In this document: piece by piece, positions 1-64,000 of the stretch
Numbering within the stretch: the first letter of the stretch is position 1
Layout of the letters: every line of letters starts with the position of its first letter
Origin: Patescibacteria group bacterium
Lineage (GTDB): Bacteria; Patescibacteriota; Minisyncoccia; Phycocordibacterales; UBA9973
Direction of reading: 5' to 3'
Assembly (NCBI GenBank): GCA_030916965.1
Contig: JAUPVQ010000012.1
Coordinates: 776-64,775 of the forward strand
DNA: 64,000 nucleotides
Position numbers and translations under genes: made by a program
The notes under the pieces: generated by a model
Seen by the model: only the letters and a program-made list of their open reading frames with translations
Database searches by the model: none
Told to the model about the DNA's origin: nothing

Positions 1-1155
1 ATTTTCTATCTCGCCTACCACACCATCGCCAAATACTTCTTTGAAATTCTCTACCTTATATATAAATGCATTATTTTCTTTTGAATATTTTACAAATGAC
101 CGCGCAAGAATGTGCGACGAGCCAAGATCAAGCGAGCTTGCAATACCCATTACATCCGATCCATCTTTAAATATATTTATTTTATGAACTGCCGGCACAC
201 CCATTGTGATAGTACCGGTCTTGTCGAAAAGCATCCCTTTCACTCTAGACAATTTCTCGAGTGCTCCACCATCCTTTATAATCACGCCACGCTTAGCAGA
301 ACGACTCATGCCAGAGATAATGGCAATTGGGGTTGCAAGTATCAGCGGGCAAGGTGTCGCAACCACAAGCACTGCTAGCACTCGAGTCCAATCACGAAAA
401 ATGAACCATGTTATAGCTCCTATAACAAATGTAACAACTGTAAAAAATACTGCGTACTTGTCTGCAAGGCGCACAATTGGCGCTCTGGATTCCGAAGCAC
501 TTTTTACAAGTGATACAATCTTGGCATAATGACTATCACTTGCCTTTTTGAGTGCTTTTATTGTCAGCATCCCACTTGTATTCTCCGTACCTGAAGACAC
601 ATGCATGCCAACAGTCTTGTCTTGAGGTATTGATTCCCCTGTTAGACTCGATTCATCTACGAGAGATGTGCCAGTTATAATTACCCCATCAACTGGAATA
701 ATAGTCCCTGATTTGATTAGAATTTCATCACCAATATTTACATCCTCTATACGCACATCGTGATGCACACCATCTACTATTTTTATAGCATGTGTTGGTG
801 CCCGAGCGAGCAATCTAGTCAATTCATATTTAGCCTTGCTCATGGCATAAGTTTCCAATGTCTGACCACCAGACAGCATAAGCACTACCACAAGTCCTGC
901 CAGATTTTCACCAAGTAAAAATGCTCCCACTATGGCAACTCCCGCTATCAAGTCCACTCCGAAGTGCCCTCGAACAATACTTTTGATAATTCCATACAAA
1001 ATTGGCAAGCTCAAGACTGCAAGTGATATATTGAAAAATATTTTCAGAGTATCAATAAAACCAAATAAATAAAAAAATCCTCCAAGTGCGAGCACAAGCA
1101 GGGTTAAAATTGCGACCCAAGTTTCGAAACTAAATTTTTTAAGAGAGTTAATCAT
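1..1155 (-). CDS. Heavy-metal/cation P-type ATPase (P1B family), N-terminal ~385 aa. The gene runs off the left edge of the window (partial).
   Basis: Minus-strand ORF starting at ATG 1155 and open to position 1. Translation shows N-terminal TM helices, the TGES actuator motif, the TM6 motif ATPCPLILATP (PCP variant of the CPx motif) and the phosphorylation site DKTGTIT. It is absent from the ORF track only because no stop codon lies in the window. Confidence 0.85.
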   Translation of the reverse strand, partial: MINSLKKFSFETWVAILTLLVLALGGFFYLFGFIDTLKIFFNISLAVLSLPILYGIIKSIVRGHFGVDLIAGVAIVGAFLLGENLAGLVVVLMLSGGQTLETYAMSKAKYELTRLLARAPTHAIKIVDGVHHDVRIEDVNIGDEILIKSGTIIPVDGVIITGTSLVDESSLTGESIPQDKTVGMHVSSGTENTSGMLTIKALKKASDSHYAKIVSLVKSASESRAPIVRLADKYAVFFTVVTFVIGAITWFIFRDWTRVLAVLVVATPCPLILATPIAIISGMSRSAKRGVIIKDGGALEKLSRVKGMLFDKTGTITMGVPAVHKINIFKDGSDVMGIASSLDLGSSHILARSFVKYSKENNAFIYKVENFKEVFGDGVVGEIEN

Positions 1156-1184
1156 ATATACATTATACTACAAAAAAGAAAAAA

Positions 1185-1214
1185 GGAACGTTGCTACAAC
1201 GTTCCTTTTTTTAA
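1185..1214. terminator. Bidirectional intrinsic terminator-like hairpin
   Basis: aaaaaGGAACGTTGctaCAACGTTCCtttttt: perfect 10-bp stem flanked by an A-run and a T-run, lying between two minus-strand genes. Confidence 0.5.
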
Positions 1215-1240
1215 TTAAATGCTTATAAATTTCAAAAATC

Positions 1241-1732
1241 TTATATCCCGATACTTGTACAAGCATCATATGGTTTATTTTTTGAGAAACTTATGTTCCA
1301 CAAATTGCTATAGGCTTGTTCAAATTCCGCCTCTGAGGAATTAAAAAGTATCACTCTCAGCAATTTATTTTCAAATTTAAACCAATGAATTGAAACCTGT
1401 ACAGGATCCCCTAGGTCGGCCCATGCCTGTTCAGATTTAATCGGTTTAATTTTACTAGCGCATAGTGTTTGTAAAAAGTTAAGAAAATCTTTTTTAAAGG
1501 AAATTCTGCTTTCACCAGTAAGAACCATAATAGTCGATCGAATCTGTCCTTCAGATTGTAATTCTTTTGGTACATATTCATCAGGGATATGTCTGGTTTC
1601 GTGATGAACATAAGCTGAATTTTCAAGAAAATTTTCTACACCTTTTAAAAAGATGTCGTGGTTATCTAATTTGATAACCATGGGTTTAACTTTTTTAAAA
1701 GCCCGGTCAGGTTCAGTGGTTTCTTGTGCCAT
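1241..1732 (-). CDS. Hypothetical protein (163 aa), no recognisable motifs
   Basis: Clean ORF with coding-like composition between the ATPase and the histidine kinase. No signal peptide or TM segment. Confidence 0.45.
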   Translation of the reverse strand: MAQETTEPDRAFKKVKPMVIKLDNHDIFLKGVENFLENSAYVHHETRHIPDEYVPKELQSEGQIRSTIMVLTGESRISFKKDFLNFLQTLCASKIKPIKSEQAWADLGDPVQVSIHWFKFENKLLRVILFNSSEAEFEQAYSNLWNISFSKNKPYDACTSIGI

Positions 1733-1833
1733 GTGGTTTTTGATTTAAGGGTTAATTTTTTTTATATTATAAATGAATTCAAATATAAGTCAATCTTGAT
1801 TAAGTGTGTACAAATAAATAATATGCTATAATT

Positions 1834-2589
1834 TTGTCTATAAATATGGATGATATAGAGGGTTTAAAAAAGGAAATAGAAATACTAAAGAATTCCAATG
1901 CAGTCAAATCTGATTTGATCTCTATTTCTGCGCACCAGCTCCGTACATCGCTCTCTGCTCTCAAATGGATATTGAAAATGTTCCTAGATAAAGACCTCGG
2001 TGCAATGTCGCCTGAACAAGAAGGCTTTATCAAAAAGGCCTCAGATAGCAATGACCGTATGATTGCACTCGTAAATGATATGCTAACACTCAGCCATGCC
2101 GAGGATACAGCATTATCTTTTAAATTTTCACCGACTGATATTATCAAATTAGCAGAGCAGACATTATTTGAATTCTCTGGCGAATCCCACAAGAAGCAAA
2201 TTGAAATCATCTTTCTCAAGCCCGACCACCAAGTACCTACCATAGATTGCGATCCCGAGATGATCCGTGTTGTATTCCAGAATCTGACCGAGAATGCCAT
2301 CAAGTACAGCGATGCTGGAGACAAAGTTGTCCTATCAATCAAGGAGGCCGAAGGCTCACTGGAAATATCGGTACACGATAATGGTATTGGTATAGACAAA
2401 AAGGAGCAAGACCAAATCTTTGGCAAATTCTTCCGTGCCGAAAATGCCAAAACAAAAGATGCTATCGGGTCAGGACTTGGTCTATTTACTATCAAAAAGA
2501 TAATCGAACACCACAAAGGCAAAATCTGGTTTGAAAGCACACGCGAAACTGGGACAACATTCTTTGTCTCATTGCCTACAAACAAATAA
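1834..2589 (+). CDS. Sensor histidine kinase, cytoplasmic (no TM region), HisKA + HATPase_c
   Basis: H-box SAHQLRTSLSALKW. N-box NLTENAIKYS. G1 HDNGIGID. F/G2 FGKFFRA...GSGLGLFTIKKIIEHHKGKIWFES. Confidence 0.85.
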   Translation: MSINMDDIEGLKKEIEILKNSNAVKSDLISISAHQLRTSLSALKWILKMFLDKDLGAMSPEQEGFIKKASDSNDRMIALVNDMLTLSHAEDTALSFKFSPTDIIKLAEQTLFEFSGESHKKQIEIIFLKPDHQVPTIDCDPEMIRVVFQNLTENAIKYSDAGDKVVLSIKEAEGSLEISVHDNGIGIDKKEQDQIFGKFFRAENAKTKDAIGSGLGLFTIKKIIEHHKGKIWFESTRETGTTFFVSLPTNK

Positions 2590-2607
2590 ATGCTATAATA
2601 CAAACAT

Positions 2608-2973
2608 ATGAGTAAAATACTAATAATCGAAGATGATCCATTCCTTCAGGGCCTCGAGGCAAGCAAGCTTACAAAAGACGGCTACGACATACTTGTAGCT
2701 TCAAGTGGAGACGAAGCAATGAGCAAGATCAATGAGCCAGATATTAATTTAATACTTCTCGACCTTGTTCTACCCAATTTCGATGGCTTCCAAGTTCTAG
2801 AGAAGATTCGTGCAACAGACGCGACAAAAACATTACCTGTTATTGTATTCTCCAATTTATCAGAAGCAAAAGATACAAAAAAGGCCCAAGAATTGGGTGC
2901 AACAGACTTCATGGTTAAGTCCAACTTCACGCTCGACGAACTCGTAGATCGTATCAAAATGATACTAAAATAA
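2608..2973 (+). CDS. Stand-alone response regulator receiver (CheY-like, 121 aa)
   Basis: LIIEDDPFL...LILLDLVLPNFDGF (phospho-acceptor Asp)...VIVFSNL...K. No output domain. Confidence 0.85.
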   Translation: MSKILIIEDDPFLQGLEASKLTKDGYDILVASSGDEAMSKINEPDINLILLDLVLPNFDGFQVLEKIRATDATKTLPVIVFSNLSEAKDTKKAQELGATDFMVKSNFTLDELVDRIKMILK

Positions 2974-2985
2974 ATACTTAATAAA

Positions 2986-5157
2986 ATGAAGCTAAATGAT
3001 AAATTAGAAATTCATTTTCGTATAAATGAGAGTCAAAAAAAGGCCCTAATTAAACTGGGGCTTTTTAATATCAAGGATATCCTCTATTTCTTCCCTACTC
3101 GATATACTGACATCTCAGATATTCGTCATATCAACACTTTGCAAGACGGAGAGAATGTAACAATTCTTGGAGAAATTTCTAACCTCAAAACTAAAAAAAG
3201 TTTCAAGTCCAAGATCCCTATGGGCGAGGCTACGATTACCGATATAACAGGCAAAATTCATATCATCTGGTTTCATCAACCATACTTGGCTAGAATGCTT
3301 ACAGAAGGAGCATTGGTGAAAGTTACAGGCAAAGTTACAAATAATGCGACTTATGGATTAACACTTACAAACCCAGAAATTTCAAAAGAAGATATTTTAC
3401 CAATTGATTTATCGGATTCACTTTTTACAAATAATAAAAATGCCGAGCAATATGGCTACCCTGTTTACCCAGAATCAAAAGGTGTCACGAGTAAATGGAT
3501 ATATCACACAATTTGCAAAATTTTGAAAGATGTTTGCGTACAAGAAATTATTGATTATTTGCCCAGCGATATTCTAAAGAAATATCATTTACCCGAGTTA
3601 AGAACTGCGCTCATCTGGATCCATATGCCACAGAAGAAGGATCATGCAGATAGCGCTCGCAAAAGATTTGCATTTGAAGAAGTCTTTTTTATCCAACTCG
3701 CACGGTTGCAGGAGCGCAAGGCTTATGAGGAACTCTTCTCTTACAAACTTCAAATTCCACATAAAGATATTGATGATTTTATTTCTAGGTTCCCTTTCAC
3801 CCCAACAGCAAGCCAAAATAATGCAATCAATTCTATACTTTCCGACTTCCAGAAAAATGTGGCTATGTCGCGATTAGTCGAGGGTGATGTAGGTAGTGGC
3901 AAGACATTTGTCGCGGCTACAGTTGCATATGCAGTGATAAAAAATAGGCCTGTGGGGCAAACTTTCGGTAACATTCAGGTGGCATATATGGCACCGACGG
4001 AAGTATTGGCAACTCAGCTGTTCGAAAATTTCATTTCATATTTCCGCCATACAGGTATAAACATTGCACTCATAACAGGATCAGGTTGTCGTAAATTTCC
4101 AAGCAAAGTCGCAAGTGCGAGAGATGACTGGACCAATATTTCCAAGAATCAATTACTCAAATGGATAAAGAATGGTGAGATTCCTATTGTCATCGGTACA
4201 CATGCACTTATCTCCAAAAGCGTAGAATTCGAAGACTTGGGTTTGGTAATTATCGACGAGCAACACCGCTTCGGTACTAATCAGAGAATGAAATTAGCAA
4301 AGAAAGAAGGTCACGCACCGCACTATCTATCTATGACTGCAACCCCTATTCCCCGTACACTCGCGCTCACAATATATGGAGATTTGGATTTATCTATCAT
4401 CAATGAAATGCCAGCCGGTAGGAAAAAAGTGATCACAGAAATTGTGCCACCCAACAAGCGCGATGAGGCTTACGAAAAAATTCGTAAAGAATTAGCGGAA
4501 GGTCGCCAAGCGTATGTAATTTGTCCGCGGATAAATGAGCCCGATCCAGATCAAGAGCGAGCTCTACAAATGAAGAATGTGACAAGCGAGGCCAAGCGTT
4601 TACAAAAGGATATCTTTCCTGAATATAAAATTGGCATCATGCATAGCAAGATGACCAAACAGAAAAAGGAGGAAGTCATGGAAGAATTTGCCAATCATGA
4701 AATTGATATCTTGGTTTCTACATCTGTCATCGAAGTTGGCGTGAATGTACCAAATGCAACATCGATAATCATCGAAGGTGCAGAAAGGTTCGGCCTCGCC
4801 CAGCTCCACCAGCTCCGAGGACGAGTCATACGAAGTAATCATCAATCATATTGTTACTTATTCGCTGAAGCAAAAACCGAGAAAACAATGGATCGCCTCC
4901 AAGCCCTCACAAAAGCTGCCAATGGATTCGAACTTGCCGAACTCGACCTCACTCTCCGCGGCGCAGGCCAGATGTCTGGTGACAAACAATGGGGTATAAG
5001 TGACTTAGGGATGGAAGCAATAAAAAATATAAAATTAGTCGAGGCAGCACGTAATACAGCAAAAGAAATTATAGAGGACGATCCTCATCTAAATGCCCTC
5101 CCACACCTTGCCCAAGCCCTAAAAGAAAAAAATCTAAAAGACCTACATTTTGAATAA
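2986..5157 (+). CDS. recG: ATP-dependent DNA helicase RecG
   Basis: 723 aa. N-terminal wedge/OB region, Walker A GDVGSGKT, DEQHRFG (motif II), TATPIPRTL and C-terminal helicase motifs. Confidence 0.9.
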   Translation: MKLNDKLEIHFRINESQKKALIKLGLFNIKDILYFFPTRYTDISDIRHINTLQDGENVTILGEISNLKTKKSFKSKIPMGEATITDITGKIHIIWFHQPYLARMLTEGALVKVTGKVTNNATYGLTLTNPEISKEDILPIDLSDSLFTNNKNAEQYGYPVYPESKGVTSKWIYHTICKILKDVCVQEIIDYLPSDILKKYHLPELRTALIWIHMPQKKDHADSARKRFAFEEVFFIQLARLQERKAYEELFSYKLQIPHKDIDDFISRFPFTPTASQNNAINSILSDFQKNVAMSRLVEGDVGSGKTFVAATVAYAVIKNRPVGQTFGNIQVAYMAPTEVLATQLFENFISYFRHTGINIALITGSGCRKFPSKVASARDDWTNISKNQLLKWIKNGEIPIVIGTHALISKSVEFEDLGLVIIDEQHRFGTNQRMKLAKKEGHAPHYLSMTATPIPRTLALTIYGDLDLSIINEMPAGRKKVITEIVPPNKRDEAYEKIRKELAEGRQAYVICPRINEPDPDQERALQMKNVTSEAKRLQKDIFPEYKIGIMHSKMTKQKKEEVMEEFANHEIDILVSTSVIEVGVNVPNATSIIIEGAERFGLAQLHQLRGRVIRSNHQSYCYLFAEAKTEKTMDRLQALTKAANGFELAELDLTLRGAGQMSGDKQWGISDLGMEAIKNIKLVEAARNTAKEIIEDDPHLNALPHLAQALKEKNLKDLHFE

Positions 5158-5158
5158 A

Positions 5159-5191
5159 AAAACTCCCATATTGGGAGTTTTTTTGTGGTCG
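5159..5191 (+). terminator. Intrinsic terminator after recG
   Basis: ACTCCCAtattGGGAGT hairpin followed by TTTTTTT. Confidence 0.55.
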
Positions 5192-5225
5192 AATTATTAT
5201 TTATTATGATTTATTTAAGATATTA

Positions 5226-5684
5226 CTAGAAACCAAAGCCCATTCCCATACCATGACCCATTCCTCCTTTGCCCTTACCTTTTTTGTCTTTCATTTTATC
5301 TGCCATTTTTTGCATTGTGGCAAGACGTGCATCGGCTTGAGCCTGAGTGATCACACCTTTATCTACAAGAGTTTGTAGGTGCGTTTTCATCTCTGCTTGG
5401 TGCGCTGCTTTCATTTTAGCTTTCAAAACTTCCTCAGTAATTCCCTTCTGCTTTGCGAGCTCTTTGAAGCTTGTACCGTTTGCCCACGCAGTTTTGACTT
5501 CATCAACGGTTGCACCTATCAGGGTTGCTTGCTGTTGGAACATCTGTGTGTGCATTGTTGCTACCTGCTCAGGTGTGACATTTTTGTTCATGCCACCACC
5601 AAATGCCTCGGCTGAGCCTGCTCCTATTAGGAGTGCTAATGCTAGTGCTGGTAAGCTATATTTAAGTAATTTGTTTTTATTCAT
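5226..5684 (-). CDS. Secreted periplasmic Spy/CpxP/ZraP-like protein with a Gly/Met/His-rich C-terminal tail
   Basis: Signal peptide MNKNKLLKYSLPALALALLIGAGSAEA. Helical body with LTxxQ-like motifs (VTPEQ, ITEE). C-terminus KKGKGKGGMGHGMGMGFGF resembles the metal-binding tail of ZraP. Confidence 0.5.
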   Translation of the reverse strand: MNKNKLLKYSLPALALALLIGAGSAEAFGGGMNKNVTPEQVATMHTQMFQQQATLIGATVDEVKTAWANGTSFKELAKQKGITEEVLKAKMKAAHQAEMKTHLQTLVDKGVITQAQADARLATMQKMADKMKDKKGKGKGGMGHGMGMGFGF

Positions 5685-5772
5685 ATTTATTATTTTACTT
5701 TCTTAAGTTAATAATGTTGCAAGGATATCGCTTGCATATACTACTACATTTCAAATAATAAAATATTTCAAA

Positions 5773-6330
5773 TTAATCTCTTTCTATATGCTCTGGTCCC
5801 CTCACTTTGTTTTCGAATCTTTCAAAACGCTCTCTTTCCATCATCTCTCCACGATAATACTTGTGCATAGGCCCAAGGATTGGGGTACGAGGACCTTCTC
5901 CAAAGCGAGCAAATCTGAAATTCATGTCAAAAATATGGACAATAATACCAGTAAACAAAACAAAGAATATTAATCCAAAAAAGCTATACACAAGTGGCTT
6001 CCTATAAACAAAAGAATATTGTTTAACTAATATATAAAATGTCATTAATAGAAACATTGAAAGTAGAACAATAACCCAAGGTATTGCTACCATAAATGCA
6101 CGCATTCCCCGAGGACTAAGATCAAGTATATTGAAATCTTTTTCGTGAGTTACCAACCCGATGAAGTTCAGCAAGTACACAATTACAAAAAACAAAATAA
6201 TAATCGATAGAACTCGCAATATTGTCTTTAATACAAAATGCCATTTGGGCTTCATTATAATCTTCCCTGACTTAATAGAACTAGTGACAAATTCTTCTAT
6301 TGAATTGTTGTGATTATTTTTCATATACAA
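5773..6330 (-). CDS. 3-TM membrane protein overlapping the end of the ECF sigma gene. Possible anti-sigma factor (inference).
   Basis: Three hydrophobic helices, charged cytoplasmic tail, 17-nt overlap with the upstream sigma factor gene. Confidence 0.4.
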   Translation of the reverse strand: MYMKNNHNNSIEEFVTSSIKSGKIIMKPKWHFVLKTILRVLSIIILFFVIVYLLNFIGLVTHEKDFNILDLSPRGMRAFMVAIPWVIVLLSMFLLMTFYILVKQYSFVYRKPLVYSFFGLIFFVLFTGIIVHIFDMNFRFARFGEGPRTPILGPMHKYYRGEMMERERFERFENKVRGPEHIERD

Positions 6331-6886
6331 AATTGTTTTTTTCTAATATTTCTTTTAATTTCTCCTTGCCCCTTTTAATACGCACACCCACAGTCGACGC
6401 TGGTATGCCCAATATTTGTGATATTTCCTTGTAATCCATGTCTTCATAAAAATACAATATAAGTGGCTCACGATATTTCTCACCTATCATATCCATATGT
6501 TTGTCGAGCATCTCTTTTGTAAACATTTTCTCGCTATCAGCATCTGCTGTCTCAGTAGCCTTCGGATGTGGGAGGAATGTGTCAAAATCAATCGAGAATA
6601 CTTTGTCAGTCAACTTTTTCTTCAAAGCATTTACATATGTATTGTGAGCGATACGATATATCCATGGCGAGAACTTACGATCATCGTCGAAGCTTTGCAA
6701 ATTAACATAAGCTTTGATAAAAACATCTTGGACCAAGTCGTCGGTATCGTTGCGTCCAAAAAGGAATTTATGAGCATAGCGTTGCATCTTGGTCTCATAC
6801 CTTTTAACAAGCGCGCCATATAGCTCAAGATTCCCTTTCTTGATCAAAAGAACTATTTCCTCGTCAGTTTTATTAGTATAATCCAT
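6314..6886 (-). CDS. ECF-type sigma-70 family RNA polymerase sigma factor
   Basis: Region 2 (DLVQDVFIKAYVNL...SPWIYRIAHNTYVN) and region 4 (DYKEISQILGIPASTVGVRIKRGKEKL). The track ORF extends to 6994. MDYTNK at about 6886 is the more likely start. Confidence 0.75.
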   Translation of the reverse strand: MDYTNKTDEEIVLLIKKGNLELYGALVKRYETKMQRYAHKFLFGRNDTDDLVQDVFIKAYVNLQSFDDDRKFSPWIYRIAHNTYVNALKKKLTDKVFSIDFDTFLPHPKATETADADSEKMFTKEMLDKHMDMIGEKYREPLILYFYEDMDYKEISQILGIPASTVGVRIKRGKEKLKEILEKNNFVYEK

Positions 6887-6945
6887 CCTATACACTATAA
6901 TACACCATAGACAGATTTTTATTTCAAAATATAAATTATTAAGTC

Positions 6946-7668
6946 TTGTGCTATAATCAAAAAATGACGATTTTATACCTTGCAGGAATTTCAATTATAC
7001 CAATCTTAGTAGCCCTTTTATTCCCTAAGAATAAAGACTTTTTCCAGCGTCATGCTGTAAAAGGCTTTGGGTTGGGGGTTTACTTAATGCTTGTGGTACT
7101 ACTTTTGCGTGAAGCTATAGAGCATAGTGGGTTTGTAAATGGAAGCTTGCTATTCGCCTGTGGTCTTGTAATCAGTTTATTGATTGGGGTTGTATTCAAA
7201 GAATTCCACCATCACCACAATGACGAGGAAAAGGCTCATAGTCATAACAAGAGTAGTATCTGGAGAGTTCTCATTTCAGACTTTTTCCATAATATCGTAG
7301 ATGGTATTGCTATCATTGCCGGATTCGCAGTAAATATTGGAGCAGGTATTACATCCTTCCTTGGAATCCTAGGACATCAAACAATCCAACAAGCTGGTCA
7401 GCAAGTGCTGTTGGTAGAAAACAAAATAAAACCACAAAAAGCAATTTTTATTTCATTTATGGTTTCCCTTTCCATATTTTTAAGTTTCCTATTTAAAGAT
7501 AACGAGACTCTTGAAATAATCTTCACTGCACTATCAGCTGGCATAGTCGCATGGAAAGTAGCGGTAGATATGATGCACGCGAAATGGAACAAGAAAATGA
7601 TTGTAGGGTTTATGATAGGAGCAATAATACTAGCACTTATACTAGTCCTTATCCCGCATGAGCATTAG
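6946..7668 (+). CDS. ZIP-family (ZupT-like) divalent metal transporter
   Basis: Polytopic membrane protein with a His-rich loop EFHHHHNDEEKAHSH and the TM4-like motif FFHNIVDGIAI (HNxxDG). Alternative start at MTILYL (6964). Confidence 0.65.
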   Translation: MCYNQKMTILYLAGISIIPILVALLFPKNKDFFQRHAVKGFGLGVYLMLVVLLLREAIEHSGFVNGSLLFACGLVISLLIGVVFKEFHHHHNDEEKAHSHNKSSIWRVLISDFFHNIVDGIAIIAGFAVNIGAGITSFLGILGHQTIQQAGQQVLLVENKIKPQKAIFISFMVSLSIFLSFLFKDNETLEIIFTALSAGIVAWKVAVDMMHAKWNKKMIVGFMIGAIILALILVLIPHEH

Positions 7669-7880
7669 AAGTATTTAGAAAATTCTGGATTTGTGGTCAG
7701 AGATAATTTATTCGTCGTCACTCATAAATTTCCCCGACCCTGACTCACCCGTTTTGCTTACTAGCAAAACATGACTCCGTCTCGCACAATGTGGTCACAA
7801 ATATTTTTCTGTTGAAAAATTTCGCGACCCCGGCTCGGCACCGACGTGCCTGCGCCTCGCACAAAATCTCCCAGATTTTG

Positions 7881-7954
7881 TGCGCCCTCATGGATTCGAA
7901 CCATGGACCCCAGAGGTATAAGCTCTGTGCTCTAACCAACTGAGCTAAGGGCGC
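7881..7954 (-). tRNA. tRNA-Ile with anticodon UAU (reads AUA)
   Basis: Hand-folded cloverleaf: acceptor GCGCCCT/AGGGCGC, D-arm GCTC-AGTTGGTTA-GAGC, anticodon stem CAGAG/CTCTG with loop CTTATAC (U33, A37), T-arm CATGG-TTCGAAT-CCATG, discriminator A. No encoded CCA. Confidence 0.8.
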
Positions 7955-8001
7955 ATAAATACTCTCCTATATTAGCAGAATTTGGACAATTAGTAAAACA
8001 C

Positions 8002-8030
8002 AAAAAACTCATAGAATTTCTATGAGTTTT
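8002..8030 (-). terminator. Intrinsic terminator overlapping the ftsH stop codon
   Basis: AACTCATAGAaatttCTATGAGTT stem followed by a T-run on the minus strand. Confidence 0.5.
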
Positions 8031-9930
8031 TTGTTTCTTCTCTTAATTTTGGAGTTATACCAAATGATTTTATTACTTCATTGTATTCATCCTGTTCGAG
8101 AGTTTCTACCTCTATCAACTTCTTGGCAATTGCATCCAGTACTTCCCTTTTCTCAGTCAGTACTGTTCTTGCAACTTCAAATGCGTTGTTCATGATCTTA
8201 CTTACTTCTTCATCTATCAATCCACTAACTCTCTCGCTGTATTCATTGTCATTTACTCCACGACCAAACATTGTCTTGCCACCATCACTCTCGAGTGCTA
8301 TTGGGCCAATGCTTGTACTCATACCCCATCGTGTCACCATCGCTCGGGCAAGATTTGTAGCCACCTGTAGATCGTTCGATGGACCTGTTGTAATATCTCC
8401 AAAAATCATCTCCTCTGCAACATAGCCACCGAGTGACATTGCAATGTCATCTAGGAATTCTTTCTTGCTATGTAATCTTTTATCTTCAAGTGGTAGCTTG
8501 AGTGTGTAACCGCCAGCATTGCCACGCGAAACTATAGAGACTTTGTGTACTGGGTCAGCATACTCAAGACATGATGCCACGAGTGCGTGGCCGCCTTCGT
8601 GATACGCTGTAATTTCTTTTTCTTTTTTTGAAAGTATGTGACTCTTGCGCTCTGGGCCCATCATAACTTTCTCAATAGAACGAACGAGATCAAACTGCGA
8701 AACCATTTTGTGATTTTCACGTGCAGCCAATATTGCAGCTTCGTTCATAAGTGAGGAAAGGTCTGCTCCTGAGAATCCAGGTGTACGCTCCGCAATAACT
8801 TTAATATTTACATCTTTCTCTAATGGCTTCTTTATGCAATGAATTGCTAGTATTGCTTCCCGGTCGGCTCTGTCTGGTAGATCGAGCACTACACGCCTAT
8901 CAAAGCGCCCTGGGCGCAATAATGCAGGGTCTAGGACATCCGAGCGGTTGGTTGCTGCCATTACTATCACTTTCTCATTTGGCTCAAATCCGTCCATTTC
9001 AACAAGTATCTGGTTGAGTGTCTGCTCGCGCTCGTCATTACCACCACCAACTCCAGTGCCACGCACACGGCCCACAGCATCGATCTCGTCGATAAATACA
9101 ATTGCTGGTGATGCCTTCTTGGCCATCTTGAAAAGATCTCGCACGCGACTTGCACCCACACCCACAAACATTTCTACGAATTCACTTCCTGATAGGTGGA
9201 AGAATGGCACACCCGCCTCGCCTGCTACTGCTCGTGCAAGCAATGTCTTACCTGTACCTGGTGCACCTGTGAGTAATACTCCTTTTGGAATCTTGGCACC
9301 AATATCGAGGAACTTTTTAGGATTCTTTAGGAAGTCTACAATTTCTTCAAGTTCTATTTTTGCTTCTTTTGCACCGGCGACATCTTTGAATGTCACACGA
9401 TTGTTTATGTCATTTGGATCAGTGATACGAGCTTTGGATTGGCCGAAGTTGAATGCTTGCATTCCAGCACCCTTTACTTGGCGAGTCAGCATCCAGATGA
9501 AAAATACTACGAGTATTACTGGCAAGGCAAATGGCAAAATATTCAATAGCCAGTAACCAAATCCACTTTCATTTTTGATTTCAATCGGGGTAGTATTTAA
9601 TTGTGCTGGTGTAACTCCGTATCTTACGAGTGTATCAGAGAGTGCACTCTCGGGCTCTTTTTTTGCCTCAGCTTTTGTTCCATCTTTCAAATCAATATTT
9701 ACCTTCTCGCCTTCCACTACAATCTTATCTATTTTATTTTCTGTAATATTCTTTGCTACGTCAGACAATGTAAATTGAGCAATTTTCTCATCTGGCTTTG
9801 AAATAGCAGAATACAAAACTACAATCACCATAAAAATAAGGATTGCAGACATTATTTGAGTACCCGGCCGGCTTGGTTTCTGTGTTGGTTTTTTGTCTTT
9901 ATGTTCTTTCATACGAGTCATTATACACAA
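8020..9930 (-). CDS. ftsH: ATP-dependent zinc metalloprotease FtsH
   Basis: TM anchor, AAA+ Walker [24 protein letters not shown], Walker [15 protein letters not shown], Zn-binding HEGGHALV. The N-terminus may start at an internal Met (MSAIL). Confidence 0.9.
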
Positions 9931-9994
9931 AATTTGGATAAATTAAAATTAAAAAATCGTTGAGAATATTGGCTATTACTGGTAGTATATATCT

Positions 9995-10438
9995 ATGACA
10001 GTTTTTACAGACAATCGAAAAGCCTTTTTCAACTACGAAATGCTCGACAAATTCGAAGCAGGTATTGAATTGGCGGGGTACGAGGTCAAATCCATCCGTG
10101 CAGGACAATGCAACTTGAAAGGTGCATATTGTATAGTACGTGGGGGTGAAGTGTATCTTATTGGTATGCATGTGTCTCCTTATCAGATCAAGAACATGCC
10201 AACAACTTACGAGCCAGATCAGAATCGCAAGCTTCTTTTGAATAAAAAAGAAATCGCCATGTTGCTGACAGCCGAGAAGTCTAAAGGATTGACTCTGATA
10301 CCACTATCATTGTATAGTAAGGGTCGCAGAGTAAAGGTTGAAATAGCAATTGCCAAAGGAAAGAAGATCCACGACAAACGTGACTCAATCAAAAAGCGCG
10401 ACACGGATCGCGAAATGCGTAGAACTTTGAAAGAATAA
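9995..10438 (+). CDS. smpB: SsrA-binding protein SmpB
   Basis: 147 aa. NRKAFFNYEMLDKFEAGIELAGYEVKS...GMHVSPYQ...KLLLNKKEI and a basic C-terminal tail. Confidence 0.9.
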   Translation: MTVFTDNRKAFFNYEMLDKFEAGIELAGYEVKSIRAGQCNLKGAYCIVRGGEVYLIGMHVSPYQIKNMPTTYEPDQNRKLLLNKKEIAMLLTAEKSKGLTLIPLSLYSKGRRVKVEIAIAKGKKIHDKRDSIKKRDTDREMRRTLKE

Positions 10439-10443
10439 TAAAT

Positions 10444-10833
10444 GGGGATGACGGGCTTTCGACAGGAAGTGCCATTATGTATATGCGTGTCGAGTACTCA
10501 GGAACCTCGCAAAACTTCTTGAAAAAGACTAAGTGCAAACAAAGTCGCTTCAGTAAAATCTCCTTACGCTTTTGCGTCTGGAAATTTTGCTCTATCCTTC
10601 GCCTAATAGGTCAAGGTAGTGTCCACTCTATCGACATCCGATAAATAGTTTGGGCATAATCAATCGGATTACGAATTCTATACCGCTTGAATAGAATTTC
10701 GACAATCAAAAGCTCGGTATTGTAGTGTTTTGAATGTTCTCTAGCTACATTATTTAAAACCAATGAACACTCTACACACGTAGAATTATATATAATCATT
10801 TTTTGCACGGCGGTTCAACTCCGCCCATCTCCA
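10444..10833 (+). ncRNA. ssrA: tmRNA (ssrA)
   Basis: 5' end GGGGATGACGGGCTTTCGACAGG and 3' end GGCGGTTCAACTCCGCCCATCTCCA form a tRNA-Ala-like acceptor with G3:U70 and a T-arm. An internal tag ORF, gca aac aaa gtc ... tcc ttc gcc taa tag, gives ANKVASVKSPYAFASGNFALSFA with a tandem stop. Lies immediately downstream of smpB. Confidence 0.85.
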
Positions 10834-10842
10834 CAGACAATA

Positions 10843-10877
10843 AAAATACTTCCATACTAGTATGGAAGTATTTTTAT
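10843..10877. terminator. Bidirectional terminator between ssrA and the converging purB
   Basis: AAAATACTTCCATACtagtaTGGAAGTATTTTT: perfect 13-bp stem flanked by A and T runs. Confidence 0.6.
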
Positions 10878-10886
10878 ATTTACAAT

Positions 10887-12245
10887 TTATTTCACCAACT
10901 TACTTGCTATACCTGTATATGTTAATGGTGTAAACTTTTTTAATTCAGCTTTTACTTTTTCTGAGACTTTTAGTGTGTCGATAAATGTTGCGAAGTCCGA
11001 CATTCCTACATTCTTGCCACGAGTTAATTCTTTCAAGGCTTCGTACGGCACAGGTAAGCCTTCCCTGCGCATTACTGTCTGGATCGCTTCGGCTACGACT
11101 TCTGGGTGTGATAGCAAATCTTCTTTAATTTTATTTTCATTTACTGCAATTTTACTCAAACCTTTTTCAAGCATTACATATGCCAAATATGAGTGCCCAA
11201 ACGCTGTTCCAAATGCGCGCTCAACAGTCGAATCGGAAAGATCGCGTTGTAGTCGTGATACCGGCAATTTGCGAGCAAAGAATTCAAACAAAGCATTGGC
11301 AATACCTATATTACCCTCACTGTTCTCGAAATCGATTGGGTTAACCTTGTGTGGCATTGTAGATGAGCCTACCTCCCCTTCTTTGGTCTTTTGAGTAACC
11401 CAAGAATCAGAAATGTATCTCCACATATCTTGATTGAAATCAAGCAATATTGTATTGATCCTGCGTACTGTATCGAATACTGCTACATAGCTATCGTGGC
11501 ATTCGATTTGTGTAGTAATCAAATTCGCTTCCAATTTTTGAGTACGTCCTTTGTTGAAACCTTCGATAAAATCCTGACTAAATTTTGGCCAGTTTACCGT
11601 AGGGTACGCAGCCATGTGTGCATTCCAATTGCCTGTCGCACCATTTAATTTGGCTTGGATTTTGATACCTTCGAGACCTTTCAATCTCTTCTCTATTCGT
11701 GCTACAAATACAAACATTTCTTTGCCGAAAGTTGTCGGGCTTGCAGATTGGCCATGAGTCCGCGCAAGCATTGGGAGATTTTTGTATTTAGTTGAAAGTG
11801 CTCGCAACTCTTTTACAATACTTTTAATTTTTGGAATCATTACATGCTCTAGTGAATCCGCAATCATTAATGCATAAGCGATATTGTTTGTATCTTCACT
11901 TGTTGTAGCAAAGTGTACCCACTCTGTCGCATTCTTGAGACTTGTCTTTGCTAGCTTTTCTTTTATGAAATATTCTACTGCTTTTACATCATGATTGGTC
12001 ACACTCTCGATCTTCTTTATAGCTTCGTATGAAGCATCATCAAATTTCTCATAAAGCGATTTAAGAGTTTTGATTTCATTTACTGTAAATTTCCGCAGGC
12101 CTGTCTTGCCCGATGCGGATATTGCGAGCAAATATTCGCACTCCATCATCGTGCGGTATTTCATCAAGGCCTGCTCAGAGAAATAAGGCGCCAAATCACG
12201 AGTTCGTTCATAATATCGCCCATCGAGTGGATTTATAGCTTGCAT
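10887..12245 (-). CDS. purB: Adenylosuccinate lyase
   Basis: 452 aa, fumarate-lyase fold. Signature region GSSTMPHKVNP-like (TMPHKVNPIDFEN). Confidence 0.9.
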   Translation of the reverse strand: MQAINPLDGRYYERTRDLAPYFSEQALMKYRTMMECEYLLAISASGKTGLRKFTVNEIKTLKSLYEKFDDASYEAIKKIESVTNHDVKAVEYFIKEKLAKTSLKNATEWVHFATTSEDTNNIAYALMIADSLEHVMIPKIKSIVKELRALSTKYKNLPMLARTHGQSASPTTFGKEMFVFVARIEKRLKGLEGIKIQAKLNGATGNWNAHMAAYPTVNWPKFSQDFIEGFNKGRTQKLEANLITTQIECHDSYVAVFDTVRRINTILLDFNQDMWRYISDSWVTQKTKEGEVGSSTMPHKVNPIDFENSEGNIGIANALFEFFARKLPVSRLQRDLSDSTVERAFGTAFGHSYLAYVMLEKGLSKIAVNENKIKEDLLSHPEVVAEAIQTVMRREGLPVPYEALKELTRGKNVGMSDFATFIDTLKVSEKVKAELKKFTPLTYTGIASKLVK

Positions 12246-13204
12246 TATATTTGTTTCAAATTATTAGTAATTCTTTCCATTATAGGAGTATTGAAATCAT
12301 GGTTGAAGGGCTCGCCTGTGATTGTCTCATAGATTTCGATATATCTGCGTGAGAGCTCGGCTACCATATCAGCTGGAGCATCAGGCAGGACAGTATCGTT
12401 GTATGGATCACAATTATCTTTGAACCAAAGGCGGAGGAATTCTTTGTCGAAATATTCTGGTTCTAATCCGGCATCTATACGCTCTTGGTAAGTCGCAGCT
12501 TTCCAGTAGCGAGATGAATCTGGTGTATGCACTTCATCGATTAGTGTTAATTTTCCATTCTCATCCATACCAAATTCATATTTAGTATCAACAAGGATCA
12601 AACCTTTTGAAAGTGCGATCTCCTGCCCTCTTTTGAAAACGGCTTTTGCTACACGTTCCAATTCATCTGTCATTTCTTTTGTTAGAATTCCTTCACTTAC
12701 AATCTCGGCTGGGGTAATTGGCCTGTCATGTTCATCGGACTTTGTTGTTGGGGTAAAAACTGGCTCATCCATTTTTTGATTCTTTTTCAAACCTTCTGGT
12801 AGTACAAAGTTTCCAAAATCTCTTTGGCCTTCCTTGTACAATGTCCACATAGATGTATTTGTAGAACCAGTAATATATCCTCGCACAATACACTCAATGG
12901 GGATCACTGTGCACTTCTTGGCAACAAGAACATTTGGGTCTGGAATACTTACCACGTGGTTCTGGATTATATCTTTTGTATTTTCAAACCAAAAAGCACT
13001 AATCTGGTTGAGCACAGCACCCTTGAATGGAATATGCGCAATAATGCGATCAAAAGATGAATGCCTGTCTGTAGAAACCAATGTAATTTTATCCGGAGCA
13101 ATATAAATATCGCGAACCTTACCAATCTTGCGTTCCCCAATACCTTGCAAATTTGTCTCTTTAATTACATCATTGATGTGCTCTTTTATTGTATCTATAT
13201 TCAT
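12245..13204 (-). CDS. purC: SAICAR synthetase (long form)
   Basis: 319 aa. GKVRDIY...LVSTDRHSSFD motif. Confidence 0.88.
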   Translation of the reverse strand: MNIDTIKEHINDVIKETNLQGIGERKIGKVRDIYIAPDKITLVSTDRHSSFDRIIAHIPFKGAVLNQISAFWFENTKDIIQNHVVSIPDPNVLVAKKCTVIPIECIVRGYITGSTNTSMWTLYKEGQRDFGNFVLPEGLKKNQKMDEPVFTPTTKSDEHDRPITPAEIVSEGILTKEMTDELERVAKAVFKRGQEIALSKGLILVDTKYEFGMDENGKLTLIDEVHTPDSSRYWKAATYQERIDAGLEPEYFDKEFLRLWFKDNCDPYNDTVLPDAPADMVAELSRRYIEIYETITGEPFNHDFNTPIMERITNNLKQI

Positions 13205-13205
13205 A

Positions 13206-14246
13206 TTATTTCAATACTACTTTTTTATTACCACTAATAATTTGACCAATTTCGTACATTATAAAATCAGGATATTTATTCAAAATTTCAGCAATTTTTT
13301 CTTTCTCTGTTTGTGGCACAATCAGGATCAAACCAATTCCCATATTAAATGCTCGGTACATTTGATCCTCGGGAACATTTGCTACCTTTTGCATATAAGA
13401 AAATATTGGGAGAACTGGCCAAGAATTCAGATTAATTTGTGCATCTAGATTTGCAGGTAACACACGAGGAATATTCTCGAGGAATCCTCCGCCTGTAATA
13501 TGCGCAATTCCACGAACATCAATCCCTTTATCGAGCATCTCGAGTACTGGTACAGAATAGTTTACGTGCACTTTCAATAATGCATCACCTACGCTCTCCC
13601 CGATTTCATCTACAACAGTATTTACATCTAGACCAGCCATATCAAAAAGTATTTTGCGAGCAAGCGAATAGCCATTGGTATGTAGCCCACTTGATGGTAG
13701 TCCTAGCAGAATATCTCCATCAATAATTTTCTCACCTGTAATTATTTTGTCCTTCTCTACCACTCCTGTAATCGAGCCTGCAATATCGTGCTCTCCTGTC
13801 ATATAAGTTCCTGGCATTTCAGCAGTCTCGCCACCAATTAGTGACACGCCATTTTCGCGGCAGGCCTTGGCCATACCACCCACCATCGCAGCCATTACAT
13901 TTGGATCCAATTTGTCGTGCGCTACATAGTCGAGGAATGTAAGAGATCGTGCACCCATAGCCAATAGGTCATCACAGCAATGATTCACAATATCTTCACC
14001 GACTGTATCGTATTTGTTCATCATCCGTGCAACAGAAAGCTTGGTCCCCACGCCATCTATAGATTGTACCAAAACGGGATTTTTGTAATTCTTTATTATT
14101 TCGCTCAAGTCATATAGCCCTCCGAAGCTACCGATACCAGTAAGCACAGCACTCGTATGAGTACTCGCAACATCAGCCTTGATACGGCGTACCGTCTCGT
14201 TCCCTGCTTCGATATCTACTCCTGCTTGTGTGTATAGATCAGCCAT
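13206..14246 (-). CDS. purM: AIR synthetase (phosphoribosylformylglycinamidine cyclo-ligase)
   Basis: 346 aa. N-terminus MADLYTQAGVDIEAGN. PurM N and C domains. Confidence 0.9.
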   Translation of the reverse strand: MADLYTQAGVDIEAGNETVRRIKADVASTHTSAVLTGIGSFGGLYDLSEIIKNYKNPVLVQSIDGVGTKLSVARMMNKYDTVGEDIVNHCCDDLLAMGARSLTFLDYVAHDKLDPNVMAAMVGGMAKACRENGVSLIGGETAEMPGTYMTGEHDIAGSITGVVEKDKIITGEKIIDGDILLGLPSSGLHTNGYSLARKILFDMAGLDVNTVVDEIGESVGDALLKVHVNYSVPVLEMLDKGIDVRGIAHITGGGFLENIPRVLPANLDAQINLNSWPVLPIFSYMQKVANVPEDQMYRAFNMGIGLILIVPQTEKEKIAEILNKYPDFIMYEIGQIISGNKKVVLK

Positions 14247-14767
14247 TATTTTTGTAAATAATTTTTATAACCAATTTCTGACATCTTTTTTGCTTTTGTT
14301 TTTACACCTGATTCTAGTTTCTTTTTGAATTCATTCAACTTTTTTTGTAGAGTCTTGTCACTAGTTGCTAAAATTTGGACTGCCAATATTCCAGCATTGT
14401 GTGCAGAATTGATACCAACAGTTGCAACAGGAATACCAGGTGGCATCTGTACTGTAGAGAGGAGTGAGTCTAGTCCATCGAGAGTCTTGGCCTTGATAGG
14501 CACACCTATCACAGGAAGTGTAGTCAACGATGCTGCTACCCCTGCTAGATGCGCTGCCCCACCAGCTGCGGCAATTATCACCTTCAACCCACGAGTAATT
14601 GCACTTGTTGCATAAGCATGAGCAATGTTTGGAGAACGGTGCGCAGATGCTACAGTAATCTCGTATGGCACACCAAAGTCTTCTAATAGTGTACAAGCCT
14701 CACTCATAACACCCAAATCAGAATCAGAACCCATAATAATACCTACTATTGATTTTGCCTTTTTCAT
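14246..14767 (-). CDS. purE: N5-CAIR mutase / AIR carboxylase catalytic subunit
   Basis: 173 aa. IVGIIMGSDSDLGVM...ITVASAHRSP...AAGGAAHLAGV. Confidence 0.9.
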   Translation of the reverse strand: MKKAKSIVGIIMGSDSDLGVMSEACTLLEDFGVPYEITVASAHRSPNIAHAYATSAITRGLKVIIAAAGGAAHLAGVAASLTTLPVIGVPIKAKTLDGLDSLLSTVQMPPGIPVATVGINSAHNAGILAVQILATSDKTLQKKLNEFKKKLESGVKTKAKKMSEIGYKNYLQK

Positions 14768-14842
14768 ATACCAAATATAGCATATTTCCCTATCCTCACA
14801 AATATATAATTAAAAACGAGGCCCCTATAAAGTAAGCCTCAT

Positions 14843-15679
14843 TTAATAAAATAGTTTTCCATCTTTAAGAGCGTTAGTAAGTTGCCCATAATTTGAAAAT
14901 ATTCTTTGGTTGTTATTTAGAAAGATATTCGTATCTTGGCTAAATAGCCAAAATGGAATTCCAGCATTTTCTGCCATTTTCCCATCAAGTTCAATATCAT
15001 CACCTATAAGTATGACATTCTGCCGCGCGTAATCCATATCGATTTGGGGATTACATTGTAGCCATTGATCAATAGCTAAAGCAATCAAATAAACACTAGG
15101 TTTATTCTTACTTTTCCAATCCAAATCAAATTGTCCAAAACTGTCATCAGGCGTGATGCAAAGTAATGGTTTTTTTAGGTTGTGAAAATTAAAAACTTCA
15201 TAAATAAATTTTTCATAACCTGATGATACAATACCGAGATCTGTATTATAGAGCTCGAGGGTATTCCGAAATTCACGGAAACCTGTATATATTTCAGGCC
15301 AAACATTTCCATTTAAACAAATTGTTCCTATGCTATGTTTTAAATAATAAATATTTGTTTTTATAAATGATGAATAAATTTCAGGAGTAGAGTCAAGATT
15401 TGAATCCAAACTTAAATCTATATCATAATTTTCACAATAGACTTTAAAGTTTGGTAACAATTCTTTTATGGATGCTAGATGCATTACCACTTGTATTAAG
15501 GATCTACCATTATTACCGCCTTCATTTAGAAATCTTGCTAAGCCTTCATATCCAAACATTAAATTAATAGTGTTGTGATATGCTTGCTCATACAAATTAT
15601 CTTCATCGGTTTTGGCAATAGTTTTAGAAAAACTAGCCAATACTAACCTTTTTGGGTATTCTATTATCGAGTTTTTCAT
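14843..15679 (-). CDS. Hypothetical protein embedded in the pur operon, with a HAD-like C-terminal motif
   Basis: 278 aa. C-terminal VILIGDDIELDGKMAENAGIPF matches HAD motif IV (GDxxxD...A..AG). No canonical DxDGT motif I was seen. Confidence 0.45.
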   Translation of the reverse strand: MKNSIIEYPKRLVLASFSKTIAKTDEDNLYEQAYHNTINLMFGYEGLARFLNEGGNNGRSLIQVVMHLASIKELLPNFKVYCENYDIDLSLDSNLDSTPEIYSSFIKTNIYYLKHSIGTICLNGNVWPEIYTGFREFRNTLELYNTDLGIVSSGYEKFIYEVFNFHNLKKPLLCITPDDSFGQFDLDWKSKNKPSVYLIALAIDQWLQCNPQIDMDYARQNVILIGDDIELDGKMAENAGIPFWLFSQDTNIFLNNNQRIFSNYGQLTNALKDGKLFY

Positions 15680-15732
15680 GACTTTACCTTTTATTAAAGT
15701 CTACATTAAAACCCAGATTTGTCAAAAAATAA

Positions 15733-17028
15733 TTACAATTTTGTATGTAGAGCTCTCTTGCCTATATCATCCCTATAATAGATGCCTTGGTAGTAGATTT
15801 TTTGTATTGCTTTGTAAGCCTTGTCTAGAGCCTCTTGTAGTGTCACACCTGTAGCCGACACCCCAAGCACTCGCCCTCCATTTGTAACAACATTGCCGTC
15901 AGCGATTGCAGTACCTGCATGAAATATTACAATATCGGGGTCATTCTGTGCTTCATTGATACCTGTAATTACTTTCCCTTTTTCATAAGCATTTGGATAA
16001 CCTCCGGATGCCAAAACAATATTACAAGCAAATAAACTTTTCCATTTAATTTCGAATTTGAATAATTCCTTTTCTATACAGGCATCAAATAACTCAAAAA
16101 TATCAACATCGAGTAACCGCATATATGTTTGAACTTCTGGATCTCCGAAGCGAGAGTTGAACTCTATTATCTTTGGTCCTTCTGTTGTGATTATTAATCC
16201 CGGGTATAGTATCCCCTCAAATGGTAGACCGTCATGCTCCATATTTACCAATGTGGGAAGAATAATGTTGTTTTTGATTCCTGTCATCAAATCTTCTGTA
16301 ACAAATGGAACAGGAGCAATCGTCCCCATACCCCCAGTGTTTAATCCTGTATCTCCTATGCCAATCTTTTTGTGATCCTGAGAAGATGGAAATACTTTTG
16401 AAGAAACTCCATCTGAGATAGCGTGAGTGGAAATCTCTGGCCCTACAAGAAATTCTTCAATAACAATTTGTTTTCCACCATCACCAAAAATCTTTTTTAT
16501 TAAAATATTTTCTACGGCAATCTTTGCCTCTTCTCTTGTAAGACAAATAAGCACACCCTTTCCAAGAGCAAGTCCAGATGCCTTGACGACTACTGGTGTT
16601 GTATGAGTATCTATATAATTAAGTGCGTCATTGTATTGCTCATCTGTAAAAGTTTGGAATTTAGATGTTGGTAAATTGTGACGATGCATGAAATCTTTTG
16701 CAAATGCCTTGGACCATTCGAGCTTGCTTGCTTCTTTTGTTGGACCCCAAATACGCAGATTATTTTTACGAAATAGATCTACAATTCCAAGTGCTAATGG
16801 ATCGTCTGGTAGTGCTAGGGTCATGTAGATATTTTCTTTTTTAGCAAATTCCAACAAGGCTTCTATATCAATAGCTCTTATATCTATATTTGTACCCAAT
16901 TCTGCTGTACCAGCATTCCCAGGTGCAAAAAAAAGTATTGGCCTATGTTGTGATTGATCCAATTTCCATCCTATAGCATGTTCCCTGCCCCCACTACCAA
17001 TTATTAATACTTTTTTATTCTGCAACAT
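15733..17028 (-). CDS. purD: GAR synthetase (phosphoribosylamine-glycine ligase)
   Basis: 431 aa. KVLIIGSGGREHAIGWKL N-terminus, ATP-grasp core. Confidence 0.9.
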   Translation of the reverse strand: MLQNKKVLIIGSGGREHAIGWKLDQSQHRPILFFAPGNAGTAELGTNIDIRAIDIEALLEFAKKENIYMTLALPDDPLALGIVDLFRKNNLRIWGPTKEASKLEWSKAFAKDFMHRHNLPTSKFQTFTDEQYNDALNYIDTHTTPVVVKASGLALGKGVLICLTREEAKIAVENILIKKIFGDGGKQIVIEEFLVGPEISTHAISDGVSSKVFPSSQDHKKIGIGDTGLNTGGMGTIAPVPFVTEDLMTGIKNNIILPTLVNMEHDGLPFEGILYPGLIITTEGPKIIEFNSRFGDPEVQTYMRLLDVDIFELFDACIEKELFKFEIKWKSLFACNIVLASGGYPNAYEKGKVITGINEAQNDPDIVIFHAGTAIADGNVVTNGGRVLGVSATGVTLQEALDKAYKAIQKIYYQGIYYRDDIGKRALHTKL

Positions 17029-17080
17029 AATTTAAATTTACCATATTTCTACCCGTTTGGGTATTTTAGTATTGTACTCT

Positions 17081-17701
17081 TTAACTGTGAGTGATCTTTC
17101 CCAAAACTTCTACATAAAGCTCATTTTCTTTCTTTTTCAATCTAGCATATAGAGATTCTACTGTGTCGTTGTTCTCTACTTTTTCAAATGTTCTACCGAG
17201 TACAGGCCCGAAGTCAAAATCAAGTGTCAGAAAATGGACTGATGACCCAGCAAAAGTACTTTTGTTATTCAAAAAATTAGCAACTGCTTTATCGGCAAGC
17301 ATTCCTTTGTTCCACAAGGCGAGGGTTCCATCTGGATTTTGAACAGTTCCCTCAACTGTATCTGGGATCAAACCAGGGTGCAAATTTAAAATCTTGTTTG
17401 GGTAAGCTGTGATAACTTCATCAAGTATTATCTTTTTCCAACCTGCTAAACATATAAAATCGGGATTCAATTTCTGTAATAGCGCCAACAAATCTTCTTT
17501 GATCGGGCAAATTTCTATGGGGATATTATGTGCTTTCGCATGTTCGAGCCCCATTGCATCATCTCTATCTGAAATAACAGCACAAATACTTGCATTGATA
17601 GAATCTCTTTCAACGCCATCAATAATTGCCTTTAAATTACTCCCAGTTCCAGTATTGGAGATAAGAACAACTATTTGTAATTTACTCTTTTGGGACATCA
17701 T
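17081..17701 (-). CDS. purN: GAR formyltransferase-like
   Basis: 206 aa. N-terminal KLQIVVLISNTGTGSNLKAI and the formyl-transferase HPGL/ICLAGW region. Confidence 0.8.
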   Translation of the reverse strand: MMSQKSKLQIVVLISNTGTGSNLKAIIDGVERDSINASICAVISDRDDAMGLEHAKAHNIPIEICPIKEDLLALLQKLNPDFICLAGWKKIILDEVITAYPNKILNLHPGLIPDTVEGTVQNPDGTLALWNKGMLADKAVANFLNNKSTFAGSSVHFLTLDFDFGPVLGRTFEKVENNDTVESLYARLKKKENELYVEVLGKITHS

Positions 17702-19079
17702 AGCTTACCTCACTTTTACGCTCTAATATATCTATTGGATATTCACCTGTGAAAAATGATGTACAGAGATTCTCTTTTGGAAGACCTATAGATTTAATAA
17801 GCCCGTCAAGTGACAAGAAGTGCAGACTTGTAGCTCCTAGGAATTCACGGATTTCCTCTACTGTTTTGTGTGATGCAATAAGGTCACCCTGCTTCGGTGT
17901 ATCAATACCATAGAAATCCGGAAATCGAACCGGTGGAGATGAAATCAGGAAGTGTACTTCCTTGGCACCAGATTTAAATAAATTCTCTACTAATTTACGG
18001 CTAGTTGTACCACGCACTATTGAATCATCTATTACAATTACTCTTTTGCCTGAAAGAACCTCTGGCATTGGGATTAATTTGAGCGCTACAGAGTGCTCGC
18101 GGGATTCTTGGTCAGGCTCTATAAATGTACGATGTACGTAGCGATTCTTGATCAAGCCTAATTCAAGAGGAATTCCAGATTTCTGAGAGAAACCAATCGC
18201 CACAGGCATAGCAGTATCTGGAACAGGCACTACTATATCTGCTTTTAGTATAAACTCTTCTGCGAGCGTCATACCAGATTGCTTACGAACTTCGTATACA
18301 GATTTGCCACAGAGTACACTATCCGGTCTTGCAAAATAAACAAATTCAAAAATATCATGATGTGGAGTCGGCTCTGCGAGCTTCACACTCTTTAACCCAT
18401 CTTTATTTATGATGAGCATTTCTCCAGGCTCTACTTCACGCAAGAATTCTGCCCCTATAGTTTTGAGTGCACAAGTTTCCGACGCTACCACAAAACCATT
18501 TTTTATTTTACCTAAAGCAAGTGGTCGCATACCATAGGAATCTCGGATTACTATAAGTGTATCTTTTGTCATCATAGTGATAGAAAATGATCCCGTCATT
18601 AGTGGAAAAACATTTTTAACACTTTCTTCTATATTCAGACCCTCTGCCAGATACACTTTGATTGCATCTGCAATCAATTCAGAATCAGAACGGTTATCTT
18701 TGAGAGCATTTTTTGAAGAGAGAAATTCTTGTAGAGCTTTGACGCTTGGCAAATTACCATTGTGAGCAAGAGCAAAATCATTCTCATTATTTACTACTGG
18801 CTGTGCATGATCAAGCGCACCACCTCCAGATGTGGAATATCGATTATGGCCAATAGCAATATGGCCTACCAATGGCTTGATTGTATCTTCGGTATATACA
18901 CCCGATACAAGCCCTGCCCCTTTGTGAGTATATAAATTAGCTCCATCACTTGTCGTGATTCCACTTGCCTCTTGTCCGCGGTGCTGAAGAGCAAACAATC
19001 CAAAAAAAGCATGCCGAGCGACATTAATGCCCTCTGCATAAATCCCAAAAACAGCACATTTTTCATTTAAATTTTCCAT
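17682..19079 (-). CDS. purF: Amidophosphoribosyltransferase
   Basis: 465 aa. Short propeptide then the Ntn Cys (MENLNEKCAVFGIY), PRTase motif VIVIDDSIVRGTTS. Confidence 0.9.
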   Translation of the reverse strand: MENLNEKCAVFGIYAEGINVARHAFFGLFALQHRGQEASGITTSDGANLYTHKGAGLVSGVYTEDTIKPLVGHIAIGHNRYSTSGGGALDHAQPVVNNENDFALAHNGNLPSVKALQEFLSSKNALKDNRSDSELIADAIKVYLAEGLNIEESVKNVFPLMTGSFSITMMTKDTLIVIRDSYGMRPLALGKIKNGFVVASETCALKTIGAEFLREVEPGEMLIINKDGLKSVKLAEPTPHHDIFEFVYFARPDSVLCGKSVYEVRKQSGMTLAEEFILKADIVVPVPDTAMPVAIGFSQKSGIPLELGLIKNRYVHRTFIEPDQESREHSVALKLIPMPEVLSGKRVIVIDDSIVRGTTSRKLVENLFKSGAKEVHFLISSPPVRFPDFYGIDTPKQGDLIASHKTVEEIREFLGATSLHFLSLDGLIKSIGLPKENLCTSFFTGEYPIDILERKSEVSYDVPKE

Positions 19080-19098
19080 TTAGGTCTCTAGTATAACA

Positions 19099-19878
19099 TT
19101 ATTTCTTAAAATAATTTACTGCATTTTTGAAGATTATTAAGCCGGGGCCTTCAGTTGGAAGTTTTGATTTCTTTCTCTTTGCAATTTCTTTTTTCAACTG
19201 CGCGTCGGGTCTTTGCTGGTAGAACATTCCTCTTTCAGGATGTGGCATCATACCGAGGATTTTTCCATTTTCAGAAAGCACACCTCCTACATCGTGCATA
19301 GCACCATTTGGATTGGCTGGAAGATTTTGGAATTCACAGATCTCACCTTTTGTATATTGAAATGCGATTTGACCATTCTTCATCATTTTTTTGTATTCAT
19401 CTTCATTAATTATGTATCGGCCTTCGCCATGAGCAATAGGCAAAGAGATTTCTTTCACCCCTTTTAACCATGGGCTACTGCCAACACACTTCATATCTAC
19501 CCAGCGATCAATATACATACCGCTTGCATTATGAGCGAGTGCACCTGGTACTAATTCCAAATTTGTAATAATCTGGAATCCATTACAAATACCGATCACC
19601 AATGTATCGCGTGCGATAAATTCATCAAGCTCTTTTTGTAAATGATTATGGAATTTGTTGGCATAAGCCTTACCAGAGCCTGTGTCATCTCCATAAGAGA
19701 ATCCTCCAGGGAAAGCAAGGATATCATAATTTGAAAGCAATGCAGGATTAGCAATCAAATCATTGATATGAACAATGTCAGCCTGTCCCCCCGCCCATTC
19801 AAAAGCATACTTGGTCTCCTCTTCGCAATTGAGCCCATACCCCGACATCACTATAATTTTTGGCTGTTTATTTTTCAT
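19099..19878 (-). CDS. purQ: FGAM synthase glutaminase subunit
   Basis: 259 aa. KIIVMSGYGLNCEEE...LAFPGGFSYGDD...GICNGFQII...HPE. Confidence 0.88.
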   Translation of the reverse strand: MKNKQPKIIVMSGYGLNCEEETKYAFEWAGGQADIVHINDLIANPALLSNYDILAFPGGFSYGDDTGSGKAYANKFHNHLQKELDEFIARDTLVIGICNGFQIITNLELVPGALAHNASGMYIDRWVDMKCVGSSPWLKGVKEISLPIAHGEGRYIINEDEYKKMMKNGQIAFQYTKGEICEFQNLPANPNGAMHDVGGVLSENGKILGMMPHPERGMFYQQRPDAQLKKEIAKRKKSKLPTEGPGLIIFKNAVNYFKK

Positions 19879-19879
19879 A

Positions 19880-22843
19880 TTATTTAAAGCTATTTGAAAA
19901 TGAATTATGGAATTTGGAAATTGTATCGACTTTTGTATCTACAATTTTTTGAGTGCCATTTTTTATTAAAAATTCTTTTCCAGATTTAACTTGTCCAATT
20001 TTTGTATATGGAATATTCTTTATCAAACTTTCAAATGCTTTCACATTACCCTTTGCCACACTTACTACAATTCTACCCTGACTTTCAGAGAACAATTTCG
20101 CATCTATACTACTTGCAGTTCCAGCAAGCTTCTTAAGATCAACATTGATACCAAGCATTCCACCAACACTTGCTTTTGCCAGTGCTTGTGCAAGACCTCC
20201 AGAATTTACAGATATTGCACTCGCAACTATACCTTTGGCAATTACTTTTTCGAGAGCTTTGTAAATTTTTGTATTTTTCTTTGTATCTACTTTTGGTACA
20301 CTATTCCCAATTGCAATATTCTTGCCAATTTGTTTGTAGTATTCACTTGCACCAAGTTCATCGTGTGTTTCCCCCAATATATATATAGTATCACCTGCAA
20401 TTTTGAATTCTGGGGTTACAGCCTTGTTGAAATCTTTCATCACACCAATTGCTGAAATTAGTAGTGTAGGTGGGATAGAAATCGCTACAGAGTTACCATC
20501 CTTATCGTAACCTTTGAAATCATTGAACATACTATCCTTACCAGAAATAAATGGAGTACCATAATCAACCGCTGTGTCATAACAAGCACGGATCGCGTCT
20601 ACCAATTCCCCTAAACGAACCTCATCATAAGATGAGCACCAGCAAGTATTGTCGAGGATTGCCAAGTGGTCAAGTGTACCACCAGCACAGATTGCATTTC
20701 GCACTGCTGTATCAATAGCACAAGATGTCATGTCGTATGTATTGATATCACCATAAGATGGATACACACTTGATGTCACAACAACGGCACGATCGGATTT
20801 AAATACTGGTTTAATAACTTGGGCATCTGTGTTTATTAATCCGGCCCCTGATAAAGGTTTAACAACCGAAGAGGATTGCACTTCGTGATCGTATTGCTCA
20901 CTTATCCATCTATTACTTCCCAAGTTTGCAGAACCAACGAGAGTTAAAAATTCTTTTGTTCGATTGTAGCCATTGGGTAACTTTGGTTCATTAAAAATCT
21001 TCACATCTCTTTTTGAATGAAGTTGTCTTGCAGGGAGACCGTTATGCAAGAATTCCATCGGCATATCCATTATCACTTTTCCGTTATGTCGAACTACGCA
21101 ATTTTTATTTTTAGAGAATTCTCCAATCACAGAGGCCTGCACTCCGCGACTTTCCATTAATTTTTGGAATTCATCCCATTTATTTTTTGGCACGGCAAGT
21201 GTCATTCGCTCTTGTGATTCAGAGATCCAAATCTGCCACGGAGAAAGTCCGGGATATTTAAGCGGAACATTCTCTATATCTACAACTGCTCCTCCACACT
21301 CTTTGGCCATTTCTGCCACAGAGCACGATATTCCTCCTGCACCATTGTCTGTAATACTATTATACAAATTTCTGTCACGCGCTTCTTTTACAATTGCATC
21401 ACTTAATTTCTTTTGAGTTATTGGATCTCCAATCTGTACAGCTGTTGCTGGGCTTGAAGAATCAAGTACTACAGATGAAAATGTCGCTCCGTGCACACCA
21501 TCAAGCCCTACCTTGCCACCAACTACTACGATATAGTCACCAGCACGAGCCCTCTTCTCTGTAGCATTCTTGCCATTTACAATACGTGGGGAAAGTCCAA
21601 TAGTCCCCGCAAAGACTAGAGGTTTGCCACGGTAGCGATCATCAAATTTTGTAAATCCATTAATTGTTGGAATTCCGGAGCAGTTTCCTCCAGCGTTTAT
21701 ACCTTTTATCACCCCGTCAACAATACGAGCAGGTGGGAGCATTTTTTGTTTTAATTTTTTATCTTTGTATAGTTCCCTTTTATCATCTGGATATCCAAAA
21801 CAAAATCCATACACATTGGCAATCGGTTTAGCTCCCATACCAAACCCGATGGTATCGCGGTTCACTCCCACAATCCCAGTGATTGCTCCACCAAATGGAT
21901 CAAGTGCTGATGGACTGTTGTGCGTCTCCACTTTGTGACTTACCATATATGTATCATCAAAAACAATTCCTCCGGCATTGTCGGAGAAAACTGAAAGACA
22001 GAAATCATTTTTACCTTTAGCTTTCCTTATATCGTTTGTAGCCTTCTTTATATAACTTTTATACAAGCCATCTTTGATATCATCAATAGAGTTTGCAAAA
22101 ATTGTATGCTTGCAGTGCTCACTCCATGTTTGTGCAAGCGATTCCAATTCTATATCTGTCGGATTTCTTTTTATATTTTTAAAAAAGTTTTGAATTACTT
22201 TCATACTCTCGAGGTCCAGTGCAAGTGGTCCCCGACGATCACCGTCTGGATCTAGTATTCCCTCTTTCCCTGTCTTTATAAGCTCATCTGTGTTTGCATT
22301 TGATAGTGGTACTACTATGCAATCTTTCTTTTTTGGCAAGACTACAACAGGCACATATAGTGGCAACCCTTTATTTTTTAATTCATTTGAGACTGGGAAA
22401 ATTGTAGCTCTTTCTATCAATGGATTGTGTAATGAGAATGCAATTTTGTTTACATCCTCTTTTGAGATTGTACCTCCAATTAGAAAAACTTTGGAAGTAT
22501 ATACAGCTTCAACATCAGCAAAAGGCCTTTTTAATAAATCACTCACACTCTCCATTACTGTATGTGCCACATTGTCTGTCACTCCAGGAGCAAAACCAAT
22601 TTCAAGTATATATGAAAAATTTGCCAGATTTGGCAATGAGTTTATGGAGTAGTTTTCAAGTTTTTTATTTATGAGAGATTGACCTGTCAAATTTAATTGC
22701 TCTGGTGTTAAGCTAGCATTAACGAGGTATGAGTCAATTACAGAAACATTTGCCACCTTGCCATATAGCCCTAAATTGTTAAAAGGCAATATCTTGCCTT
22801 TTCCATTTTGTTCATTAGGAACTACATAAATCCTTGAAATCAT
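19880..22843 (-). CDS. purL: FGAM synthase subunit PurL. At 987 aa it is larger than small PurL, with an N-terminal PurS-like extension.
   Basis: AIR-synthase-related N and C domains repeated (DxGGG-type motifs NGAGGIS / SGKDS), translationally coupled to purQ. Confidence 0.88.
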   Translation of the reverse strand: MISRIYVVPNEQNGKGKILPFNNLGLYGKVANVSVIDSYLVNASLTPEQLNLTGQSLINKKLENYSINSLPNLANFSYILEIGFAPGVTDNVAHTVMESVSDLLKRPFADVEAVYTSKVFLIGGTISKEDVNKIAFSLHNPLIERATIFPVSNELKNKGLPLYVPVVVLPKKKDCIVVPLSNANTDELIKTGKEGILDPDGDRRGPLALDLESMKVIQNFFKNIKRNPTDIELESLAQTWSEHCKHTIFANSIDDIKDGLYKSYIKKATNDIRKAKGKNDFCLSVFSDNAGGIVFDDTYMVSHKVETHNSPSALDPFGGAITGIVGVNRDTIGFGMGAKPIANVYGFCFGYPDDKRELYKDKKLKQKMLPPARIVDGVIKGINAGGNCSGIPTINGFTKFDDRYRGKPLVFAGTIGLSPRIVNGKNATEKRARAGDYIVVVGGKVGLDGVHGATFSSVVLDSSSPATAVQIGDPITQKKLSDAIVKEARDRNLYNSITDNGAGGISCSVAEMAKECGGAVVDIENVPLKYPGLSPWQIWISESQERMTLAVPKNKWDEFQKLMESRGVQASVIGEFSKNKNCVVRHNGKVIMDMPMEFLHNGLPARQLHSKRDVKIFNEPKLPNGYNRTKEFLTLVGSANLGSNRWISEQYDHEVQSSSVVKPLSGAGLINTDAQVIKPVFKSDRAVVVTSSVYPSYGDINTYDMTSCAIDTAVRNAICAGGTLDHLAILDNTCWCSSYDEVRLGELVDAIRACYDTAVDYGTPFISGKDSMFNDFKGYDKDGNSVAISIPPTLLISAIGVMKDFNKAVTPEFKIAGDTIYILGETHDELGASEYYKQIGKNIAIGNSVPKVDTKKNTKIYKALEKVIAKGIVASAISVNSGGLAQALAKASVGGMLGINVDLKKLAGTASSIDAKLFSESQGRIVVSVAKGNVKAFESLIKNIPYTKIGQVKSGKEFLIKNGTQKIVDTKVDTISKFHNSFSNSFK

Positions 22844-23304
22844 ACACCTATATTAGACTATTTTTGTCCTTATTACAAATATGTTATTATAGGCAAATGG
22901 CACAGCCAACACTACAAGTTACTGGATACCGTGGAATATGGGGAGACACTTTAACAAGTGAAATTGCAAAGAAATATGCAGGTGCATATGCTCAATTTGT
23001 AAAGAGTGAATTTCCCGACAAAGAAAATCCTACTATATTAATAGGCCGAGATGGCCGTGAAAGTGGTAAAGAGATTGCACTTGCTATTATTCCCATAATG
23101 CAATCATTTGGTATGAATGTAATAGATGGCGACATACTCCCTACTCCAACTTTGATGTTTGGAGTTAATAAATACAATTATGATGGCGCAGTAATAATTA
23201 CAGCGAGTCACAACCCTATAGAATACAATGGAATCAAGTTTGTTGTAAAAGGCGGTAGACTAACAAACGAGTCGGAAGTAGAAAAAATTAAAACATTTTT
23301 ATAA
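22834..23304 (+). CDS. Phosphohexomutase (PGM/PMM/GlmM family) domain I fragment. Probable start at MAQPTLQV, about 22897.
   Basis: Active-site loop TASHNP. Ends with a TAA 2 nt before the next ORF, which carries domains II-IV. Confidence 0.7.
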   Translation: MKSYTYIRLFLSLLQICYYRQMAQPTLQVTGYRGIWGDTLTSEIAKKYAGAYAQFVKSEFPDKENPTILIGRDGRESGKEIALAIIPIMQSFGMNVIDGDILPTPTLMFGVNKYNYDGAVIITASHNPIEYNGIKFVVKGGRLTNESEVEKIKTFL

Positions 23305-23305
23305 T

Positions 23306-24208
23306 ATGCCAAATTTTCCAAAAGAACATGCAGATCACATACTAGCCTATATCAACGTCGAGGCAATTCGCGCACGTAAATTCAAAGTGGCAGTAGACAT
23401 GATCAACGCATCCGCATGTGTTGTTGATCCGTATCTATTTGAACAACTTGGTGTGGAATTAGTTCCAATAAACAATATTCCAAATGGCAAATTCGCCCAC
23501 AAACCCGAGCCCACAGTAGAGAATCTTGTTGGGACTGGTCTTATTGTAAAAGAATCTGCTGTTGATATTGGTTTTGTCCATGACCCAGATGCAGACAGAA
23601 TGGTAATCATAAACAATGAGGGAACAGTTCTTTCCGAAGATTACACTCTAGCTTTCGGTGTAGAAAATATTTTGTCTAAAAATCCTGGAAGGAATGTTGT
23701 AATAAATATGTCTACATCACAAATGATCGATGACATAGCAGAGAGGCACGGTAGTAAATGTATCCGTACAAAGGTTGGAGAATCAAATGTGATGGGAGGC
23801 ATGTTGGAATATGATGCAATTGTCGGAGGAGAAGGCACAAGTGGTGTTATATTCCCTACTCTCAATAACTGTCGTGATAGTTTTGTCAGCTTAAGTCTTG
23901 CTCTAGAATTACTCGCAGAACGCAATCAAACCATAAATGAATGCGTAAGTTCGTTGCCAAAATATTTTATGAAAAGAGACAAGTGGCCAGTAGGTGGCGA
24001 GCTGTCAGGAATGTATTCAAAATTAAAAGAGCATTTTAAGGATGGTGTAATGAATGAGCTTGATGGTCTGCGCATAGTTCTCCCAGATAAATCTTGGATT
24101 CACTTGCGACCCTCAAACACAGAGCCAATAATCAGACTCTTTGGCGAAGCCAAGACCCAAGAAAGAGTCGAAGAACTCTTTGCCGAAGCTCAAAAAGTAA
24201 TTTCTTAA
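23306..24208 (+). CDS. Phosphohexomutase domains II-IV fragment (continuation of the preceding ORF in another frame)
   Basis: DPDADR metal-binding loop and GGEGTSG sugar-binding loop. Shifted frame relative to 22834..23304. Removing one A from the A6 run at 23282-23287 fuses the two ORFs. Confidence 0.7.
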   Translation: MPNFPKEHADHILAYINVEAIRARKFKVAVDMINASACVVDPYLFEQLGVELVPINNIPNGKFAHKPEPTVENLVGTGLIVKESAVDIGFVHDPDADRMVIINNEGTVLSEDYTLAFGVENILSKNPGRNVVINMSTSQMIDDIAERHGSKCIRTKVGESNVMGGMLEYDAIVGGEGTSGVIFPTLNNCRDSFVSLSLALELLAERNQTINECVSSLPKYFMKRDKWPVGGELSGMYSKLKEHFKDGVMNELDGLRIVLPDKSWIHLRPSNTEPIIRLFGEAKTQERVEELFAEAQKVIS

Positions 24209-25020
24209 ATACTATAATCTCCTATTTTTGTGCGCTTGATGTGCATTGCTAGTGCTTGAGTTCCTACACTCTCCCCTAATTCATGTGCTACAACTCTGAC
24301 ATATGTACCAGAGCTACAGGCGATTTTTAATTTTATACAAACAAATTCTTCCTCAGTAGAATTTTGGAGGACTTCGTTCCACTTTTCTAAAATTTCTTCT
24401 TGGCGGAAATCTCCTTTAATTTTTCCAATATTTTCTTTTATATATTTTGCGAGCTTTGTTTTTGTAATCTTACTCTCTTCTATCAACTCTATATTCGAAA
24501 TATACACTTCGTGTGATGGGATTGTAATTTCATCAAGCCGTCCCTCACGTGCCCACTGGAAAAGTGGCTTGCCATTCACGGTCCGCGAAGAATATGGCGG
24601 ATACTTCTGATCTATCTTGCCTGTAAAATTTTTTATTATCTTAGAAAACTCGCTCGTCATATTATTCCCGTCAGCACACATAAAATCCTGCTGGATTTTT
24701 GCTCTGCTCGGCTCGACAGCCTGCGCAAGTCTTCCTGGAACAACATGACTTCTCTCATCTTCTACCAACCCTAATAAATCATAAGTATCTGTAGCAAAGC
24801 CAAAAAGTATTGTTACTTCGTACTCTTTAGATAAATTTGTGTATTCGTCCTTTTTCATACAATCATCGCCTGTAAGTACAAGCATTAGACCCTCGGCCAT
24901 AGGATCAAGGCGCCCGGCATAGGTCATAGGGACATACTGGTATTCCGGATTCTCATTTTTTAGCCTTTTTAGGACATCAAGCGGGGTCTCCCCCCTTTCT
25001 TTATAAGCTTGGATTAACAT
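24205..25020 (-). CDS. truB: tRNA pseudouridine(55) synthase TruB-like
   Basis: 271 aa. Catalytic-Asp motif YAGRLDPMAEGLM. C-terminal GTYVRVVAHELG region. Confidence 0.75.
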   Translation of the reverse strand: MLIQAYKERGETPLDVLKRLKNENPEYQYVPMTYAGRLDPMAEGLMLVLTGDDCMKKDEYTNLSKEYEVTILFGFATDTYDLLGLVEDERSHVVPGRLAQAVEPSRAKIQQDFMCADGNNMTSEFSKIIKNFTGKIDQKYPPYSSRTVNGKPLFQWAREGRLDEITIPSHEVYISNIELIEESKITKTKLAKYIKENIGKIKGDFRQEEILEKWNEVLQNSTEEEFVCIKLKIACSSGTYVRVVAHELGESVGTQALAMHIKRTKIGDYSI

Positions 25021-25108
25021 ATTGCTATAATAACACGAATATGCTATTATCCTCTCAGGTACATCTTTGGCAATTTAGCCCTAGAGAGATCTATTAAACA
25101 CTTTAAAA

Positions 25109-25630
25109 TTGAGAGAACGTATTAACAACCAAATACGAGCCAATGAGCTCCGAGTTATATCAAGCACGGGCGAGAACCTTGGTGTTTTAAGTTTTAAAGA
25201 AGCATTTGCTATGGCACAGGCCGAAGGGTTGGATTTGATAGAAATATCACCCAATGCGAAGCCCCCTATAGTAAAGATAATGGATCATGGTAAATACCAG
25301 TACGAGCAGAACAAAAAGCAAAAGAAAGCAAAAGCCGGATCAAAAGCTACAGAGACCAAATCGGTGCAAATCAAGATTGGTACTGGAGACAATGATCTAA
25401 ACATGAAAGCCAAGAAAGCAAGTGAATGGCTAAAGGAAGGTCATAGGATAAAGATAGAACTCTTCCTCTCTGGCCGTTCCAAATATATGGCAGATGCATT
25501 TTTAAAAGAAAGACTTGATAGAATCCTACATCTAATAACAGAAAATTATAAGATAGCGGAGGAATACAAGAAGGGTCCAAAAGGTCCAATGATTACAATA
25601 GAAAAAGATGGCAAAGCAATGCCAAAATAA
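25109..25630 (+). CDS. infC: Translation initiation factor IF-3 (TTG start)
   Basis: 173 aa. INNQIRANELRVISSTGENLGVLSFKEAFAMAQAEGLDLIEISPNAKPPIVKIMDHGKYQYEQ. Confidence 0.9.
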   Translation: MRERINNQIRANELRVISSTGENLGVLSFKEAFAMAQAEGLDLIEISPNAKPPIVKIMDHGKYQYEQNKKQKKAKAGSKATETKSVQIKIGTGDNDLNMKAKKASEWLKEGHRIKIELFLSGRSKYMADAFLKERLDRILHLITENYKIAEEYKKGPKGPMITIEKDGKAMPK

Positions 25631-25635
25631 ATTAT

Positions 25636-25821
25636 ATGAAAACAAACAAATCACTTACAAAAAGATTAAAGGTTACACGAAAAGGCAAAATCCTTGCTCG
25701 TAAGCCTGGGTTCAACCACTTCAATGCCAAGCAATCCCGCGTAAAGCAATTGGGCGGTCGCCGTGGTAAAGAACTTAATCTTTCAAACAAAGTTATCAAC
25801 ACGCACTTACAAAACGCGTAA
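25636..25821 (+). CDS. rpmI: Ribosomal protein bL35
   Basis: 61 aa basic protein. MKTNKSLTKRLKVTRKGKILARKPG. Canonical infC-rpmI-rplT order. Confidence 0.9.
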   Translation: MKTNKSLTKRLKVTRKGKILARKPGFNHFNAKQSRVKQLGGRRGKELNLSNKVINTHLQNA

Positions 25822-25847
25822 TTATCAAAATTTAATTTTTTAATACA

Positions 25848-26189
25848 ATGACAAGAGTAAAAAGAGGAGTAATGAAAAATAAGCGTCGCAAGAATATCCT
25901 AAGTCAAACAAAAGGATTTCGTTTTGGACGCAGTACAAAGGAAGCTCAAGCAAAAGAGGCAATCATGCATGCTGGTGCCTACGCTTTTGCCCACCGCCGA
26001 GACAAAAAGGGTGTTGCACGCCGACTATGGCAAGTGCGCATCAATGCTGCTATCCGTCCCCTTGGAATGTCCTACAGCAAATTCATCGATGCATTGAAAA
26101 AGAAAGGTATTGCAATCGACCGCAAAATCCTATCAACTCTAGCAAAAGATAACCCAGCTACATTTGAAAGAATCGTAAAAAGCCTATAA
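25848..26189 (+). CDS. rplT: Ribosomal protein bL20
   Basis: 113 aa. MTRVKRGVMKNKRRKNIL... Confidence 0.9.
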   Translation: MTRVKRGVMKNKRRKNILSQTKGFRFGRSTKEAQAKEAIMHAGAYAFAHRRDKKGVARRLWQVRINAAIRPLGMSYSKFIDALKKKGIAIDRKILSTLAKDNPATFERIVKSL

Positions 26190-26192
26190 TAA

Positions 26193-26226
26193 AAATACCA
26201 CCCATTGGGTGGTATTTTTATATTAA
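26193..26226. terminator. Intrinsic terminator after rplT
   Basis: AAAAATACCACCCAttGGGTGGTATTTTTAT. Confidence 0.6.
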
Positions 26227-26520
26227 TTAATCAAATTTTCCATCTAATTCAGTTATTTGGAAAGGTTTGTCCCATAAATCCTTATCAATATTTACAAAAC
26301 TTTCAAACATCTCTTTTGCTTCATCAAAATTTTTAGCATAAATTTCCATTCCCATACCATTTGGACCATTCTGTTCAGTAGCATCGAGATTATATAATTT
26401 AATTTCTTTACTACCTTTTCCAAATTCTTCTTTGTATAAAGCTATTTTAGCACTATTAGCTTTAGCTTTATTTTCTGCTTCGACTCCCCATTTTTTTTGT
26501 TCATTATTTAATCCTTCCAT
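26227..26520 (-). CDS. Hypothetical small cytoplasmic protein (97 aa)
   Basis: Clean ORF with no signal peptide or TM segment. Expressed from the poly-G spacer promoter at 26552-26581. Confidence 0.45.
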   Translation of the reverse strand: MEGLNNEQKKWGVEAENKAKANSAKIALYKEEFGKGSKEIKLYNLDATEQNGPNGMGMEIYAKNFDEAKEMFESFVNIDKDLWDKPFQITELDGKFD

Positions 26521-26551
26521 AAATTTTATTGGGTTATTTACTAATAGCCTA

Positions 26552-26581
26552 ATAATACCCCCCCCTGTGGCATCAAGTCAA
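26552..26581 (-). promoter_or_regulatory. Sigma70-like promoter with a G8 homopolymer inside the -35/-10 spacer
   Basis: Minus strand reads cccTTGACTtgatgccacaGGGGGGGGTATTATtagg: -35 TTGACT, 18-nt spacer ending in G8 (plus-strand C8 at 26558-26565), -10 TATTAT, about 30 nt upstream of the start of 26227..26520. Confidence 0.55.
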
Positions 26582-26680
26582 GGGTTTAATTTTACTTGCA
26601 TAATATGGATGTATATAGTATATTATCTACATAAACAAGAAAAAGACCCCTGATATGTCTCGGCATATCTGGGGGCTTTT

Positions 26681-27163
26681 TCATTTTATCTTTAGTTTTT
26701 CAACAAATTGATCAAGGATTACAATTGGAACATTTGTACGTTTTAATAAGAGCGATAGATACTTGCGATTCGGCGATACAATTTCAATGTGAATATTTTT
26801 CTCTTTCAAAAACTCAACAATACAGTGGTAATCACCATCTCCAGAAACAAGGACTACGCTTTCTAGCTTATTTTCATAAAAATCTTTTGCAATAGTTAGT
26901 ATCAATTCTCCGTCTACATTTCCTTTAGTTTTGCCCTCTTTGCTAGTAATTGTAGGCTTGAAAGAAATATCATACCCAATATTCTGTAAGTAATTATAAT
27001 ATTCGAAGTTATCGGGTAAAAGTCCCATAAAAAGTATGGCTCGATTTACGCCAAATTTATCACGGAGCCACGACCGAAAAGATTTATAATCAAGCTCCCA
27101 GCCACTTTGCTTGACGCCGAATTTTAAATTTGAAGAGTCTATGTATGCAGTAGAATTTTTCAT
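26681..27163 (-). CDS. NYN-domain (LabA-like) predicted ribonuclease
   Basis: 160 aa. AILFMGL...VVLVSGDGDY...IEIVS acidic-residue pattern of NYN/PIN-like nucleases. Confidence 0.7.
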   Translation of the reverse strand: MKNSTAYIDSSNLKFGVKQSGWELDYKSFRSWLRDKFGVNRAILFMGLLPDNFEYYNYLQNIGYDISFKPTITSKEGKTKGNVDGELILTIAKDFYENKLESVVLVSGDGDYHCIVEFLKEKNIHIEIVSPNRKYLSLLLKRTNVPIVILDQFVEKLKIK

Positions 27164-27184
27164 TGCATTTTAAAAAACTAATAA

Positions 27185-28561
27185 TTAGGAACAATCTATA
27201 ATGATTGTATCCCCTGCCATTGGGCTCTCTGTTTCTATTCCTAAATTATCTTTGAGTTTTTGTGCGAGATACAGTGCTGCCTTTGGCTCGCCCATTACAG
27301 TGAAAACTTTCTTCACTGTCTTTGCAGTGTCTGCGACGAATTCCACCAAGTGATCGGAATCTTTATGGCCAGAATATCCGCTAATCATTTCTACATGAGC
27401 ATGAATAGGTATCTCCTCATTCATAATATGAACTTTCTTTACTCCCTCTTGAATTAATCTACCCAATGTTCCCACTGATTGGTATCCAATTAGTAGTATT
27501 GTATCATTTGGGTTTGGAAGATAATTCTTCTCGTGGTGGAGGATTCTGCCACCGTTACTCATACCACTACCTGCCATAATTATCTTTGGACTTGGGACAG
27601 AAAGTATGGCTTTGGATTCTTGTGTTTCTTCTGTCATTTTGAGCCCTGGAAAGTTGAAGATATCATCTCCACTTGCTATGATATCACGAGCATTTTGGTT
27701 GAAATATTTGCTATTAGTTTTGTAAATTCGTGTTAATTTAATAGCCAATGGTGAATCGAGAAATATCGGCATAAAAGGAATTGTTTTGGCCTCTACCATT
27801 TCATTGATTTCAAAAATCAATTCTTGAGTACGCTCAAGGGAAAATACCGGTATCATAAGTGTCCCTGCTCTTTTGTAATTCTCATTGATTACCTTTGCCA
27901 ATTTTTCCTTTCTCTCATTGCGATCCTCGTGATTGCGGTCTCCGTACACGGATTCCATTATCATATAATCTGCATCTGTTACCTTGTCAGTGTCTGGTAG
28001 TATTGGTGATGGAGAATTACCAAGATCTCCTGTAAAAACTATTTTCTTGCCATTATAGACTATCTCTACCATCCCAGAGCCCAATATATGTCCAGTGTCT
28101 TTGAAAGAGAATTGAAATCCATGATCGACGTTGATTACTTGATGATACTCTACTCCCTCCCAGAGTTCCATAGCTCTCTTTATATTTTCGGCAGAATAAA
28201 TATCTTTTAAATGATGCTCGTTGTCGCGCGATAATATATGAGCAGTATCCTCGAGCATAATTTGAACAATATCACGAGTTGGAATTGTAGAAATTATTCT
28301 ACCTTTGAATCCGTCTTGTATTATTTTGGGTATACGACCAATATGGTCTATGTGCCCGTGTGTTATAAAAAGAATATCAATTGTACTAGGGTCATAAGTA
28401 AACGGGGCCCAATTGAGCTCATCTGCAATCCTCTCTCCTTGGACAAGTCCACAATCAATGAGGAATTTCTTGCCATTCCCTTCGAGTAAAAAATTAGCAC
28501 CGGTCACAGTACCGGCACCATTTGCAAAAGTAATCTTTAGTTCTGTATCTTTAATTTCCAT
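27185..28561 (-). CDS. MBL-fold metallo-hydrolase of the beta-CASP RNA-metabolising family
   Basis: 458 aa. HxHxDH motif ILFITHGHIDHIGRIP. C-terminal beta-CASP / RMMBL-like region. Confidence 0.75.
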   Translation of the reverse strand: MEIKDTELKITFANGAGTVTGANFLLEGNGKKFLIDCGLVQGERIADELNWAPFTYDPSTIDILFITHGHIDHIGRIPKIIQDGFKGRIISTIPTRDIVQIMLEDTAHILSRDNEHHLKDIYSAENIKRAMELWEGVEYHQVINVDHGFQFSFKDTGHILGSGMVEIVYNGKKIVFTGDLGNSPSPILPDTDKVTDADYMIMESVYGDRNHEDRNERKEKLAKVINENYKRAGTLMIPVFSLERTQELIFEINEMVEAKTIPFMPIFLDSPLAIKLTRIYKTNSKYFNQNARDIIASGDDIFNFPGLKMTEETQESKAILSVPSPKIIMAGSGMSNGGRILHHEKNYLPNPNDTILLIGYQSVGTLGRLIQEGVKKVHIMNEEIPIHAHVEMISGYSGHKDSDHLVEFVADTAKTVKKVFTVMGEPKAALYLAQKLKDNLGIETESPMAGDTIIIDCS

Positions 28562-28573
28562 ATTTATATTATA

Positions 28574-28951
28574 CTATTTTCTAGATATATATAATAGCCC
28601 CAATATACCTCCTGCCATATCGAAAAATAAATCTGAAATTGAGTCTAGGTATATTTGTGGGTTATGGGATATCAACATAGATATCAATTGTTCATACAAT
28701 TCCCATCCAAAACCAATAACAAAAACAGATAATATTAAAATTCCGATTGGTAAATTTGATCTCGAAGAAATTCTGCTATAAAAAAGGTAAACGATTAAAA
28801 AAAGTACTGTCATCCCCCCAATAAAATGCATCAGCATATCGAAATACCAAAATAGATAGTACCACAATCCTTTTATAGCAATAAAATTGACTATGCAGAG
28901 GAATATAATAGATGAGGCAAGAAGAGAAAGAATATTTTTACGTGATTTCAT
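28574..28951 (-). CDS. VanZ-like membrane protein
   Basis: 125 aa, 4 TM. Motif DSISDLFFDMAGGILG. Confidence 0.55.
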   Translation of the reverse strand: MKSRKNILSLLASSIIFLCIVNFIAIKGLWYYLFWYFDMLMHFIGGMTVLFLIVYLFYSRISSRSNLPIGILILSVFVIGFGWELYEQLISMLISHNPQIYLDSISDLFFDMAGGILGLLYISRK

Positions 28952-29238
28952 ATAAATATAGTAGCAAATACAAAGACTTTTGCCTATGAAAAAGAAAAAT
29001 CCTCAATCATAAAGATGGAGAATTCGTCTTTTAGGGCTATCTCGGAAATATTACCATAGCGTTACGCTAAGTGGGTGTATTGCAACTCTCACCACAGTGA
29101 AAATTGACCGATACTCCCTTAAAATATATGTTCTAGGTAACACGCCGCCAATAACCCTACATAAATTATACCTGAATGTAAAACCAAAGCAAGCGTTTTA
29201 ATGATTAACCACACCTTTGACAGCTTTACAAGTCTAAT

Positions 29239-29820
29239 TTAAAGAAAAAAATTTTTAACCTGATCTACAGAAGAATATATTTCAGCATTTATTCCAAATT
29301 CTTTTGCACTTTCTACGTTCTTGTGATCATCGTCCAGGAAAAGTATTTCCTCTTTCCTAATATTTTCTAATTCGTCATATATTTTTTGGAAAAATTCCAA
29401 ATCTGGCTTCTTTGACCCCAGATGCGCAGATGAATAAGTCTTGTCGAAGCTCTTTGCGAAACCCATTTTGTCTAGCATGTATGCAAATCTATATTTCTCA
29501 TTATTTGTAGCAACGAAACATTGAACACCTTTTCCTCTTAATTCCTGTATGTAATTAATCAATTCTTCATTTATTGTATGCTCGGCATTAAACCAATAAT
29601 CAAGAAATGTATCTACATCACCCTTCCACCCCCATAGAGACAAATGCGGTGCAACTGTTTCTTTAAGATCTGCATCGCCTACTAGGCAATTTTGAAATTC
29701 GCCATTAAAAAATGGTAATGTTTTGTTTATAGATATCCCATGCTCGCGCTCGAGCACTAGACTAAAACGCTCACCGTTTACGAGTACCCCATCAGCGTCA
29801 AAAAGTATTACTTTGATCAT
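29239..29820 (-). CDS. HAD-superfamily hydrolase (beta-PGM-like subfamily)
   Basis: Motif I VILFDADGVLV at the proposed start MIKVILFDADG (29820). The track ORF extends further and overlaps ndk. Motif IV LFLDDDHKNVESAKEFG. Confidence 0.75.
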   Translation of the reverse strand: MIKVILFDADGVLVNGERFSLVLEREHGISINKTLPFFNGEFQNCLVGDADLKETVAPHLSLWGWKGDVDTFLDYWFNAEHTINEELINYIQELRGKGVQCFVATNNEKYRFAYMLDKMGFAKSFDKTYSSAHLGSKKPDLEFFQKIYDELENIRKEEILFLDDDHKNVESAKEFGINAEIYSSVDQVKNFFL

Positions 29821-29866
29821 AAAATTTATTTTAACACAAAAAGCACCCGAAGGTGCTTTTTGTAAA

Positions 29867-30334
29867 CTACTTTTTGTGTTCTGCGTAAATAAAATCAGTA
29901 TCAATTTTTTGATACTCAAAAATTTCGTTAGATTCAAAAAATCTTTTAACCTCTATTTCACCATTCTCTATTGAATCTGAGGCGTGCACAATATTTGATT
30001 GTGTAGAAAGTGAGAAGTCTCCACGGATAGTACCCGCATTTGCCTCCCAAGCTTTAGTAGGTCCAACAAGCAATCTTAGAGCTGAGATTGTGTTTATACC
30101 ATCAACTGCCATTACAACCACAGGACTTGCTTTCATAAAATCACGAATACCTGGGAAAAATGGCTTGTCTTTTATGTGTGCATAGTGCTCTTCTAATACA
30201 GCATCTTGTATGCTGATCATTTTCATTCCAACTATTTTTAATCCTTTTTTTTCTATACGTGAAATAATTTCACCGATTAAATTTCGTTGCACTGCGTCCG
30301 GCTTGATAATAATCAAAGATTTTTCGTAAGTCAT
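29867..30334 (-). CDS. ndk: Nucleoside diphosphate kinase
   Basis: 155 aa. LIIIKPDAVQRNLIGEIISRIEKKGLKIVGMKM...NIVHASDS (active-site His). Confidence 0.9.
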   Translation of the reverse strand: MTYEKSLIIIKPDAVQRNLIGEIISRIEKKGLKIVGMKMISIQDAVLEEHYAHIKDKPFFPGIRDFMKASPVVVMAVDGINTISALRLLVGPTKAWEANAGTIRGDFSLSTQSNIVHASDSIENGEIEVKRFFESNEIFEYQKIDTDFIYAEHKK

Positions 30335-30406
30335 ATCTATTCTATATATATTAAATTAATAAGTACAAGCATAATAACAGAAATTATGCCTTTTTGCAAT
30401 TTAAAA

Positions 30407-33130
30407 TTATTGCCTATATTTATCCATTATTTCGTTCTCCACCTCTTCACGATCACGGCCATACTTGAGATATGACAATTCCTTAAGAGCTTGGACCATT
30501 TCCATATTACCTTTTGGTGGAGCAAATGTTGCTATATTGAATGGCTTGGTTGGTTGGCCATTGATGAGCATACTTACATAAGCATTGCGGTTGTCTATCT
30601 TCATAATATCTTTGGCTGTAAAGACTGGTTTGAATTTACTCTCGAGGAATTCAGCATCTTCAGCACCTACGCGAAATACTGCGAGCGAGCCAACGTTACC
30701 AAACACAGCGTTCTTAATATTATCTTCTAATTGGGAAATATATTGGTGTGCAACAGTAAGTGATAGTCGGTACTTACGAGCTTCGGAAAGAATTGATTCA
30801 ATCGAGTCAGTCGTAACATTCTGGAACTCATCGATATACAGGAAGAAGTCTTCCATCTTTTGCCCATACATATCTACACGAGAAAGTGCGGCCATCTGAA
30901 TTTTCCCTACTAGCAACATACCAATCAGATTAGCATTGATCTCACCAAGACGGCCTTTTGATAAATTCACTAAAAGAATTTTCTTATTATCCATAATCTC
31001 ACGGAAGTCAAAAACGGATTTCTCTTGCAAGACTACCGGGCGCATAATGTCATTGGAAATAAAATTGTCGAATTTGGAAGTTAGATACGGCACGAAGTTG
31101 GCAAGAGACTGATCCCCTGTTGTTTGTTCAGCGTTCATCCAGAATTGTTTAATAATTGGGTTTTTACATTTGGATAATTTCATATCGCGAAATGCTTTGT
31201 CGGAAAGGACACGAGAGATCTCCAATAGAGTACATCCACTCTCTGGGTCCTCCATTATCAGGAAAGCTGAGTTCTTGAAATACTGCTCAAACATAGGACC
31301 ACCACTTGTCTTCATATCAAAAAGCTTATTGAATATTCCCATCAATTCATTTACCACAAAAGTCTTTTGCTCAGGGTATTTAGGGTCAAACTGTAGCATA
31401 TTGAGTCCCATAGGGCGCGCAGTATATGCTGGGTCAAAGTAGATAACATCATCTATGCGCTCCTTTGGCACATAGGAAAGAATATCTTGGATGTCGGTAC
31501 CATGTGGGTCGATATAGCATACACCGTGGCCTGCCGCTATGTCCTGAGCAATCATGTTCTTCATGATTGTTGTCTTACCTGTACCTGTCTGACCTATAAC
31601 ATAGAAATGGCGCATTCGATCCTCTGGAGCAAAATGGATCTGTGTATCCTTGCCGCGATAATCATTGTGCCCAATCACAATACCCTCTCCACCCATTTCA
31701 ATAGGAGCAGGTGCAATCCCAGCTTTTGCTTGTTTGAGTTGAGGTGAATCAGAAATACCATATGGGAAGTGAAATATAGTTGCAAGTTCTTTTAAATTCA
31801 GTGGCATTTTCATTTCGTCGTCAAAAGTACGATAAGAGAAATTGTGAACCAAATGTGCAAGCTCTGCCCCAACTGGTCTCTCAAACAATAATCCATTTCG
31901 ATCTGCTTCTGTGAACTGGTTGAATGATGACTCTAAGTCTGAGAGAATTTGGCGTGCTCTATCTGCTGTACCTGCCGATGTGACTATACGGATATTTGTC
32001 GCCATAATTGTACTCTTCAATTTCTCTGTGATTGCCTCGACTGCGCGGTCGTTTGTCTTTTTATCTTCTTTATGTTTGCTTGCTCCAAAAAGTATTTCTT
32101 TTGCAAGTTTGCCAAACTCTTTGCCGACTTGGCGTACCATAGAGCTCGCTGTGCGCACAGACATACCACTCTTTACATCCTCTAGGATTATCCTGTATTT
32201 AGCAATTATGTCGTCATCCTCTGGGCAGATACTAAATTGAATACTTGCACCTTCGCCCTCCTTTTGCATCTTTGTAAAAACATTGAGGATAATATTGAGT
32301 GGGTCATGCTCTATGTTGTCGTAGAGTTTGATTGGGTACACATCGTACTTTGTTAATTTTGCCATAGATGCTGCTATCGCACCATTTTCTGTAAAAATAT
32401 TATAGTCATCAGGTAGTTCTACAATCTTTGCATGTGCGTGCACACCTAAAATTTGTTTCTCAAAAAGATCAGCTTTGTTGCTTGGGACCGCTGTATAAAA
32501 AATAAACTGGTCACTATTATTTGAAAGTGCGATTTCTAATGTGAAATGATTGCGTTCATAGTTGTGACGCCCTTCACCTACTGAATGCATACCTGCATAG
32601 AATTGCTCCATTGCAGAAAGCAATTCTTTCAAGCCCTTTTTATTGTCTTCGGTAGGTTCTGGGAGTGAGATCTCGAACAATTTCATATCCAAAGATTTAA
32701 ATAATGGTGTACCCTCTTTAAGACCAGGAACTCTTTTTGCACTATGTAAATACTGCACAAGAAACCGGTGGAAGTCATCGTCTAGGTGTGGGTTATTCAT
32801 TTTGGCTACCAATGCGAGAGTATTGCTTATACCCTTCTCAAGTAATATTCCTAGCAATTCTTCCATTTTGTGATCGTGGTTTTCTGGCTTTAGTCGCAAT
32901 ACTAGTGCCTCGGCTTCGTGATCTTTCAGCACAGCACTCTGATGCATAACCTCGGTAGGATCTATCTTGCGATATTCATGGATTGCATCATGAGCCAATT
33001 GTTCTCGCGTAATATCAGAACCACTCTCAATAATTTTTTGCTCACGCTCTTTTAACTGCGCGCGCAAATACGATAGCTCTTCTTGAGCATCTTTGAATTT
33101 CGGAGCATTATTAAAATTGAAACTTTCCAT
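30407..33130 (-). CDS. Large soluble FtsK/HerA-superfamily ATPase, VirD4/TraG (T4 coupling protein)-like, with a ~500-aa N-terminal region of unknown function
   Basis: 907 aa, no TM helices. Walker A YVIGQTGTGKTT...CYIDPHGTD. C-terminal TraG-D_C-like IDEFQN...ARKYRLSLTVAHQYISQL. Confidence 0.65.
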   Translation of the reverse strand: MESFNFNNAPKFKDAQEELSYLRAQLKEREQKIIESGSDITREQLAHDAIHEYRKIDPTEVMHQSAVLKDHEAEALVLRLKPENHDHKMEELLGILLEKGISNTLALVAKMNNPHLDDDFHRFLVQYLHSAKRVPGLKEGTPLFKSLDMKLFEISLPEPTEDNKKGLKELLSAMEQFYAGMHSVGEGRHNYERNHFTLEIALSNNSDQFIFYTAVPSNKADLFEKQILGVHAHAKIVELPDDYNIFTENGAIAASMAKLTKYDVYPIKLYDNIEHDPLNIILNVFTKMQKEGEGASIQFSICPEDDDIIAKYRIILEDVKSGMSVRTASSMVRQVGKEFGKLAKEILFGASKHKEDKKTNDRAVEAITEKLKSTIMATNIRIVTSAGTADRARQILSDLESSFNQFTEADRNGLLFERPVGAELAHLVHNFSYRTFDDEMKMPLNLKELATIFHFPYGISDSPQLKQAKAGIAPAPIEMGGEGIVIGHNDYRGKDTQIHFAPEDRMRHFYVIGQTGTGKTTIMKNMIAQDIAAGHGVCYIDPHGTDIQDILSYVPKERIDDVIYFDPAYTARPMGLNMLQFDPKYPEQKTFVVNELMGIFNKLFDMKTSGGPMFEQYFKNSAFLIMEDPESGCTLLEISRVLSDKAFRDMKLSKCKNPIIKQFWMNAEQTTGDQSLANFVPYLTSKFDNFISNDIMRPVVLQEKSVFDFREIMDNKKILLVNLSKGRLGEINANLIGMLLVGKIQMAALSRVDMYGQKMEDFFLYIDEFQNVTTDSIESILSEARKYRLSLTVAHQYISQLEDNIKNAVFGNVGSLAVFRVGAEDAEFLESKFKPVFTAKDIMKIDNRNAYVSMLINGQPTKPFNIATFAPPKGNMEMVQALKELSYLKYGRDREEVENEIMDKYRQ

Positions 33131-33137
33131 GTTTTTA

Positions 33138-33905
33138 TTATAACATAGTTAAAATTTCTGGCTCGTCTTTTGTGATTAGAATTGTGTGTTCGAAGTGTGC
33201 AGCCTTGGATCCATCAGCTGTGATTATTGTATAGCCGTCATTTAGTACTTCGATATTTGCTTTGCCATTTGTCAGCATTGGCTCAATTGCAATTATCATT
33301 CCTGGAATTAATTTCACGCCTTTACCCGCCTTCCCAAAATTGGGAATATAGGGATCTTCATGAATTTCTATCCCCACGCCATGGCCTGAAAGCTCGCGAA
33401 CGATACCATACTTTTTATTTACAAATGATTCAATAGCGTAACCAATATCCCCTGTTGTGTTACCATTCTTTGCTGCCCAGATTCCCACCATCATCGCCTC
33501 TTTTGTATCATCGATAAGTTTTTGATCCTTCTGTGAAATTTTCCCAACAGGTACAGTAATAGCGTGATCTGTAAAGTAACCCTTATGTTTGATACCAAGA
33601 TCTATACAAATAATATCCCCTTCTTTTAAAACTCTCCTTTTGCTAGGTATACCGTGAACAACTTCACTATTTGTAGATGTACACAAAGAGGCTGGGAATG
33701 CCTTGTGATGACCCTCTGGCTTGTAATTAAGGAATGCTGGGGTATCTCCACCCTCTTTGATCAGTTTATAGGCATATTCATCGAGCTCTGCTGTTGTGAC
33801 CCCTGGAGCCACCATTTTACCCACTTTGGCCAATATAGTAGCCAACCGCTTGCCTCCTTCCCGGATAATCTCAATCTCCTCTTTAGTTTTAATATAAATA
33901 GCCAT
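33138..33905 (-). CDS. map: Methionine aminopeptidase type I
   Basis: 255 aa, pita-bread fold. Metal ligands in DIICIDLG / GHGVGIEIHE / IEPM. Confidence 0.9.
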   Translation of the reverse strand: MAIYIKTKEEIEIIREGGKRLATILAKVGKMVAPGVTTAELDEYAYKLIKEGGDTPAFLNYKPEGHHKAFPASLCTSTNSEVVHGIPSKRRVLKEGDIICIDLGIKHKGYFTDHAITVPVGKISQKDQKLIDDTKEAMMVGIWAAKNGNTTGDIGYAIESFVNKKYGIVRELSGHGVGIEIHEDPYIPNFGKAGKGVKLIPGMIIAIEPMLTNGKANIEVLNDGYTIITADGSKAAHFEHTILITKDEPEILTML

Positions 33906-33949
33906 GTCAATTCATACTAGCTAATCCGAGCTAGTATTGCAAATAATTA

Positions 33950-34636
33950 TTATTTAATTACAGTCCCTATAAACGCTTGGCCATCGAGATAGTTTTTGAG
34001 GTTCTCTAAGTTTTTGCCATTCATTATGGCTACTTCTATTCCCTTCTCTTCAGCTTTTATGGCTGCTATTGGGTCGAATGGTGCGTTGAGACCTGGGTTC
34101 CACTCTGTAGGTAATATCTTACGAAAGTCTGCCCAATTTGAGTGCTCTATCTTTACTGCGTCAGGAAAAGATTTCGGGTCTTTGTCGTAAGCATAATCTA
34201 TATTTGAAAGATTGATGACCTTCTTTGCACCAAGAGTGATTGCAGTGTGTATAGCAGCCAAATCGCTACTGTTTCCCGGCTTCCATCCACCACCAAGCAT
34301 AACTTGCCTATCTGTAGTTGGTATCATATCAGGATCAAGAATTATTTTGTCATAAGCAAGCTCACCAAAAGCAACTCGTAATAGTTCAGCATTCAAACGA
34401 GTGCTTGCAATACCTATCCAATCGAGATCTGTATTTGATGGAGTAGTAATTATTTTTATTGCATCGAGATAATTTCGAGCAACTTTTCCACCACCAGTTA
34501 TGATTCCAAATTTATATCCTTTTGCAACATATTCTTTTATTAGCGAAACAAAATCAGGAATGAAATTTGTATCTATTTCATTAGGTGCAATCAAAGACCC
34601 ACCCAAAGAGATGATGATGTGTTTGTTGTCTTCCAT
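33950..34636 (-). CDS. pyrH: UMP kinase, archaeal-type (amino-acid kinase family)
   Basis: 228 aa. IIISLGGSLI...FGIITGGGKVARNYL...GIASTRLNAELL...MLGGGWKPGNSSD...IDYAYDKDP...FDPIAAIKAEEKGIEVAIMN parallels archaeal UMPK block for block. Confidence 0.8.
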   Translation of the reverse strand: MEDNKHIIISLGGSLIAPNEIDTNFIPDFVSLIKEYVAKGYKFGIITGGGKVARNYLDAIKIITTPSNTDLDWIGIASTRLNAELLRVAFGELAYDKIILDPDMIPTTDRQVMLGGGWKPGNSSDLAAIHTAITLGAKKVINLSNIDYAYDKDPKSFPDAVKIEHSNWADFRKILPTEWNPGLNAPFDPIAAIKAEEKGIEVAIMNGKNLENLKNYLDGQAFIGTVIK

Positions 34637-34637
34637 A

Positions 34638-35234
34638 TTAAATTCCTAGAGATTTAATAATTTCTGCATGCACTCCCTCTATCGATTGCTCACCATTTAC
34701 AATATGCATATTGTAACCTGGAATATCTTTGAAGTAATTCATAGATGGTACAACATTGTTTACATATTCATCGAAGCGCTTCTCTATACCCTCGTCACTG
34801 TCATCTGAGCGCCCACGCAACTTCATGCGTTTGATTGCTTCTTCTCTTCCAACTTTTATATAAATTACATGTACTGTATCACGGCTATAGAACTTCATTG
34901 CATTTTCAAATGATTCAGCTTGTGATGTTGTTCTAGGATAACCGTCTGCAATAAAAGAGGTATTTTCTTTCATACCTGCAATCAAGATATTTGCAAACAA
35001 AGTTGTTGTGAGGAAATCTGGCTGGAGGAAGCCTTTCTCTAAAGTTGTTTTGACCAAGTTGCCTGTATAACTCTCACTATTTATCAATTTTCTGTACTCA
35101 TTACCTGTTGAAGTAAATAGTACGTCGTCAGTCAATTTCTTATCTAGAAGGTACTTTTGCAAAAGTTCAACTTGAGTTCCCTTGCCAGAACCCACAATTC
35201 CAAAGAAAACAAATGTAAATGGTTTATTATTCAT
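34638..35234 (-). CDS. adk: Adenylate kinase
   Basis: 198 aa. P-loop FGIVGSGKGTQ. LID-less short form. Confidence 0.88.
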   Translation of the reverse strand: MNNKPFTFVFFGIVGSGKGTQVELLQKYLLDKKLTDDVLFTSTGNEYRKLINSESYTGNLVKTTLEKGFLQPDFLTTTLFANILIAGMKENTSFIADGYPRTTSQAESFENAMKFYSRDTVHVIYIKVGREEAIKRMKLRGRSDDSDEGIEKRFDEYVNNVVPSMNYFKDIPGYNMHIVNGEQSIEGVHAEIIKSLGI

Positions 35235-35286
35235 ATTTTTATTATACTATAAAATTAACATTAAAAAAGCCCCATTTAGGGACTTT

Positions 35287-36558
35287 TTAGTATTCTCTCA
35301 TTGAGAGTTGTGCTTCAACTTTCTTTATCAAATCAAGGACCACAGATACCACAATCAATAAGGCTGTACCTCCAAGAGCAAATGATGTAATCCCTGTAAT
35401 ACCCTTCATCACGAGCGGTAACACTGCGATAATACCTAGGAACAATGCACCTACAAGTGTAATACGAGTTAGTATGTTTGAAATGTATTCAATAGTTGCA
35501 GCACCTGGACGAATTCCTGGAATAAACGCACCACCCTTTTGCAAATTATCTGCAAGTTGCTTTGGATCAAATGTGATTGCTGTATAGAAATATGTAAATA
35601 GAAATACAAGAATAAAGTATGTTATAGCATAAGCATATGAATTGTTCACAAACCAAAGCATACCTTTTGAAATAGATAGTAATATACTACTTGTAGAGCT
35701 AGCTAGTAAGTTACCTAAAATCTGTGGGAACATAAGTATAGATAGACCGAAGATAATAGGGATAACTCCAGCTTGGTTAACTCGCAATGGTAAATATGTT
35801 TGTACTCCACCAGCATTGCCATAACCACGGACTTGCTTGGCATATGTAACAGGTATTGGGCGCTCAGCCTCAGATATCAATACTACACCTGCGATAATCA
35901 ATAATCCGACAACTAAGAAAATTATGTACATTGGTAACTTTGCAACTTCAAATGTATAAATAAATTGACTAATATTTTGTGGGATTGTTGCGATAATACC
36001 AGCAAAGATTATAAGTGATACACCATTACCAATACCAAATTCAGAAATCAACTCACCAATCCACATTAGTAACATTGATCCACCTACAACAATAGTTATA
36101 TTGGCAATCATTTGAAATGTTGTAAGGTCACCCAATACGCCTTGTTTTGAAAGTAAAAGTATCAAAGAAAATCCTTGAATTATAGCAAGTGGTACAGTCA
36201 AAATACGGCCATATTGAGTGAATTTCTTTTTACCTAGCTCGCCTTCCTCTTGATACATAGACTTGAGTCTTGGCACCATGATAGTGAGCAATTGCATTAT
36301 GATTGATCCTGTAATATAAGGTCCTACTCCAAGCATGATTATAGACAAATGTGAAAGCCCTCCTCCAGATAGAATGTTGAACGCTCCAAGTAATTGGTTG
36401 TTATTGATAACACGCTCAAGTGCTGTTATATCAACTCCAGGAATTGGAATATTTGCTAGAAGTCGGAATGCAACAAGAGCAAGAAGGACAAAAACAACGC
36501 GCTTGCGAAGTATCTTGTCCATAAAAATCATTCTTATTTTATTCCAAACATTTTCCAT
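35287..36558 (-). CDS. secY: Preprotein translocase subunit SecY
   Basis: 423 aa, 10 TM, conserved plug/TM2 region. Position downstream of rplO. Confidence 0.9.
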   Translation of the reverse strand: MENVWNKIRMIFMDKILRKRVVFVLLALVAFRLLANIPIPGVDITALERVINNNQLLGAFNILSGGGLSHLSIIMLGVGPYITGSIIMQLLTIMVPRLKSMYQEEGELGKKKFTQYGRILTVPLAIIQGFSLILLLSKQGVLGDLTTFQMIANITIVVGGSMLLMWIGELISEFGIGNGVSLIIFAGIIATIPQNISQFIYTFEVAKLPMYIIFLVVGLLIIAGVVLISEAERPIPVTYAKQVRGYGNAGGVQTYLPLRVNQAGVIPIIFGLSILMFPQILGNLLASSTSSILLSISKGMLWFVNNSYAYAITYFILVFLFTYFYTAITFDPKQLADNLQKGGAFIPGIRPGAATIEYISNILTRITLVGALFLGIIAVLPLVMKGITGITSFALGGTALLIVVSVVLDLIKKVEAQLSMREY

Positions 36559-36570
36559 TTGTATTTTGTT

Positions 36571-36999
36571 TTAAAGGATAGTTCCACCAGCCTTCTCGAT
36601 TTTTGTTCGAGCTGACGCTGACACAACACAACCTTCGATAGTTAGCTTCTTTGTGATCTCACCTGTACCCAATATCTTTACCATAGGTAGTTTACCACTT
36701 ACTTTACGTATAAGTCTTGCCTTAAATAAATCCCCTGGCTTAAGTATAGCACCTACTTCGAAAATATTTAGTGCTCCTACGTTTACTGGAGCTGGCTTTT
36801 GTTCTGTAGATTTGAAACGGTATCCACGAAGCTTTGGAAGCTTCTTGATCATATCACGGATTTCTGGGCGCTTCTTGTGACCAGCACGAGCATTTTGACC
36901 TTTTGTACCACGGCCCGAAGTCTTACCACGTGCACCACCACGGCCAACTACTCTCTTTGCTTTATTTTTTGTTTTTCTTTTTAGTGTGTGTAATTGCAT
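36571..36999 (-). CDS. rplO: Ribosomal protein uL15
   Basis: 142 aa. Gly/Arg-rich N-terminus GRGGARGKTSGRGTKGQ. Confidence 0.9.
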   Translation of the reverse strand: MQLHTLKRKTKNKAKRVVGRGGARGKTSGRGTKGQNARAGHKKRPEIRDMIKKLPKLRGYRFKSTEQKPAPVNVGALNIFEVGAILKPGDLFKARLIRKVSGKLPMVKILGTGEITKKLTIEGCVVSASARTKIEKAGGTIL

Positions 37000-37003
37000 A
37001 AAA

Positions 37004-37630
37004 TTATTCTTTTGTTACCTCTTCTGCTAATACTGGCTTAGCCTTGATACTACCTTTTGTACGAATTTGGTACAAAGCATAATATGTTGCACGAGCATTG
37101 TTAAGCTTGTTCTTACTACCTGAATTTATTTTTGCAGTTACATTTTTGATACCAGCAAGTGTAAGCATTTCACGAACAGTACTTCCTGCTACCAATCCTT
37201 TGCCACGGTTAGGCATGATTGCAACTGTAGAACTTGCGAATTTTGCAAATACATCTACTGGGATAGACATTTCTTTTGTTGTCTTGATACGGAACATGTT
37301 TTTCTTTGCAACACGGAGTGCCTTTGCGATTGCAAGAGCTGTGTCGTTACCCTTTCCTGTTCCGAGTCCTAGTGATCCCTTTTTGTCGCCAATAGCAAGT
37401 GCTACAGCGAAGCTCATACGGCGTCCTCCAGACACAACACGAGTCACACGACGGATAGATACCATCTTTTGGTCAAACTCTGGCTTTGGACGCTCGAAAG
37501 ATGCTCTTGGTTTGCGATGTTCCCCACCTGAGCGTGATGCTCCACCACTGTATGTACTACCTCGTCCTTTTGATGGAGAGTAAGCAGGCTTTGCTGTTGT
37601 TGTATTTGTTTTTGGTGTTTGTGTATCCAT
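37004..37630 (-). CDS. rpsE: Ribosomal protein uS5 (with an N-terminal low-complexity extension)
   Basis: S5 dsRBD plus C-domain (GGRRMSFAVALAIGDKKG...). Only 4 nt separate it from rplO, so there is no rpmD between them. Confidence 0.9.
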   Translation of the reverse strand: MDTQTPKTNTTTAKPAYSPSKGRGSTYSGGASRSGGEHRKPRASFERPKPEFDQKMVSIRRVTRVVSGGRRMSFAVALAIGDKKGSLGLGTGKGNDTALAIAKALRVAKKNMFRIKTTKEMSIPVDVFAKFASSTVAIMPNRGKGLVAGSTVREMLTLAGIKNVTAKINSGSKNKLNNARATYYALYQIRTKGSIKAKPVLAEEVTKE

Positions 37631-37639
37631 ATATTTATA

Positions 37640-37981
37640 TTAAAAAATTAGACCGCCTTCGCGTGCACTATCTGCAAGTGCTTTTACACGACCAGTGTAT
37701 TTAAATCCATTTCTATCGAAAACGACAGTCTTGATACCCTTGGCGATTGCTAATTTTGCAATTTCTTTACCGATATCTAGAGATCGTTCAGTTTTTTTAC
37801 CCTTTACTACTTTCATGTCATTTGCTGAAACAATCGTCTTGCCTGTTGTATCATCAATCACTTGAGCATAGATAAATTTGTTTGATCGGAATACTGACAA
37901 GCGTGGGCGCTCCATAGTACCAGTTACTTTTGTTCTGATCTTTTTCTTTAGTCTTATTCTTTTGTCTAGTTTTTTGTTCAT
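37640..37981 (-). CDS. rplR: Ribosomal protein uL18
   Basis: 113 aa. [20 protein letters not shown]. Confidence 0.9.
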
Positions 37982-38016
37982 GGTTTTTCTTATACTTATA
38001 CTAAATCCTTATGCTA

Positions 38017-38592
38017 TTACGCAGCCTTTTTACCTTGCTTACGACGAACAACTTCATCGTCATAATGGAATCCTTTACCTTTGTATGGTTCTGGTTTCTT
38101 AAGGGCTCTTACACTTGCTGCGAATTGACCAACCATTTCTTTGTCGATACCTGATACTGTGATGTTGTTCTTTTCAGCTTTTACTTCAAGTCCAGTTGGG
38201 ATTTCAACATTTACAGGGTGAGAGAATCCTAATGCGAGCTTCAGTACTGTACCTGCAACTTCTGATTTGAATCCAACTCCTTCTAGTATCAATTTCTTTG
38301 AATATCCTGTTGAAACACCGTTTACCATGTTCTTTACATGAGATGCGTATGTTCCCCACAATGCACGGTTCTTTTTGTCATCAGCATTCTTTGGCACAAA
38401 TGTGATCTCATTGCCTGTTATAGCAATTGTAACATTACCTGGAAACTCGCGTGTTAGAGTACCCTTTGGGCCTTTCACAGTAAAAGTCTTGTCTGAAAGC
38501 TTTGCCTCCACTCCTGCTGTTATTAAAATTGTTTGTTTTCCTATACGTGACATAAAATTATTCTTACCACATTGTAAAGAGGACTTCGCCAC
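38017..38592 (-). CDS. rplF: Ribosomal protein uL6
   Basis: Two-domain L6. The likely true start is MSRIGKQ (about 38553). Confidence 0.9.
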   Translation of the reverse strand: MAKSSLQCGKNNFMSRIGKQTILITAGVEAKLSDKTFTVKGPKGTLTREFPGNVTIAITGNEITFVPKNADDKKNRALWGTYASHVKNMVNGVSTGYSKKLILEGVGFKSEVAGTVLKLALGFSHPVNVEIPTGLEVKAEKNNITVSGIDKEMVGQFAASVRALKKPEPYKGKGFHYDDEVVRRKQGKKAA

Positions 38593-38950
38593 CGACGAGC
38601 TCCTTGCGTGCTTCGCTATCTGTTAAAATTCCTTTTGGTGTTGTAAGAACCATAATACCTTGACCATGCTTCACTCTTCGGATCCCCTTTACTCCTGTAT
38701 ACATACGTCGAGAAGATTTTGAAACACGCTTAACATCCTGAACCTTTGGGCCATTTGCTGTGTAGATAAGACCGATTTCCAATACTGGGAAATTCTTTTT
38801 CATTTTCTTTGTAACGCTTGAGATGAATTTGTGGCGAAGTAGACATTCAGCAATAGCCATCTTGATCTTTGAAAATGGAACAACAACAACCTCGTGTTCA
38901 CGAGAGTTTGCATTCTTTATCATTTGTATCATGTTTGCGATTTGGTCCAT
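38564..38950 (-). CDS. rpsH: Ribosomal protein uS8
   Basis: 128 aa. MDQIANMIQMIKNA... Confidence 0.9.
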   Translation of the reverse strand: MDQIANMIQMIKNANSREHEVVVVPFSKIKMAIAECLLRHKFISSVTKKMKKNFPVLEIGLIYTANGPKVQDVKRVSKSSRRMYTGVKGIRRVKHGQGIMVLTTPKGILTDSEARKELVGGEVLFTMW

Positions 38951-38967
38951 ATGTTTTGTTTAAATTA

Positions 38968-39153
38968 TTACCAGCTTGATTTACGAACTCCAGGAAGCAT
39001 ACCATCATTGGCAAGCTCTCGGAAGCAAATACGGCAAATACCGAAATCTCGCATAAATCCACGTCCTCGGCCACACTTAAAACAACGATTTGTTTCTCGA
39101 GTGCTAAATTTGGACTTCTTTAGATGTCTTGCGATTACTGATGTTTTTGCCAT
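38968..39153 (-). CDS. rpsN: Ribosomal protein uS14, Zn-ribbon type Z
   Basis: 61 aa. [23 protein letters not shown] (CxxC...CxxC). Confidence 0.9.
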
Positions 39154-39363
39154 ATATAAAAATATATCCCCTAATCTGGTGATGTCTCGCTTGTTTTCTT
39201 AAAAAGTCATAAACCTCTTAAGGAGAAAAGCGGATCAGCCAAATTAAAGAACTTCCCCTATACTATCAGATAGCCTCATATATGTCAAACCCTTTCACTA
39301 TCGAATACAAGGCTAAATAAAAAGGCTCCTTTCGAAGCCTTTTTTAATAAAAATAATTTTAGT

Positions 39364-39732
39364 TTAGTGAGTCATTAAGACGAATTTGCCGTCTTTGATT
39401 TCATAATTTTTCTCCACAAAGATTCTCTCCCCTTCATCAACGATAATATGAATTCTATCGTTTATTAGTTTTCGCCGTAAATTCATATTGGGGTTTTCGA
39501 CTTTCCCTATCACAATATTATTCACTTTGTCGAAAATTTTGGTATGTATAATCAAATTCTCATCCAACTCTTTAGGTAAAAAATGAAATGGATTCGAAAG
39601 TAGTTGTTTTTTTCTTTGGTTTTCCTTGTAAAATAAATAGGCAAAAATCAAAGCAATGATAGAAACACCGAAGAAAAAATAATTAGGGATGTCCAAGTTG
39701 GACAATTCGTGGATTAAATTTTTTAGATTCAT
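39364..39732 (-). CDS. Hypothetical membrane-anchored protein (122 aa) inserted between rpsN and rplE
   Basis: One N-terminal TM helix, then a soluble domain. Flanked on both sides by terminator-like hairpins. Confidence 0.45.
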   Translation of the reverse strand: MNLKNLIHELSNLDIPNYFFFGVSIIALIFAYLFYKENQRKKQLLSNPFHFLPKELDENLIIHTKIFDKVNNIVIGKVENPNMNLRRKLINDRIHIIVDEGERIFVEKNYEIKDGKFVLMTH

Positions 39733-39788
39733 AATTATAAGGAGTTAAATTTTCTCTCATCATACCCCTTACACTAAAAATGTCAACG

Positions 39789-39816
39789 AAAAAATCCCCT
39801 TTCGGGGACTTCTTAG
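39789..39816 (-). terminator. Intrinsic terminator after rplE
   Basis: Minus strand: GTCCCCgaaaGGGGAT followed by TTTTTTCG. Confidence 0.5.
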
Positions 39817-39821
39817 AAATA

Positions 39822-40361
39822 TTACTTTTTGAATGGAATACCTATGAGTTTGAAGAATTCTAATGCTTCCTTTTTTGTCTTTGCGCTTGTTACTATTGTA
39901 ACTGCCATACCGAATACATCTTTTAGTTCTTCATCTCCTGCTTCTGGGAAGATTGTGTGCTCTTTGATACTCATTGTTAGATTTCCGATATTGTCTACAA
40001 TTTTTGTCTCTATACCACGGAAGTCTTTTGTACGAGGGATTGCAACGTTGATTAGCTTATCTAGGAATGAGTACATACGCGCACCACGTAGTGTAACCAT
40101 TACCCCTACTGGATCCCCTTCACGGATTTTGAAGCTCGCGATAGATTTCTTTGCACTTCGTAGAGCTGGCTTCTGACCTGTGATCTTTGCAAGGCGTCCT
40201 ACAACAAAGTCGTTGCGATTCTTGTCGCGCTTTACAGCACTACCTGTGCCTGTAGCTACAACTACCTTTACCAAATGAGGTGCAGACATCAAATTCTTGT
40301 ATTTGAAGTCGCCTTTCATTGTTGTGTATGCTTTTTTCTCTTTTTGTTTTGTTGTTTCCAT
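39822..40361 (-). CDS. rplE: Ribosomal protein uL5
   Basis: 179 aa. L5 family throughout. Confidence 0.9.
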   Translation of the reverse strand: METTKQKEKKAYTTMKGDFKYKNLMSAPHLVKVVVATGTGSAVKRDKNRNDFVVGRLAKITGQKPALRSAKKSIASFKIREGDPVGVMVTLRGARMYSFLDKLINVAIPRTKDFRGIETKIVDNIGNLTMSIKEHTIFPEAGDEELKDVFGMAVTIVTSAKTKKEALEFFKLIGIPFKK

Positions 40362-40380
40362 ATATTAATTACAAATTAAA

Positions 40381-40599
40381 TTAAGCAACCTTTTTTGCAT
40401 TACTTGCGTCTATTGGCATTGCCATTTCTATTACTTGCCCTGCGCCAGTCTTCTTGCTTGCTTTCTTGCTTCGCTTCTTCATGTTGATACCCTCAACAAC
40501 TATTTTGTTGAGTGTAGGCATAGCTTTCATTACTTTACCTTTTTTACCTTTGTCGCTTCCGGCAAGAATTATTACATTGTCTCCTTTTTTGATTTTCAT
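40381..40599 (-). CDS. rplX: Ribosomal protein uL24 (short, KOW)
   Basis: 72 aa. KIKKGDNVIILAGSDKGKKGKV. Confidence 0.85.
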   Translation of the reverse strand: MKIKKGDNVIILAGSDKGKKGKVMKAMPTLNKIVVEGINMKKRSKKASKKTGAGQVIEMAMPIDASNAKKVA

Positions 40600-40603
40600 A
40601 TAA

Positions 40604-40975
40604 TTATATAACCTCTGGTGCTAATGAAATAATCTTTTGGTAGCCACGCTCTGCTAGCTCTCGTGGAATTGGTCCGAATACACGACCTGCTTTTGGGTCT
40701 TGCTTGTCCTTTTCTAGTATTACTACTGCATTATCATCAAAACGAATATATGATCCATCCTTTCGGCGAAACGCATTTGTAGTACGCACAACTACAGCCT
40801 GACAGACATCCTTCTTCTTTATACCCTTGCGAGGTTCTGCAACCTTTACAGAAAGGATTACTTTGTCGCCAATATAAGCATAACGTCGGCGTGATGAGCC
40901 AAGTACTTTGAAGACCTTGCCAACCTTTCCGCCAGCATTGTCTGTTATTTTTACTACTGTTCCGTCTTGTATCAT
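40604..40975 (-). CDS. rplN: Ribosomal protein uL14
   Basis: 123 aa. MIQDGTVVKITDNAGGK... Confidence 0.9.
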   Translation of the reverse strand: MIQDGTVVKITDNAGGKVGKVFKVLGSSRRRYAYIGDKVILSVKVAEPRKGIKKKDVCQAVVVRTTNAFRRKDGSYIRFDDNAVVILEKDKQDPKAGRVFGPIPRELAERGYQKIISLAPEVI

Positions 40976-40979
40976 ATAA

Positions 40980-41228
40980 TTAAGCTATTACTTTAAATTT
41001 CTTATCTTTAGAGATTGGACGAGTCTCTACGATTTCTACCTTATCCCCTGTTTTCTTGGAATTTGTTTCGTCATGGGCCTTGTACTTCTTGCTGATTTTC
41101 AATCTTTTACCGTATTTTTTGTGCTCTACAAAGCGAGTAACAGATACTACAATAGTCTTGTCCATTTTATCTGAAACAACAACTCCTTTCAATACTTTAT
41201 TCTTTTTTACTTCTGTTTTTTCTTTCAT
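40980..41228 (-). CDS. rpsQ: Ribosomal protein uS17
   Basis: 82 aa. [18 protein letters not shown]... Confidence 0.9.
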
Positions 41229-41234
41229 AAAAAT

Positions 41235-41654
41235 TTATTGACGAGCTACGATGCGTGTCTTTAATGGTAATTTTGTACCAGCCTTGCGCAAAGCCTCACG
41301 AGCAAGAGCTTCTGGAATTCCATCTACTTCGAAAATGATGCGTCCTGGATTTACTTCCATACAGTAACCTTGTGGATCACCTTTACCCTTTCCCATACCT
41401 ACTTCTGCGGGCTTTGCTGTAAATGGTCGGTCTGGAAAAATACGAATCCAAATACGTCCAGCTTTTGTGATAGTACGAGTTGCAACCTTACGAGCAGATT
41501 CGATTTGGTTAGACTTTACGCGAGCGCTTGATGTAGCCTTCAATCCGAATGATCCAAAAGCAAGTGTAATACCCCGAGTATCTGGAGTACGACGCTCCAC
41601 ATTTCTGCGTGCTGTTTGCCATTTTCTAAATTTTACTTTCTTTGGGATTAACAT
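41235..41654 (-). CDS. rplP: Ribosomal protein uL16
   Basis: 139 aa. MLIPKKVKFRKWQ... Only 6 nt separate it from rpsQ, so no rpmC is encoded between them. Confidence 0.9.
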   Translation of the reverse strand: MLIPKKVKFRKWQTARRNVERRTPDTRGITLAFGSFGLKATSSARVKSNQIESARKVATRTITKAGRIWIRIFPDRPFTAKPAEVGMGKGKGDPQGYCMEVNPGRIIFEVDGIPEALAREALRKAGTKLPLKTRIVARQ

Positions 41655-41659
41655 AAAAA

Positions 41660-42322
41660 TTATTTTTTATCTTCATTAAAAATTTCACCACGGTATATCC
41701 ATACTTTGATACCAATATCACCGTATGTCATATGTGCTTTCTCACGAGCAAAGTCTACGTCCGCACGGAATGTCTGCAAAGGAATACTTCCTTTCTTGAT
41801 CTGTTCTGTACGAGCGATTTCAGCTCCACCAAGACGGCCTCCGATGAATATACGTGCCCCTTTTACTCCACGAGCAGCCATAACCTTCTCTATCATTTGC
41901 TTCAATACACGGCGGTATGGTAGGCGCTTCTCCAAGCCCTCAGCAATACCATAAGCAACGATAGCAGCATCTGCATCTGGGTTTGTAACTTCGATAATAT
42001 CGAACTTTACTTCTTCTGGAAGATTGATTTTGCTCTTTGAAAGTGACTTCAACAACTCAGCTTTAAGCTTCGCAGCACCCTCACCACTGCGGCCAATGAT
42101 CATACCTGGGCGTGATGTGTGTACTAGGATCTTCAAACTTTTGTTATTGCGCTCTATGTCAACAGTCGATATGTACATACCACGCAATTTCTTGTCCAAG
42201 AAACGACGGATAAGAACATCACCTGCTAAATTTGAAGCGTAATTTTTGTCAGCAAACCAACGGCTTTTCCAACCGCGTAGTATGACTAATCTATGAGCAT
42301 ATGGGTGTACAACTTTTGACAT
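41660..42322 (-). CDS. rpsC: Ribosomal protein uS3
   Basis: 220 aa. KH domain plus S3-C. Confidence 0.9.
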   Translation of the reverse strand: MSKVVHPYAHRLVILRGWKSRWFADKNYASNLAGDVLIRRFLDKKLRGMYISTVDIERNNKSLKILVHTSRPGMIIGRSGEGAAKLKAELLKSLSKSKINLPEEVKFDIIEVTNPDADAAIVAYGIAEGLEKRLPYRRVLKQMIEKVMAARGVKGARIFIGGRLGGAEIARTEQIKKGSIPLQTFRADVDFAREKAHMTYGDIGIKVWIYRGEIFNEDKK

Positions 42323-42326
42323 ATAA

Positions 42327-42743
42327 TTATTTATCTTCTTTCTTAGCTTTTAAAACCTTGGCTTTTGGGGCCTTTTTAACAGCAACTTTCTTTGCTACTT
42401 TTTTAGCTCCATCCTTTGATCCTACTTCTTTCAATGTAAGCAAAACGTGACTTGTACGCTTGTTGATACGTGATGCACTACCACGAGCTCTTGGCATAGA
42501 GCGCTTCATAACAAGACCCTTGTTTACTGTAACATTTGCAATCACTAGGTTATTGATATCCATTCCTTGCAACTTTGCATTTGCAACTGCTGAATCGAGC
42601 AATTTCATCATTGGTAGACTTGCTCGCTTGATCAAATTGCGAAGCTCTGTTTGAGCTACAACAACACTTTTACCCTTCAACAAATCTCCGACTAAGCGGA
42701 CTTTGCGAGGAGACTGTCTGTAATTTTTGAGTGATGCTTTCAT
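42327..42743 (-). CDS. rplV: Ribosomal protein uL22
   Basis: 138 aa, basic C-terminal tail. Confidence 0.9.
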   Translation of the reverse strand: MKASLKNYRQSPRKVRLVGDLLKGKSVVVAQTELRNLIKRASLPMMKLLDSAVANAKLQGMDINNLVIANVTVNKGLVMKRSMPRARGSASRINKRTSHVLLTLKEVGSKDGAKKVAKKVAVKKAPKAKVLKAKKEDK

Positions 42744-42752
42744 ATATTAAAA

Positions 42753-43097
42753 TTATTTCTTCTTTGTATCTGTTGCACCCTTTGCAGCCTTGGCAGCAGT
42801 AATCTCGGCCTCTTTCTTCTTTTGCTCTAATTCTTTTTGCATTTTACCTCCATGGCGTACGAACTTACGAGTTAGAGAAAATTCTCCTAAACGGTGTCCT
42901 ACCATGTCTTCTGTAACCAATACTTCAACGTGCACCTTACCATTATGTACTCCGAACATGAATCCTACCATTTCTGGAGAAATTTGACATGCACGAGACC
43001 AGGTCTTTATCATACCTGTTTCGATTGGTTTCTTGCCAGCGATTTTTTTCAAAAGTCGCTCGTCTACGTATGGTCCTTTTTTAAGTGATCTTGTCAT
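42753..43097 (-). CDS. rpsS: Ribosomal protein uS19 (with a lysine-rich C-terminal extension)
   Basis: [19 protein letters not shown]... Confidence 0.9.
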
Positions 43098-43190
43098 ATA
43101 TAAAATAAAGCTCTACAGAGCTCGTAAGGTGTATATTATACCAAAGCGTTACAATAGTCAAGTTAATATATTATTGCTATAATAAAATCT

Positions 43191-43826
43191 ATGAATATAA
43201 TCAAATCCAAAGAATTGGCCAAAAAACTCTTGGAAATTAAGGCCGTAAAATTAAATGTTGAAAATCCGTTTACTTGGACATCTGGTACGATATCCCCTAT
43301 TTATTGTGATAATCGTATGGTACTTTCTTATCCAGAAATTCGAACTTTTGTAAAAAATGCTCTGGCTGAAATTATTCAAGACAAATTTCCAAACACAGAA
43401 GTCGTAGCCGGAGTAGCAACTGCAGGAATTGCACATGCAGCACTAGTATCGGATGTATTAAATTTACCGAATTGTTATGTACGTCCCGAGCCAAAAAAAC
43501 ATGGGATGAAAAATCAGATCGAAGGCAATCTACCAAAAGGTAGCAAGGTTGTACTAGTAGAAGATTTGATTGCAACTGGTAAAAGTAGCTTCCAATCAAT
43601 CCAGGCCGTTCGCGAAGCAGGCTCCGAGGTGATTGGGCTTGTGGCATTATTTACGTATGGATTTCCAGATGCAAAAGAATCATTTGATAAAGAAAATATT
43701 CCAACATATACTATTTCAAATTTCGAAACTTTGTGCACAGTTGCAGTAGAAGAAAATTTGCTCGATAAAAATAATCTAGAGAAAGTTATAGAATTCGCCA
43801 AAAACCGCGACGGGTGGAGAAAATAA
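43191..43826 (+). CDS. pyrE: Orotate phosphoribosyltransferase
   Basis: 211 aa. PRPP-binding loop VVLVEDLIATGKS. Confidence 0.85.
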   Translation: MNIIKSKELAKKLLEIKAVKLNVENPFTWTSGTISPIYCDNRMVLSYPEIRTFVKNALAEIIQDKFPNTEVVAGVATAGIAHAALVSDVLNLPNCYVRPEPKKHGMKNQIEGNLPKGSKVVLVEDLIATGKSSFQSIQAVREAGSEVIGLVALFTYGFPDAKESFDKENIPTYTISNFETLCTVAVEENLLDKNNLEKVIEFAKNRDGWRK

Positions 43827-43829
43827 ATA

Positions 43830-44558
43830 CTACTTGGCTATAAGCATTGCATCTATTATTTGTTGCAACACAAGTTGAGCTGCTTCAGCCCTATCTTTTT
43901 GTTGTGTGATACCTCGCCCTACAACAATAGCAGTAGCTCCATTTAAAATTGCATCTTTTGGTGTCATTGTGCGATTTTGATCATTGGTTACTGTCCAATC
44001 AGGTTGGATCCCTGGAGTTATTTTTATCAAATCGTTAAATTGTGGGTCCATGCATAGCATCAATAATTCATTTGGGGAACACACAATACCATCCATTTTT
44101 GAATTGAGTGCATCCTCTGCAAATTGATAAACTTTTTCATTGACTGGTGATCCAAATATATGCAAGCAATCTTCTTCAGTATGAGAAGTCAGTACGGTAA
44201 CACCCAAAATACAAGTATCCCCTTTGTTTTCAACGGCTCTTTCCAATGCTCTTGCTCCAGCTGAGCAATGCACTGTCATCATATCTACATTTTTTTGAAC
44301 CAATTTGGCCGTTGCATGACCTACTGTATTAGGGATATCGTGGAATTTACCATCAAAAAAAACTTTTGCTTTATATTTTTTAACAAGATTTATCATTGTG
44401 TCTATCCCATAAGCAGTACTTACTTCGAGCCCTATTTTATACCATCCACAGAATAAATATGTTTCTTTAATTAAATCTTCGATTTCGCCTAGACTAGCAA
44501 CATTATCGATAGCAATAATTAATTTATCTTTTGGTGTTTTAAATAGATTGTCTTTCAT
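43830..44558 (-). CDS. pyrF: Orotidine-5'-phosphate decarboxylase
   Basis: 242 aa. DGKFHDIPNTV (Lys-Asp-Lys-Asp array) and IVVGRGI. Confidence 0.85.
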   Translation of the reverse strand: MKDNLFKTPKDKLIIAIDNVASLGEIEDLIKETYLFCGWYKIGLEVSTAYGIDTMINLVKKYKAKVFFDGKFHDIPNTVGHATAKLVQKNVDMMTVHCSAGARALERAVENKGDTCILGVTVLTSHTEEDCLHIFGSPVNEKVYQFAEDALNSKMDGIVCSPNELLMLCMDPQFNDLIKITPGIQPDWTVTNDQNRTMTPKDAILNGATAIVVGRGITQQKDRAEAAQLVLQQIIDAMLIAK

Positions 44559-44559
44559 G

Positions 44560-45000
44560 TTAATTTAATATTATTTTTGGTAAGAATATTATCAAGCCTA
44601 TCACACTTGCCACAACAACAGAAATAAGGACTGCTCCTGCCGCGACATCCTTTGTTGCTTTCGCGTATGGGTGATATTCAGGACTAGTAAGATCTATATC
44701 TATCTCCATAGCAGTATTAAATGCCTCTGAAGCGAGCACGAAGCCCATAGCCAGCACTAGAACTGACCATTCAGCATGTGATATATCAAATTTGAAACCA
44801 AGAACTATAGCAACTATAGCTGCCACCATGTGCACCCAAGCATTGTGCTGTGTACGAAGCATAATCCCAATTCCTCGAAAAGCATGCTTGAAGCTACGCG
44901 CCCGAGCAATAATTGAGAAGTTCTTTTTAGTCAAAAATTTATCCATATACAGCATTATAACAAAAAATACCCATAACGGGTATTTTTTGTTATTCACCAA
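44560..45000 (-). CDS. dgkA: Prokaryotic diacylglycerol / undecaprenol kinase (DgkA family)
   Basis: SFKHAFRGI...EAFNTAMEIDIDL...AKDVAAGAVL parallels E. coli DgkA. The start may be at the internal MDKFL. Confidence 0.75.
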   Translation of the reverse strand: MVNNKKYPLWVFFVIMLYMDKFLTKKNFSIIARARSFKHAFRGIGIMLRTQHNAWVHMVAAIVAIVLGFKFDISHAEWSVLVLAMGFVLASEAFNTAMEIDIDLTSPEYHPYAKATKDVAAGAVLISVVVASVIGLIIFLPKIILN

Positions 45001-45010
45001 ACTTAATAAA

Positions 45011-45661
45011 CTAAAGAGGCCTTTGACTTGTTGTAGGATCTAATAACTTACCCATATTAGGAAGAGGAATATCACCTTCTGCTGAGACACTATTTACACC
45101 CGCTTCGTCGGGATTAATAAATTTTGTTATTAATAAAGCTTTAGTTTCTTTATTTATAGTTCCGCTCGCTGGAAGTTTGTATTTCTTTTGGAATTTAGTA
45201 ATTGCTGATTTCGTCATAGATCCATAATTTCCATCTACAGCACTAATTAATCCTTCATTTTTTAAAACAAGTTGTATTTTTTTAACATTTGTATTATTTT
45301 TATTCCCTAAAACAGGTGTTTTTGCATCAAAAACTTGTGAAGCACCAGTTGTAGGAAGTATAGCCCCTCCTCCATAAATACCATCTTCTTGCGGATTTTT
45401 ATTAGCAGAATATCCACGTGTATCACACCAGATCTTTGTACCATCACCTTTCATTTCTCCCCCAACTGTATATGTACTACCATCTGAATATGTAATAGTT
45501 ACCTGGCAAAGATTCCTACCTGAATCAGGATCATGACCTAAATATTTAGTAGTTCGTCCAACCTCATACTTTACTTCTTTTGCAAAAATGAACCCAGTAA
45601 ATGAAACAAACATAAGTATAAAAACAAAACTCCCTAAACCAATTTTTAAAAATTTCTTCAT
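45011..45661 (-). CDS. Secreted protein with a C-terminal peptidoglycan-binding (PG_binding_1-like) domain
   Basis: Signal peptide/anchor MKKFLKIGLGSFVFILMFVSFTGFIFA. C-terminal VKKIQLVLKNEGLISAVDGNYGSMTKSAITKFQKKYKLPASGTINKETKALL. Confidence 0.6.
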   Translation of the reverse strand: MKKFLKIGLGSFVFILMFVSFTGFIFAKEVKYEVGRTTKYLGHDPDSGRNLCQVTITYSDGSTYTVGGEMKGDGTKIWCDTRGYSANKNPQEDGIYGGGAILPTTGASQVFDAKTPVLGNKNNTNVKKIQLVLKNEGLISAVDGNYGSMTKSAITKFQKKYKLPASGTINKETKALLITKFINPDEAGVNSVSAEGDIPLPNMGKLLDPTTSQRPL

Positions 45662-45724
45662 AATATGAATAGAATTAAATTGTGTGTTGTTATAATAAAA
45701 TTACACACAACTTAAACTAATAAC

Positions 45725-45755
45725 ATTGTACCCCCCCCCCTCGGCCTCCTGTCAA
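45725..45755 (-). promoter_or_regulatory. Sigma70-like promoter with a G10 homopolymer inside the -35/-10 spacer
   Basis: Minus strand reads atatTTGACAggaggccgaGGGGGGGGGGTACAATgt: -35 TTGACA, 19-nt spacer ending in G10 (plus-strand C10 at 45731-45740), -10 TACAAT. Lies upstream of 45011..45661. Confidence 0.55.
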
Positions 45756-45794
45756 TATATTGTGGGGATAAATAATTTACTAAATACCCTATAT

Positions 45795-45826
45795 ATAAAT
45801 AATACACATTTAAGCATATGCATAAA
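45795..45826. repeat. Palindromic repeat element, copy A
   Basis: ACACATTTaaGCATATGCatAAATGTGT. About 27/32 identical to copy B. Terminator-like hairpin just 3' of gene 45849..46457. Confidence 0.6.
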
Positions 45827-45848
45827 TGTGTTTCATTTTATTTTTTTA

Positions 45849-46457
45849 CTACTTTTTTCTAATTCTTAGATACAACAATGATACTGCTACTGCGCCTAGG
45901 ACGTCTAGGAGCATATCCTTTTGTGCGTCCCAGATGTCGCCTTGAGAGCCTAGGAAGGCTGCTCCACTCTCCCCTCCATACAATTCTGCATACCACCATT
46001 CTGTCCATTCGTAGAACACAGCCACAAATGCTATAAAAAATATAGAATGAGTTATCGCGAGAAACCTTTTGGCCACCAACTTCCTTTCCACCATGTATTC
46101 AATAATCGGTAATGCATAGAATCCTACTGTAAAGTGCCCAATACGATCATACATATTACGCTCAAATCCGAAAAAGTTATTAAAGAAATCAAATGGTACA
46201 CGCTCAAATGTATAGTGCCCTCCAATAGTATGCCAAAATGGCAATATGAACATTAGTATATATGAAGTATTAGAGAATCGTACACCTCGGTAATATAGGA
46301 TTACTATAAACAAAACGAGCAACATAATAGGAATATTCTCGGCATACCAAACGCTCCGTGAATAAGGATTAATCCCTGCAACAATTGCCTCTATTACATA
46401 AAGGCCCAATAAAATATGTGGTAAATATTTTTTCATATTATAAATTACTAAATACAA
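45849..46457 (-). CDS. Polytopic membrane protein (202 aa), possibly YjdF/DUF2238-like
   Basis: 5-6 TM helices. Motifs HTIGGHYTFERVPF and ERNMYDRIGHF. The family assignment is from memory only. Confidence 0.45.
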   Translation of the reverse strand: MYLVIYNMKKYLPHILLGLYVIEAIVAGINPYSRSVWYAENIPIMLLVLFIVILYYRGVRFSNTSYILMFILPFWHTIGGHYTFERVPFDFFNNFFGFERNMYDRIGHFTVGFYALPIIEYMVERKLVAKRFLAITHSIFFIAFVAVFYEWTEWWYAELYGGESGAAFLGSQGDIWDAQKDMLLDVLGAVAVSLLYLRIRKK

Positions 46458-46776
46458 ATAATAAAATAATCATAGGCACAATAGTTAGAACTAATTCAAC
46501 AATAAAAAATATCCGGGCTATTCTATATGCTGAAGGACTTTTGGTGAAAATAATTACAAGTGCCGGAACAATGAATAATAAGATCGCAAAACTACCAGAA
46601 CTCCTGTTAAAAATAATTGGCAAGAGGAACAAAAAAGCATATATAACAAGCTGTATATAAGCAATAACTAAGATTACTTTAGATTTATGAAATTCTTTTA
46701 CAACAGCACTAACTGGTATTGGAACTGGTGGTGGAGTTATGATAGGTGGTATTTCCATAGATATTTTATTCCCCAA
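46438..46776 (-). CDS. Small 2-3 TM membrane protein (112 aa), paralogue of 47969..48289
   Basis: Pro-rich N-terminus. Shared block VVKEFHKSKVILVIAYIQLVIY versus VVAKEFKKNINAIILACVQIIVII. Confidence 0.5.
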   Translation of the reverse strand: MGNKISMEIPPIITPPPVPIPVSAVVKEFHKSKVILVIAYIQLVIYAFLFLLPIIFNRSSGSFAILLFIVPALVIIFTKSPSAYRIARIFFIVELVLTIVPMIILLFVFSNL

Positions 46777-47218
46777 CTACTTTGTGGCGACTTTGAGTGA
46801 GGTATATACCATATGTACATACGGCAATAAGGGCGAGCATTACTATGTAGAACTGGATTGTAGTGTGATGATTGATGAAATATACACTAACTTGAAGCAG
46901 TAGTTGCATAGCCAAGATTATACTGACCACGAAATATGGTACAAGTGCTACTGCATAACGCTCTTGTCTGTGAGAAAGTGATAGATTCAATACTAATGCA
47001 ATAACTAGGAAGAATATTATTACAACAGCATGCACAATGATCACACCTAAGTTGTCGAAATAGTCGAGCGGTGGCAATGCAATCAAACGGCCTGTATCGT
47101 AGAGTACCCTCTCGGCTAAGGCTAGAAGTGATAGGCCAAGGAGGGTCACAATAAATCCTCCAGTATTTGTAAACTTTGTTTTGAAAACATTTTCATTTTG
47201 TGTTGTTACAAGTGCCAT
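46766..47218 (-). CDS. 4-TM membrane protein (150 aa), same architecture as 48292..48768
   Basis: Overlapping or coupled genes. Hydrophobic profile. Confidence 0.5.
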   Translation of the reverse strand: MALVTTQNENVFKTKFTNTGGFIVTLLGLSLLALAERVLYDTGRLIALPPLDYFDNLGVIIVHAVVIIFFLVIALVLNLSLSHRQERYAVALVPYFVVSIILAMQLLLQVSVYFINHHTTIQFYIVMLALIAVCTYGIYLTQSRHKVVGE

Positions 47219-47222
47219 ATAA

Positions 47223-47867
47223 TTATGATTTCATATATTTTTGAATAAAAAGAATCGATCCTGTAAGTACAATAATTATAAGTATCAATACAACATACAC
47301 ACCATAAGCTGCATTAGCATTCAAAATATAGTTGCTAGTATCCCAAAGTAGTCGTACGAGCAAAAATCCGCTAACCAGGAAGTATGGCTGGGACATAATA
47401 AGGAACTTTTTCTTATGATCTCGGAAAGATTCATGCAAGATAAAAGCCACTACTATAAACGGGACAATCAGCATCACATCAAAAATCAATTTAGCATTTA
47501 TACTATTTGTAAATATAGCACTGTCATCTATTACCTTATTGAGGAGTATAAATATAGCAGCACAAAGCACTGTCGCAAGACCAATACTATATGGTGAATT
47601 GTACTCAACTGAGTGATTCTGGTTAATAGTATGACTACTTGCCACTGTAGACTTAGCAACATTTATAGATACTGTTTGTTGTGGAATATTTATTTGAGCT
47701 GTACCTGCTGGCACCGGCATCCCCTTCAAGAGCTTCATATGTGAATATGCTTCCTCTACTTCATTACTCTGCCATCCAGCCTTGGCCAATACATCCCGAA
47801 CAGCAGACTCGGTAAAACCCTGAGCCTCGACTGTCTTTATATAGTTCACCAACTGCTCATTTATCAT
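47223..47867 (-). CDS. Membrane protein (214 aa) with an N-terminal soluble helical domain
   Basis: N-terminal ~60 aa soluble (LVNYIKTVEAQGFTESAVRDVLAKAGWQSNEVEEAY), then 4 TM helices. Confidence 0.5.
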   Translation of the reverse strand: MINEQLVNYIKTVEAQGFTESAVRDVLAKAGWQSNEVEEAYSHMKLLKGMPVPAGTAQINIPQQTVSINVAKSTVASSHTINQNHSVEYNSPYSIGLATVLCAAIFILLNKVIDDSAIFTNSINAKLIFDVMLIVPFIVVAFILHESFRDHKKKFLIMSQPYFLVSGFLLVRLLWDTSNYILNANAAYGVYVVLILIIIVLTGSILFIQKYMKS

Positions 47868-47935
47868 GTATTTAAATTATACTACTTCTCAAAATTTACA
47901 CAATCAAAAACCAATTTTCCCCTTAATAAAAATGA

Positions 47936-47965
47936 TACACATTCTAGCATATGCTGAAATGTGTA
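47936..47965. repeat. Palindromic repeat element, copy B
   Basis: ACACATTCTAGCATATGCTGAAATGTGT. Near-perfect palindrome followed by a U-run on the minus strand. Confidence 0.6.
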
Positions 47966-47968
47966 TCA

Positions 47969-48289
47969 CTAATTTAATTTAGATAAAACAATACTCAAAA
48001 AATAGAAGAAAAAAAATATATACTCAACAGTCATTAAACTTTTTCCTATCTTATAGATAGATTCATCTTTCTTATTTGAAAACAAAATTAGAAGCGCGGG
48101 AATAATTGCAATTATCCACCAAAATGGGACATAGTAGAGTAAGGATTCTGGGTGAACTCGCACACGAAAAATATTAAATATAATAACAATAATTTGAACA
48201 CAGGCAAGAATAATAGCGTTTATATTCTTTTTGAATTCTTTCGCAACTACCGGCACATTTGATTTATTGTTAATTGTTTGTTGTTCCAT
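47969..48289 (-). CDS. Small membrane protein (106 aa), paralogue of 46438..46776
   Basis: Shared KEF-containing block. 2-3 TM helices. Confidence 0.5.
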   Translation of the reverse strand: MEQQTINNKSNVPVVAKEFKKNINAIILACVQIIVIIFNIFRVRVHPESLLYYVPFWWIIAIIPALLILFSNKKDESIYKIGKSLMTVEYIFFFFYFLSIVLSKLN

Positions 48290-48291
48290 AC

Positions 48292-48768
48292 TTAAGACAT
48301 TGTTTGTTGATCTTGTAAAAAGCTTATCTCGCCTTCATATTTTGTTCTACCTTGCAATCGCTTTGTTACCGATACAAAACTCCCAATTACTACAATATGA
48401 AAGAGAGGGACAATTATAGTTCCACCATATTGCCAGCATAAAAATCCTAGTCCGGCTTCAGTTGCAACACCAGGCACGAACCAACCAACAAAAACTGAAA
48501 GAAACAATACTATTGATACTACCGTATACAAAATATATTTTTTAAAATTTAAAAACATTCCCAAAAATACAATCAAAATAGAGTTTGCAAAAAAATAAAT
48601 ATCCATAGGGCTATTTCTTAAATTATAAAACTCAGAAAAATCCAAATACATTGGGAAATTACCTATCCTTAATGTAAGATGTACAATTGTTAACCAAACA
48701 GACAATATTCCAACAATTATACAAAATATTGCCCATCGATTTCGTTTTTTATCTAAAATAATTTGCAT
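48292..48768 (-). CDS. 4-TM membrane protein (158 aa)
   Basis: Hydrophobic profile. 3 nt from the next gene. Confidence 0.5.
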   Translation of the reverse strand: MQIILDKKRNRWAIFCIIVGILSVWLTIVHLTLRIGNFPMYLDFSEFYNLRNSPMDIYFFANSILIVFLGMFLNFKKYILYTVVSIVLFLSVFVGWFVPGVATEAGLGFLCWQYGGTIIVPLFHIVVIGSFVSVTKRLQGRTKYEGEISFLQDQQTMS

Positions 48769-48813
48769 ACATGTATTGTATCATCTATAAAACAAACTAC
48801 AATCAAAATTTAT

Positions 48814-49548
48814 TTATTTCATGCCTCTTACTAGCTCGATTTCTGATTTTAGCTTTGTTTCGACATCCTTTGAGCTTTTTATAAAGTCTACAACGGTAAA
48901 GCCGTGGTTGGATGTTAGTTCGTCGCTATGATCAGGGGTTGAATTAAATAATGCCGATTTATTACCTGCTGAAAAATTATCCTCTTTTATTAAATCCGGA
49001 TTATTATAATTGCTAATTCCAAAAATATTCTCATTGACAACAAAAAGCTTTCCGTTCGCGCAAATACTCTTACTCTCAGCTTTAAACATAGTCTCGCTAG
49101 TTGGGGGTAGAGTATTAGTTTTGTTTTTTGTTTTTTGATACATTATGATTGCATTTTTGTCACCAAAAGATGCTAGCCTTGATTTATAGTAAATATGCTC
49201 CGAGGAATCTACCTCCCACTTATTTTGAGGTGCTTCTTTGTAAGATTGAAGCAAGTTATGTTTCTTGGCTTCAGCAAATAGGACATCCGAAAGACTATCA
49301 CAGGCCTCTTTGTGCTTATTTATTTCAATTGTTTGCTCTTGTGTAAGCTTTATATTTTGGGTTGCACATTCTACCTTTTTTTGTTGTGCCTCTGAATAAC
49401 CAAAAGATGCTAGAAATAATGCCGATGCCACACCGAACCTCTTAAGTGAAGTGCGTAAAGATTCAAAAGTAGTCGGATCAGTATTTTCCTTGACCTCATT
49501 TTTGTTATTTAGAACATTGTCTTGTGATGCAAAATTAAATTTTTCCAT
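48814..49548 (-). CDS. Hypothetical secreted or membrane-anchored protein (244 aa)
   Basis: Hydrophobic signal-anchor LKRFGVASALFLASFGYSEA after a 35-aa N-terminal stretch. Cys-containing soluble domain. Confidence 0.45.
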   Translation of the reverse strand: MEKFNFASQDNVLNNKNEVKENTDPTTFESLRTSLKRFGVASALFLASFGYSEAQQKKVECATQNIKLTQEQTIEINKHKEACDSLSDVLFAEAKKHNLLQSYKEAPQNKWEVDSSEHIYYKSRLASFGDKNAIIMYQKTKNKTNTLPPTSETMFKAESKSICANGKLFVVNENIFGISNYNNPDLIKEDNFSAGNKSALFNSTPDHSDELTSNHGFTVVDFIKSSKDVETKLKSEIELVRGMK

Positions 49549-49587
49549 GGGTTAATTATAACATGGCCTACATGCAATACAATAAAA

Positions 49588-49622
49588 AATACCCTTGATT
49601 GTTCAGGGGTATTTTTTTAAAA
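49588..49622 (-). terminator. Strong intrinsic terminator directly after rplB
   Basis: AAAAATACCCCTGAACAATCAAGGGTATTTTTT (minus-strand sense). Confidence 0.6.
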
Positions 49623-50474
49623 CTATTTTGATTTTCTTGATTTTCCAACTTTTCTTCGAGATACAACAAACATGTTTGAGTATTTCTTTGGTGTTCGAGT
49701 CTTTTGGCCTTTACCTGTTGGCTTACCATACACACTCTTGGCACGGCGTAGTCCTCGTCCTTGTGCACCTTCACCTCCTCCGTATGGGTGATCCACTGGG
49801 TTCATGGCACTACCTCGAACTGTTGGACGGATACCCTTCCATCGGCTCTTGCCGGCTTTACCAAAGTTTTGAAGAATGTATTCTGAATTTCCAACTTCAC
49901 CGATTGTTGCCCAACATTTCTCGCTAACTTTGCGAACTTCTGTTGAAGGCATTTTCAAGTTTGTATATCCATTGTCATTTGCCACAACTTGCGCAAATGT
50001 ACCAGCACTGCGAACCATCTTTGCACCATTACCTGGCTTGACCTCTACGTTGTATACAAATGTACCAACTGGGATCACTGATAGTGGCAAACGGTTAAGT
50101 GTAGTAAGTGGAGCCTTTTCGGATACCATAAACTTGTCTCCTACTTTGATAGATTTTGGTAGTACTGTGTAGCGCTTCTCACCATCGGCATATACTGCCA
50201 ATCCTATGAATGCATTACGGTTCGGATCATATTCAACAGTTGTGATCTTTGCAGGGATATCATGCTTGTTGTACATGAAGTCTACATCTCGGTATAGGCG
50301 CTTGTTACCACCACCTTTGTGGCGAGTAGTAATACGGCCTTGGTTGTTGCGTCCTACAGAGCGCTTGAATCCATGTGTCAGAGACTTCTCTGGAGTACTT
50401 GTAGTCAAGACACCTCGGTATGTAACTGTAGTCTCGTGACGCTTTGATGGAGTTGTTGGTCTATATGTTTTCAT
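49623..50474 (-). CDS. rplB: Ribosomal protein uL2
   Basis: 283 aa. GRNNQGRITTRHKGGG...PVDHPYGGGEG. Confidence 0.92.
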   Translation of the reverse strand: MKTYRPTTPSKRHETTVTYRGVLTTSTPEKSLTHGFKRSVGRNNQGRITTRHKGGGNKRLYRDVDFMYNKHDIPAKITTVEYDPNRNAFIGLAVYADGEKRYTVLPKSIKVGDKFMVSEKAPLTTLNRLPLSVIPVGTFVYNVEVKPGNGAKMVRSAGTFAQVVANDNGYTNLKMPSTEVRKVSEKCWATIGEVGNSEYILQNFGKAGKSRWKGIRPTVRGSAMNPVDHPYGGGEGAQGRGLRRAKSVYGKPTGKGQKTRTPKKYSNMFVVSRRKVGKSRKSK

Positions 50475-50480
50475 ATTATT

Positions 50481-50801
50481 TTATGCAAATGCAATTTTAT
50501 CACCCTTTTTTAAATACACGACCGCCTTTTTACCACCAGATTTTGTACCAAGTCTACCACCACGGAATGTTGTCTTTTCTTTTCGGATAGTTATAGAAAT
50601 TTTTACAGGTGTAACCTTGTACATTGCCTTGATAGCTTTTGCTACTTCACTCTTGTTTGTAGTTGTCGCTACATTGAAAGTGTATCGTCCCTTCTCAGAG
50701 CCGAGAGCACTCTTTTCTGTAATACGGCTACCGAGGATAACAGAATTGTTTTTTACTTCCTTTACTTTTACTTCTTTAATTTTTTTTGTTGTTGTAGCCA
50801 T
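50481..50801 (-). CDS. rplW: Ribosomal protein uL23
   Basis: 106 aa. Confidence 0.88.
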   Translation of the reverse strand: MATTTKKIKEVKVKEVKNNSVILGSRITEKSALGSEKGRYTFNVATTTNKSEVAKAIKAMYKVTPVKISITIRKEKTTFRGGRLGTKSGGKKAVVYLKKGDKIAFA

Positions 50802-50804
50802 ATA

Positions 50805-51488
50805 TTATTTCTTATTTATCTTACCACCCAAGAAAGCAAAGCTCTCTACTGGCTGTGATATAACTATAAATTTATATGTTAATAGATCAACCGGATTAAT
50901 ATTACGAATCTCGTCTACAACTACAGTTGGCAAGTTAGCAAAACTCTTCTTTACATTTTCGCCTTTTGCTGGAAGTGTAATATAAGTATTTGGCTTCTTG
51001 CTACCAACCATTCTTTCGTATCCTTTTATTTTAGCTAAATCATGTAATACAGATTGAGCGTCTTTTGTTTTGATTTTTGAGAAGTTTAGTTCCTCTACAA
51101 AAAGAACTTGCCCTTTGCGAACTTTCTCTGAAAGTACAGTATAAAGTGCTTTGACTTTCATCTTTTTGTTTACTTTTTGTGTATAAACTCTGTCATTACG
51201 AGGACCATGAGTAATACCTCCACCAATCCAGATTGGTGATCGTGTAGATCCATGACGAGCTCGTCCTGTACCCTTTTGCTTCCATGGCTTCTTGCCTCCA
51301 CCACGCACTTCTCCACGAGTCTTTGTGTGTGCAACTGGTGTACGAGCATTTGCTTGCATTGCCATTACTGTTTGATGTACTAAGTCGGCATTCCAAGGAA
51401 GACCAAATATAGATTCTGGCAACTTCATTGTACCCACTTCTTTTCCTTTTTGATTGTATATTTGTGTTTCCATATAATTAACCGACAA
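50805..51488 (-). CDS. rplD: Ribosomal protein uL4
   Basis: 227 aa. RGGGKKPWKQKGTGRARHGS. Confidence 0.9.
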   Translation of the reverse strand: MSVNYMETQIYNQKGKEVGTMKLPESIFGLPWNADLVHQTVMAMQANARTPVAHTKTRGEVRGGGKKPWKQKGTGRARHGSTRSPIWIGGGITHGPRNDRVYTQKVNKKMKVKALYTVLSEKVRKGQVLFVEELNFSKIKTKDAQSVLHDLAKIKGYERMVGSKKPNTYITLPAKGENVKKSFANLPTVVVDEIRNINPVDLLTYKFIVISQPVESFAFLGGKINKK

Positions 51489-52080
51489 TTTCTACGAGCG
51501 TACCACGTCGTCCTGGAATTGCACCTTTAATTAATAATTGATTATTATCGGCATCAACTCCAACAATTTTTAAGTTCTTGATTGTGATACGGTCTCCACC
51601 TGTGCGTCCTGCCATGCGCATACCTTTTGGTACACGATTTCGCAATCCTCCACCGATAGATCCTGGTTCGCGTTCTGAGTGCTTCTGACCGTGTGATCGT
51701 GGTCCTCCATGGAATCCATGACGCTTGATAACACTTTGGAATCCTTTACCTTTTGAGATACCAGATACAACCACAACATCACCTTTGGCAAAGCTTGAAA
51801 CATCTACTTTGTCCCCTATATTGAGGTCTACACCAACATCACGAAATTCGTGCAAGTGTTTAAATGCGCCAGTTTTTACATGACCAAGGTGTGCTTTGTT
51901 TGCACGCTTTTCTTTTTGAGCTTCAAAACCAAATTGGAATGCTGAATATCCATCTGTTTCTTTGTTTTTGATTTGAGTCACTACGATTGGGCCCGCATTT
52001 ACCAATGTTGCTGGAATCACAGTTCCGTCAACATCAAAATACTGCACCATATGCTGTTTTTTTCCTAGAATAAATTTCAT
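51478..52080 (-). CDS. rplC: Ribosomal protein uL3
   Basis: 200 aa. FKGDVVVVSGISKGKGFQSVIKRHGF. Confidence 0.9.
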   Translation of the reverse strand: MKFILGKKQHMVQYFDVDGTVIPATLVNAGPIVVTQIKNKETDGYSAFQFGFEAQKEKRANKAHLGHVKTGAFKHLHEFRDVGVDLNIGDKVDVSSFAKGDVVVVSGISKGKGFQSVIKRHGFHGGPRSHGQKHSEREPGSIGGGLRNRVPKGMRMAGRTGGDRITIKNLKIVGVDADNNQLLIKGAIPGRRGTLVEIVG

Positions 52081-52085
52081 AAAAT

Positions 52086-52439
52086 TTACATCATCTTCAC
52101 ATCAATATCAACGCCTGACGGGAGAGACATGTTAGTTAGAGCTTCGATTGTCTTTGGATTTGGGTTCAAGATATCGATGACACGCTTGTGTGTACGAATT
52201 TCAAACTGCTCGCGAGCATTTTTAAACACAAAGGATGCACGGTTTACTGTATACTTTTTGATTTCAGTTGGAAGAGGTATTGGTCCTACAATAGTTGCAT
52301 CATAGCGTAGAGCTGTATCAATAATTTGCTTGACTGAAGTGTCAAGAATCTTGTTCTCGTATGCTCTTACACGGATGCGTAGTCGAACTACACCTTCTTC
52401 TTTCTTAATTTTTTCTTTTTTTACGGTCTTTGTTGCCAT
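52086..52439 (-). CDS. rpsJ: Ribosomal protein uS10
   Basis: RLRIRVRAYENKILD...GPIPLPT. Confidence 0.9.
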   Translation of the reverse strand: MATKTVKKEKIKKEEGVVRLRIRVRAYENKILDTSVKQIIDTALRYDATIVGPIPLPTEIKKYTVNRASFVFKNAREQFEIRTHKRVIDILNPNPKTIEALTNMSLPSGVDIDVKMM

Positions 52440-52476
52440 ACATTTGTGAATTTTTTAAATCCAAATTTTAAAGAGC

Positions 52477-53676
52477 TTAAGCAGTAATCTTTGTTACAAC
52501 ACCAGCTCCGACAGTCTTGCCACCTTCACGGATTGCGAAACGTTGCTGATCTTCTAGCGCTACTGGAGTTACCAATTTAACAGATAGTTTAACTGTATCA
52601 CCTGGCATAACCATTTCTACTCCTGCTGGTAATGCAGCCTCCCCTGTTACATCAGTAGTACGGATGTAGAATTGTGGCTTGTATCCAGTAAAGAATGGAG
52701 TGTGGCGACCACCTTCCTCCTTTTTCAAGATATAAACTTCACATTCAAATGCTGAGTGAGGAGTCACAGTACCTGCTTTTGCAAGAACTTGTCCGCGTGT
52801 TAGGTCTTCTTTCTTTACACCGCGAAGTAGGATTCCAGCGTTGTCGCCAGCCATACCCTCTTTCAAGTTTTTGTTGAACATTTCGATACCAGTAACAGTA
52901 GTCTTTGCTGTGTCTTTGATACCAACGATTTCGATTTCTTCACCTACCTTAACAATTCCGCGCTCGATTTTACCTGTAACAACTGTTCCACGGCCTTCGA
53001 TAGAGAATATATCTTCGATTGGCATAAGGAATGGCTTTGTAACATCACGCTCTGGAACTGGGATATATGTATCAAGAGCATTTACAAGCTCCAATACTTT
53101 CTTTGCCCATTCATCGTTGTTGTCAGCTGACTCAAGAGCTTTCAAGCCTGATCCACGGATAACTGGAGCATTTGCGCCATCAAAACCTTGTTTTGTAAGC
53201 AATTCACGGATTTCTTCTTCTACCATGTCTATCATGTCTTTGTCATCAACCATGTCGCATTTGTTTAAGAATACGATGATCTTTGGAACACCAACTTGTT
53301 TTGCAAGCAATACGTGCTCACGAGTTTGTGGCATAGCTCCGTCTGTTGCGGCAACTACCAATACAGCACCGTCCATTTGGGCAGCACCTGTGATCATGTT
53401 CTTGATATAGTCAGCGTGACCTGGCGCATCGATGTGCGCGTAGTGACGAGTAGGAGTTTCGTATTCGTTGTGAGAAAGCGCGATAGTAATACCACGAGCC
53501 TTTTCTTCTGGAGCGGAGTCAATTGCATCAACGCCTTTTAATTTAGCTGAGAAGCCATCCCCTGCACGAGCAAGGATACTTAGAATAGCTGCTGTTAATG
53601 TTGTTTTCCCGTGGTCAACGTGGCCAATAGTACCTACGTTTACATGGGGCTTTGAACGGTTAAATTCTTCTGCCAT
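52477..53676 (-). CDS. tuf: Elongation factor Tu
   Basis: 399 aa. [25 protein letters not shown]. Confidence 0.95.
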
Positions 53677-53813
53677 ATATGTTTATTGGTTGATAATCAA
53701 AATACAGGTTACGAGACACTATATTAAAATTACCAACATAAATTAAATAATAAAAAGCGCAAAATGTGCGATTACCCTATACTAGCAAATTGTGGGATTT
53801 TGTCAAATTTTGT

Positions 53814-55280
53814 TTATTCAAAAATATCTTGCTTGTTTTCATCCACTTCTGGCTTAATCTCAAGCTTTGTTTCTGGCATTTGCACTATTGGTGTTTGCAC
53901 TACTGGCACAGCCAACTCTGGGGTTGTGTTGGTTTTTACCTCAGGGACCGCTTTTATTTCTTCTGTTTTTTCATCTTTTGCATCCATTACTTCCTCTACC
54001 TCTTTTACAACCTCGGCTACACTTTCACCCTTTTTGCCTTGAAGCAAATGTGATATTACTTGTAATTTGCGCAATACTTTGTGACCCCATAGATAATGAG
54101 TAAGGTAGAGCAATACCAGTAGTAGAAGTAACAACAACAACATAATACTTGAATTATTTGTAAACCATCGCGCAAGGGCTGTAGGTGGGCGAACAGAAGT
54201 TTGTATATCTGTACTGTTACCTGCCATATCATATGCACGGATAATTACACGAGAATTTGCTACAGCAGAAACGGGCACTTGGTACGGACTCTCGGAACGC
54301 ACAAAAATTGGAGAAGAAGTCTCCCCTTGAGTTTTGTCGATTACACCAATCTCATAATGATCTATACCCGATAGACTGTCTGTGCTGAAGAATGAAACTA
54401 ATGCTTTATCAATATTGTCAGTTTTTATATAATCAACTTTTGGCTTAAATTTAGCAGGGGCTGTTGTATCTATTCGAAATAGATAATGTGTAGTTGTGCC
54501 CCATGCTCCACCCTCATTGAGTGATTTGATATGGAAATACCACAAGCCATCGGTTAGATCTTGGTACGACTTAGAAGTTTCGTTTAGTATATTTTTATTA
54601 TCTGGAATAGTATTTGGCTTGTTGTCTAGGATATAACTAAAGCCGACAATTTTGGGATCTTTGTTCCAGGCTACAGTTGGACTATTGTTGTTATACCAAT
54701 GATCTTGGAATTGATGGGTGTCGGAATATATTGTTAATCCCCCAGGAGATTTTGGCAGTATTGTATACAACCCACGACTACTTGTGAGGATTGCTTGTGA
54801 TCCAAGCCCATCATTTGCCAACACGTTTGAACTATCCAATACTCGAATCTCTGTTGTCCCTGTATTCTTTGCTTGAAACGTTATCGTAATGATCAATGCT
54901 GAATCAGAGACAATCCCCCCTGGAACTGTTCCCACAAAGCTTGCTGTACCGTTTGTGTTGTCATACTTTGGTGGCTGAACCCAGATACCGATAATTGATT
55001 TACCAGTAGAGGGTTTGATAATACTCAACTTATTGGGGTCAAATTTTAAATTTAACTCTATGGCATTCATGCTCTGCCCTTTTGTATTTAAAAGTATTGG
55101 TACTTCAAAAATTGACCCTTCTATAAAAGTAGCAGAACTTGGATTAACCGATATCTCAGCTCGAGCTATCAGCGTCGATGCATCTACATTTACCACCTGT
55201 TCTGCATATATAAAAGATGCATTACCAAGTAATAATATTAAACCTAATATTAATGAATGTACTTTTTTATATTTATACAT
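53814..55280 (-). CDS. Membrane-anchored surface protein with an N-terminal cohesin-like domain (paralogue 1 of 3)
   Basis: Signal peptide. ~140-aa domain NAIELNLKFDPNKLSIIK...ASFVGTVPGGI...ITITFQAKNTGTTEIRV with cohesin-like beta-sandwich periodicity. Ig-like middle domain. Poly-Leu TM helix and an acidic cytoplasmic tail. Confidence 0.55.
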   Translation of the reverse strand: MYKYKKVHSLILGLILLLGNASFIYAEQVVNVDASTLIARAEISVNPSSATFIEGSIFEVPILLNTKGQSMNAIELNLKFDPNKLSIIKPSTGKSIIGIWVQPPKYDNTNGTASFVGTVPGGIVSDSALIITITFQAKNTGTTEIRVLDSSNVLANDGLGSQAILTSSRGLYTILPKSPGGLTIYSDTHQFQDHWYNNNSPTVAWNKDPKIVGFSYILDNKPNTIPDNKNILNETSKSYQDLTDGLWYFHIKSLNEGGAWGTTTHYLFRIDTTAPAKFKPKVDYIKTDNIDKALVSFFSTDSLSGIDHYEIGVIDKTQGETSSPIFVRSESPYQVPVSAVANSRVIIRAYDMAGNSTDIQTSVRPPTALARWFTNNSSIMLLLLLLLLVLLYLTHYLWGHKVLRKLQVISHLLQGKKGESVAEVVKEVEEVMDAKDEKTEEIKAVPEVKTNTTPELAVPVVQTPIVQMPETKLEIKPEVDENKQDIFE

Positions 55281-55285
55281 ATTAA

Positions 55286-56338
55286 TTATTTTTCCTTATT
55301 ATAAATGCAGGGGCCAAATAATTTACATTTAGGATGATTACGGCAATACATTACTCTGTACCAGCCATACAATATTATTATCATTACAAAGAGTAGAATG
55401 ATTGGTATCATAAATAGGAATATATTTGTAGTTTTTGTTATTACCAATTTAGGCTCCTCTTGTACAGAAATTTGAAGCGGGATTGTTTCTATACTCTCAA
55501 CTCCTTTGGCATTACGAGCTCGGGCTACTATTGTATACATTCCTTTTCTTGCTCTGCTTTCTGAGACATATGTATAGTTTCCTCTTTCATCTGCTTTGAT
55601 AGTTGAAGTTTCATGTAAAAAATTACTACTATCCAACAATTGTGCATCTAGATTGAAGATAACATCATGCAATGGTAATGATGTACCTTTTATCACAATA
55701 AAATCATTCTCACGTACATTGTTCGAATAATCTGTAAAGATAGGTACCGGCACTATATCTATTTCTATCTCTACTTTTTCTATTGGTATAGTTGGTGTTG
55801 GTGTTGGTGTTATTTCTGGAGTTTTGATCTTTACTGATTCCGAGATATTGAAGTTGGAACCTCTTGTATTATTTAGTATTGGTGTACCTGCCCCGTCATG
55901 AGCTAGGACTGAAGCATTCTCAAATTTGATACTTGCCTTACCATTTGATTTGGCTTTAAAAAACAAAGTTAGTATGATTCCATTACTTCCTTGATACCCC
56001 GACAGTATTACTCCGTCTAGATTAAGTATTCCATTTGCGTTCGAATACGATGGCTCGACTGGCCAAACATTTACAATTGAGTCGGATTTTGAAATAGAAC
56101 TCAGAGTAAGCAAATCTTTCGAAAAAGTTACAGTACCTGATATTGCATTGGCAATCTTGTCGCTACTAGATAAAATTATCCGTGCTTTTATTGTGTCCCC
56201 TACTTGTACGCTACTAGATGCTGGAGAAATACTTAGATCTGCAGCATGAACAGTATAACTTGAGAAAATAAATAAAATTACAACCAAAAAGCAAAATACA
56301 GAATACTTAGAAAAATTTTGTTCTCTTACTATGTGCAT
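55286..56338 (-). CDS. Membrane-anchored surface protein with an N-terminal cohesin-like domain (paralogue 2)
   Basis: Signal peptide. TVTFSKDLLTLSSI...GILNLDGVILSG...ILTLFFKAKSNGKASIKF. Thr/Pro linker TPEITPTPTPT. C-terminal TM helix. Confidence 0.55.
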   Translation of the reverse strand: MHIVREQNFSKYSVFCFLVVILFIFSSYTVHAADLSISPASSSVQVGDTIKARIILSSSDKIANAISGTVTFSKDLLTLSSISKSDSIVNVWPVEPSYSNANGILNLDGVILSGYQGSNGIILTLFFKAKSNGKASIKFENASVLAHDGAGTPILNNTRGSNFNISESVKIKTPEITPTPTPTIPIEKVEIEIDIVPVPIFTDYSNNVRENDFIVIKGTSLPLHDVIFNLDAQLLDSSNFLHETSTIKADERGNYTYVSESRARKGMYTIVARARNAKGVESIETIPLQISVQEEPKLVITKTTNIFLFMIPIILLFVMIIILYGWYRVMYCRNHPKCKLFGPCIYNKEK

Positions 56339-56346
56339 ACTTAATA

Positions 56347-57201
56347 TTATACCCTATATTTACGCAAATATCGACGGTATATGTACAAAACACAAAACAT
56401 AAGCCCCACAATTAATAGAACAATTACTAATATCAGCCACTTTGATAAGAGGATTGATTCTCTTGCGTTCCCATCTGCATCAACAGCACGAACAATTACT
56501 CTGTAAAATGGGGTTTGGTATTTTAATAAATGAGGTGATTCGGATTTTATGCAATTTTGTCTACTGAATTCACATACTTCATAATAATCAATGCCTGTCC
56601 CTTTGTCCTGCGCACTATACACCAAATACCATTTATTATCATATATGTATATGTTCCTTGTCCTTTCTGTTGTGAATTTTTCTGGTTTTGTTTTATCATT
56701 TGCAATAATCTGTTCCTCAACTTGTGTTGTATTTTGAGTAATATTTAAACTACTATTATTTACGGTAACAGTATCTTTTGTGCCTTCCCCATCATTCAAG
56801 AATAGATTTATATTTTCAAGAGTTATGCCAGTCTTTCCTTCATTAACACCTCTGAAAATTACAGAAAATACATCCCCCTGAGCTATCGTTATGCCTCCAG
56901 GCACAATCCCAGAGAAATGAATCCTACCTTCATTTACAAAATTTGGCTTCTCAACCCAGAAGCTTATAAAAGAATTCCCAATGTTAATTTTCTCAACTTT
57001 TAGGAAATTTTTGTCATATACTAAATCCCCCTCAACTGTATTGATTGAATTTAATTTCGTATCTAATTGTACATTTATAGTAGAAAGTTCTCCGGTCTTT
57101 ATGTTACTCTTTTCTACTGTTAAATTGACAGACGAAGCACTCGCAACATCGCTTACAAATAGTATACATAATATTATAATTGTTAATTTAATTTTTTTCA
57201 T
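56347..57201 (-). CDS. Membrane-anchored surface protein with an N-terminal cohesin-like domain (paralogue 3)
   Basis: Signal peptide MKKIKLTIIILCILFVSDVASA. DLVYDKNFLKVEKI...RIHFSGIVPGGI...VFSVIFRGVNEGKTGITL. C-terminal TM helix. Confidence 0.55.
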   Translation of the reverse strand: MKKIKLTIIILCILFVSDVASASSVNLTVEKSNIKTGELSTINVQLDTKLNSINTVEGDLVYDKNFLKVEKINIGNSFISFWVEKPNFVNEGRIHFSGIVPGGITIAQGDVFSVIFRGVNEGKTGITLENINLFLNDGEGTKDTVTVNNSSLNITQNTTQVEEQIIANDKTKPEKFTTERTRNIYIYDNKWYLVYSAQDKGTGIDYYEVCEFSRQNCIKSESPHLLKYQTPFYRVIVRAVDADGNARESILLSKWLILVIVLLIVGLMFCVLYIYRRYLRKYRV

Positions 57202-57470
57202 ATATTTATTTTCTGACCATAAAAATACTCTTTTAGCATTCGCTTTAATAAACGACTTCCTTGGCTTGTTTTAAGATATTTTTCTCTTCTCTTTGCATCT
57301 TGTTCATTTAAATATGCTTCATAATGAATAATACTCCATGGTCGTTTGCTTTTAGTAGAAAGATTTAGACCTTTATTATGCGCTTGTAATCGTGTTTTTA
57401 AGTCAGCTGTATAGCCTTTATATAACTCGCCATTTACTTTGCTTTGTAATATATATGTGTAATAAAACAT
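57198..57470 (-). CDS. Small GIY-YIG nuclease-family protein (90 aa)
   Basis: FYYTYILQSKVNGELYKGYTADLKTRLQAHNKG...RPW. Confidence 0.8.
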   Translation of the reverse strand: MFYYTYILQSKVNGELYKGYTADLKTRLQAHNKGLNLSTKSKRPWSIIHYEAYLNEQDAKRREKYLKTSQGSRLLKRMLKEYFYGQKINI

Positions 57471-57483
57471 AAATTTTTATTTA

Positions 57484-57572
57484 TCCTGTCCACAGGGTAG
57501 TGAAAGTTGGCATAGCGCTTTGCGCGCTCCGATTAGTATCGGAGCAATGCCAACTTCTACTACCCTGTCCAA
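57484..57572. repeat. ~90-bp compound palindromic structured element
   Basis: Arms CCACAGGGTAGTGAAAGTTGGCAT / ATGCCAACTTCTACTACCCTGTCC (about 21/24 bp complementary) enclose two short hairpins (AGCGCtttGCGCGCT and CCGATtagtATCGG). Confidence 0.55.
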
Positions 57573-58921
57573 TAATACGCCATTATACTAAAGTCGACTA
57601 AGTTAATTTTGCTATCACCATTTAGCTTAAGCTTCTCTAAAGCAAGTGTTTGAGTATTCAACACTTTCTTATACCAAAATGCAGCGATAGAAAAGTCTAC
57701 TAAATTCACTTTGCAATCATTATTTAAGTCACCTTTTTGTGGACACTTTTTATCAACTGGGGCTATGTTTTCAGATCCAACAGAAAAATTATACCCATTA
57801 CTATACCCACTAATTTCTCCTCCAGATGCAACTTTTGATTTTGCATTATGTCCCCCAACCTCCAGCACTGACGTATCCATTGTATGAAGATATACTCCAT
57901 TTTTATCAGAATTTACTTTTCTAAATATTTCTTCGTTTGAGTGAACAGCAATTGTCACTTCACTTTCGGGAACTGCCTGTCCAAAAAATGTAATATTATC
58001 GCCCTTTTTGACTGTGCTTTTATCACCGGTTAGTGTCGGTGACAGGAATATTCCTCCTACATTTATTGTTACACCTTCAGTGATTGTTATGGGAAAAGAT
58101 TGAAGGACTGATTTGATGCCATTTTTATCTGAAGAGTATACGCTGAAAACATATACCCCAGCGCTTGCACCATTGATTTGAATATTAAAATTTGCATCAG
58201 ATCCCGAGACTGTACTTGCGACGGTCTGACCATCCTTCAAAAGTGTTACAGGGCTCAGTGGGTATGCCTTACCGAAAATAATTACCTTTGTGTTCGGTGT
58301 TCCTCCGCCACCCCCTCCTCCACCGCCGCCTCCTCCGCCTCCACCACCACCGCCTCCTCCTCCAGATGCTGCGGGTGTTGAACTAACAATCGCAGATTCA
58401 TTCAATAGAAATCCTGCGGCATATGAGCGAATTTTGAAATAGTATGTTGTGCCATTTGTAAGACTTGTTTGTATAGAGGTTAATACATTACCAACATTAC
58501 TGTAAGTATATGTGCCTCCAGATGATGTGCTAATACCCACTTCATAACTTGTAACATTTGCAAATATACCAGTTGATGCTGTCCAATTGAGAGTCACTTG
58601 AGTATCACCAGCCGTTGCAGATACAACAGGCGAACTTGCTGTAGGGAAATAAAGGAAACCAGCATTTTGAGCGAAGTTGGAACTAGTACTTTGGCCTTGT
58701 GTGATCTGACTTGTACTTGATAAATACTGAAAGCTCGATGAAGATGCCTGTCCTCCTGATATAACTGCAGTTGATGGATTCTCGAGATTAAAGCTTGTAC
58801 TTGAAAATGCAGATGCAAAAGAAAAAAACACCAATCCAAAAAATAGAATCAGGGAAGTTTTAAAAACAAAAATTCCGTTAATCTTATTTTTTTTCTGGTG
58901 TTTTTTCTTGAACGTTTTCAT
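57560..58921 (-). CDS. Secreted multidomain protein with an Fn3-like domain, a Gly22 linker, Ig-like domains and a C-terminal dockerin-like domain
   Basis: Signal peptide. Fn3-like QVTLNWTAS...TSYEVGIS...TTYYFKIRSYA. 22 consecutive Gly. C-terminal duplicated Ca-loop segments GDLNNDCKVNLVDFSIAAFW and LNGDSKINLVDFSIMAYYW. Confidence 0.65.
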   Translation of the reverse strand: MKTFKKKHQKKNKINGIFVFKTSLILFFGLVFFSFASAFSSTSFNLENPSTAVISGGQASSSSFQYLSSTSQITQGQSTSSNFAQNAGFLYFPTASSPVVSATAGDTQVTLNWTASTGIFANVTSYEVGISTSSGGTYTYSNVGNVLTSIQTSLTNGTTYYFKIRSYAAGFLLNESAIVSSTPAASGGGGGGGGGGGGGGGGGGGGGTPNTKVIIFGKAYPLSPVTLLKDGQTVASTVSGSDANFNIQINGASAGVYVFSVYSSDKNGIKSVLQSFPITITEGVTINVGGIFLSPTLTGDKSTVKKGDNITFFGQAVPESEVTIAVHSNEEIFRKVNSDKNGVYLHTMDTSVLEVGGHNAKSKVASGGEISGYSNGYNFSVGSENIAPVDKKCPQKGDLNNDCKVNLVDFSIAAFWYKKVLNTQTLALEKLKLNGDSKINLVDFSIMAYYWTG

Positions 58922-59005
58922 CTATATCTAAATTATACCCCGTAGTGAGATTTCTCACAAATTCTACTACCGGGTATATAGATGAGTACCCGCTCTCCAA
59001 TGTAA

Positions 59006-59443
59006 TTACTGAGCCTTCGCAGGAGTTGTTGTTGTTTTTGCTGCTGGTGCTGCTGCTGGTGGAGTAACTGATTTTGCATCACCAATATTTAGTGGTGCAA
59101 CATCTAGAATCTTGTTCATTCCTACACTGTATAGTATTGCTTTTTTTGCTTGTGCGTAGATTAGAACTTTGTCACCCTTTACAGCATTTGCGAAGAAGAC
59201 TTGATCCTTCAATGCCTCAGGATCTGACACTGTTGCTACAGTTGGTGTCTCCTCTGTTGGTAGTACTACCAATTTACCAACCTTCACTACAAGCGCTTCT
59301 ACTTCTTGTTGCGCTGCTATATTTGGATCCTTTTTAAGATCGCGCACTTGCTTATAAAAATAACCTGCAGCCAAGATTGCAATTATCGCAATTAATGGCA
59401 CTACAACTTGAACAAACTTCTTTTTTACAATATCATTTTCCAT
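59006..59443 (-). CDS. Hypothetical N-terminally membrane-anchored protein (145 aa) with an Ala/Pro/Thr-rich C-terminal tail
   Basis: TM helix VVPLIAIIAILAAGYFY, then a small domain. C-terminus PPAAAPAAKTTTTPAKAQ. Confidence 0.45.
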   Translation of the reverse strand: MENDIVKKKFVQVVVPLIAIIAILAAGYFYKQVRDLKKDPNIAAQQEVEALVVKVGKLVVLPTEETPTVATVSDPEALKDQVFFANAVKGDKVLIYAQAKKAILYSVGMNKILDVAPLNIGDAKSVTPPAAAPAAKTTTTPAKAQ

Positions 59444-59555
59444 ATATAAAAATATAATAAACTAATAATAAATAGACACTATTAAACACACATCTATACG
59501 TACTATTGTATAACAAACATATTTACTATGCAAGAGAATGAGGAAAATATATTTT

Positions 59556-62500
59556 TTAAAAAAATCTAAATAAATTCCCAAATAAATTCCTAAATGATTG
59601 TCTGAAATTTATAGAACCCGCAGATGCAAGCATTGATCGTGTATAAGAGAACCCTAGGTCTCCTCCTCCACCTCCTCCTTGGCCTCCATTACCTGCACAT
59701 CTACCCCCAGAGTCTACTCCAGTCTCATCACCATTTTGTATACTATCTGCACAAGTACCTACATCTCCACTACCTTCACCACCTGCTCCTCCACTGCCAC
59801 CATCCACTCCTCCTCCAGTAACTCCGCCTTGTGGTGTTGCAGATGATTCGACAGATCCACCAGACCCGCCGCCACGTGATCCAACAAAGAATACCCATCC
59901 ACAGTTATGGTTAACATCAATACTTGTTCCATCACTTGCAATCCAACTTGCACCTCCAGAAGCACAGCTATCCTCAATAGAGATATACGAAACTGTGTTT
60001 GTGCCACTACTATCTACCAAATACCAATATAAACTCGGGATAGAGCTCTTTAAGCTAATGCGTGAACTAGCATTTGTATCTAGCGTCAGAGAACTTATTG
60101 TAGTAGTAGTACCTTCTGTGAAATTAATATCATGTGCACCAGTTCCATCATCTTTGAAATCATTAAATGTATTACTTCCTGTTATAGTATAGCTTCCTGT
60201 CCCCGTACTTGGTGCAAGCCAAATATTATTGTATGTACCACCGCCGAGAGCTAATGTTTTGGCATTTGAAGATGAATCTGTAAATTTAATTGTTGAGGTA
60301 TTTGCTGTATATGTACCTGAATTTGTAAATACATTTCCAATACCAGACAATGTTAAAGTGTAACTACTTCCATCTAGTGTGCTTGAGGCACCTATTGTTA
60401 GATTGCTTGCTGTTGTGTCACCGCCAAGTGTTTTTGTTCCAGCACCTGATGTGTTCAAATTTGCATATGTTATCGCTTCATCAACAGTCTGAGTACCTGC
60501 TAATGCATAGTCTACTGTGGAACCAGAGTCCATAGTACGAGTTTCAAAGCTTGGATAAGTTCCTGCAAAAGTAGAATGCTGAACTTTAATCGTTGCGCCG
60601 CTGCTTACAGTTAATGTATTGGTTCCACTACCTGTTGCTGTAAAGCTCGTTGTTGGGTCAAAAGTTCCAGCCGATATTGTCAGGCCATTTGTTACTGTCA
60701 AATTCTCACCTAGAGATTTCGTGCCAGTACCACTCGATGTCAGATTGTAGAAGCTTGGATTTCCAGATGCTACAGTTGCACTACCATTACCTATCATATC
60801 AACATTTGAAGTCCCTGCAGTAAATGTACCACTTGATTTTGTAAACAATATTCCAGATGCTCCTGTCAAACTAACAATCGAAGCCTGTGGGGTAAACGTT
60901 CCTCCGTTTATAGTTATTGTTCCTGCCCAAACTGTATAATTATTTGCAGCTGTAGTATCAAATGTTCCAGCAGATATAGTTAGTGCTCCTGTTACAATCA
61001 GAGCTGCGTCCAAAGATTTTGTTCCAGCTGAATATGAGGTCAAATTATTAAATTCAGGTGATCCACTTGCTACTGTCACATTTTGGGTAGACGATGATGG
61101 TGCATAAGTATATACATACCCTGTATATGCTCCTCCTATAAATTTCACTCCATCAGCTGATGATGCCACGCTCTTCCAGTTGCGAGCACCCGCACTCGTT
61201 TGTTCTGTCCAATTAACTCCAGAATCAACAGACGTCATTACATAGTCTCCACTTGCTCCCGCAATCAATTTATTTCCATTATCAGACATTGCAATTGTTT
61301 CCCAATCATGAACTCCAGAATTTGTTTGTTGTGTCCAACTTGATCCTGAGTTTGCTGATGTATATATGTAGCCTGCATTGTTTACTGCAGCCAATTTTGT
61401 ACCATCACTCGATATTGCAACATCATACCAAAGACGTGAACCAGAAGCGCTACTTTGTGTACCCCAGCTTGCTCCAGAATCGGTTGATGTGTAGATATAC
61501 CCACTGTAAACTGTAGCAGCCAATTTTGTACCGTCAGCCGATGAAGCAACACTTGTCCAACCTGCAGTTCCCGAAGCATTACTTTGTGTGCCCCATGTCA
61601 CCCCACTGTCTGTTGATGTGTATATATAGTCACTATCTGCTGTTGCTACAAGCTTAGTGCCATCACTTGATGATGCAATTCCAGTCCAAGAGTGCTGTCC
61701 TGAAGAATTGCTGTTTGTTGTCCATGTTACCCCTCCATCACTTGATGTATATATATATCCATTATTTCCATCAGTGGCAGCAAGTTTTATTCCGTCTGTT
61801 GATGAGGTAATACTATTCCAAAAATGCGAACCAGAAGAATTGCTATTGGTACTCCATGTTGCACCATTATCTACTGATGTATAGATATATCCATTATAAA
61901 CTACAGCAGCCAATTTAGATCCATCAGCAGAAGATGCTACACTACGCCAATTGCGTGTACCAGACCCTGTCTGCTGTGTCCAAGAGCTTGCCCCACTTGC
62001 AAGATACACATTGGAAGTACCAGCATTAAATACCCCGTATCTACCTTTTGTAAATAATGTACCTGTTGTCTCGTTTAGGGTAATCGTTGAACCGTTTGCA
62101 GTCAATCCTGCAGTAGCAGTATTCGCAATATTTATTTTGCCAAAAATAATATCGTAGTTGTTTGCTGATGTTGTATCGAGTGTACCATCTGTGATTGTGA
62201 GAGTCCCTGCAGAATTACCAGTGATCGCTCCACCCAGAACATACGTCTCAGCGCTGTTGTTAATAGTCAGATGATAATAATTTGTACCTGCTACTGTGGT
62301 ATTGCCACCACTATTGTTACCAGTATAAGTAACTGTACCAAGATTTGGGGTAAATGTACCCGTAACGACAAATGGTGTCCCAGTTGTTCCTGAAAGTGTG
62401 GTATTAAATGTACTTGCATCAAGAGTACCTGCTGTAATCGTAAGTACTCCACTCACTGTTGTGTCTCCTCCTAGTGTTTTTGTGCCACTACCTGATGTAT

Positions 62501-64000
62501 TTAAATTTGAATATGAAAGAGTATTATCTATAGTTTGAGTTCCAGTAAGTGCATAATCTACAGTAGAGCCAGTACTGAGTGTGACTGTCTCAAAGCTTAT
62601 ATATGTCCCTGCAAAAGTTGAGTGTTGAGCTTTGACTGTACCGCTTGCGCCTACTGATAAGATATTTGTTCCACTACCTGTAAGAGTATATGAAGATGTT
62701 GGATCCAGAGTTCCTGCTGTAACCGTAGCATTACCATTGACTGTTGTACTTGCTCCAAGAGTCGCAGTTCCTGATCCATTTACGATCAGATGGTGATATG
62801 TTGTACCTTTTACGGTTTGAGCACTACCAGTATATTGGACAGTATTCGGGTTTGCAGTAGCAACAAGTGTGGTTATAGTAGGCACTGTTCCTGAAAATGT
62901 CAGGACTGCATCTGTACCTTGAGCAAGAGCTGTGACAGTTGTATTCGAACCAGAAAATGTTAAACCGTCCCCTGTAGTAATAGTATTTAACAGGGATGAA
63001 ATTGTAATACTTTGAGTCCCATCAATTGTCTGAGGATTTGTACTAAATGTATACACACTATAACCCGAAGTAAATGTACTTGTACTATTTACAGTCAAAC
63101 CTCCACGAAATTCATATGGGGCATTCCCCACTCCACCACTCCATGTTCCGCCATTATTCACAGTCACAGCACCAATAAATAGATTTGTTGCTGTAGGACT
63201 AGTATCTTGGAGTGTACCAGTGATTGAAGTAGTCCCTGTTACAGTCAGGTCATACATACTTGGATTAAATGTCCCTGCAGATATAATCAAATCACCACCA
63301 ACAACAATCGCCTCTCCAGAAGTTTTAGTTCCCGTACCGCTTGAAGTTAGACTATTAAAAGTAATTGCCCCAGAATTGACAGTCGCACTTCCATTCCCCG
63401 AAAGAACTACCGTCGAAGTGCCTGGTGTAAATGTTCCAGTTGCATGCTTAGTAAACAGTGTTCCACTTGTTCCCGATAGCGTAATTGTTGATCCATTGGC
63501 AGTCAATGTACCTGTTGAAGAAATGTCTAATGTTGTTCCAGAAAGTGCATAGTTTGTCCCGCTTGTTGTAAGTGTCCCATTTATAGTAATAGCCCCAAGC
63601 ACATTTGATGCTATATCCATGGTAATCACATCTCCAGCGCGGATAGTTGTTGTTGCTCCAGCCGTAGGCACTGACCCACAACTCCAAGTCCCTGCTGTAT
63701 TCCAGTTACCAGTTGTGACTTGAGAGGTACAAGTAATAGAAAATACCCATCCGCTACCAGCAGATGATGTTGACTGGTTATCTGTACTATTCACACCTCC
63801 ATTCCATGTTGCCCCTCCTGTCGCTACTGAGTGTTGAATATTTAAATAGTCAGAATTTACAATTCCTGATGCTTTTGAAAGTGTGTGTGTAGCTGTTGAA
63901 GTCGCTCCTGCTCCATTACCAGAATTGATTGTAATCAATGCTCCTGGGTTCCCAGATACTGTAAAGGTTGTGATAGTCTGCGTCGTACCTGCTGTAAATA
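59556..64000 (-). CDS. Giant surface protein (>1480 aa), partial: the N-terminus lies beyond the right edge of the window. Beta-helix-like Thr/Gly/Ser-rich repeats plus a BNR/Asp-box beta-propeller region.
   Basis: The reading frame is open to position 64000 (the track start at 63938 is an internal TTG). At least six Asp-box-like motifs (SVDNGATWS, SSDGGVTWT, STDSGVTWG, STDSGASWG, SANSGSSWT, SVDSGVNWT). ~100-aa internal repeats (TGSGTN.L.V..GA..K.QHSTFAGTY) also visible at the DNA level. Gly-rich C-terminus. Confidence 0.7.
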   Translation of the reverse strand, partial: FTAGTTQTITTFTVSGNPGALITINSGNGAGATSTATHTLSKASGIVNSDYLNIQHSVATGGATWNGGVNSTDNQSTSSAGSGWVFSITCTSQVTTGNWNTAGTWSCGSVPTAGATTTIRAGDVITMDIASNVLGAITINGTLTTSGTNYALSGTTLDISSTGTLTANGSTITLSGTSGTLFTKHATGTFTPGTSTVVLSGNGSATVNSGAITFNSLTSSGTGTKTSGEAIVVGGDLIISAGTFNPSMYDLTVTGTTSITGTLQDTSPTATNLFIGAVTVNNGGTWSGGVGNAPYEFRGGLTVNSTSTFTSGYSVYTFSTNPQTIDGTQSITISSLLNTITTGDGLTFSGSNTTVTALAQGTDAVLTFSGTVPTITTLVATANPNTVQYTGSAQTVKGTTYHHLIVNGSGTATLGASTTVNGNATVTAGTLDPTSSYTLTGSGTNILSVGASGTVKAQHSTFAGTYISFETVTLSTGSTVDYALTGTQTIDNTLSYSNLNTSGSGTKTLGGDTTVSGVLTITAGTLDASTFNTTLSGTTGTPFVVTGTFTPNLGTVTYTGNNSGGNTTVAGTNYYHLTINNSAETYVLGGAITGNSAGTLTITDGTLDTTSANNYDIIFGKINIANTATAGLTANGSTITLNETTGTLFTKGRYGVFNAGTSNVYLASGASSWTQQTGSGTRNWRSVASSADGSKLAAVVYNGYIYTSVDNGATWSTNSNSSGSHFWNSITSSTDGIKLAATDGNNGYIYTSSDGGVTWTTNSNSSGQHSWTGIASSSDGTKLVATADSDYIYTSTDSGVTWGTQSNASGTAGWTSVASSADGTKLAATVYSGYIYTSTDSGASWGTQSSASGSRLWYDVAISSDGTKLAAVNNAGYIYTSANSGSSWTQQTNSGVHDWETIAMSDNGNKLIAGASGDYVMTSVDSGVNWTEQTSAGARNWKSVASSADGVKFIGGAYTGYVYTYAPSSSTQNVTVASGSPEFNNLTSYSAGTKSLDAALIVTGALTISAGTFDTTAANNYTVWAGTITINGGTFTPQASIVSLTGASGILFTKSSGTFTAGTSNVDMIGNGSATVASGNPSFYNLTSSGTGTKSLGENLTVTNGLTISAGTFDPTTSFTATGSGTNTLTVSSGATIKVQHSTFAGTYPSFETRTMDSGSTVDYALAGTQTVDEAITYANLNTSGAGTKTLGGDTTASNLTIGASSTLDGSSYTLTLSGIGNVFTNSGTYTANTSTIKFTDSSSNAKTLALGGGTYNNIWLAPSTGTGSYTITGSNTFNDFKDDGTGAHDINFTEGTTTTISSLTLDTNASSRISLKSSIPSLYWYLVDSSGTNTVSYISIEDSCASGGASWIASDGTSIDVNHNCGWVFFVGSRGGGSGGSVESSATPQGGVTGGGVDGGSGGAGGEGSGDVGTCADSIQNGDETGVDSGGRCAGNGGQGGGGGGDLGFSYTRSMLASAGSINFRQSFRNLFGNLFRFF

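Follow-up and report, generated by a model that had tools for sequence, protein, structure and literature searches.

The closest described systems are the canonical S10-spc ribosomal-protein cluster, operon clusters that have undergone "invasion-separation", and chromosomal hot spots or hypervariable islets between conserved core genes, a general concept of bacterial pangenomics. In the 64-kb stretch of Nomurabacteria-like Patescibacteria (CPR) DNA analysed here (the window), the retained genes keep the order of the canonical S10-spc cluster, all on one strand, but terminators, promoters and cargo interrupt the rplB|rpsS and rplE|rpsN junctions, rpmC and rpmD are missing, the first unit is headed by tuf instead of an L4-regulated leader, and neither the str operon (rpsL-rpsG-fusA) nor the alpha operon is adjacent. 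On the minus strand the row reads tuf, rpsJ, rplC, rplD, rplW and rplB up to the break (Pfam); from rpsS it continues through rplV, rpsC, rplP, rpsQ, rplN, rplX, rplE, an ORF at 39364-39732, rpsN and rpsH, and it runs on from rpsH to rpsE, rplO, secY and adk (Pfam). An archaeal-type pyrH is found with adk in the spc tail of the cluster, and the window also holds a beta-CASP RNase J-like gene. The split between rplB and rpsS reported in a preliminary description of this DNA is real: the two genes are 6,525 bp apart (43098-49622), with eleven genes between them. Pfam recovers each gene named in that description where it had been placed, and the gene list of the interval is correct by Pfam and NCBIfam. 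In our reading, the rplB|rpsS break is probably an old, lineage-wide operon boundary, a permissive slot whose cargo has been repeatedly gained and swapped, and not a recent local insertion.

52477-53676, minus strand: tuf (Pfam)
49623-50474, minus strand: rplB (Pfam)
42753-43097, minus strand: rpsS (Pfam)
49623..53676, minus strand: predicted transcription unit 1, tuf-rpsJ-rplC-rplD-rplW-rplB, from Pfam and tight junctions in relatives (internal median gaps 19-119 bp)
39822..43097, minus strand: predicted transcription unit 2, rpsS-rplV-rpsC-rplP-rpsQ-rplN-rplX-rplE, without rpmC, from Pfam

The preliminary description had allowed for a chimera at 43100 or 49620, in which case rplB and rpsS would be truly adjacent and the 6.5 kb joined by misassembly. 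Independent Logan contigs, from four other runs and at 100% identity, refute this explanation, which we regard as practically inconceivable: one of them (L081, 11,546 bp, SRR24011142) crosses both junctions and matches the window at 100% identity over rplC to rplN, and the contigs L082, L083 and L087 of other sequencing runs are in agreement. Contigs of other projects (JGI 3300043411 and GCA_001458635.1) likewise have pyrE(-) next to rpsS.

For comparison, 80 related Nomurabacteria loci sampled inside the clade were surveyed over the 15 junctions from tuf to rpsH, with ORFs called mechanically. Only two of the 15 junctions, rplB|rpsS and rplE|rpsN, are expanded. Of the 80 loci, 62 have rpsS downstream of rplB. 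The gap between the two genes has a median of 838 bp and extends from 84 bp to over 10 kb; it is at least 84 bp in all 62 and longer than 350 bp in 50. Eight further loci have no rpsS in the at least 1.5 kb available downstream of rplB (10 kb in seven). At rplE|rpsN the median gap is 1,045 bp and 29 of 45 gaps exceed 350 bp; for the remaining junctions the median is 16-119 bp, rising to 238 bp at the position of rpmC. Of 78 related loci, 67 (86%) have a terminator-like hairpin and a T-run after rplB, and a terminator-like hairpin follows rplE in 36 of 56; after the other 13 genes the frequency is 0-16% for eleven, with rpsQ as an outlier (22/61). A local 6.5-kb insert into an otherwise intact operon, as first proposed, thus fails because related genomes carry the same split; the preliminary description had itself counted a lineage-wide arrangement against that proposal.

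Both sides of the boundary, and the region upstream of tuf, carry regulatory elements, called from consensus matches and conservation:

49587..49614, minus strand: T1, intrinsic terminator immediately past the stop codon of rplB, with an A-tract, an ATACCC...GGGTAT stem and a T-tract
43098..43161, minus strand: predicted rpsS promoter (TTGACT at 43156-43161, then TGGTATAAT), hairpin and U-rich tract up to the ATG
53758..53806, minus strand: predicted tuf/S10 promoter (TTGACA 53801-53806, TAGTAT 53779-53784), short GC hairpin (53758-53770) and U-rich tract

The strong terminator reported after rplB is T1, similar to those of the 67 relatives; its 8-bp stem (RNAfold -11.7 to -14.2 kcal/mol by segment folded) contains one mismatch, because of which a simple terminator scan missed it. 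The near-consensus rpsS promoter, followed by the hairpin and the U-rich tract, recurs in 63 of 65 sequences (62 by pattern, L077 by eye), is kept even in loci with a gap of only 84-250 bp, and is position-specific, 55 of its 67 matches in 1.29 Mb lying upstream of rpsS. Its 6-bp hairpin (GAGCTC/GAGCTT, 43108-43123) is 93.9% paired in an alignment of 63 sequences, with AU-to-GC and UA-to-CG exchanges; the helix is mostly sequence-conserved and just 8 cells are doubly changed, so constraint on structure and constraint on sequence are not cleanly separable. The tuf promoter has the same design, found in 57 of the 64 sequences examined (the window and 63 related loci), and both hairpins start 7-9 nt past the -10 element, a few nucleotides from the expected 5' end. 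The rpsS hairpin most likely protects the mRNA 5' end; alternatively, a hairpin and U-tract right after the promoter could act as an attenuator or terminator.

A comparable second slot exists at the rplE|rpsN junction:

39789..39808, minus strand: terminator after rplE
39319..39786, minus strand: slot cargo, comprising a predicted promoter (39759-39786), a 122-aa ORFan and a terminator (39319-39345)
39364-39732, minus strand: the 122-aa ORFan, with one TM segment
39154..39288, minus strand: predicted rpsN promoter (TTGACA, 17-nt spacer, TAGTAT; 39260-39288) and structured leader

The terminator-flanked 122-aa gene already recognised between rpsN and rplE is confirmed, and it has no homologue in any related locus. 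In its place L086 has a different 25-codon ORF and L095 a different 126-aa ORF, and the cargo elsewhere is unrelated, consisting of pilin-like genes and ORFans. The rpsN leader, about 105 nt long, folds into two helices around an internal loop, a structure kept in 41 of 46 sequences examined (92% paired, many compensatory changes).

The preliminary description had also seen operon erosion in the missing rpmC and rpmD. The absences stand: rplP and rpsQ are 6 nt apart and rpsE and rplO 4 nt, and the 64-kb window yields no L29, whether searched by an HMM built from the clade's L29 or by probes from E. coli and B. subtilis, and no L30 with probes from the same two species. Neither absence is peculiar to this genome: uL30 loss is known CPR-wide and uL29 loss is lineage-specific within CPR (PMC9297842), and rpmC is missing from its slot in the window and 24 related loci, including nearly all the closest relatives, and present there in about 36 others.

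The cargo of the rplB|rpsS interval, from rplB towards rpsS, is as follows, the two promoter-like sites being read from the sequence:

49555..49582, minus strand: promoter-like site of the 244-aa gene (TTGTAT, 16-nt spacer, TATAAT)
47969..49548, minus strand: Module A (244-, 158- and 106-aa ORFs), only in assemblies of the window's strain
48814-49548, minus strand: 244-aa ORF without family match
48292-48768, minus strand: 158-aa membrane ORF, 4 TM segments
47969-48289, minus strand: 106-aa membrane ORF, weak paralogue of the 112-aa ORF
47920..47981, no strand assigned: 62-nt palindromic hairpin repeat, copy 2, terminator-like (-20.3 kcal/mol)
45849..47867, minus strand: Module B (214-, 150- and 112-aa membrane proteins and DUF2238)
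47223-47867, minus strand: 214-aa membrane protein
46766-47218, minus strand: 150-aa membrane protein
46438-46776, minus strand: 112-aa membrane protein
45849-46457, minus strand: DUF2238 protein
45787..45848, no strand assigned: 62-nt palindromic hairpin repeat, copy 1, 76% identical to copy 2
45725..45755, minus strand: promoter-like site of the PG-binding gene (TTGACA, 19-nt spacer, TACAAT)
45011..45661, minus strand: 216-aa protein with a PG_binding_1 domain and a signal-peptide-like N-terminal hydrophobic segment
44965..44985, minus strand: T2, the rplB terminator module in a second copy, immediately before dgkA
44560-44946, minus strand: dgkA (DAGK_prokar, Pfam), ATG start
43830-44558, minus strand: pyrF subfamily 1 (NF001273, 197 bits, over cut-off)
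43191..43826, plus strand: pyrE, orotate phosphoribosyltransferase, divergent from rpsS (TIGR00336, 147 bits, over cut-off)

Of the small ORFs, five have 3-4 hydrophobic segments and no family match, and the sixth is DUF2238. The Module A ORFs have no Pfam, NCBIfam or PADLOC match and no homologues in L001-L080, L084, L086 or L095; the mRNA of the 244-aa gene may be leaderless, since 6 nt separate its putative -10 element from the ATG. In Module B, the 214- and 150-aa proteins are paralogues of each other, and the AF2 model of the former, a 3-helix N-terminal domain with 4 TM helices, has no match in the PDB. The 19-nt spacer of the PG-binding gene's promoter-like site contains a G10 run (45731-45740). 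For dgkA we use the ATG start, the mechanical ORF beginning at TTG 45000 and overlapping T2.

The preliminary description had judged the insert not to be an obvious mobile element, and this holds over the interval and its flanks: no tRNA, integrase, transposase, relaxase or phage gene is found in or next to it, and no mobility gene was recognised in the slot cargo of related loci. A recent mobile element or genomic island inserted into the intact S10 operon of this one genome is a very improbable explanation, even though several features resemble one. T1 and T2, direct repeats of about 45 nt whose likeness reaches into their flanks (44952-44972 vs 49574-49594, 86%), enclose all 4.6 kb of the block that lies upstream of dgkA; the 64 kb contain exactly two copies of the terminator module (0 expected), and relatives carry a single copy, after rplB. 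The 62-nt palindromic repeat, found only twice in the 64-kb window, brackets an internal 2.1-kb module. The GC content of the block is 30-35%, against about 40% in the ribosomal genes, and its 244-, 158- and 106-aa and PG-binding genes are missing from the closest relatives, the last of these from L084, L086 and L095. However, GC is equally low elsewhere in the window, the block shows no similarity to phage records and a single 90-bp, chance-level match to plasmid records, the operon is already split in all relatives, and these show synteny for dgkA, pyrE and the 214/150/112-aa trio. The synteny of relatives refutes a mobile island for the interval as a whole; such an island could account for the strain-specific part at most.

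Comparison with close relatives shows that the slot content turns over very fast, to strain level. L084, at 98.6% nucleotide identity, has a 344-aa gene where the window has six genes. L095 and L086 (rplB 96% and 97% identical) also have the 214-, 150- and 112-aa genes, but a different pyrE; DUF2238 adjoins this trio in the window, L095 and L084. Relatives at 96-100% rplB identity differ in cargo, including non-orthologous pyrE and pyrF, and the window's subfamily-1 pyrF, with no detectable similarity to the subfamily-2 pyrF of relatives, is an in-place displacement. L096 (rplB 88%) reads rplB-dgkA-pyrF-pyrE(-)-rpsS, with a pyrE orthologue 85% identical to the window's in the same position and orientation; in this locus no terminator separates rplB from dgkA, which means that the boundary is not found everywhere.

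The pattern may in part reflect differential loss. One large ancestral insert comprising the membrane trio, dgkA and pyrF/E/D/C, eroded later in streamlining CPR genomes, is a possible but not a favoured source of the diversity. The 214-aa family (38 clusters, every named one Patescibacteria) has no member in L001-L080 by HMM search, and in the contexts examined (L086, L095, L099, L101-L103) its gene always lies directly after rplB and before dgkA, even in lineages just 45-58% identical to the window's protein, which argues for vertical inheritance of the module over repeated gain. The position of dgkA is likewise constant, the pyr genes form nested subsets among loci, and the minimal versions of the slot, 530-560 bp, hold dgkA only. 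Loss leaves out, however, more than 100 singleton cargo ORFs (at least 70 aa, without homologue in other loci), the non-orthologous pyrE and pyrF versions, which require gain, the strain-level differences at 98.6% flanking identity, and the unrelated cargo of more distant loci and of the second slot; the duplicated terminator also points to an insertion event.

Selected co-location, in which leaky read-through from very strong ribosomal promoters would tie cargo expression to growth rate and make the slot functional, appears unlikely. In its favour, dgkA recurs at the site in 26 of 80 loci, and pyrE, pyrF, pyrC and pyrD recur in subsets of loci, where non-orthologous versions have even taken their place, which hints at selection for retaining the function at this site; roughly two in three cargo ORFs run in the same direction as the ribosomal genes, in L096 dgkA comes after rplB without an intervening terminator, and pyrH and adk sit in the spc tail. 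On the other hand, most loci have the strong terminator after rplB, cargo genes have promoter-like sites of their own, pyrE, pyrC and pyrD usually lie on the other strand, many relatives hold dgkA alone or nothing, and second-slot cargo is unrelated.

Based on the above data, we propose that in this Nomurabacteria lineage the ancestral S10-spc row was divided into three units, tuf to rplB, rpsS to rplE and rpsN to map. The rplB end would act as a strong bidirectional intrinsic terminator, and rpsS would be driven by its own sigma-70-type promoter, its transcript opening with the 6-bp hairpin and then the U-rich tract. A junction freed in this way of obligatory read-through could accept added DNA without effect on ribosomal-protein stoichiometry and would thus become a permissive slot, as rplE|rpsN likewise would have done. 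Recombination could then add, duplicate, exchange or delete genes there that bring their own promoters and terminators, and in some lineages the two halves would have drifted more than 10 kb apart; the cargo of such loci includes housekeeping genes. The window's cargo would comprise an old layer, dgkA and the pyrimidine genes beside rpsS; a clade-restricted, vertically inherited layer, the membrane trio; and a strain-specific layer, the 244-, 158- and 106-aa genes and the peptidoglycan-binding protein. Flanking of the 4.6-kb block by T1 and T2 is the pattern that recombination at the terminator module would be expected to leave.

Among ribosomal-protein leaders, such as E. coli S10 (L4 attenuation) and the spc S8 site, conserved 5' UTR RNA likewise precedes the first gene of a unit; the rpsN leader resembles them in its two covarying helices and conserved internal loop, and the rpsS element shares a hairpin and U-tract with attenuators. 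Neither element matches Rfam, including its ribosomal-leader families, and the rpsS hairpin differs in having merely 6 bp and starting at about the predicted transcript 5' end. In this position the rpsS and tuf hairpins may instead resemble 5'-terminal stabilising stem-loops, known from E. coli ompA and the B. subtilis aprE and ermC leaders, although a U-tract after the hairpin is not known as a trait of such stabilisers. With hot spots and islets the slot shares conserved flanks and highly variable content, rich in ORFans and envelope proteins, but its flanks are ribosomal-protein genes of a normally single operon and it has no integrase or tRNA anchor. The locus is best read as a hot spot of "invasion-separation", placed at an operon boundary that is derived: in the study of that process, too, a few unrelated genes lie between co-linear units, some descendants are then fully disconnected, and single genes are exchanged in place for distant homologues, and the rplB|rpsS series, which begins at 84 bp and extends over a few kb to beyond 10 kb, matches it. 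Most of the insertions analysed in detail there fell between one canonical operon and the next, and they were rare across very long timescales, whereas the present breaks lie inside the canonical S10 operon and inside spc, are fixed lineage-wide, and combine conserved new regulatory elements with species- and strain-level turnover.

On the minus strand, Pfam searches place tuf, rpsJ, rplC, rplD, rplW and rplB (49623-50474) in a first stretch, followed by 6,525 bp (43098-49622) containing 11 genes and then by rpsS (42753-43097). The order continues from rpsS through rplV, rpsC, rplP, rpsQ, rplN, rplX, rplE, a 122-aa ORF (39364-39732) and rpsN, after which come rpsH, rplF, rplR, rpsE, rplO, secY, adk, pyrH and map, so that both the gene map of the preliminary description and the separation of rplB from rpsS that it had pointed out are borne out. 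The genes of the interval, hereafter the cargo, are as follows.

Cargo of the rplB-rpsS interval in the window
1, nearest rplB: 244-aa ORF
2-6, from the rplB side: membrane ORFs of 158, 106, 214, 150 and 112 aa
7: DUF2238 membrane protein
8: PG_binding_1 protein with an N-terminal hydrophobic segment
9: dgkA
10: pyrF (subfamily 1)
11, nearest rpsS: pyrE, on the opposite strand

Pfam, NCBIfam and PADLOC assign no family to the 244-, 158-, 106-, 214-, 150-, 112- and 122-aa proteins. This is not a contiguous S10 operon, in which rplB and rpsS would lie tens of bp apart within one transcription unit: the two genes are separated by 6,525 bp and 11 genes, with a predicted terminator after rplB and a predicted promoter before rpsS. 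The conserved order rpsJ-rplC-rplD-rplW-rplB ... rpsS-rplV-rpsC-rplP-(rpmC)-rpsQ is retained, the sole gap in the set being rpmC. The best rplB matches are annotated as Candidatus Nomurabacteria or Paceibacterota, which identifies the genome as belonging to the CPR/Patescibacteria.

The exact rplB and rpsS proteins recur on independent assemblies. One such contig (L081, 11,546 bp) covers both junctions and matches the window at 100% identity over the stretch from rplC through rplN, which rules out the assembly chimera against which the preliminary description had cautioned; three others obtained from other runs (L082, L083 and L087) are concordant with the window.

The split was then placed against 80 related Nomurabacteria loci (rplB 67-86% identical, 10-kb flanks) in which all ribosomal genes were located; a separate search for rplB homologues returned relatives that were all at least 80% identical. 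Across the 80 loci, 13 of the 15 junctions between tuf and rpsH are tight, with median gaps of 16-119 bp, or 238 bp at the junction that holds rpmC. The break falls always at the same two places. The rplB-rpsS gap has a median of 838 bp (range 84-7,341 bp) and exceeds 350 bp in 50 of 62 loci, and rpsS was not found downstream of rplB in 8 more loci, 10 kb being covered in seven of them. The rplE-rpsN gap has a median of 1,045 bp and a maximum of 4,258 bp, exceeding 350 bp in 29 of 45 loci. The feature had been read as a local insertion, a view that does not survive the finding that related genomes share it: the rplB-rpsS split is a genome rearrangement of a known kind in a new variant, lineage-wide and not local.

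Both breaks coincide with predicted transcriptional signals. In the first 100 nt downstream, 67 of 78 loci have a strong hairpin with a T-run behind rplB, and 36 of 56 have one behind rplE; among the other 13 genes scanned in the same way, 11 score 0-16%, and the outlier, rpsQ (22/61 loci), may reflect a coding-sequence artefact or an internal attenuator. The elements present in the window are listed here.

Predicted transcriptional and 5'-UTR elements in the window
49587-49614: T1, predicted intrinsic terminator after rplB; GC-rich stem-loop and T-run after the stop codon, -11.7 to -14.2 kcal/mol
43108-43123: rpsS hairpin, behind TTGACT ... TGGTATAAT
39154-39259, minus strand: rpsN 5' leader, about 105 nt with two covarying helices, behind the rpsN promoter
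53758-53806, minus strand: tuf promoter

With its stem-loop and T-run, T1 has the make-up of an intrinsic (Rho-independent) terminator, in agreement with the terminator originally predicted after rplB. Upstream of rpsS, the element consists of TTGAC(A/T), a 17-nt spacer, TTTGCTAGTAT, 7-9 nt, a hairpin with the consensus (A/G)GCUC-loop-GAGC(U/C), a U-rich tract and the ATG. The pattern matches in 62 of 65 sequences (the window, the closer relative L086 and the related loci with rpsS), a further one, L077, being added by eye, and it is kept even where the total gap is only 84-250 bp. In an alignment of 63 sequences upstream of rpsS, the 6-bp helix is 93.9% paired with few AU-to-GC and UA-to-CG double changes; conservation of the hairpin is therefore good and its covariation modest to weak. 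A search of 1.29 Mb gave 67 matches to the motif, 55 of them upstream of rpsS, and a generic terminator is therefore rejected. Since the predicted transcript would begin at about the first nucleotides of the hairpin, we favor a role as a 5'-end stabilizer, with an attenuator as the alternative. Taken together, the signals would define three transcription units, running from tuf to rplB, from rpsS to rplE, and from rpsN onward.

Short repeated elements also stand directly before the start codons of rpsN (L012, L002, L072 and L049) and rpsS (L045, L050 and L072) in several related loci. One unit of about 62 nt, present in three tandem copies in L012, ends in ...CCTTAATTTATG, and another comprises a GTCGCGC...GCGCGAC hairpin followed by ATGATTTCGCTAAATCA; these elements resemble small 5'-UTR modules that are mobile or duplicate.

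The tuf promoter has the same layout as that of rpsS, namely a near-consensus -35, an extended -10, a short hairpin around the transcript start (GC in tuf) and a U-tract, in 57 of 64 sequences, with a differing hairpin sequence (CUGCA/UGCAG; CGCA/UGCG in close relatives). This likeness suggests that strong ribosomal-gene promoters follow one design throughout the lineage. The rpsN leader is conserved in 41 of 46 sequences (the window and related loci), with 92% of its positions paired. Its first helix pairs AUC(C/U)G... with ...GAU around an internal loop (UUCUCC / GAAAA), and its second, CUUAAG-like, closes a variable hairpin; compensatory changes are many among the 41 sequences, several pairs occurring as 2-4 standard pair types. 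The leader presents the covariation-backed 5'-UTR structure expected of an autoregulatory ribosomal-protein leader, as does the rpsS hairpin with its weak covariation. No Rfam family matched the rpsS, tuf or rpsN elements at the gathering threshold over the whole window, and nothing relevant appeared at E<=5 within 39100-43250. The rpsN leader is a candidate for a new ribosomal-protein leader RNA and might be a feedback site for S8 or S14 that has been relocated.

Erosion of the operon had also been proposed from missing rpmC and rpmD. Both genes are indeed missing from their slots, the gaps between rplP and rpsQ (6 nt) and between rpsE and rplO (4 nt) leaving no room for them. No L29 match was found in the window with a profile built from sister-lineage L29 proteins or with Escherichia coli and Bacillus subtilis probes, no L30 match with the E. 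coli and B. subtilis probes, and no rpmC within 10 kb of rplB in close relatives. Absence of uL30 extends across the CPR and loss of uL29 is lineage-specific (PMC9297842), and the 64-kb window carries a reduced ribosomal protein set of CPR type. The rplP-rpsQ gap measures 11-67 bp in 24 related loci, including nearly all with at least 78% rplB identity, and 203-443 bp with a recognizable L29 ORF in about 36 others. That the slot lacks rpmC is thus common to a group of relatives and is not a matter of local decay.

What fills the rplB|rpsS slot varies widely among the 80 relatives. dgkA directly follows rplB in 26 of them, and nested subsets of the loci carry pyrE, pyrF (subfamily 2), dihydroorotase and dihydroorotate dehydrogenase; singletons account for more than 100 of the cargo ORFs of at least 70 aa. 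Gaps of more than 10 kb are filled with ordinary housekeeping genes, which we take to be those for ComEC, SodA, GlyA, Tmk, Dut and ArgS, or for FtsW, FolD, SecDF and LemA. Enrichment of the cargo in envelope proteins over all loci is unconvincing, a hydrophobic segment being present in 31 of 100 ORFs other than dgkA and pyr genes. The rplE|rpsN junction is a second variable slot (38968-39822 in the window), with gaps of 163-4,258 bp in the lineage; in relatives it is occupied by type IV pilin-like genes in tandem, by small membrane ORFans or by AbrB-like genes. The 122-aa gene of the window has no homologue in any related locus; among closer relatives, L086 carries a 25-codon ORF and L095 an unlike 126-aa ORF at this place.

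The layers of the window's own 6.5 kb can be told apart with a series of increasingly close relatives.

Gene order from rplB to rpsS in the window and closer relatives (numbers are protein lengths in aa)
L096 (rplB 88%): dgkA, pyrF (subfamily 2), pyrE(-)
L095 (rplB 96%): 215, 151, 109, DUF2238, dgkA, pyrE'(+), pyrF (subfamily 2)
L086 (rplB 97%): 231, 209, 150, 112-like, dgkA, pyrE', pyrF
L084 (98.6% nucleotide identity, identical rplB): 344, DUF2238, dgkA ... (contig ends)
Window: 244, 158, 106, 214, 150, 112, DUF2238, PG-binding, dgkA, pyrF (subfamily 1), pyrE(-)

The 344-aa protein of L084 has no family in NCBIfam or PADLOC, nor has the 231-aa protein of L086 in NCBIfam. The pyrE of the window is the orthologue of that in L096 (85% identical, alike in position and strand), and those of L095 and L086 differ from it (24% identical); its pyrF belongs to another subfamily than the pyrF of all relatives. 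The divergent pyrF subfamily and the unlike pyrE indicate that, within a narrow clade, non-orthologous versions have replaced both genes in situ. The 214-aa family comprises 38 clusters, every source-named one from Patescibacteria; all contexts looked up place it behind the rplB terminator and ahead of dgkA, and it is absent from the 80 species representatives. Such a site and distribution point to a vertically inherited, fast-evolving and often-lost module, and the sharing of one slot in every context looked up leads us to reject the membrane trio (214, 150 and 112 aa) as a roaming cassette. An AlphaFold2 model of the 214-aa protein (38 sequences, pLDDT 73) shows an N-terminal three-helix domain, a disordered linker and four TM helices, and a Foldseek search of the PDB with this model gave no match at E <1.

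The compared relatives have a single terminator, behind rplB, with none in front of dgkA. The window carries this terminator in two copies, T1 and T2 (44965-44985), which bracket a 4.6-kb block. In 64 kb the motif is present exactly two times where none would be expected, the likeness between the copies runs into their flanks, and the junction formed by T2, a promoter-like site and dgkA resembles the rplB-terminator-dgkA junction of relatives without the membrane trio. This arrangement would fit import or rearrangement of the 4.6-kb block by recombination at the terminator module. Two near-perfect 62-nt palindromes (45787-45848 and 47920-47981; 76% identical, -15 and -20 kcal/mol, terminator-like) bracket the 214-150-112-DUF2238 segment and were found only in assemblies of this strain. 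A G10 homopolymer (45731-45740, minus strand) sits within the 19-nt spacer of a TTGACA/TACAAT promoter-like site of the PG-binding gene; its length is equal across three independent assemblies, and it could be a slipped-strand phase-variation switch for this gene.

Is the interval, then, a mobile island? Pfam, NCBIfam and PADLOC recognize no integrase, recombinase, transposase or conjugation gene in the cargo, and no mobility gene was recognized in the rplB|rpsS cargo of the 80 relatives; in the rest of the window the sole exception is a VirD4-like ATPase located behind map at a distance of 10 kb. No tRNA or tmRNA lies beside the interval, the only ones (7880-7954 and 10444-10834, respectively) being more than 30 kb off. 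Flanking direct repeats exist in the form of the two terminator-module copies; these bracket the 4.6-kb sub-block and not the whole 6.5 kb, are predicted terminators in their own right, and are accompanied by no recombinase. There is no empty site among the closest relatives, in all of which the slot is filled; ORF-free gaps (84-250 bp) are restricted to loci at a greater distance (71-77% rplB identity), where the rpsS promoter is already in place. Lacking a recombinase, a tRNA and an empty site in the closest relatives, the interval fails as a mobile island, and of the original interpretation this part stands, the notion of a local event being the part that falls. An integron cassette array is rejected too, there being no integrase and the 62-nt palindromes having no GTTRRRY attC core. 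The 4.6-kb block matched no phage, and its search for a plasmid origin gave only one 90-bp match at chance level.

A bolder reading would make rplB|rpsS and rplE|rpsN dedicated gene-capture sites of Nomurabacteria, with the conserved terminator hairpin as the recombination target and modules gaining flanking terminator copies (as with T1 and T2), in a cassette system, integrase-independent or served by an unknown recombinase, beside the strongest promoters of the cell, together with the rpsS 5' hairpin and the rpsN leader as two ribosomal-protein regulatory RNAs not described before. We regard this combination as improbable; if true, the system would diversify envelope proteins and swap nucleotide-metabolism genes.

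Other parts of the window depart from common arrangements. A contiguous cluster for de novo purine synthesis (10887-22843, minus strand) has, by Pfam domains, the order purB, purC, purM, purE, an unknown 278-aa ORF, purD, purN, purF, purQ, purL; CPR bacteria are typically without nucleotide biosynthesis, and such a cluster is unusual for them. The spc tail (30407-34636, minus strand) consists of adk, an archaeal-type UMP kinase (TIGR02076, above cut-off) and map, followed by a 907-aa VirD4/TraG-like coupling ATPase in place of infA-rpmJ-rpsM-rpsK-rpsD-rpoA-rplQ, the alpha operon not being adjacent. Upstream of tuf (53814-63938, minus strand), large predicted surface proteins (cohesin-domain, 488 aa; fn3/Big, 453 aa; G8-domain, 1,460 aa) stand instead of rpsL-rpsG-fusA, along with a stand-alone 90-aa GIY-YIG nuclease (57198-57470, minus strand); cohesin-domain genes precede tuf in L095 and L096 too. 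The tRNA at 7880-7954 (minus strand) is a tRNA-Ile with anticodon TAT (UAU). Since AUA is read in most bacteria by a lysidine-modified CAU tRNA, it suggests a differing strategy of AUA decoding.

Marker sets based on synteny, among them the 16 ribosomal proteins of CPR phylogeny, make use of the adjacency of rplB and rpsS, which is regarded as near-invariant. Here, a CPR lineage has made rplB|rpsS and rplE|rpsN regular operon boundaries with new promoters and leaders, which implies that even the most conserved operon is open to re-partitioning. The lineage offers a natural test case for ribosomal-protein stoichiometry when the regulatory logic (L4 and S8 feedback sites) is redistributed, and the rpsS hairpin and the rpsN leader emerge from it as candidate regulatory RNAs, the second being a worthwhile by-product. 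The slots are landmarks that concentrate strain-level variation in otherwise streamlined genomes, and can help to type strains and to find genes for the envelope or for host interaction in uncultured Patescibacteria. They also carry a practical warning: in this lineage, a contig without the "adjacent" ribosomal markers, or one that breaks at the slots, can be genuine.

No earlier description of the split in Nomurabacteria or Parcubacteria was found in the literature. The closest known concept comes from work on this cluster in Gammaproteobacteria and Bacilli (PMC8046335), which described invasion-separation, a mode of breaking operon concatenations, along with the replacement of single genes in place. 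In contrast to those cases, the Nomurabacteria breaks fall inside the canonical S10 and spc operons and are fixed in the lineage, with conserved new promoters and leaders, and the content of the slots turns over at the level of species and strain.

Follow-up and report, generated by a model that had tools for sequence, protein, structure and literature searches.

The poly-G contingency promoter is a design already known from pathogens. In Neisseria meningitidis, a tract of 11G lies between the -35 element and the -10 element in the promoter of porA, and alleles with 10G and 9G lead to approximately 2-fold and 13-fold less surface expression, respectively (PMC3639595). In Treponema pallidum, the promoter of tp0126 carries a poly-G tract between -35 and -10, with an optimum at 17-nt spacing; the tracts of tprL comprise 7-11 G and vary within isolates, and transcription of tprE/G/J occurs only with 8 or fewer G's (PMC7864442). 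Length heterogeneity was found there inside clonal isolates, and the effect of tract length was derived from reporter assays together with fragment-length analysis (PMC7864442).

Here, we describe a candidate promoter of this kind, termed locus 1, in a wastewater Patescibacterium of the Nomurabacteria/Paceibacteria group. It was found in a 64-kb stretch of DNA, which as a whole is called the window throughout. The likeness to porA is threefold: a homopolymer of about 9-11 G in the spacer of a sigma70-type promoter, a cargo predicted to act at the cell surface, and tract lengths that differ among isolates. In contrast to porA, the host is an environmental bacterium and not a pathogen, and the locus is known from sequence alone. 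Moreover, the tract abuts the -10 element, the gene belongs to an ORFan cassette absent from close relatives, and all alleles seen lie above the optimal spacing, while those of porA are found at the optimum and below. With T. pallidum, our case shares a hard-to-culture, small-genome organism and poly-G tracts of 7-11 in promoters of (here putative) envelope-protein genes; it differs in phylum and lifestyle, and in that its alleles are known only between samples or strains. Repeats in the promoter spacer also act as switches in hifA/B of Haemophilus influenzae, (TA)n, in the vlp genes of Mycoplasma hyorhinis, poly-A, and in fetA and opc of N. meningitidis, poly-C. The common ground with these systems is a simple repeat in or overlapping the promoter, where slipped-strand mispairing shifts the spacing and switches a surface protein, as we propose for locus 1; they differ from it in the kind of repeat and in the host, and some of them also in that an activator takes part.

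Patescibacteria, also known as Candidate Phyla Radiation (CPR), have tiny genomes with few recognisable regulators, and a life attached to host cells is assumed for many of them. We found no report of poly-G contingency promoters in this group. A full-text literature search did not find 'candidate phyla radiation' and 'phase-variable' in combination, the leading literature on phase variation and homopolymeric tracts makes no mention of Patescibacteria, and the sole full-text co-mention of 'Patescibacteria' and 'phase variation' concerns archaeal methylation.

Sequence Data and Search Definitions

The set of relatives consists of 80 genome loci fetched from GTDB relatives, 1.25 Mb in total. Run statistics were computed on the window plus these 80 related loci, which amounts to 2.63 million positions on both strands. 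A G run was counted as lying in promoter context if TAnnnT follows right after the run and a -35 hexamer, matching in at least 4 of 6 positions with TG, precedes it with a spacer of 16-19 nt. The generic promoter scanner, in turn, allows spacers of 16-18 nt only. Strain assemblies were gathered via exact-protein look-ups of conserved neighbours, because the regulated proteins matched only themselves and a comparison of orthologues was hence impossible.

The Promoter at Locus 1

On the minus strand, positions 45755-45725 read TTGACA-ggaggccga-GGGGGGGGGG-TACAAT, with a spacer of 19 nt. The -35 hexamer TTGACA (45750..45755, minus strand) also occurs in other promoters of the window, e.g., upstream of 39153, 39732 and 53676. 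It is followed by the non-repeat part of the spacer, ggaggccga (45741..45749, minus strand), which is identical in 8 out of 8 assemblies examined, and by the variable element, a G10 homopolymer (45731..45740, minus strand; C10 on the plus strand). The latter abuts the -10 hexamer TACAAT (45725..45730, minus strand), which is also the -10 of other promoter-like sites in the window. The preliminary description of the locus had given the same hexamers, the same G10 and the same spacer length, and a direct sequence check reproduced this reading exactly. The ATG of a 216-aa open reading frame lies 64 nt 3' of the -10.

Extraction of all intergenic regions of the window yielded further promoters, among them TTGACA-17-TAGTAT, TTGACA-16-TATGAT, TTGACA-16-TAGTAT and TTGACT-17-TAATAT. 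The promoters elsewhere in the window follow the pattern of TTGACA or TTGACT, 16-18 nt and TAnnAT. Judging from this pattern, the hexamers of locus 1 match the sigma70-type promoter class used by the host genome; the generic scanner missed locus 1 because its spacer is 19 nt long.

In the window and the 80 relatives, pairs of the form TTGACn-N-TAnnnT number 24 at a spacer of 16 nt and 22 at 17 nt, over a background of approximately 8, and fall to 11 at 18 nt and 10 at 19 nt, near background. This peak indicates that the RNA polymerase of the lineage prefers 16-17 nt. The earlier view that 19 nt exceeds the preferred length is hence retained, while the optimum of 17-18 nt named along with it has to be shifted to 16-17 nt. 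With this preference, the on state of locus 1 would be G7-G8; neither a G7 nor a G8 allele was seen at this locus in the 8 assemblies.

We also considered the G10 as part of an intrinsic-terminator stem. This was rejected, as there is no adjacent complementary C run and TACAAT rather than a series of T's follows. A G8 in one of the relatives (L077) does form an intrinsic terminator with a stem of G/C runs, unlike the G10 of locus 1.

Rarity and Placement of Long G Runs

The GC content of the window is 37.9%, and 34.9% near locus 1, values that replace the estimate of about 36% given before. Apart from the G10 and a G8 at 26558-26565, no G/C run in the 64 kb exceeds 6 nt, a length reached by four runs. 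A first-order Markov model of the plus strand expects 0.34 runs of at least 8 C and 0.018 runs of at least 10 C in the window; the preliminary description had called the 10-nt run extreme.

Placement is as unusual as length. Among G runs of 3-6 nt, 30 out of 12,420 (0.24%) are found in promoter context, close to the 0.18% obtained for all positions. For runs of at least 7 nt, the count is 5 out of 12 (binomial P = 6e-11), and for runs of at least 8 nt it is 4 out of 5 (P = 2e-10). The position of the run within the -35/-10 spacer, to which the preliminary description had drawn attention, is therefore beyond chance, with 5 of 12 against 0.24%. Since runs of 3-6 nt show no enrichment, a broad preference for G ahead of the -10 does not account for it. 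On these statistics, the placement of long G runs appears to reflect selection for a promoter design.

Five poly-G promoters were found altogether, each with its -35 at 17-19 nt: G10 and G8 in the window, G8 and G9 in a second genome (L034), and G7 in a third (L071). Those of L034 read TTGACA-N10-G8-TACTAT and CTGACT-N9-G9-TATTAT; that of L071, TTGTTA-N10-G7-TATACT, lies upstream of a gene for a 423-aa signal-peptide protein. When aligned, the five agree in nothing but the tract and the TA within the -10, with the exception of a partial 5'-UTR similarity between the G8 of the window and the G9 of L034. A single mobile promoter element was rejected on these grounds. As the five promoters did not arise by copying of a common element, the design recurs independently. 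It does so sporadically, with 3 cases in the 1.25 Mb of GTDB relatives. In the JGI relatives (80 loci obtained via a ribosomal protein S3 metagenome scan, 714 kb), there is no G run of at least 8 nt and no poly-G promoter, and scanning metagenomes with p214, a protein of the island, yielded no match.

The Cassette at Locus 1

The promoter is part of a cassette of approximately 900 bp (44967..45865, minus strand) between a DUF2238 gene and dgkA, composed of a hairpin, the G10 promoter, the 5' UTR, the gene of a peptidoglycan-binding (PG-binding) protein, and a terminator. Homology breaks at ~45866 and ~44966; measured from the left boundary, the tract is about 125 nt into the cassette, and there are no direct repeats at the cassette boundaries.

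The hairpin (45804..45831, minus strand; fold -11.8 kcal/mol, z = -3.9) is located 3' of the DUF2238 gene and directly upstream of the promoter. By position and fold, it appears to end the DUF2238 gene and to insulate the locus 1 promoter from read-through. Transcription would then enter a 5' UTR with a predicted 13-bp stem-loop (UUAAGUUGUGUGU...ACACACAAUUUAA; 45675..45715, minus strand; RNA fold -14.9 kcal/mol, z = -2.8), which may be an RNA stability element or an operator. Rfam gave no match in 45600-45900, i.e., for promoter and UTR.

The 216-aa protein (45011..45661, minus strand) shows, at its N-terminus, a hydrophobic stretch of the signal or anchor type, along with a PG_binding_1 domain (Pfam PF01471, residues 123-177, E = 2.4e-12). 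This is in good agreement with the secreted peptidoglycan-binding product that had been proposed for the regulated gene. The protein matched only itself among 5.8 billion proteins. NCBIfam returned sub-threshold matches only, to the PG-binding region; PADLOC returned nothing for the regulated proteins of either locus; and tblastn gave no match in the 80 related loci, neither for the PG-binding protein nor for the 97-aa protein of the second locus described below. An AlphaFold model of the PG-binding protein alone reached a pLDDT of 48 and is unusable.

An intrinsic terminator (AAAAAATACCC-GTTAT-GGGTATTTTTT; 44962..44988, minus strand; fold -16.7 kcal/mol, z = -4.5) closes the cassette. With this terminator behind the PG-binding gene and the hairpin before the promoter, the unit is monocistronic. 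The native extended -10 of dgkA, TGTTATAAT, comes after the cassette terminator and is kept in strains without the cassette, too. Two wastewater strains (L200, L202) encode an identical dgkA protein; there, dgkA follows DUF2238 after 26 nt and the cassette is absent. It is also absent from L008 and L010. That strains with an identical dgkA lack the cassette marks the ~900-bp unit as a recent insertion. With strain-specific genes in units bracketed by terminators, a predicted PG-binding protein in the window and the 423-aa signal-peptide protein in L071, the cargo is typical of contingency loci.

The surroundings of the cassette are variable as well. In the window, the S10 operon, otherwise universal, is split between L2 and S19 by an island of approximately 6.5 kb (43098-49622), flanked by rpsS (42753-43097) and rplB (49623-50474). 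It contains small membrane proteins, DUF2238, the PG cassette, dgkA, pyrF and pyrE. While dgkA is present at the island in 64 of the 80 relatives, the other content differs even between strains of 98-99% identity, and pyrE/pyrF of L008 and L010 are non-orthologous replacements. Similar terminator-like hairpins (ACACATTT..GCATATGC..AAATGTGT) occur on the minus strand at 45804-45831 and ~47925-47955, behind different small membrane-protein genes of the island, which suggests paralogous or duplicated units. In L034, the 3' end of rplB is duplicated over 160 nt (4883-5042 and 6107-6265, 93% identical); the duplication brackets a cassette with a poly-G promoter and adjoins an IS200/RayT-like Y1 transposase gene (6444-7172). 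This arrangement hints at a possible entry route of cassettes into the slot between rplB and rpsS.

A Sister Promoter at Locus 2

A second promoter of like design had been announced for 26552-26581. Direct reading confirmed it as TTGACT-tgatgccaca-G8-TATTAT (26552..26581, minus strand) with an 18-nt spacer, composed of TTGACT at 26581-26576, G8 at 26565-26558 and TATTAT at 26557-26552. It drives, as predicted from its position, a 97-aa ORFan, p97 (26227..26520, minus strand), which matched only itself among 1.84 billion representatives and has no Pfam, NCBIfam or PADLOC match. A bidirectional terminator (26191-26219) closes the unit. The gene of an NYN-domain nuclease (26681..27163, minus strand; PF01936 E = 8e-16; PADLOC NYN model E = 1.5e-10) travels with the sister promoter and the cassette.

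Between rplT and the RNase J gene there is a slot, corresponding to 26196-27191 of the window, which is either empty or holds NYN, the poly-G promoter and alternative ORFans, as seen in a comparison with five related loci (L185, L187-L189, L208). In L187-L189, the NYN gene, the promoter and p97 are jointly absent, and in some strains the RNase J gene directly follows rplT. In L185, L208 and L210, open reading frames of 47 aa and 155 aa replace p97 behind the same promoter. Homology between the cassette types stops approximately 20 nt past the -10. The slot content may be a defence-type or toxin-like module.

Conservation of the promoter and of about 15 nt of the transcript, with different ORFans behind it in different strains, is reminiscent of the Pc promoter of integrons. 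The likeness is an analogy only: no integrase gene lies beside the loci, and an unsystematic look identified neither attI nor attC. More generally, neither an integrase nor a recombinase gene is found beside either window locus, the neighbours being DUF2238 and dgkA at locus 1 and the NYN nuclease and rplT at locus 2. An integron-like cassette system was rejected on the missing integrase at both loci and the missing repeats at the boundaries of locus 1. Homologous recombination within the conserved flanks can account for the gene swap at locus 2. As the strain comparisons show, both promoters head self-contained, terminator-flanked, strain-specific cassettes.

Tract-Length Variation

At locus 1, the G10 of the window recurs in five assemblies (SRR24011140, 142, 143, 146 and 150). 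A G9 allele was found in SRR24011144, where the tract is the sole gap in 4051 nt aligned with 0 mismatches, and in SRR22000184, a 99.4% strain, where it is the sole indel in 4848 nt beside 28 substitutions. At locus 2, the window and seven assemblies carry G8, SRR22000184 carries G9 (sole indel in 3342 nt, with 19 substitutions), ERR977410 carries G10, and GCA_001458635.1 carries G11 with an altered -10. The carriers of the locus 2 alleles are at least 98% identical.

The comparison of SRR22000184 with the window is most telling. Across 8.2 kb, there are just two indels, one in each poly-G tract, with G10 in the window against G9 at locus 1 and G8 against G9 at locus 2; the chance of two random indels both hitting the 18 nt of tract is approximately 5e-6. 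The compared DNA has many A/T runs of 7-8 nt, none of which shows an indel, which argues against a systematic sequencing error at homopolymers. The preliminary description had named a fixed tract length and relatives free of homopolymers as evidence against its proposal, and had suggested a comparison of related genomes. The outcome is the opposite, with G9 against G10 in otherwise identical 4051 nt at locus 1, and G8-G11 at locus 2. Between samples and strains, the tracts are thus hypervariable relative to their flanks. Relative to the window, the length shifts are -1 at locus 1 and +1, +2 and +3 at locus 2; shifts in both directions would be compatible with reversible switching.

Some observations call for a cautious reading. 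The tracts of L034 are invariant (G8 in 4 and G9 in 2 assemblies), and the lone G9 within the SRR240111xx series could be the consensus of low coverage or PCR stutter. The start of an SRR24011146 contig 4 nt before the run was considered as within-sample heterogeneity and rejected, since the break is unlike the k-mer merge point of a G9/G10 bubble. A further G7 (L034, 5351-5357) belongs to the coding sequence behind the G8 promoter of L034; it is invariant in four assemblies and possibly represents a second, translational switch point.

Proposed Mechanism and Alternative Explanations

We consider it probable that locus 1 is a slipped-strand contingency promoter of the porA/Treponema type, which is mostly in a low or off state. 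A canonical sigma70-type promoter, TTGACA/TACAAT, would drive a recently acquired monocistronic gene whose peptidoglycan-binding product is secreted or anchored. The G10 run fills the 3' half of the spacer, and changes by one base would alter the -35/-10 spacing and hence promoter strength. Tract length presumably changes transcription; this prediction derives from the spacer preference of the lineage, and the published behaviour of porA and tp0126 agrees with it. The expected output is nearly off for G10 (19 nt), weak for G9 (18 nt) and fully on for G8-G7 (17-16 nt). If switching is as frequent and reversible as we infer, a population would carry a heritable, reversible mix of expression states without any regulator. 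Promoter type, tract polymorphism, the sister locus and the PG-binding cargo support the contingency promoter of the preliminary description as a well-founded candidate.

The alleles seen so far set a limit to this reading. No predicted on allele is present in 8-11 assemblies: the spacers measure 18 or 19 nt at locus 1 and range from 18 to 20 nt at locus 2. As all alleles give spacers of 18-20 nt, the sampled populations appear to hold the genes mostly in a low or off state. Either the genes are kept mostly silent, or the spacer arithmetic may be inexact for G-tract spacers. An A-like geometry of poly(dG), which would make 18-19 nt equal to 17, was rejected as the main explanation, as porA and tp0126 fit plain counting to 17. 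It is partly because all observed alleles exceed the optimal spacing that we do not go beyond a probable assignment. Polymorphism alone is no proof of a regulatory role either, as any long homopolymer is mutable.

The tract could indeed be mutable and yet neutral or static, with about equal output from G8 to G11, or play the part of a fixed spacer or of an element resembling an extended -10, with a length that drifts passively. Such drift would be compatible with alleles that are all off-optimum in front of genes that stay intact, with the invariant L034 tracts, and with ordinary promoters that carry GG or GGGG before the -10 (GGGGTATGAT upstream of 39732, GGGGTATAAT upstream of 58921). An extended G preference, however, should not produce the bimodal distribution found, with runs of 3-6 nt at 0.24% against a background of 0.18% and runs of at least 7 nt at 5 out of 12. 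Tract placement is moreover the sole feature common to five independent promoters, spacer length is a strong determinant of sigma70-type promoters, as in porA and tp0126, and the persistence of a neutral G10 would be unexpected in a genome of 38% GC. On balance, we regard a neutral tract as unlikely, albeit worth keeping in mind.

A role of the poly-G as cassette junction, recombination site or protein-binding site, with incidental or secondary hexamers, seems improbable to us, as it predicts neither a -35 at 17-19 nt nor an immediate 3' TAnnnT in five cases. Both window loci do lie inside strain-specific insertions, but the tract of locus 1 is placed about 125 nt inside the left boundary and not on it, and direct repeats are absent from the boundaries of this cassette. 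The homology between the cassette types of locus 2 ends approximately 20 nt downstream of the -10, and one L034 tract follows the 160-nt rplB 3'-end duplication and adjoins the Y1 (IS200/RayT-like) transposase gene; beside the two window loci, however, integrase and recombinase genes are absent. A sequencing or assembly artefact, e.g., a two-colour poly-G artefact or homopolymer miscalls, is very hard to reconcile with more than 10 independent assemblies, obtained in at least 4 projects, in which the uniquely flanked tract lies in the interior of contigs. Homopolymers are error-prone, contig SRR24011146_43620 begins 4 nt ahead of the run, and the G11 allele of the older GCA_001458635.1, which also lacks the 'TA' of the -10, may be a miscall. 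Nevertheless, five samples at locus 1 and seven at locus 2 agree in tract length, and the strain comparison over more than 8 kb shows no indel at other homopolymers.

If the contingency promoters are real switches, a strategy of host-restricted pathogens reaches into an environmental, uncultivated phylum. The switches would then point to accessory genes likely relevant to the interaction with host or phage, namely a secreted PG-binding protein and ORFans beside an NYN nuclease, and the ratio of tract lengths would provide a simple metagenomic read-out of state switching in populations. If the tracts are passive polymorphisms, the finding shrinks to an ordinary mutational hotspot. What the present loci seem to add to the known design is that the cassettes headed by the putative switches carry ORFans, can be swapped and occupy variable slots of the chromosome. 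A more far-reaching reading, to which we give little credit at present, is that, in this patescibacterial group, self-contained ORFan cassettes are gained, lost and swapped in fixed chromosomal slots in or next to ribosomal-protein clusters, rplB/rpsS and rplT/RNase J, with poly-G promoters as their stochastic switches. If it holds true, an episymbiont of tiny genome would follow a 'contingency cassette' strategy that needs no regulator, and phase variation would, to our knowledge, be documented for the first time in the Candidate Phyla Radiation.

Other Features of the Window

Apart from the two loci, an intergenic region of 287 nt (28952-29238, minus strand) carries a promoter, GGTATAAT, with a strongly structured RNA as well as a hairpin behind it. 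Its part 28955-29165 (211 nt) folds with -64.4 kcal/mol (z = -5.1) and lies upstream of a 125-aa DUF2238-like gene. Rfam yields no match for the RNA of 28952-29238 even at E<=1, and we consider it a candidate leader or small RNA of a new type. The only Rfam matches of the window at gathering threshold are a tmRNA gene (10444-10836, plus strand, 131.7 bits) and a tRNA gene (7881-7954, minus strand).

A 907-aa protein encoded at 30407-33130 (minus strand) shows signatures of VirD4/TraG/TrwB-type coupling ATPases, as in type IV secretion or DNA-uptake-like systems. The region 53814-63938 (minus strand) harbours a cluster of large proteins with cohesin, fn3/Big and G8 domains, including one of 1460 aa, which are probably secreted or exposed at the surface. 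A Gly-rich GGNGGN repeat is located at 58301-58364.

Follow-up and report, generated by a model that had tools for sequence, protein, structure and literature searches.

REP/REPIN systems comprise tens to hundreds of dispersed palindrome copies per genome. Patescibacteria have tiny genomes with very few recognisable transcription factors and, to our knowledge, almost nothing is known about gene regulation in these organisms. The described systems closest to the locus reported here are the repressor PaaX of E. coli and Pseudomonas with its operator, REP/REPIN repeats with their RAYT genes, bidirectional Rho-independent terminators, and the chromosome-organising proteins with their families of sites, ParB/parS, Noc/NBS and MatP/matS. 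The operator of E. coli PaaX is TGATTC(N27)GAATCA, and autorepression by PaaX is known for Px of paaXY (PMC9493321). The window, i.e. the whole 64-kb stretch of DNA analysed here, taken from a Patescibacteria MAG, carries two long palindromes that share features with each of these systems. With a probability of roughly 60%, judged from sequence comparisons, both are cognate binding sites of a CPR-specific PaaX/Cas2-like protein, termed mini-PaaX, that would be encoded outside the window. No published description of this protein-palindrome pair was found in the literature searched.

Both elements are 36-bp palindromes, without strand, of a common design, TGATACACATT-N3-GCATATGC-N3-AATGTGTATCA. 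Copy 2 (47933..47968, TGATACACATTCTAGCATATGCTGAAATGTGTATCA) has near-consensus outer arms, TGATAC...GTATCA, and copy 1 (45800..45835, TAATACACATTTAAGCATATGCATAAATGTGTTTCA) is degenerate, TAATAC...GTTTCA, with one change per outer arm relative to TGATAC/GTATCA. An earlier note on this DNA had described two palindromic copies of about 30 bp, at 45795-45826 and 47936-47965, as 27/32 identical. The two copies are present and the sequences it quoted are exact on the plus strand, and its placement of copy 2 is borne out (core 47937-47964). The core of copy 1 lies instead at 45804-45831, the cores measure 24/28 identical, and the palindromes, though real, are longer than supposed, each extending to 36 bp. 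The four differences between the cores are confined to the two 3-nt stretches that separate the GCATATGC centre from the ACACATT arms. The similarity continues for about 17 nt past each copy on the minus strand, AT[T/C]ATTT[A/T]TAT..AGGG, as a conserved tail reading TTTTTATTAAGGGG after copy 2 (47919..47932, minus strand) and TTTATATATAGGG after copy 1 (45787..45799, minus strand).

Within the 64 kb the two copies are the two longest inverted repeats, against a chance expectation of none. The pattern ACACATT-N2-AGCATATGC-N2-AAATGTGT with up to three mismatches matches the window at these two places only, with 0 matches in 100 dinucleotide shuffles, and ACACATT-N6-20-AATGTGT likewise occurs only at the two copies. 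A recent segmental duplication was rejected as their source; similarity stops about 60 bp around the palindromes, and the neighbouring proteins are at most 26% identical (26% between the 106-aa proteins, the 158-aa and 150-aa proteins being unrelated), which excludes a recent event. A CRISPR array was also rejected, there being just two copies, 2,133 bp apart, instead of direct repeats regularly spaced by 25-50 bp. Phage origin found no support in a megablast of 44000-50000 against phages (no match), and a motif scan of viral contigs gave two matches, both without extended arms and thus attributable to chance. An Rfam 15 scan of the window at the gathering threshold returned only one tmRNA and one tRNA and left the palindromes unmatched. 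The proteins of the island described below had no match in defence-system and phage libraries.

The copies bracket a four-gene membrane-protein operon on the minus strand (45849..47867), encoding proteins of 214, 150 and 106 aa and a DUF2238 protein of 195 aa, and lie in an island that varies between strains and interrupts the S10 ribosomal operon. The 214-aa protein has a soluble N-terminus and three TM-like segments, the 150-aa protein four such segments and the 106-aa protein three. The 214-aa gene has a sigma-70-type promoter (47876..47903, minus strand; TTGTGT, 16 nt, TATAAT), and since only 8 nt separate TATAAT from the ATG its mRNA is probably leaderless. Copy 2 is abutted by the stop (47969-47971) of a gene for a 106-aa three-TM protein (47969..48289, minus strand), so that it does follow a stop as closely as the earlier note had it; copy 1 is further off, 13-17 nt beyond the stop of the DUF2238 gene (45849-45851, minus strand). 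Downstream of copy 1 lies the gene for a secreted 216-aa PG_binding_1 protein (45011..45661, minus strand) with the promoter TTGACA-N19-TACAAT (45725..45755, minus strand), whose spacer does hold the noted G10 run (C10 on the plus strand, 45731-45740; G9 in the strain variant L004). The 40-45 bp given earlier as the distance to the next -35 holds only approximately; copy 2 is 29-33 nt away from it and copy 1 is 44-48 nt away. The palindrome centres lie near -83 and -97; these are not classic positions for steric repression, an observation that runs counter to an operator reading.

The two copies had also been described as tied to their downstream promoters. This idea is unsupported, since L004 and the closest relative found, L120, keep the promoter of the 214-aa gene and lack the palindrome. 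In L004 a 72-aa gene stands in place of both copy 2 and the 106-aa gene that abuts it, and the palindrome-bearing block, including the copy 2 tail, is absent from both L004 and L120, homology resuming at 47909/47910. L120 contains a counterpart of the block 45847-47910, at 81.6% identity, with no palindrome flanking it, and lacks both copies. The block 44947-45846, containing copy 1, the promoter and the PG_binding_1 gene, is absent from L120 and from a second relative, L121. Where the window has a palindrome ahead of the promoter, both relatives have a classic terminator in the equivalent slot.

That slot raises the question of plain Rho-independent termination, in which the copies would simply end the transcripts from the 106-aa gene and the DUF2238 operon and their similarity would be incidental or left by an old duplication. 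As with bidirectional terminators, the palindromes are placed right after stops (0-17 nt, on the coding strand, for the two window copies), sometimes between convergent genes, and both copies can form stable hairpins; the minus-strand RNA is predicted to fold at -15.1 kcal/mol (z -3.6) for copy 1 and -21.5 kcal/mol (z -5.2) for copy 2. The U-rich tract claimed for the minus strand is clear after copy 2 (UUUUUAUU) and weak after copy 1 (AUUAUUUAUAUAU). However, the genome's clear terminators, two of them within the same island, consist of an A-tract, a GC-rich unique stem and a T-tract, whereas the 36-bp sequence recurs in other genomes with its stem sequence conserved, its changes uncompensated and no general T-tract, and flanks one particular gene on both sides, the upstream copy embedding the promoter of that gene. 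Simple termination is thus considered quite unlikely as a full account.

The recurrence was established by a scan of 185,579 genomes, in which the extended palindrome turned up in related CPR MAGs. CPR genomes account for 16/30 loci, with 17 sites; extended complementary arms are present in 16 of the 17, nine of these being exactly TGATAC...GTATCA. The form TGATAC-N24-GTATCA is found in copy 2 and at 12 sites in related MAGs and contigs. Matches to the core pattern outside the CPR were rejected as unrelated operators: one in Bradyrhizobium is in the promoter region of a PadR-family regulator gene, one in Paraburkholderia lies between IclR regulator and MFS transporter genes, and one in Clostridia follows rpoC. 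Within the family, 11/16 stem pairs are invariant, and at the two variable pairs the bases fail to pair in 5/14 and 6/14 sites. Covariation was no higher than in shuffles, 60/500 of which reached the observed score, so that no compensatory change was detected, and mismatches had no significant wobble excess (20 G.T versus 12 A.C and 29 A.A or T.T). The 3' flank is not T-rich family-wide (T 35%, A 39%). Selection on RNA structure was rejected on the covariation and wobble results; half-sites that vary without compensation, together with the lack of a family-wide U-tract, argue for recognition of the sequence rather than of an RNA structure. This agrees with the earlier suggestion that conservation of the stem sequence favours a protein-binding or repeat-element role, which gains support from the recurrence in CPR genomes and from the linkage to a PaaX-like gene. 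Of the proposal that the copies act as terminator, operator or both, the leaning towards a protein-binding or repeat-element role is supported and the terminator-only version fares poorly.

A PaaX_M-domain gene directly adjoins 6 of the 16 extended-arm CPR sites, at five loci. Solo sites share their arms with the gene-adjacent sites of the same MAG (GATAC in CAYHYF01 and CAZCFW01; CTAGC in CAYPFT01) and are found in co-directional, convergent and divergent intergenic regions. Convergent genes flank 3/10 solo sites, and about 45% of the palindromes downstream of a mini-PaaX cassette face a convergent gene, which means that many sites cannot be promoter operators. The closest relative found, JADLCZ01, bears TGATAC-type sites at other loci (L024, L026), indicating that the lineage has the system.

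The protein is about 200 aa long (195-230 aa) and combines a hydrophobic N-terminal helix, a winged-helix region and a PaaX_M/Cas2-like domain. PF20803 is the only domain that it carries (E ~1e-21), with weak matches to TIGR02277 (PaaX) and Cas2. PaaX proper was rejected as an identification; the protein has 195-230 aa instead of about 300, lacks the C-terminal ligand-binding domain, and scores 18-23 bits against a TIGR02277 cut-off of 264.55, and at 22 bits it is not a PaaX orthologue. The AlphaFold model matches Cas2 and E. coli PaaX (8A39), its winged-helix part being of low confidence (pLDDT 40-50). A PDB sequence search with the family profile gave nothing significant, and defence-system and phage libraries gave Cas2-like partial matches only. 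The family has an invariant Asp of the Cas2 type where strand 1 ends; we know of no nuclease activity for PaaX_M domains. The family is widespread; homologues at E<=1e-5 number 310, and at least 511 metagenome loci were confirmed. An hmmsearch of the 64-kb window with the family profile found no mini-PaaX gene, and candidates for the host's own gene (P0002, P0007, P0009, P0034, P0047) all came from other samples or assemblies. The palindrome type of the window is carried by loci L037 and L117, whose proteins share 75% and 93% identity, respectively, with that of L016.

The association was also approached from the side of the protein. Among metagenome loci selected by mini-PaaX protein alone (80 loci; palindrome cut-off at least 15/18, within 220 bp), a palindrome is present downstream in 39/74 and upstream in 25/74, and palindrome density is about 45-fold higher near the gene (2.07 per kb) than elsewhere (0.046 per kb). 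No more than about half of the cassettes pass the palindrome cut-off. In a cassette the two copies lie about 650 bp apart with the gene in between. Upstream and downstream copies share 85% identity within a locus and 44% across loci; the outer arms vary from locus to locus and the centre GCAT|ATGC is conserved. Often the promoter of the gene lies within the upstream copy, with an outer arm as the -35-like element, a 17-bp spacer and TGnTAnnnT. Nine loci have TGnTAnnnT in the half nearer the gene and exactly 20 bp between the palindrome centre and the ATG downstream of it. From this association we infer a protein-site link. As the palindrome family flanks a PaaX/Cas2-like gene across Patescibacteria, the window copies are most likely mini-PaaX binding sites rather than ordinary terminators.

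The promoter-like layout could be taken further, with the palindromes acting as bidirectional sigma-70 promoters (outer arm as -35, 17-bp spacer, TGnTAnnnT in the opposite half) conserved through contacts with RNA polymerase and with no dedicated factor involved. The nine cassettes with a good extended -10 at a fixed distance from the ATG agree with this, as does the minus (coding) strand of copy 2, which reads GTGATA-17-TGcTAGAAT, a -35-like element and extended -10 directed at the 214-aa gene. Over all half-sites, however, the second hexamer position is A in no more than 49% and the first is T in just 33%; downstream and solo copies of the TGATAC type have GGAAAT or TGAAAT in place of TGnTAnnnT, and copy 1 has TTAAAT or ATAAAT, all of them unusable as a -10. 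The locus-specific arms, moreover, argue for a specific factor. A promoter role without such a factor is accordingly regarded as very unlikely.

Compared with PaaX itself, mini-PaaX has in common the winged-helix and Cas2-like (PaaX_M) core, a long palindromic site with 6-bp outer inverted repeats (here TGATAC/GTATCA) about three helical turns apart, and overlap of the site with the regulator's own promoter, from which autorepression may be supposed for mini-PaaX too. In contrast, the CPR protein, at about 200 aa, is without the C-terminal ligand-binding domain and has an extra hydrophobic N-terminal helix; no paa genes are near it, its gene has sites on both sides, and the spacer is 24 bp instead of 27 bp, with the strongly conserved GCATATGC centre. 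ParB/parS, Noc/NBS and MatP/matS resemble the present system in that each genome has a few to some tens of palindromic sites, located independently of promoters and in part beside the gene for the protein itself, and by analogy a Noc-like membrane anchor of mini-PaaX is possible. They differ in that mini-PaaX has no ParB, TetR or MatP homology, and the sites here are much longer, with arms that diverge fast between related genomes.

The gene flanked by its own palindromes also recalls REP/REPIN-RAYT systems, in which a single gene is flanked by cognate extragenic palindromes, dispersed intergenic copies often lie just past stops or between convergent genes, and different repeat types go with different loci. 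The window copies might then be solo selfish or genome-structuring repeats, the palindrome-gene-palindrome unit being the master element in the manner of RAYT and REPs; this is thought unlikely. It is similarly doubtful that the Cas2-like protein propagates or maintains palindromes that end up at cassette boundaries. Several observations are in keeping with such repeats, namely the varied contexts of the gene among housekeeping genes, arms that are alike within a locus or MAG and different between loci, the spread of solo sites over all three intergenic orientations, the position of the window copies at the edges of strain-variable blocks (absent from L120, partly from L004), the invariant Cas2-type Asp, and locus L043, where the two copies on either side of the gene, each an imperfect palindrome, are exact reverse complements of one another (40/40). 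Yet there are apparently far fewer copies than in REP/REPIN systems, by one to two orders of magnitude (2 in 64 kb; 6 exact-core matches in the fragmentary MAG CAYHYF01), no target-site duplications or filled-versus-empty sites were seen, the palindromes come and go with genes, and cassette synteny is kept within clades. The protein has an unrelated fold, matching PaaX_M and Cas2 only and not the HUH/Y1 transposases, and the palindromes are near-perfect, 36-40 bp long and without a GTAG head, the upstream copy doubling as gene promoter. No conserved functional neighbour of the cassette was found; the neighbours are assorted housekeeping genes (trmD, ychF, map, secY, rpoB, rpoD).

It is also conceivable, if on balance improbable, that the winged-helix/Cas2-like protein is not an ordinary autoregulated repressor and belongs to a self-contained, CPR-wide module, in which it maintains, pairs or propagates palindromes of its own, 36-40 bp long. 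An equally slender chance is given to its corollary, that dispersed copies, including the two in the window, define and perhaps mobilise or exchange gene cassettes.

If the palindromes are mini-PaaX binding sites, as is preferred here, each palindrome would be bound by a dimer whose two winged helices contact the outer arms, in the way that E. coli PaaX occupies TGATTC-N27-GAATCA. The protein would also repress its own gene, the upstream palindrome containing the mini-PaaX promoter. In the window, bound protein would mark both boundaries of the 214/150/106/DUF2238 operon. Copy 2, given its promoter-type asymmetry (TGcTAGAAT) into the operon, is probably a repressible auxiliary promoter or operator. 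Both copies, right after stops, probably also halt read-through by a protein roadblock, aided by the RNA hairpin and the U-rich tails; a secondary terminator or roadblock role is conceivable for them, as their slot holds a classic terminator in relatives and in view of their predicted folding energies. Marking boundaries and stopping read-through, the sites would thus act as regulated insulators between adjacent cassettes of the strain-variable island.

The putative protein-site pair is widespread in Patescibacteria and has a readable recognition code of variable outer arms and a conserved GCATATGC centre. Its architecture is unusual, with sites flanking the regulator's own gene and one of them embedding the promoter for a near-leaderless mRNA. 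Should the less favoured module reading be true, the system would parallel REP/RAYT in function with a protein of the Cas2 fold at its base, and might connect PaaX-type regulators to repeat-associated Cas2 in evolution. If the binding-site reading is true, a function would be assigned to a family of 'hypothetical proteins', the transcriptional separation of cassettes inserted in a highly transcribed ribosomal operon would be explained in part, and the pair would constitute a first tractable regulon or insulator system for CPR bacteria.

The pair of similar palindromes reported in the earlier note is real. The copy 1 core lies at 45804-45831 (+ strand, ACACATTTAAGCATATGCATAAATGTGT), a few bases from where it had been placed, and the copy 2 core at 47937-47964 (+ strand, ACACATTCTAGCATATGCTGAAATGTGT). 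The cores share 24/28 positions, with all four differences confined to two 3-nt blocks linking the ACACATT arms to the GCATATGC centre. No other match to the degenerate pattern (at most 3 mismatches) occurs in the 64 kb, and 0/100 shuffles match it. Both copies are palindromic as described but longer, at 36 bp each, copy 1 spanning 45800-45835 (TAATAC...GTTTCA) and copy 2 spanning 47933-47968 (TGATAC...GTATCA), and they are the window's two longest inverted repeats. The copies are also alike for ~17 nt past each palindrome on the minus-strand downstream side.

Genes of the window include pyrF, DAG kinase, tmRNA, and ribosomal protein genes, and the minus strand carries nearly all those near the palindromes. 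A ~6.5 kb island (43098-49622) splits the S10 ribosomal operon between rplB (49623-50474) and rpsS (42753-43097). From the rplB side, the island comprises 244-aa, 158-aa, and 106-aa genes, copy 2, then 214-aa, 150-aa, 106-aa, and DUF2238 genes, copy 1, and finally a PG_binding_1 gene, DAG kinase, pyrF, and a phosphoribosyltransferase gene on the other strand. Genes between the copies encode small multi-pass membrane proteins. Each copy had been said to sit a few bp after a minus-strand stop; copy 2 abuts the stop of the 106-aa gene, and copy 1 is 13-17 nt past the DUF2238 stop. The proposed ~40-45 bp to the next -35 is only approximate, copy 1 being 44-48 nt upstream of a TTGACA-19-TACAAT promoter with a G10 run in its spacer, and copy 2 being 29-33 nt upstream of a TTGTGT-16-TATAAT promoter placed 8 nt ahead of the 214-aa gene's ATG.

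The island varies among relatives. Five Logan contigs match the window at 100% identity, and a sixth, L004, matches it at 99.4% from 47909 downwards. L004 lacks the 244-aa gene, and its 106-aa gene and copy 2 are together replaced by a 72-aa gene; the contig retains the 214-aa gene promoter and copy 1. In L120 (JADLCZ01), 81-89% identical to the window, the order is rplB, a classic terminator, a promoter, 215-aa, 151-aa, 109-aa, and DUF2238 genes, and DAG kinase. Neither copy is present at the L120 locus, and its homologous block is exactly window 45847-47910, the stretch between the copies. In a further relative, L121, rplB is followed by a terminator, the 158-aa gene, and DAG kinase. Gene content of the rplB-rpsS island (43098-49622) is unlike in each one examined (window, L004, L120, L121). 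Each palindrome therefore lies at one end of a strain-variable block, copy 2 at the 3' end of 47911-49575 and copy 1 at the 5' end of 44947-45846. The suggested tie between palindrome and downstream promoter does not hold, as L004 keeps the 214-aa promoter without copy 2 and L120 has its promoter without a palindrome. The window palindromes are evolutionarily labile.

Other features of the region can be added. The 106-aa three-TM proteins (47969-48289; 46438-46758) are distant paralogues (26% identity, pairwise E 5e-5), and neither matches a Pfam family. In the PG_binding_1 promoter (45725-45755), most of the 19-nt TTGACA-N19-TACAAT spacer is the G10 run (C10 on the + strand, 45731-45740), which is G9 in L004, giving an 18-nt spacer; the difference could reflect phase variation of promoter strength by strand slippage, or else an assembly error. 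Another inverted repeat at 45679-45715, TTGTGTGT ... ACACACAA with ~16 nt between, lies in the predicted PG_binding_1 5' UTR and could be a regulatory hairpin. Around 40975-41235, rpsQ (S17) and rplN (L14) come directly after rplP (L16, 41235-41654), and no rpmC (L29) lies among these genes in the window, L120, or L121; the L29 gene may be located elsewhere or be missing.

Further copies, for which the earlier note had advised a search, were found in other CPR (Patescibacteria) genomes. Scanning a single genome for each of 185,579 species for ACATT-N3-GCATATGC-N3-AATGT gave 30 loci, 16 of them from CPR MAGs that bear the labels Saccharibacteria, Nomurabacteria, Paceibacteria, or plain 'bacterium'. 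These 16 hold 17 sites, all but the one in L022 with extended complementary arms; nine of the 16 extended sites are TGATACACATTT...AAATGTGTATCA, two of these in JADLCZ01, the window's close relative. A ~200-aa PaaX_M gene (Pfam PF20803, E 1e-16 to 1e-22), here called mini-PaaX, adjoins six CPR sites in five loci, with sites on either side of it in L008. Solo sites, away from such a gene, have the arms of the gene-adjoining sites within the same MAG, and 3/10 lie between convergent genes. One TGATAC-type solo site (outer arms as in copy 2) stands between convergent rsmE and RNase HII at an orthologous position in two MAGs (L023 3462-3485, CAYHYF01; L024 4759-4782, JADLCZ01), where no promoter is expected. 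Non-CPR core matches were ruled out as family members, being operators of unrelated regulators (for example PadR in Bradyrhizobium and IclR in Paraburkholderia); the core alone is therefore not diagnostic. The Bradyrhizobium loci L007, L013, L014, L019, L025, L027, L030, and L035 share the conserved site TTGACATTATGCACATTGGCGCATATGCGTCAATGTGCATATGG, which falls within the promoter region of a PadR-family regulator transcribed divergently from a SnoaL-like gene, and this is probably that regulator's operator, unrelated to the CPR palindromes.

Mini-PaaX weakly matches TIGR02277 (PaaX; winged-helix end and Cas2-like domain), Cas2, and a winged-helix profile. Its AlphaFold model (pLDDT 65) shows a long hydrophobic helix at the N-terminus, a helix and beta-hairpin region that is poorly resolved, and a confident ferredoxin-like domain; in the PDB it best matches Cas2 proteins and E. 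coli PaaX 8A39 (E about 4e-3). It was rejected as a PaaX orthologue, being too short, without the C-terminal domain, and scoring far under the TIGR02277 family cut-off. Among 5.8 billion proteins searched, 310 are homologues at E<=1e-5; each of the 120 listed is ~200 aa long, and names, if any, are Patescibacteria, 'hypothetical', or 'PaaX'. A family profile search found no mini-PaaX gene in the 64-kb window, and no description of a mini-PaaX-palindrome pair was found in the searchable literature.

Eighty metagenome loci chosen by protein alone, and hence unbiased as to DNA motif, were scanned for 36-bp palindromes (at least 15/18; 74 evaluable). Within 220 bp of mini-PaaX, palindromes occur downstream in 39/74 loci and upstream in 25/74, at 2.07 per kb in the flanks versus 0.046 per kb in the other 323 kb, centred 16-61 bp past the stop or, mostly, 20-48 bp ahead of the start. 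Identity is 85% between both copies of one locus versus 44% between loci. Half-sites have a conserved centre (G 88%, C 93%, A 79%, T 77%), an A/T-rich middle, and a variable outer 7-8 nt. Flanking palindromes are also found in L037, L117, L123, L124, L125, and L126; L037 and L117 have the window's TGATACACATTT type, and their proteins share 75% and 93% identity with the L016 protein. Neighbours of these cassettes are unrelated housekeeping genes, the downstream one convergent in 28/62. Palindromes flanking one gene also recall REP elements around RAYT genes, and a REP-like role is a rival reading, less probable but more novel than that of binding sites. In L043, the flanking palindromes (1659, 2311), each imperfect (15/18), are exact mutual reverse complements (40/40), a layout as of terminal inverted repeats. 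Several CPR contigs have the cassette near RNA polymerase or sigma-factor genes, with mini-PaaX upstream of rpoB in L054, L058, and L125 and after rpoC-dnaG-rpoD in L123; in the window, rpoC ends at 63938, and rpoB and its upstream region fall outside.

In nine loci (L037, L039, L040, L069, L092, L117, L124, L125, L126) the palindrome centre is exactly 20 bp ahead of the mini-PaaX ATG. The gene-proximal half forms TGnTA(A/G)(A/T)AT, an extended -10, the outer arm 17 bp upstream is -35-like, and a leader of just 2-3 nt is predicted. Among TGATAC-type palindromes, the upstream copy carries ATGCTAAAAT on its gene side, and downstream and solo copies carry ATGCGGAAAT instead; other clades have an extended -10 immediately after the palindrome. 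This layout has the geometry that would be expected of an autorepressed promoter, and the overall design is that of the published E. coli PaaX operator TGATTC(N27)GAATCA (PMC9493321). The TATAAT-ATG geometry of the window's 214-aa gene (47865-47881), which predicts a leaderless or near-leaderless mRNA, also occurs at mini-PaaX genes in nine further CPR loci.

Across 14 TGATAC-type sites, 11/16 stem pairs are invariant, the two variable pairs lack pairing in 5/14 and 6/14 sites, and neither the percentage of pairing nor the covariation rises above that of shuffles (57/500 and 60/500). Mismatches in 68 cassette palindromes are mostly A.A and T.T (29), with G.T (20) not clearly commoner than A.C (12), and no T-rich 3' flank was found among them. 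RNA of the window copies does fold well (-15.1 kcal/mol for copy 1, -21.5 for copy 2), and they occupy the slot holding a terminator in relatives; the window's unmistakable terminators, however, are shaped otherwise, with an A-tract, a unique GC-containing stem, and a T-tract, and the island itself holds two, of the form AAAAAATACCC...GGGTATTTTTT, one following rplB and one following the PG_binding gene. RNA structure or termination alone is therefore a poorly supported explanation of the window palindromes.

The window palindromes are best explained as two binding sites of the CPR-specific mini-PaaX. The analysis shows the sequence family, its enrichment, its variation from locus to locus, and its association and promoter overlap at the mini-PaaX gene; binding, repression, and an insulator or terminator effect at both window sites are inferred. 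Against a simple operator, their centres lie near -83 and -97 from recognisable starts. Given these distances, convergent neighbours, solo sites between convergent genes, and unrelated neighbours, many sites, if they act on transcription, would do so as boundaries (roadblock, insulation, site pairing) and not through promoter occlusion. The predicted mini-PaaX sites here stand at either boundary of a membrane-protein operon in a strain-variable island.
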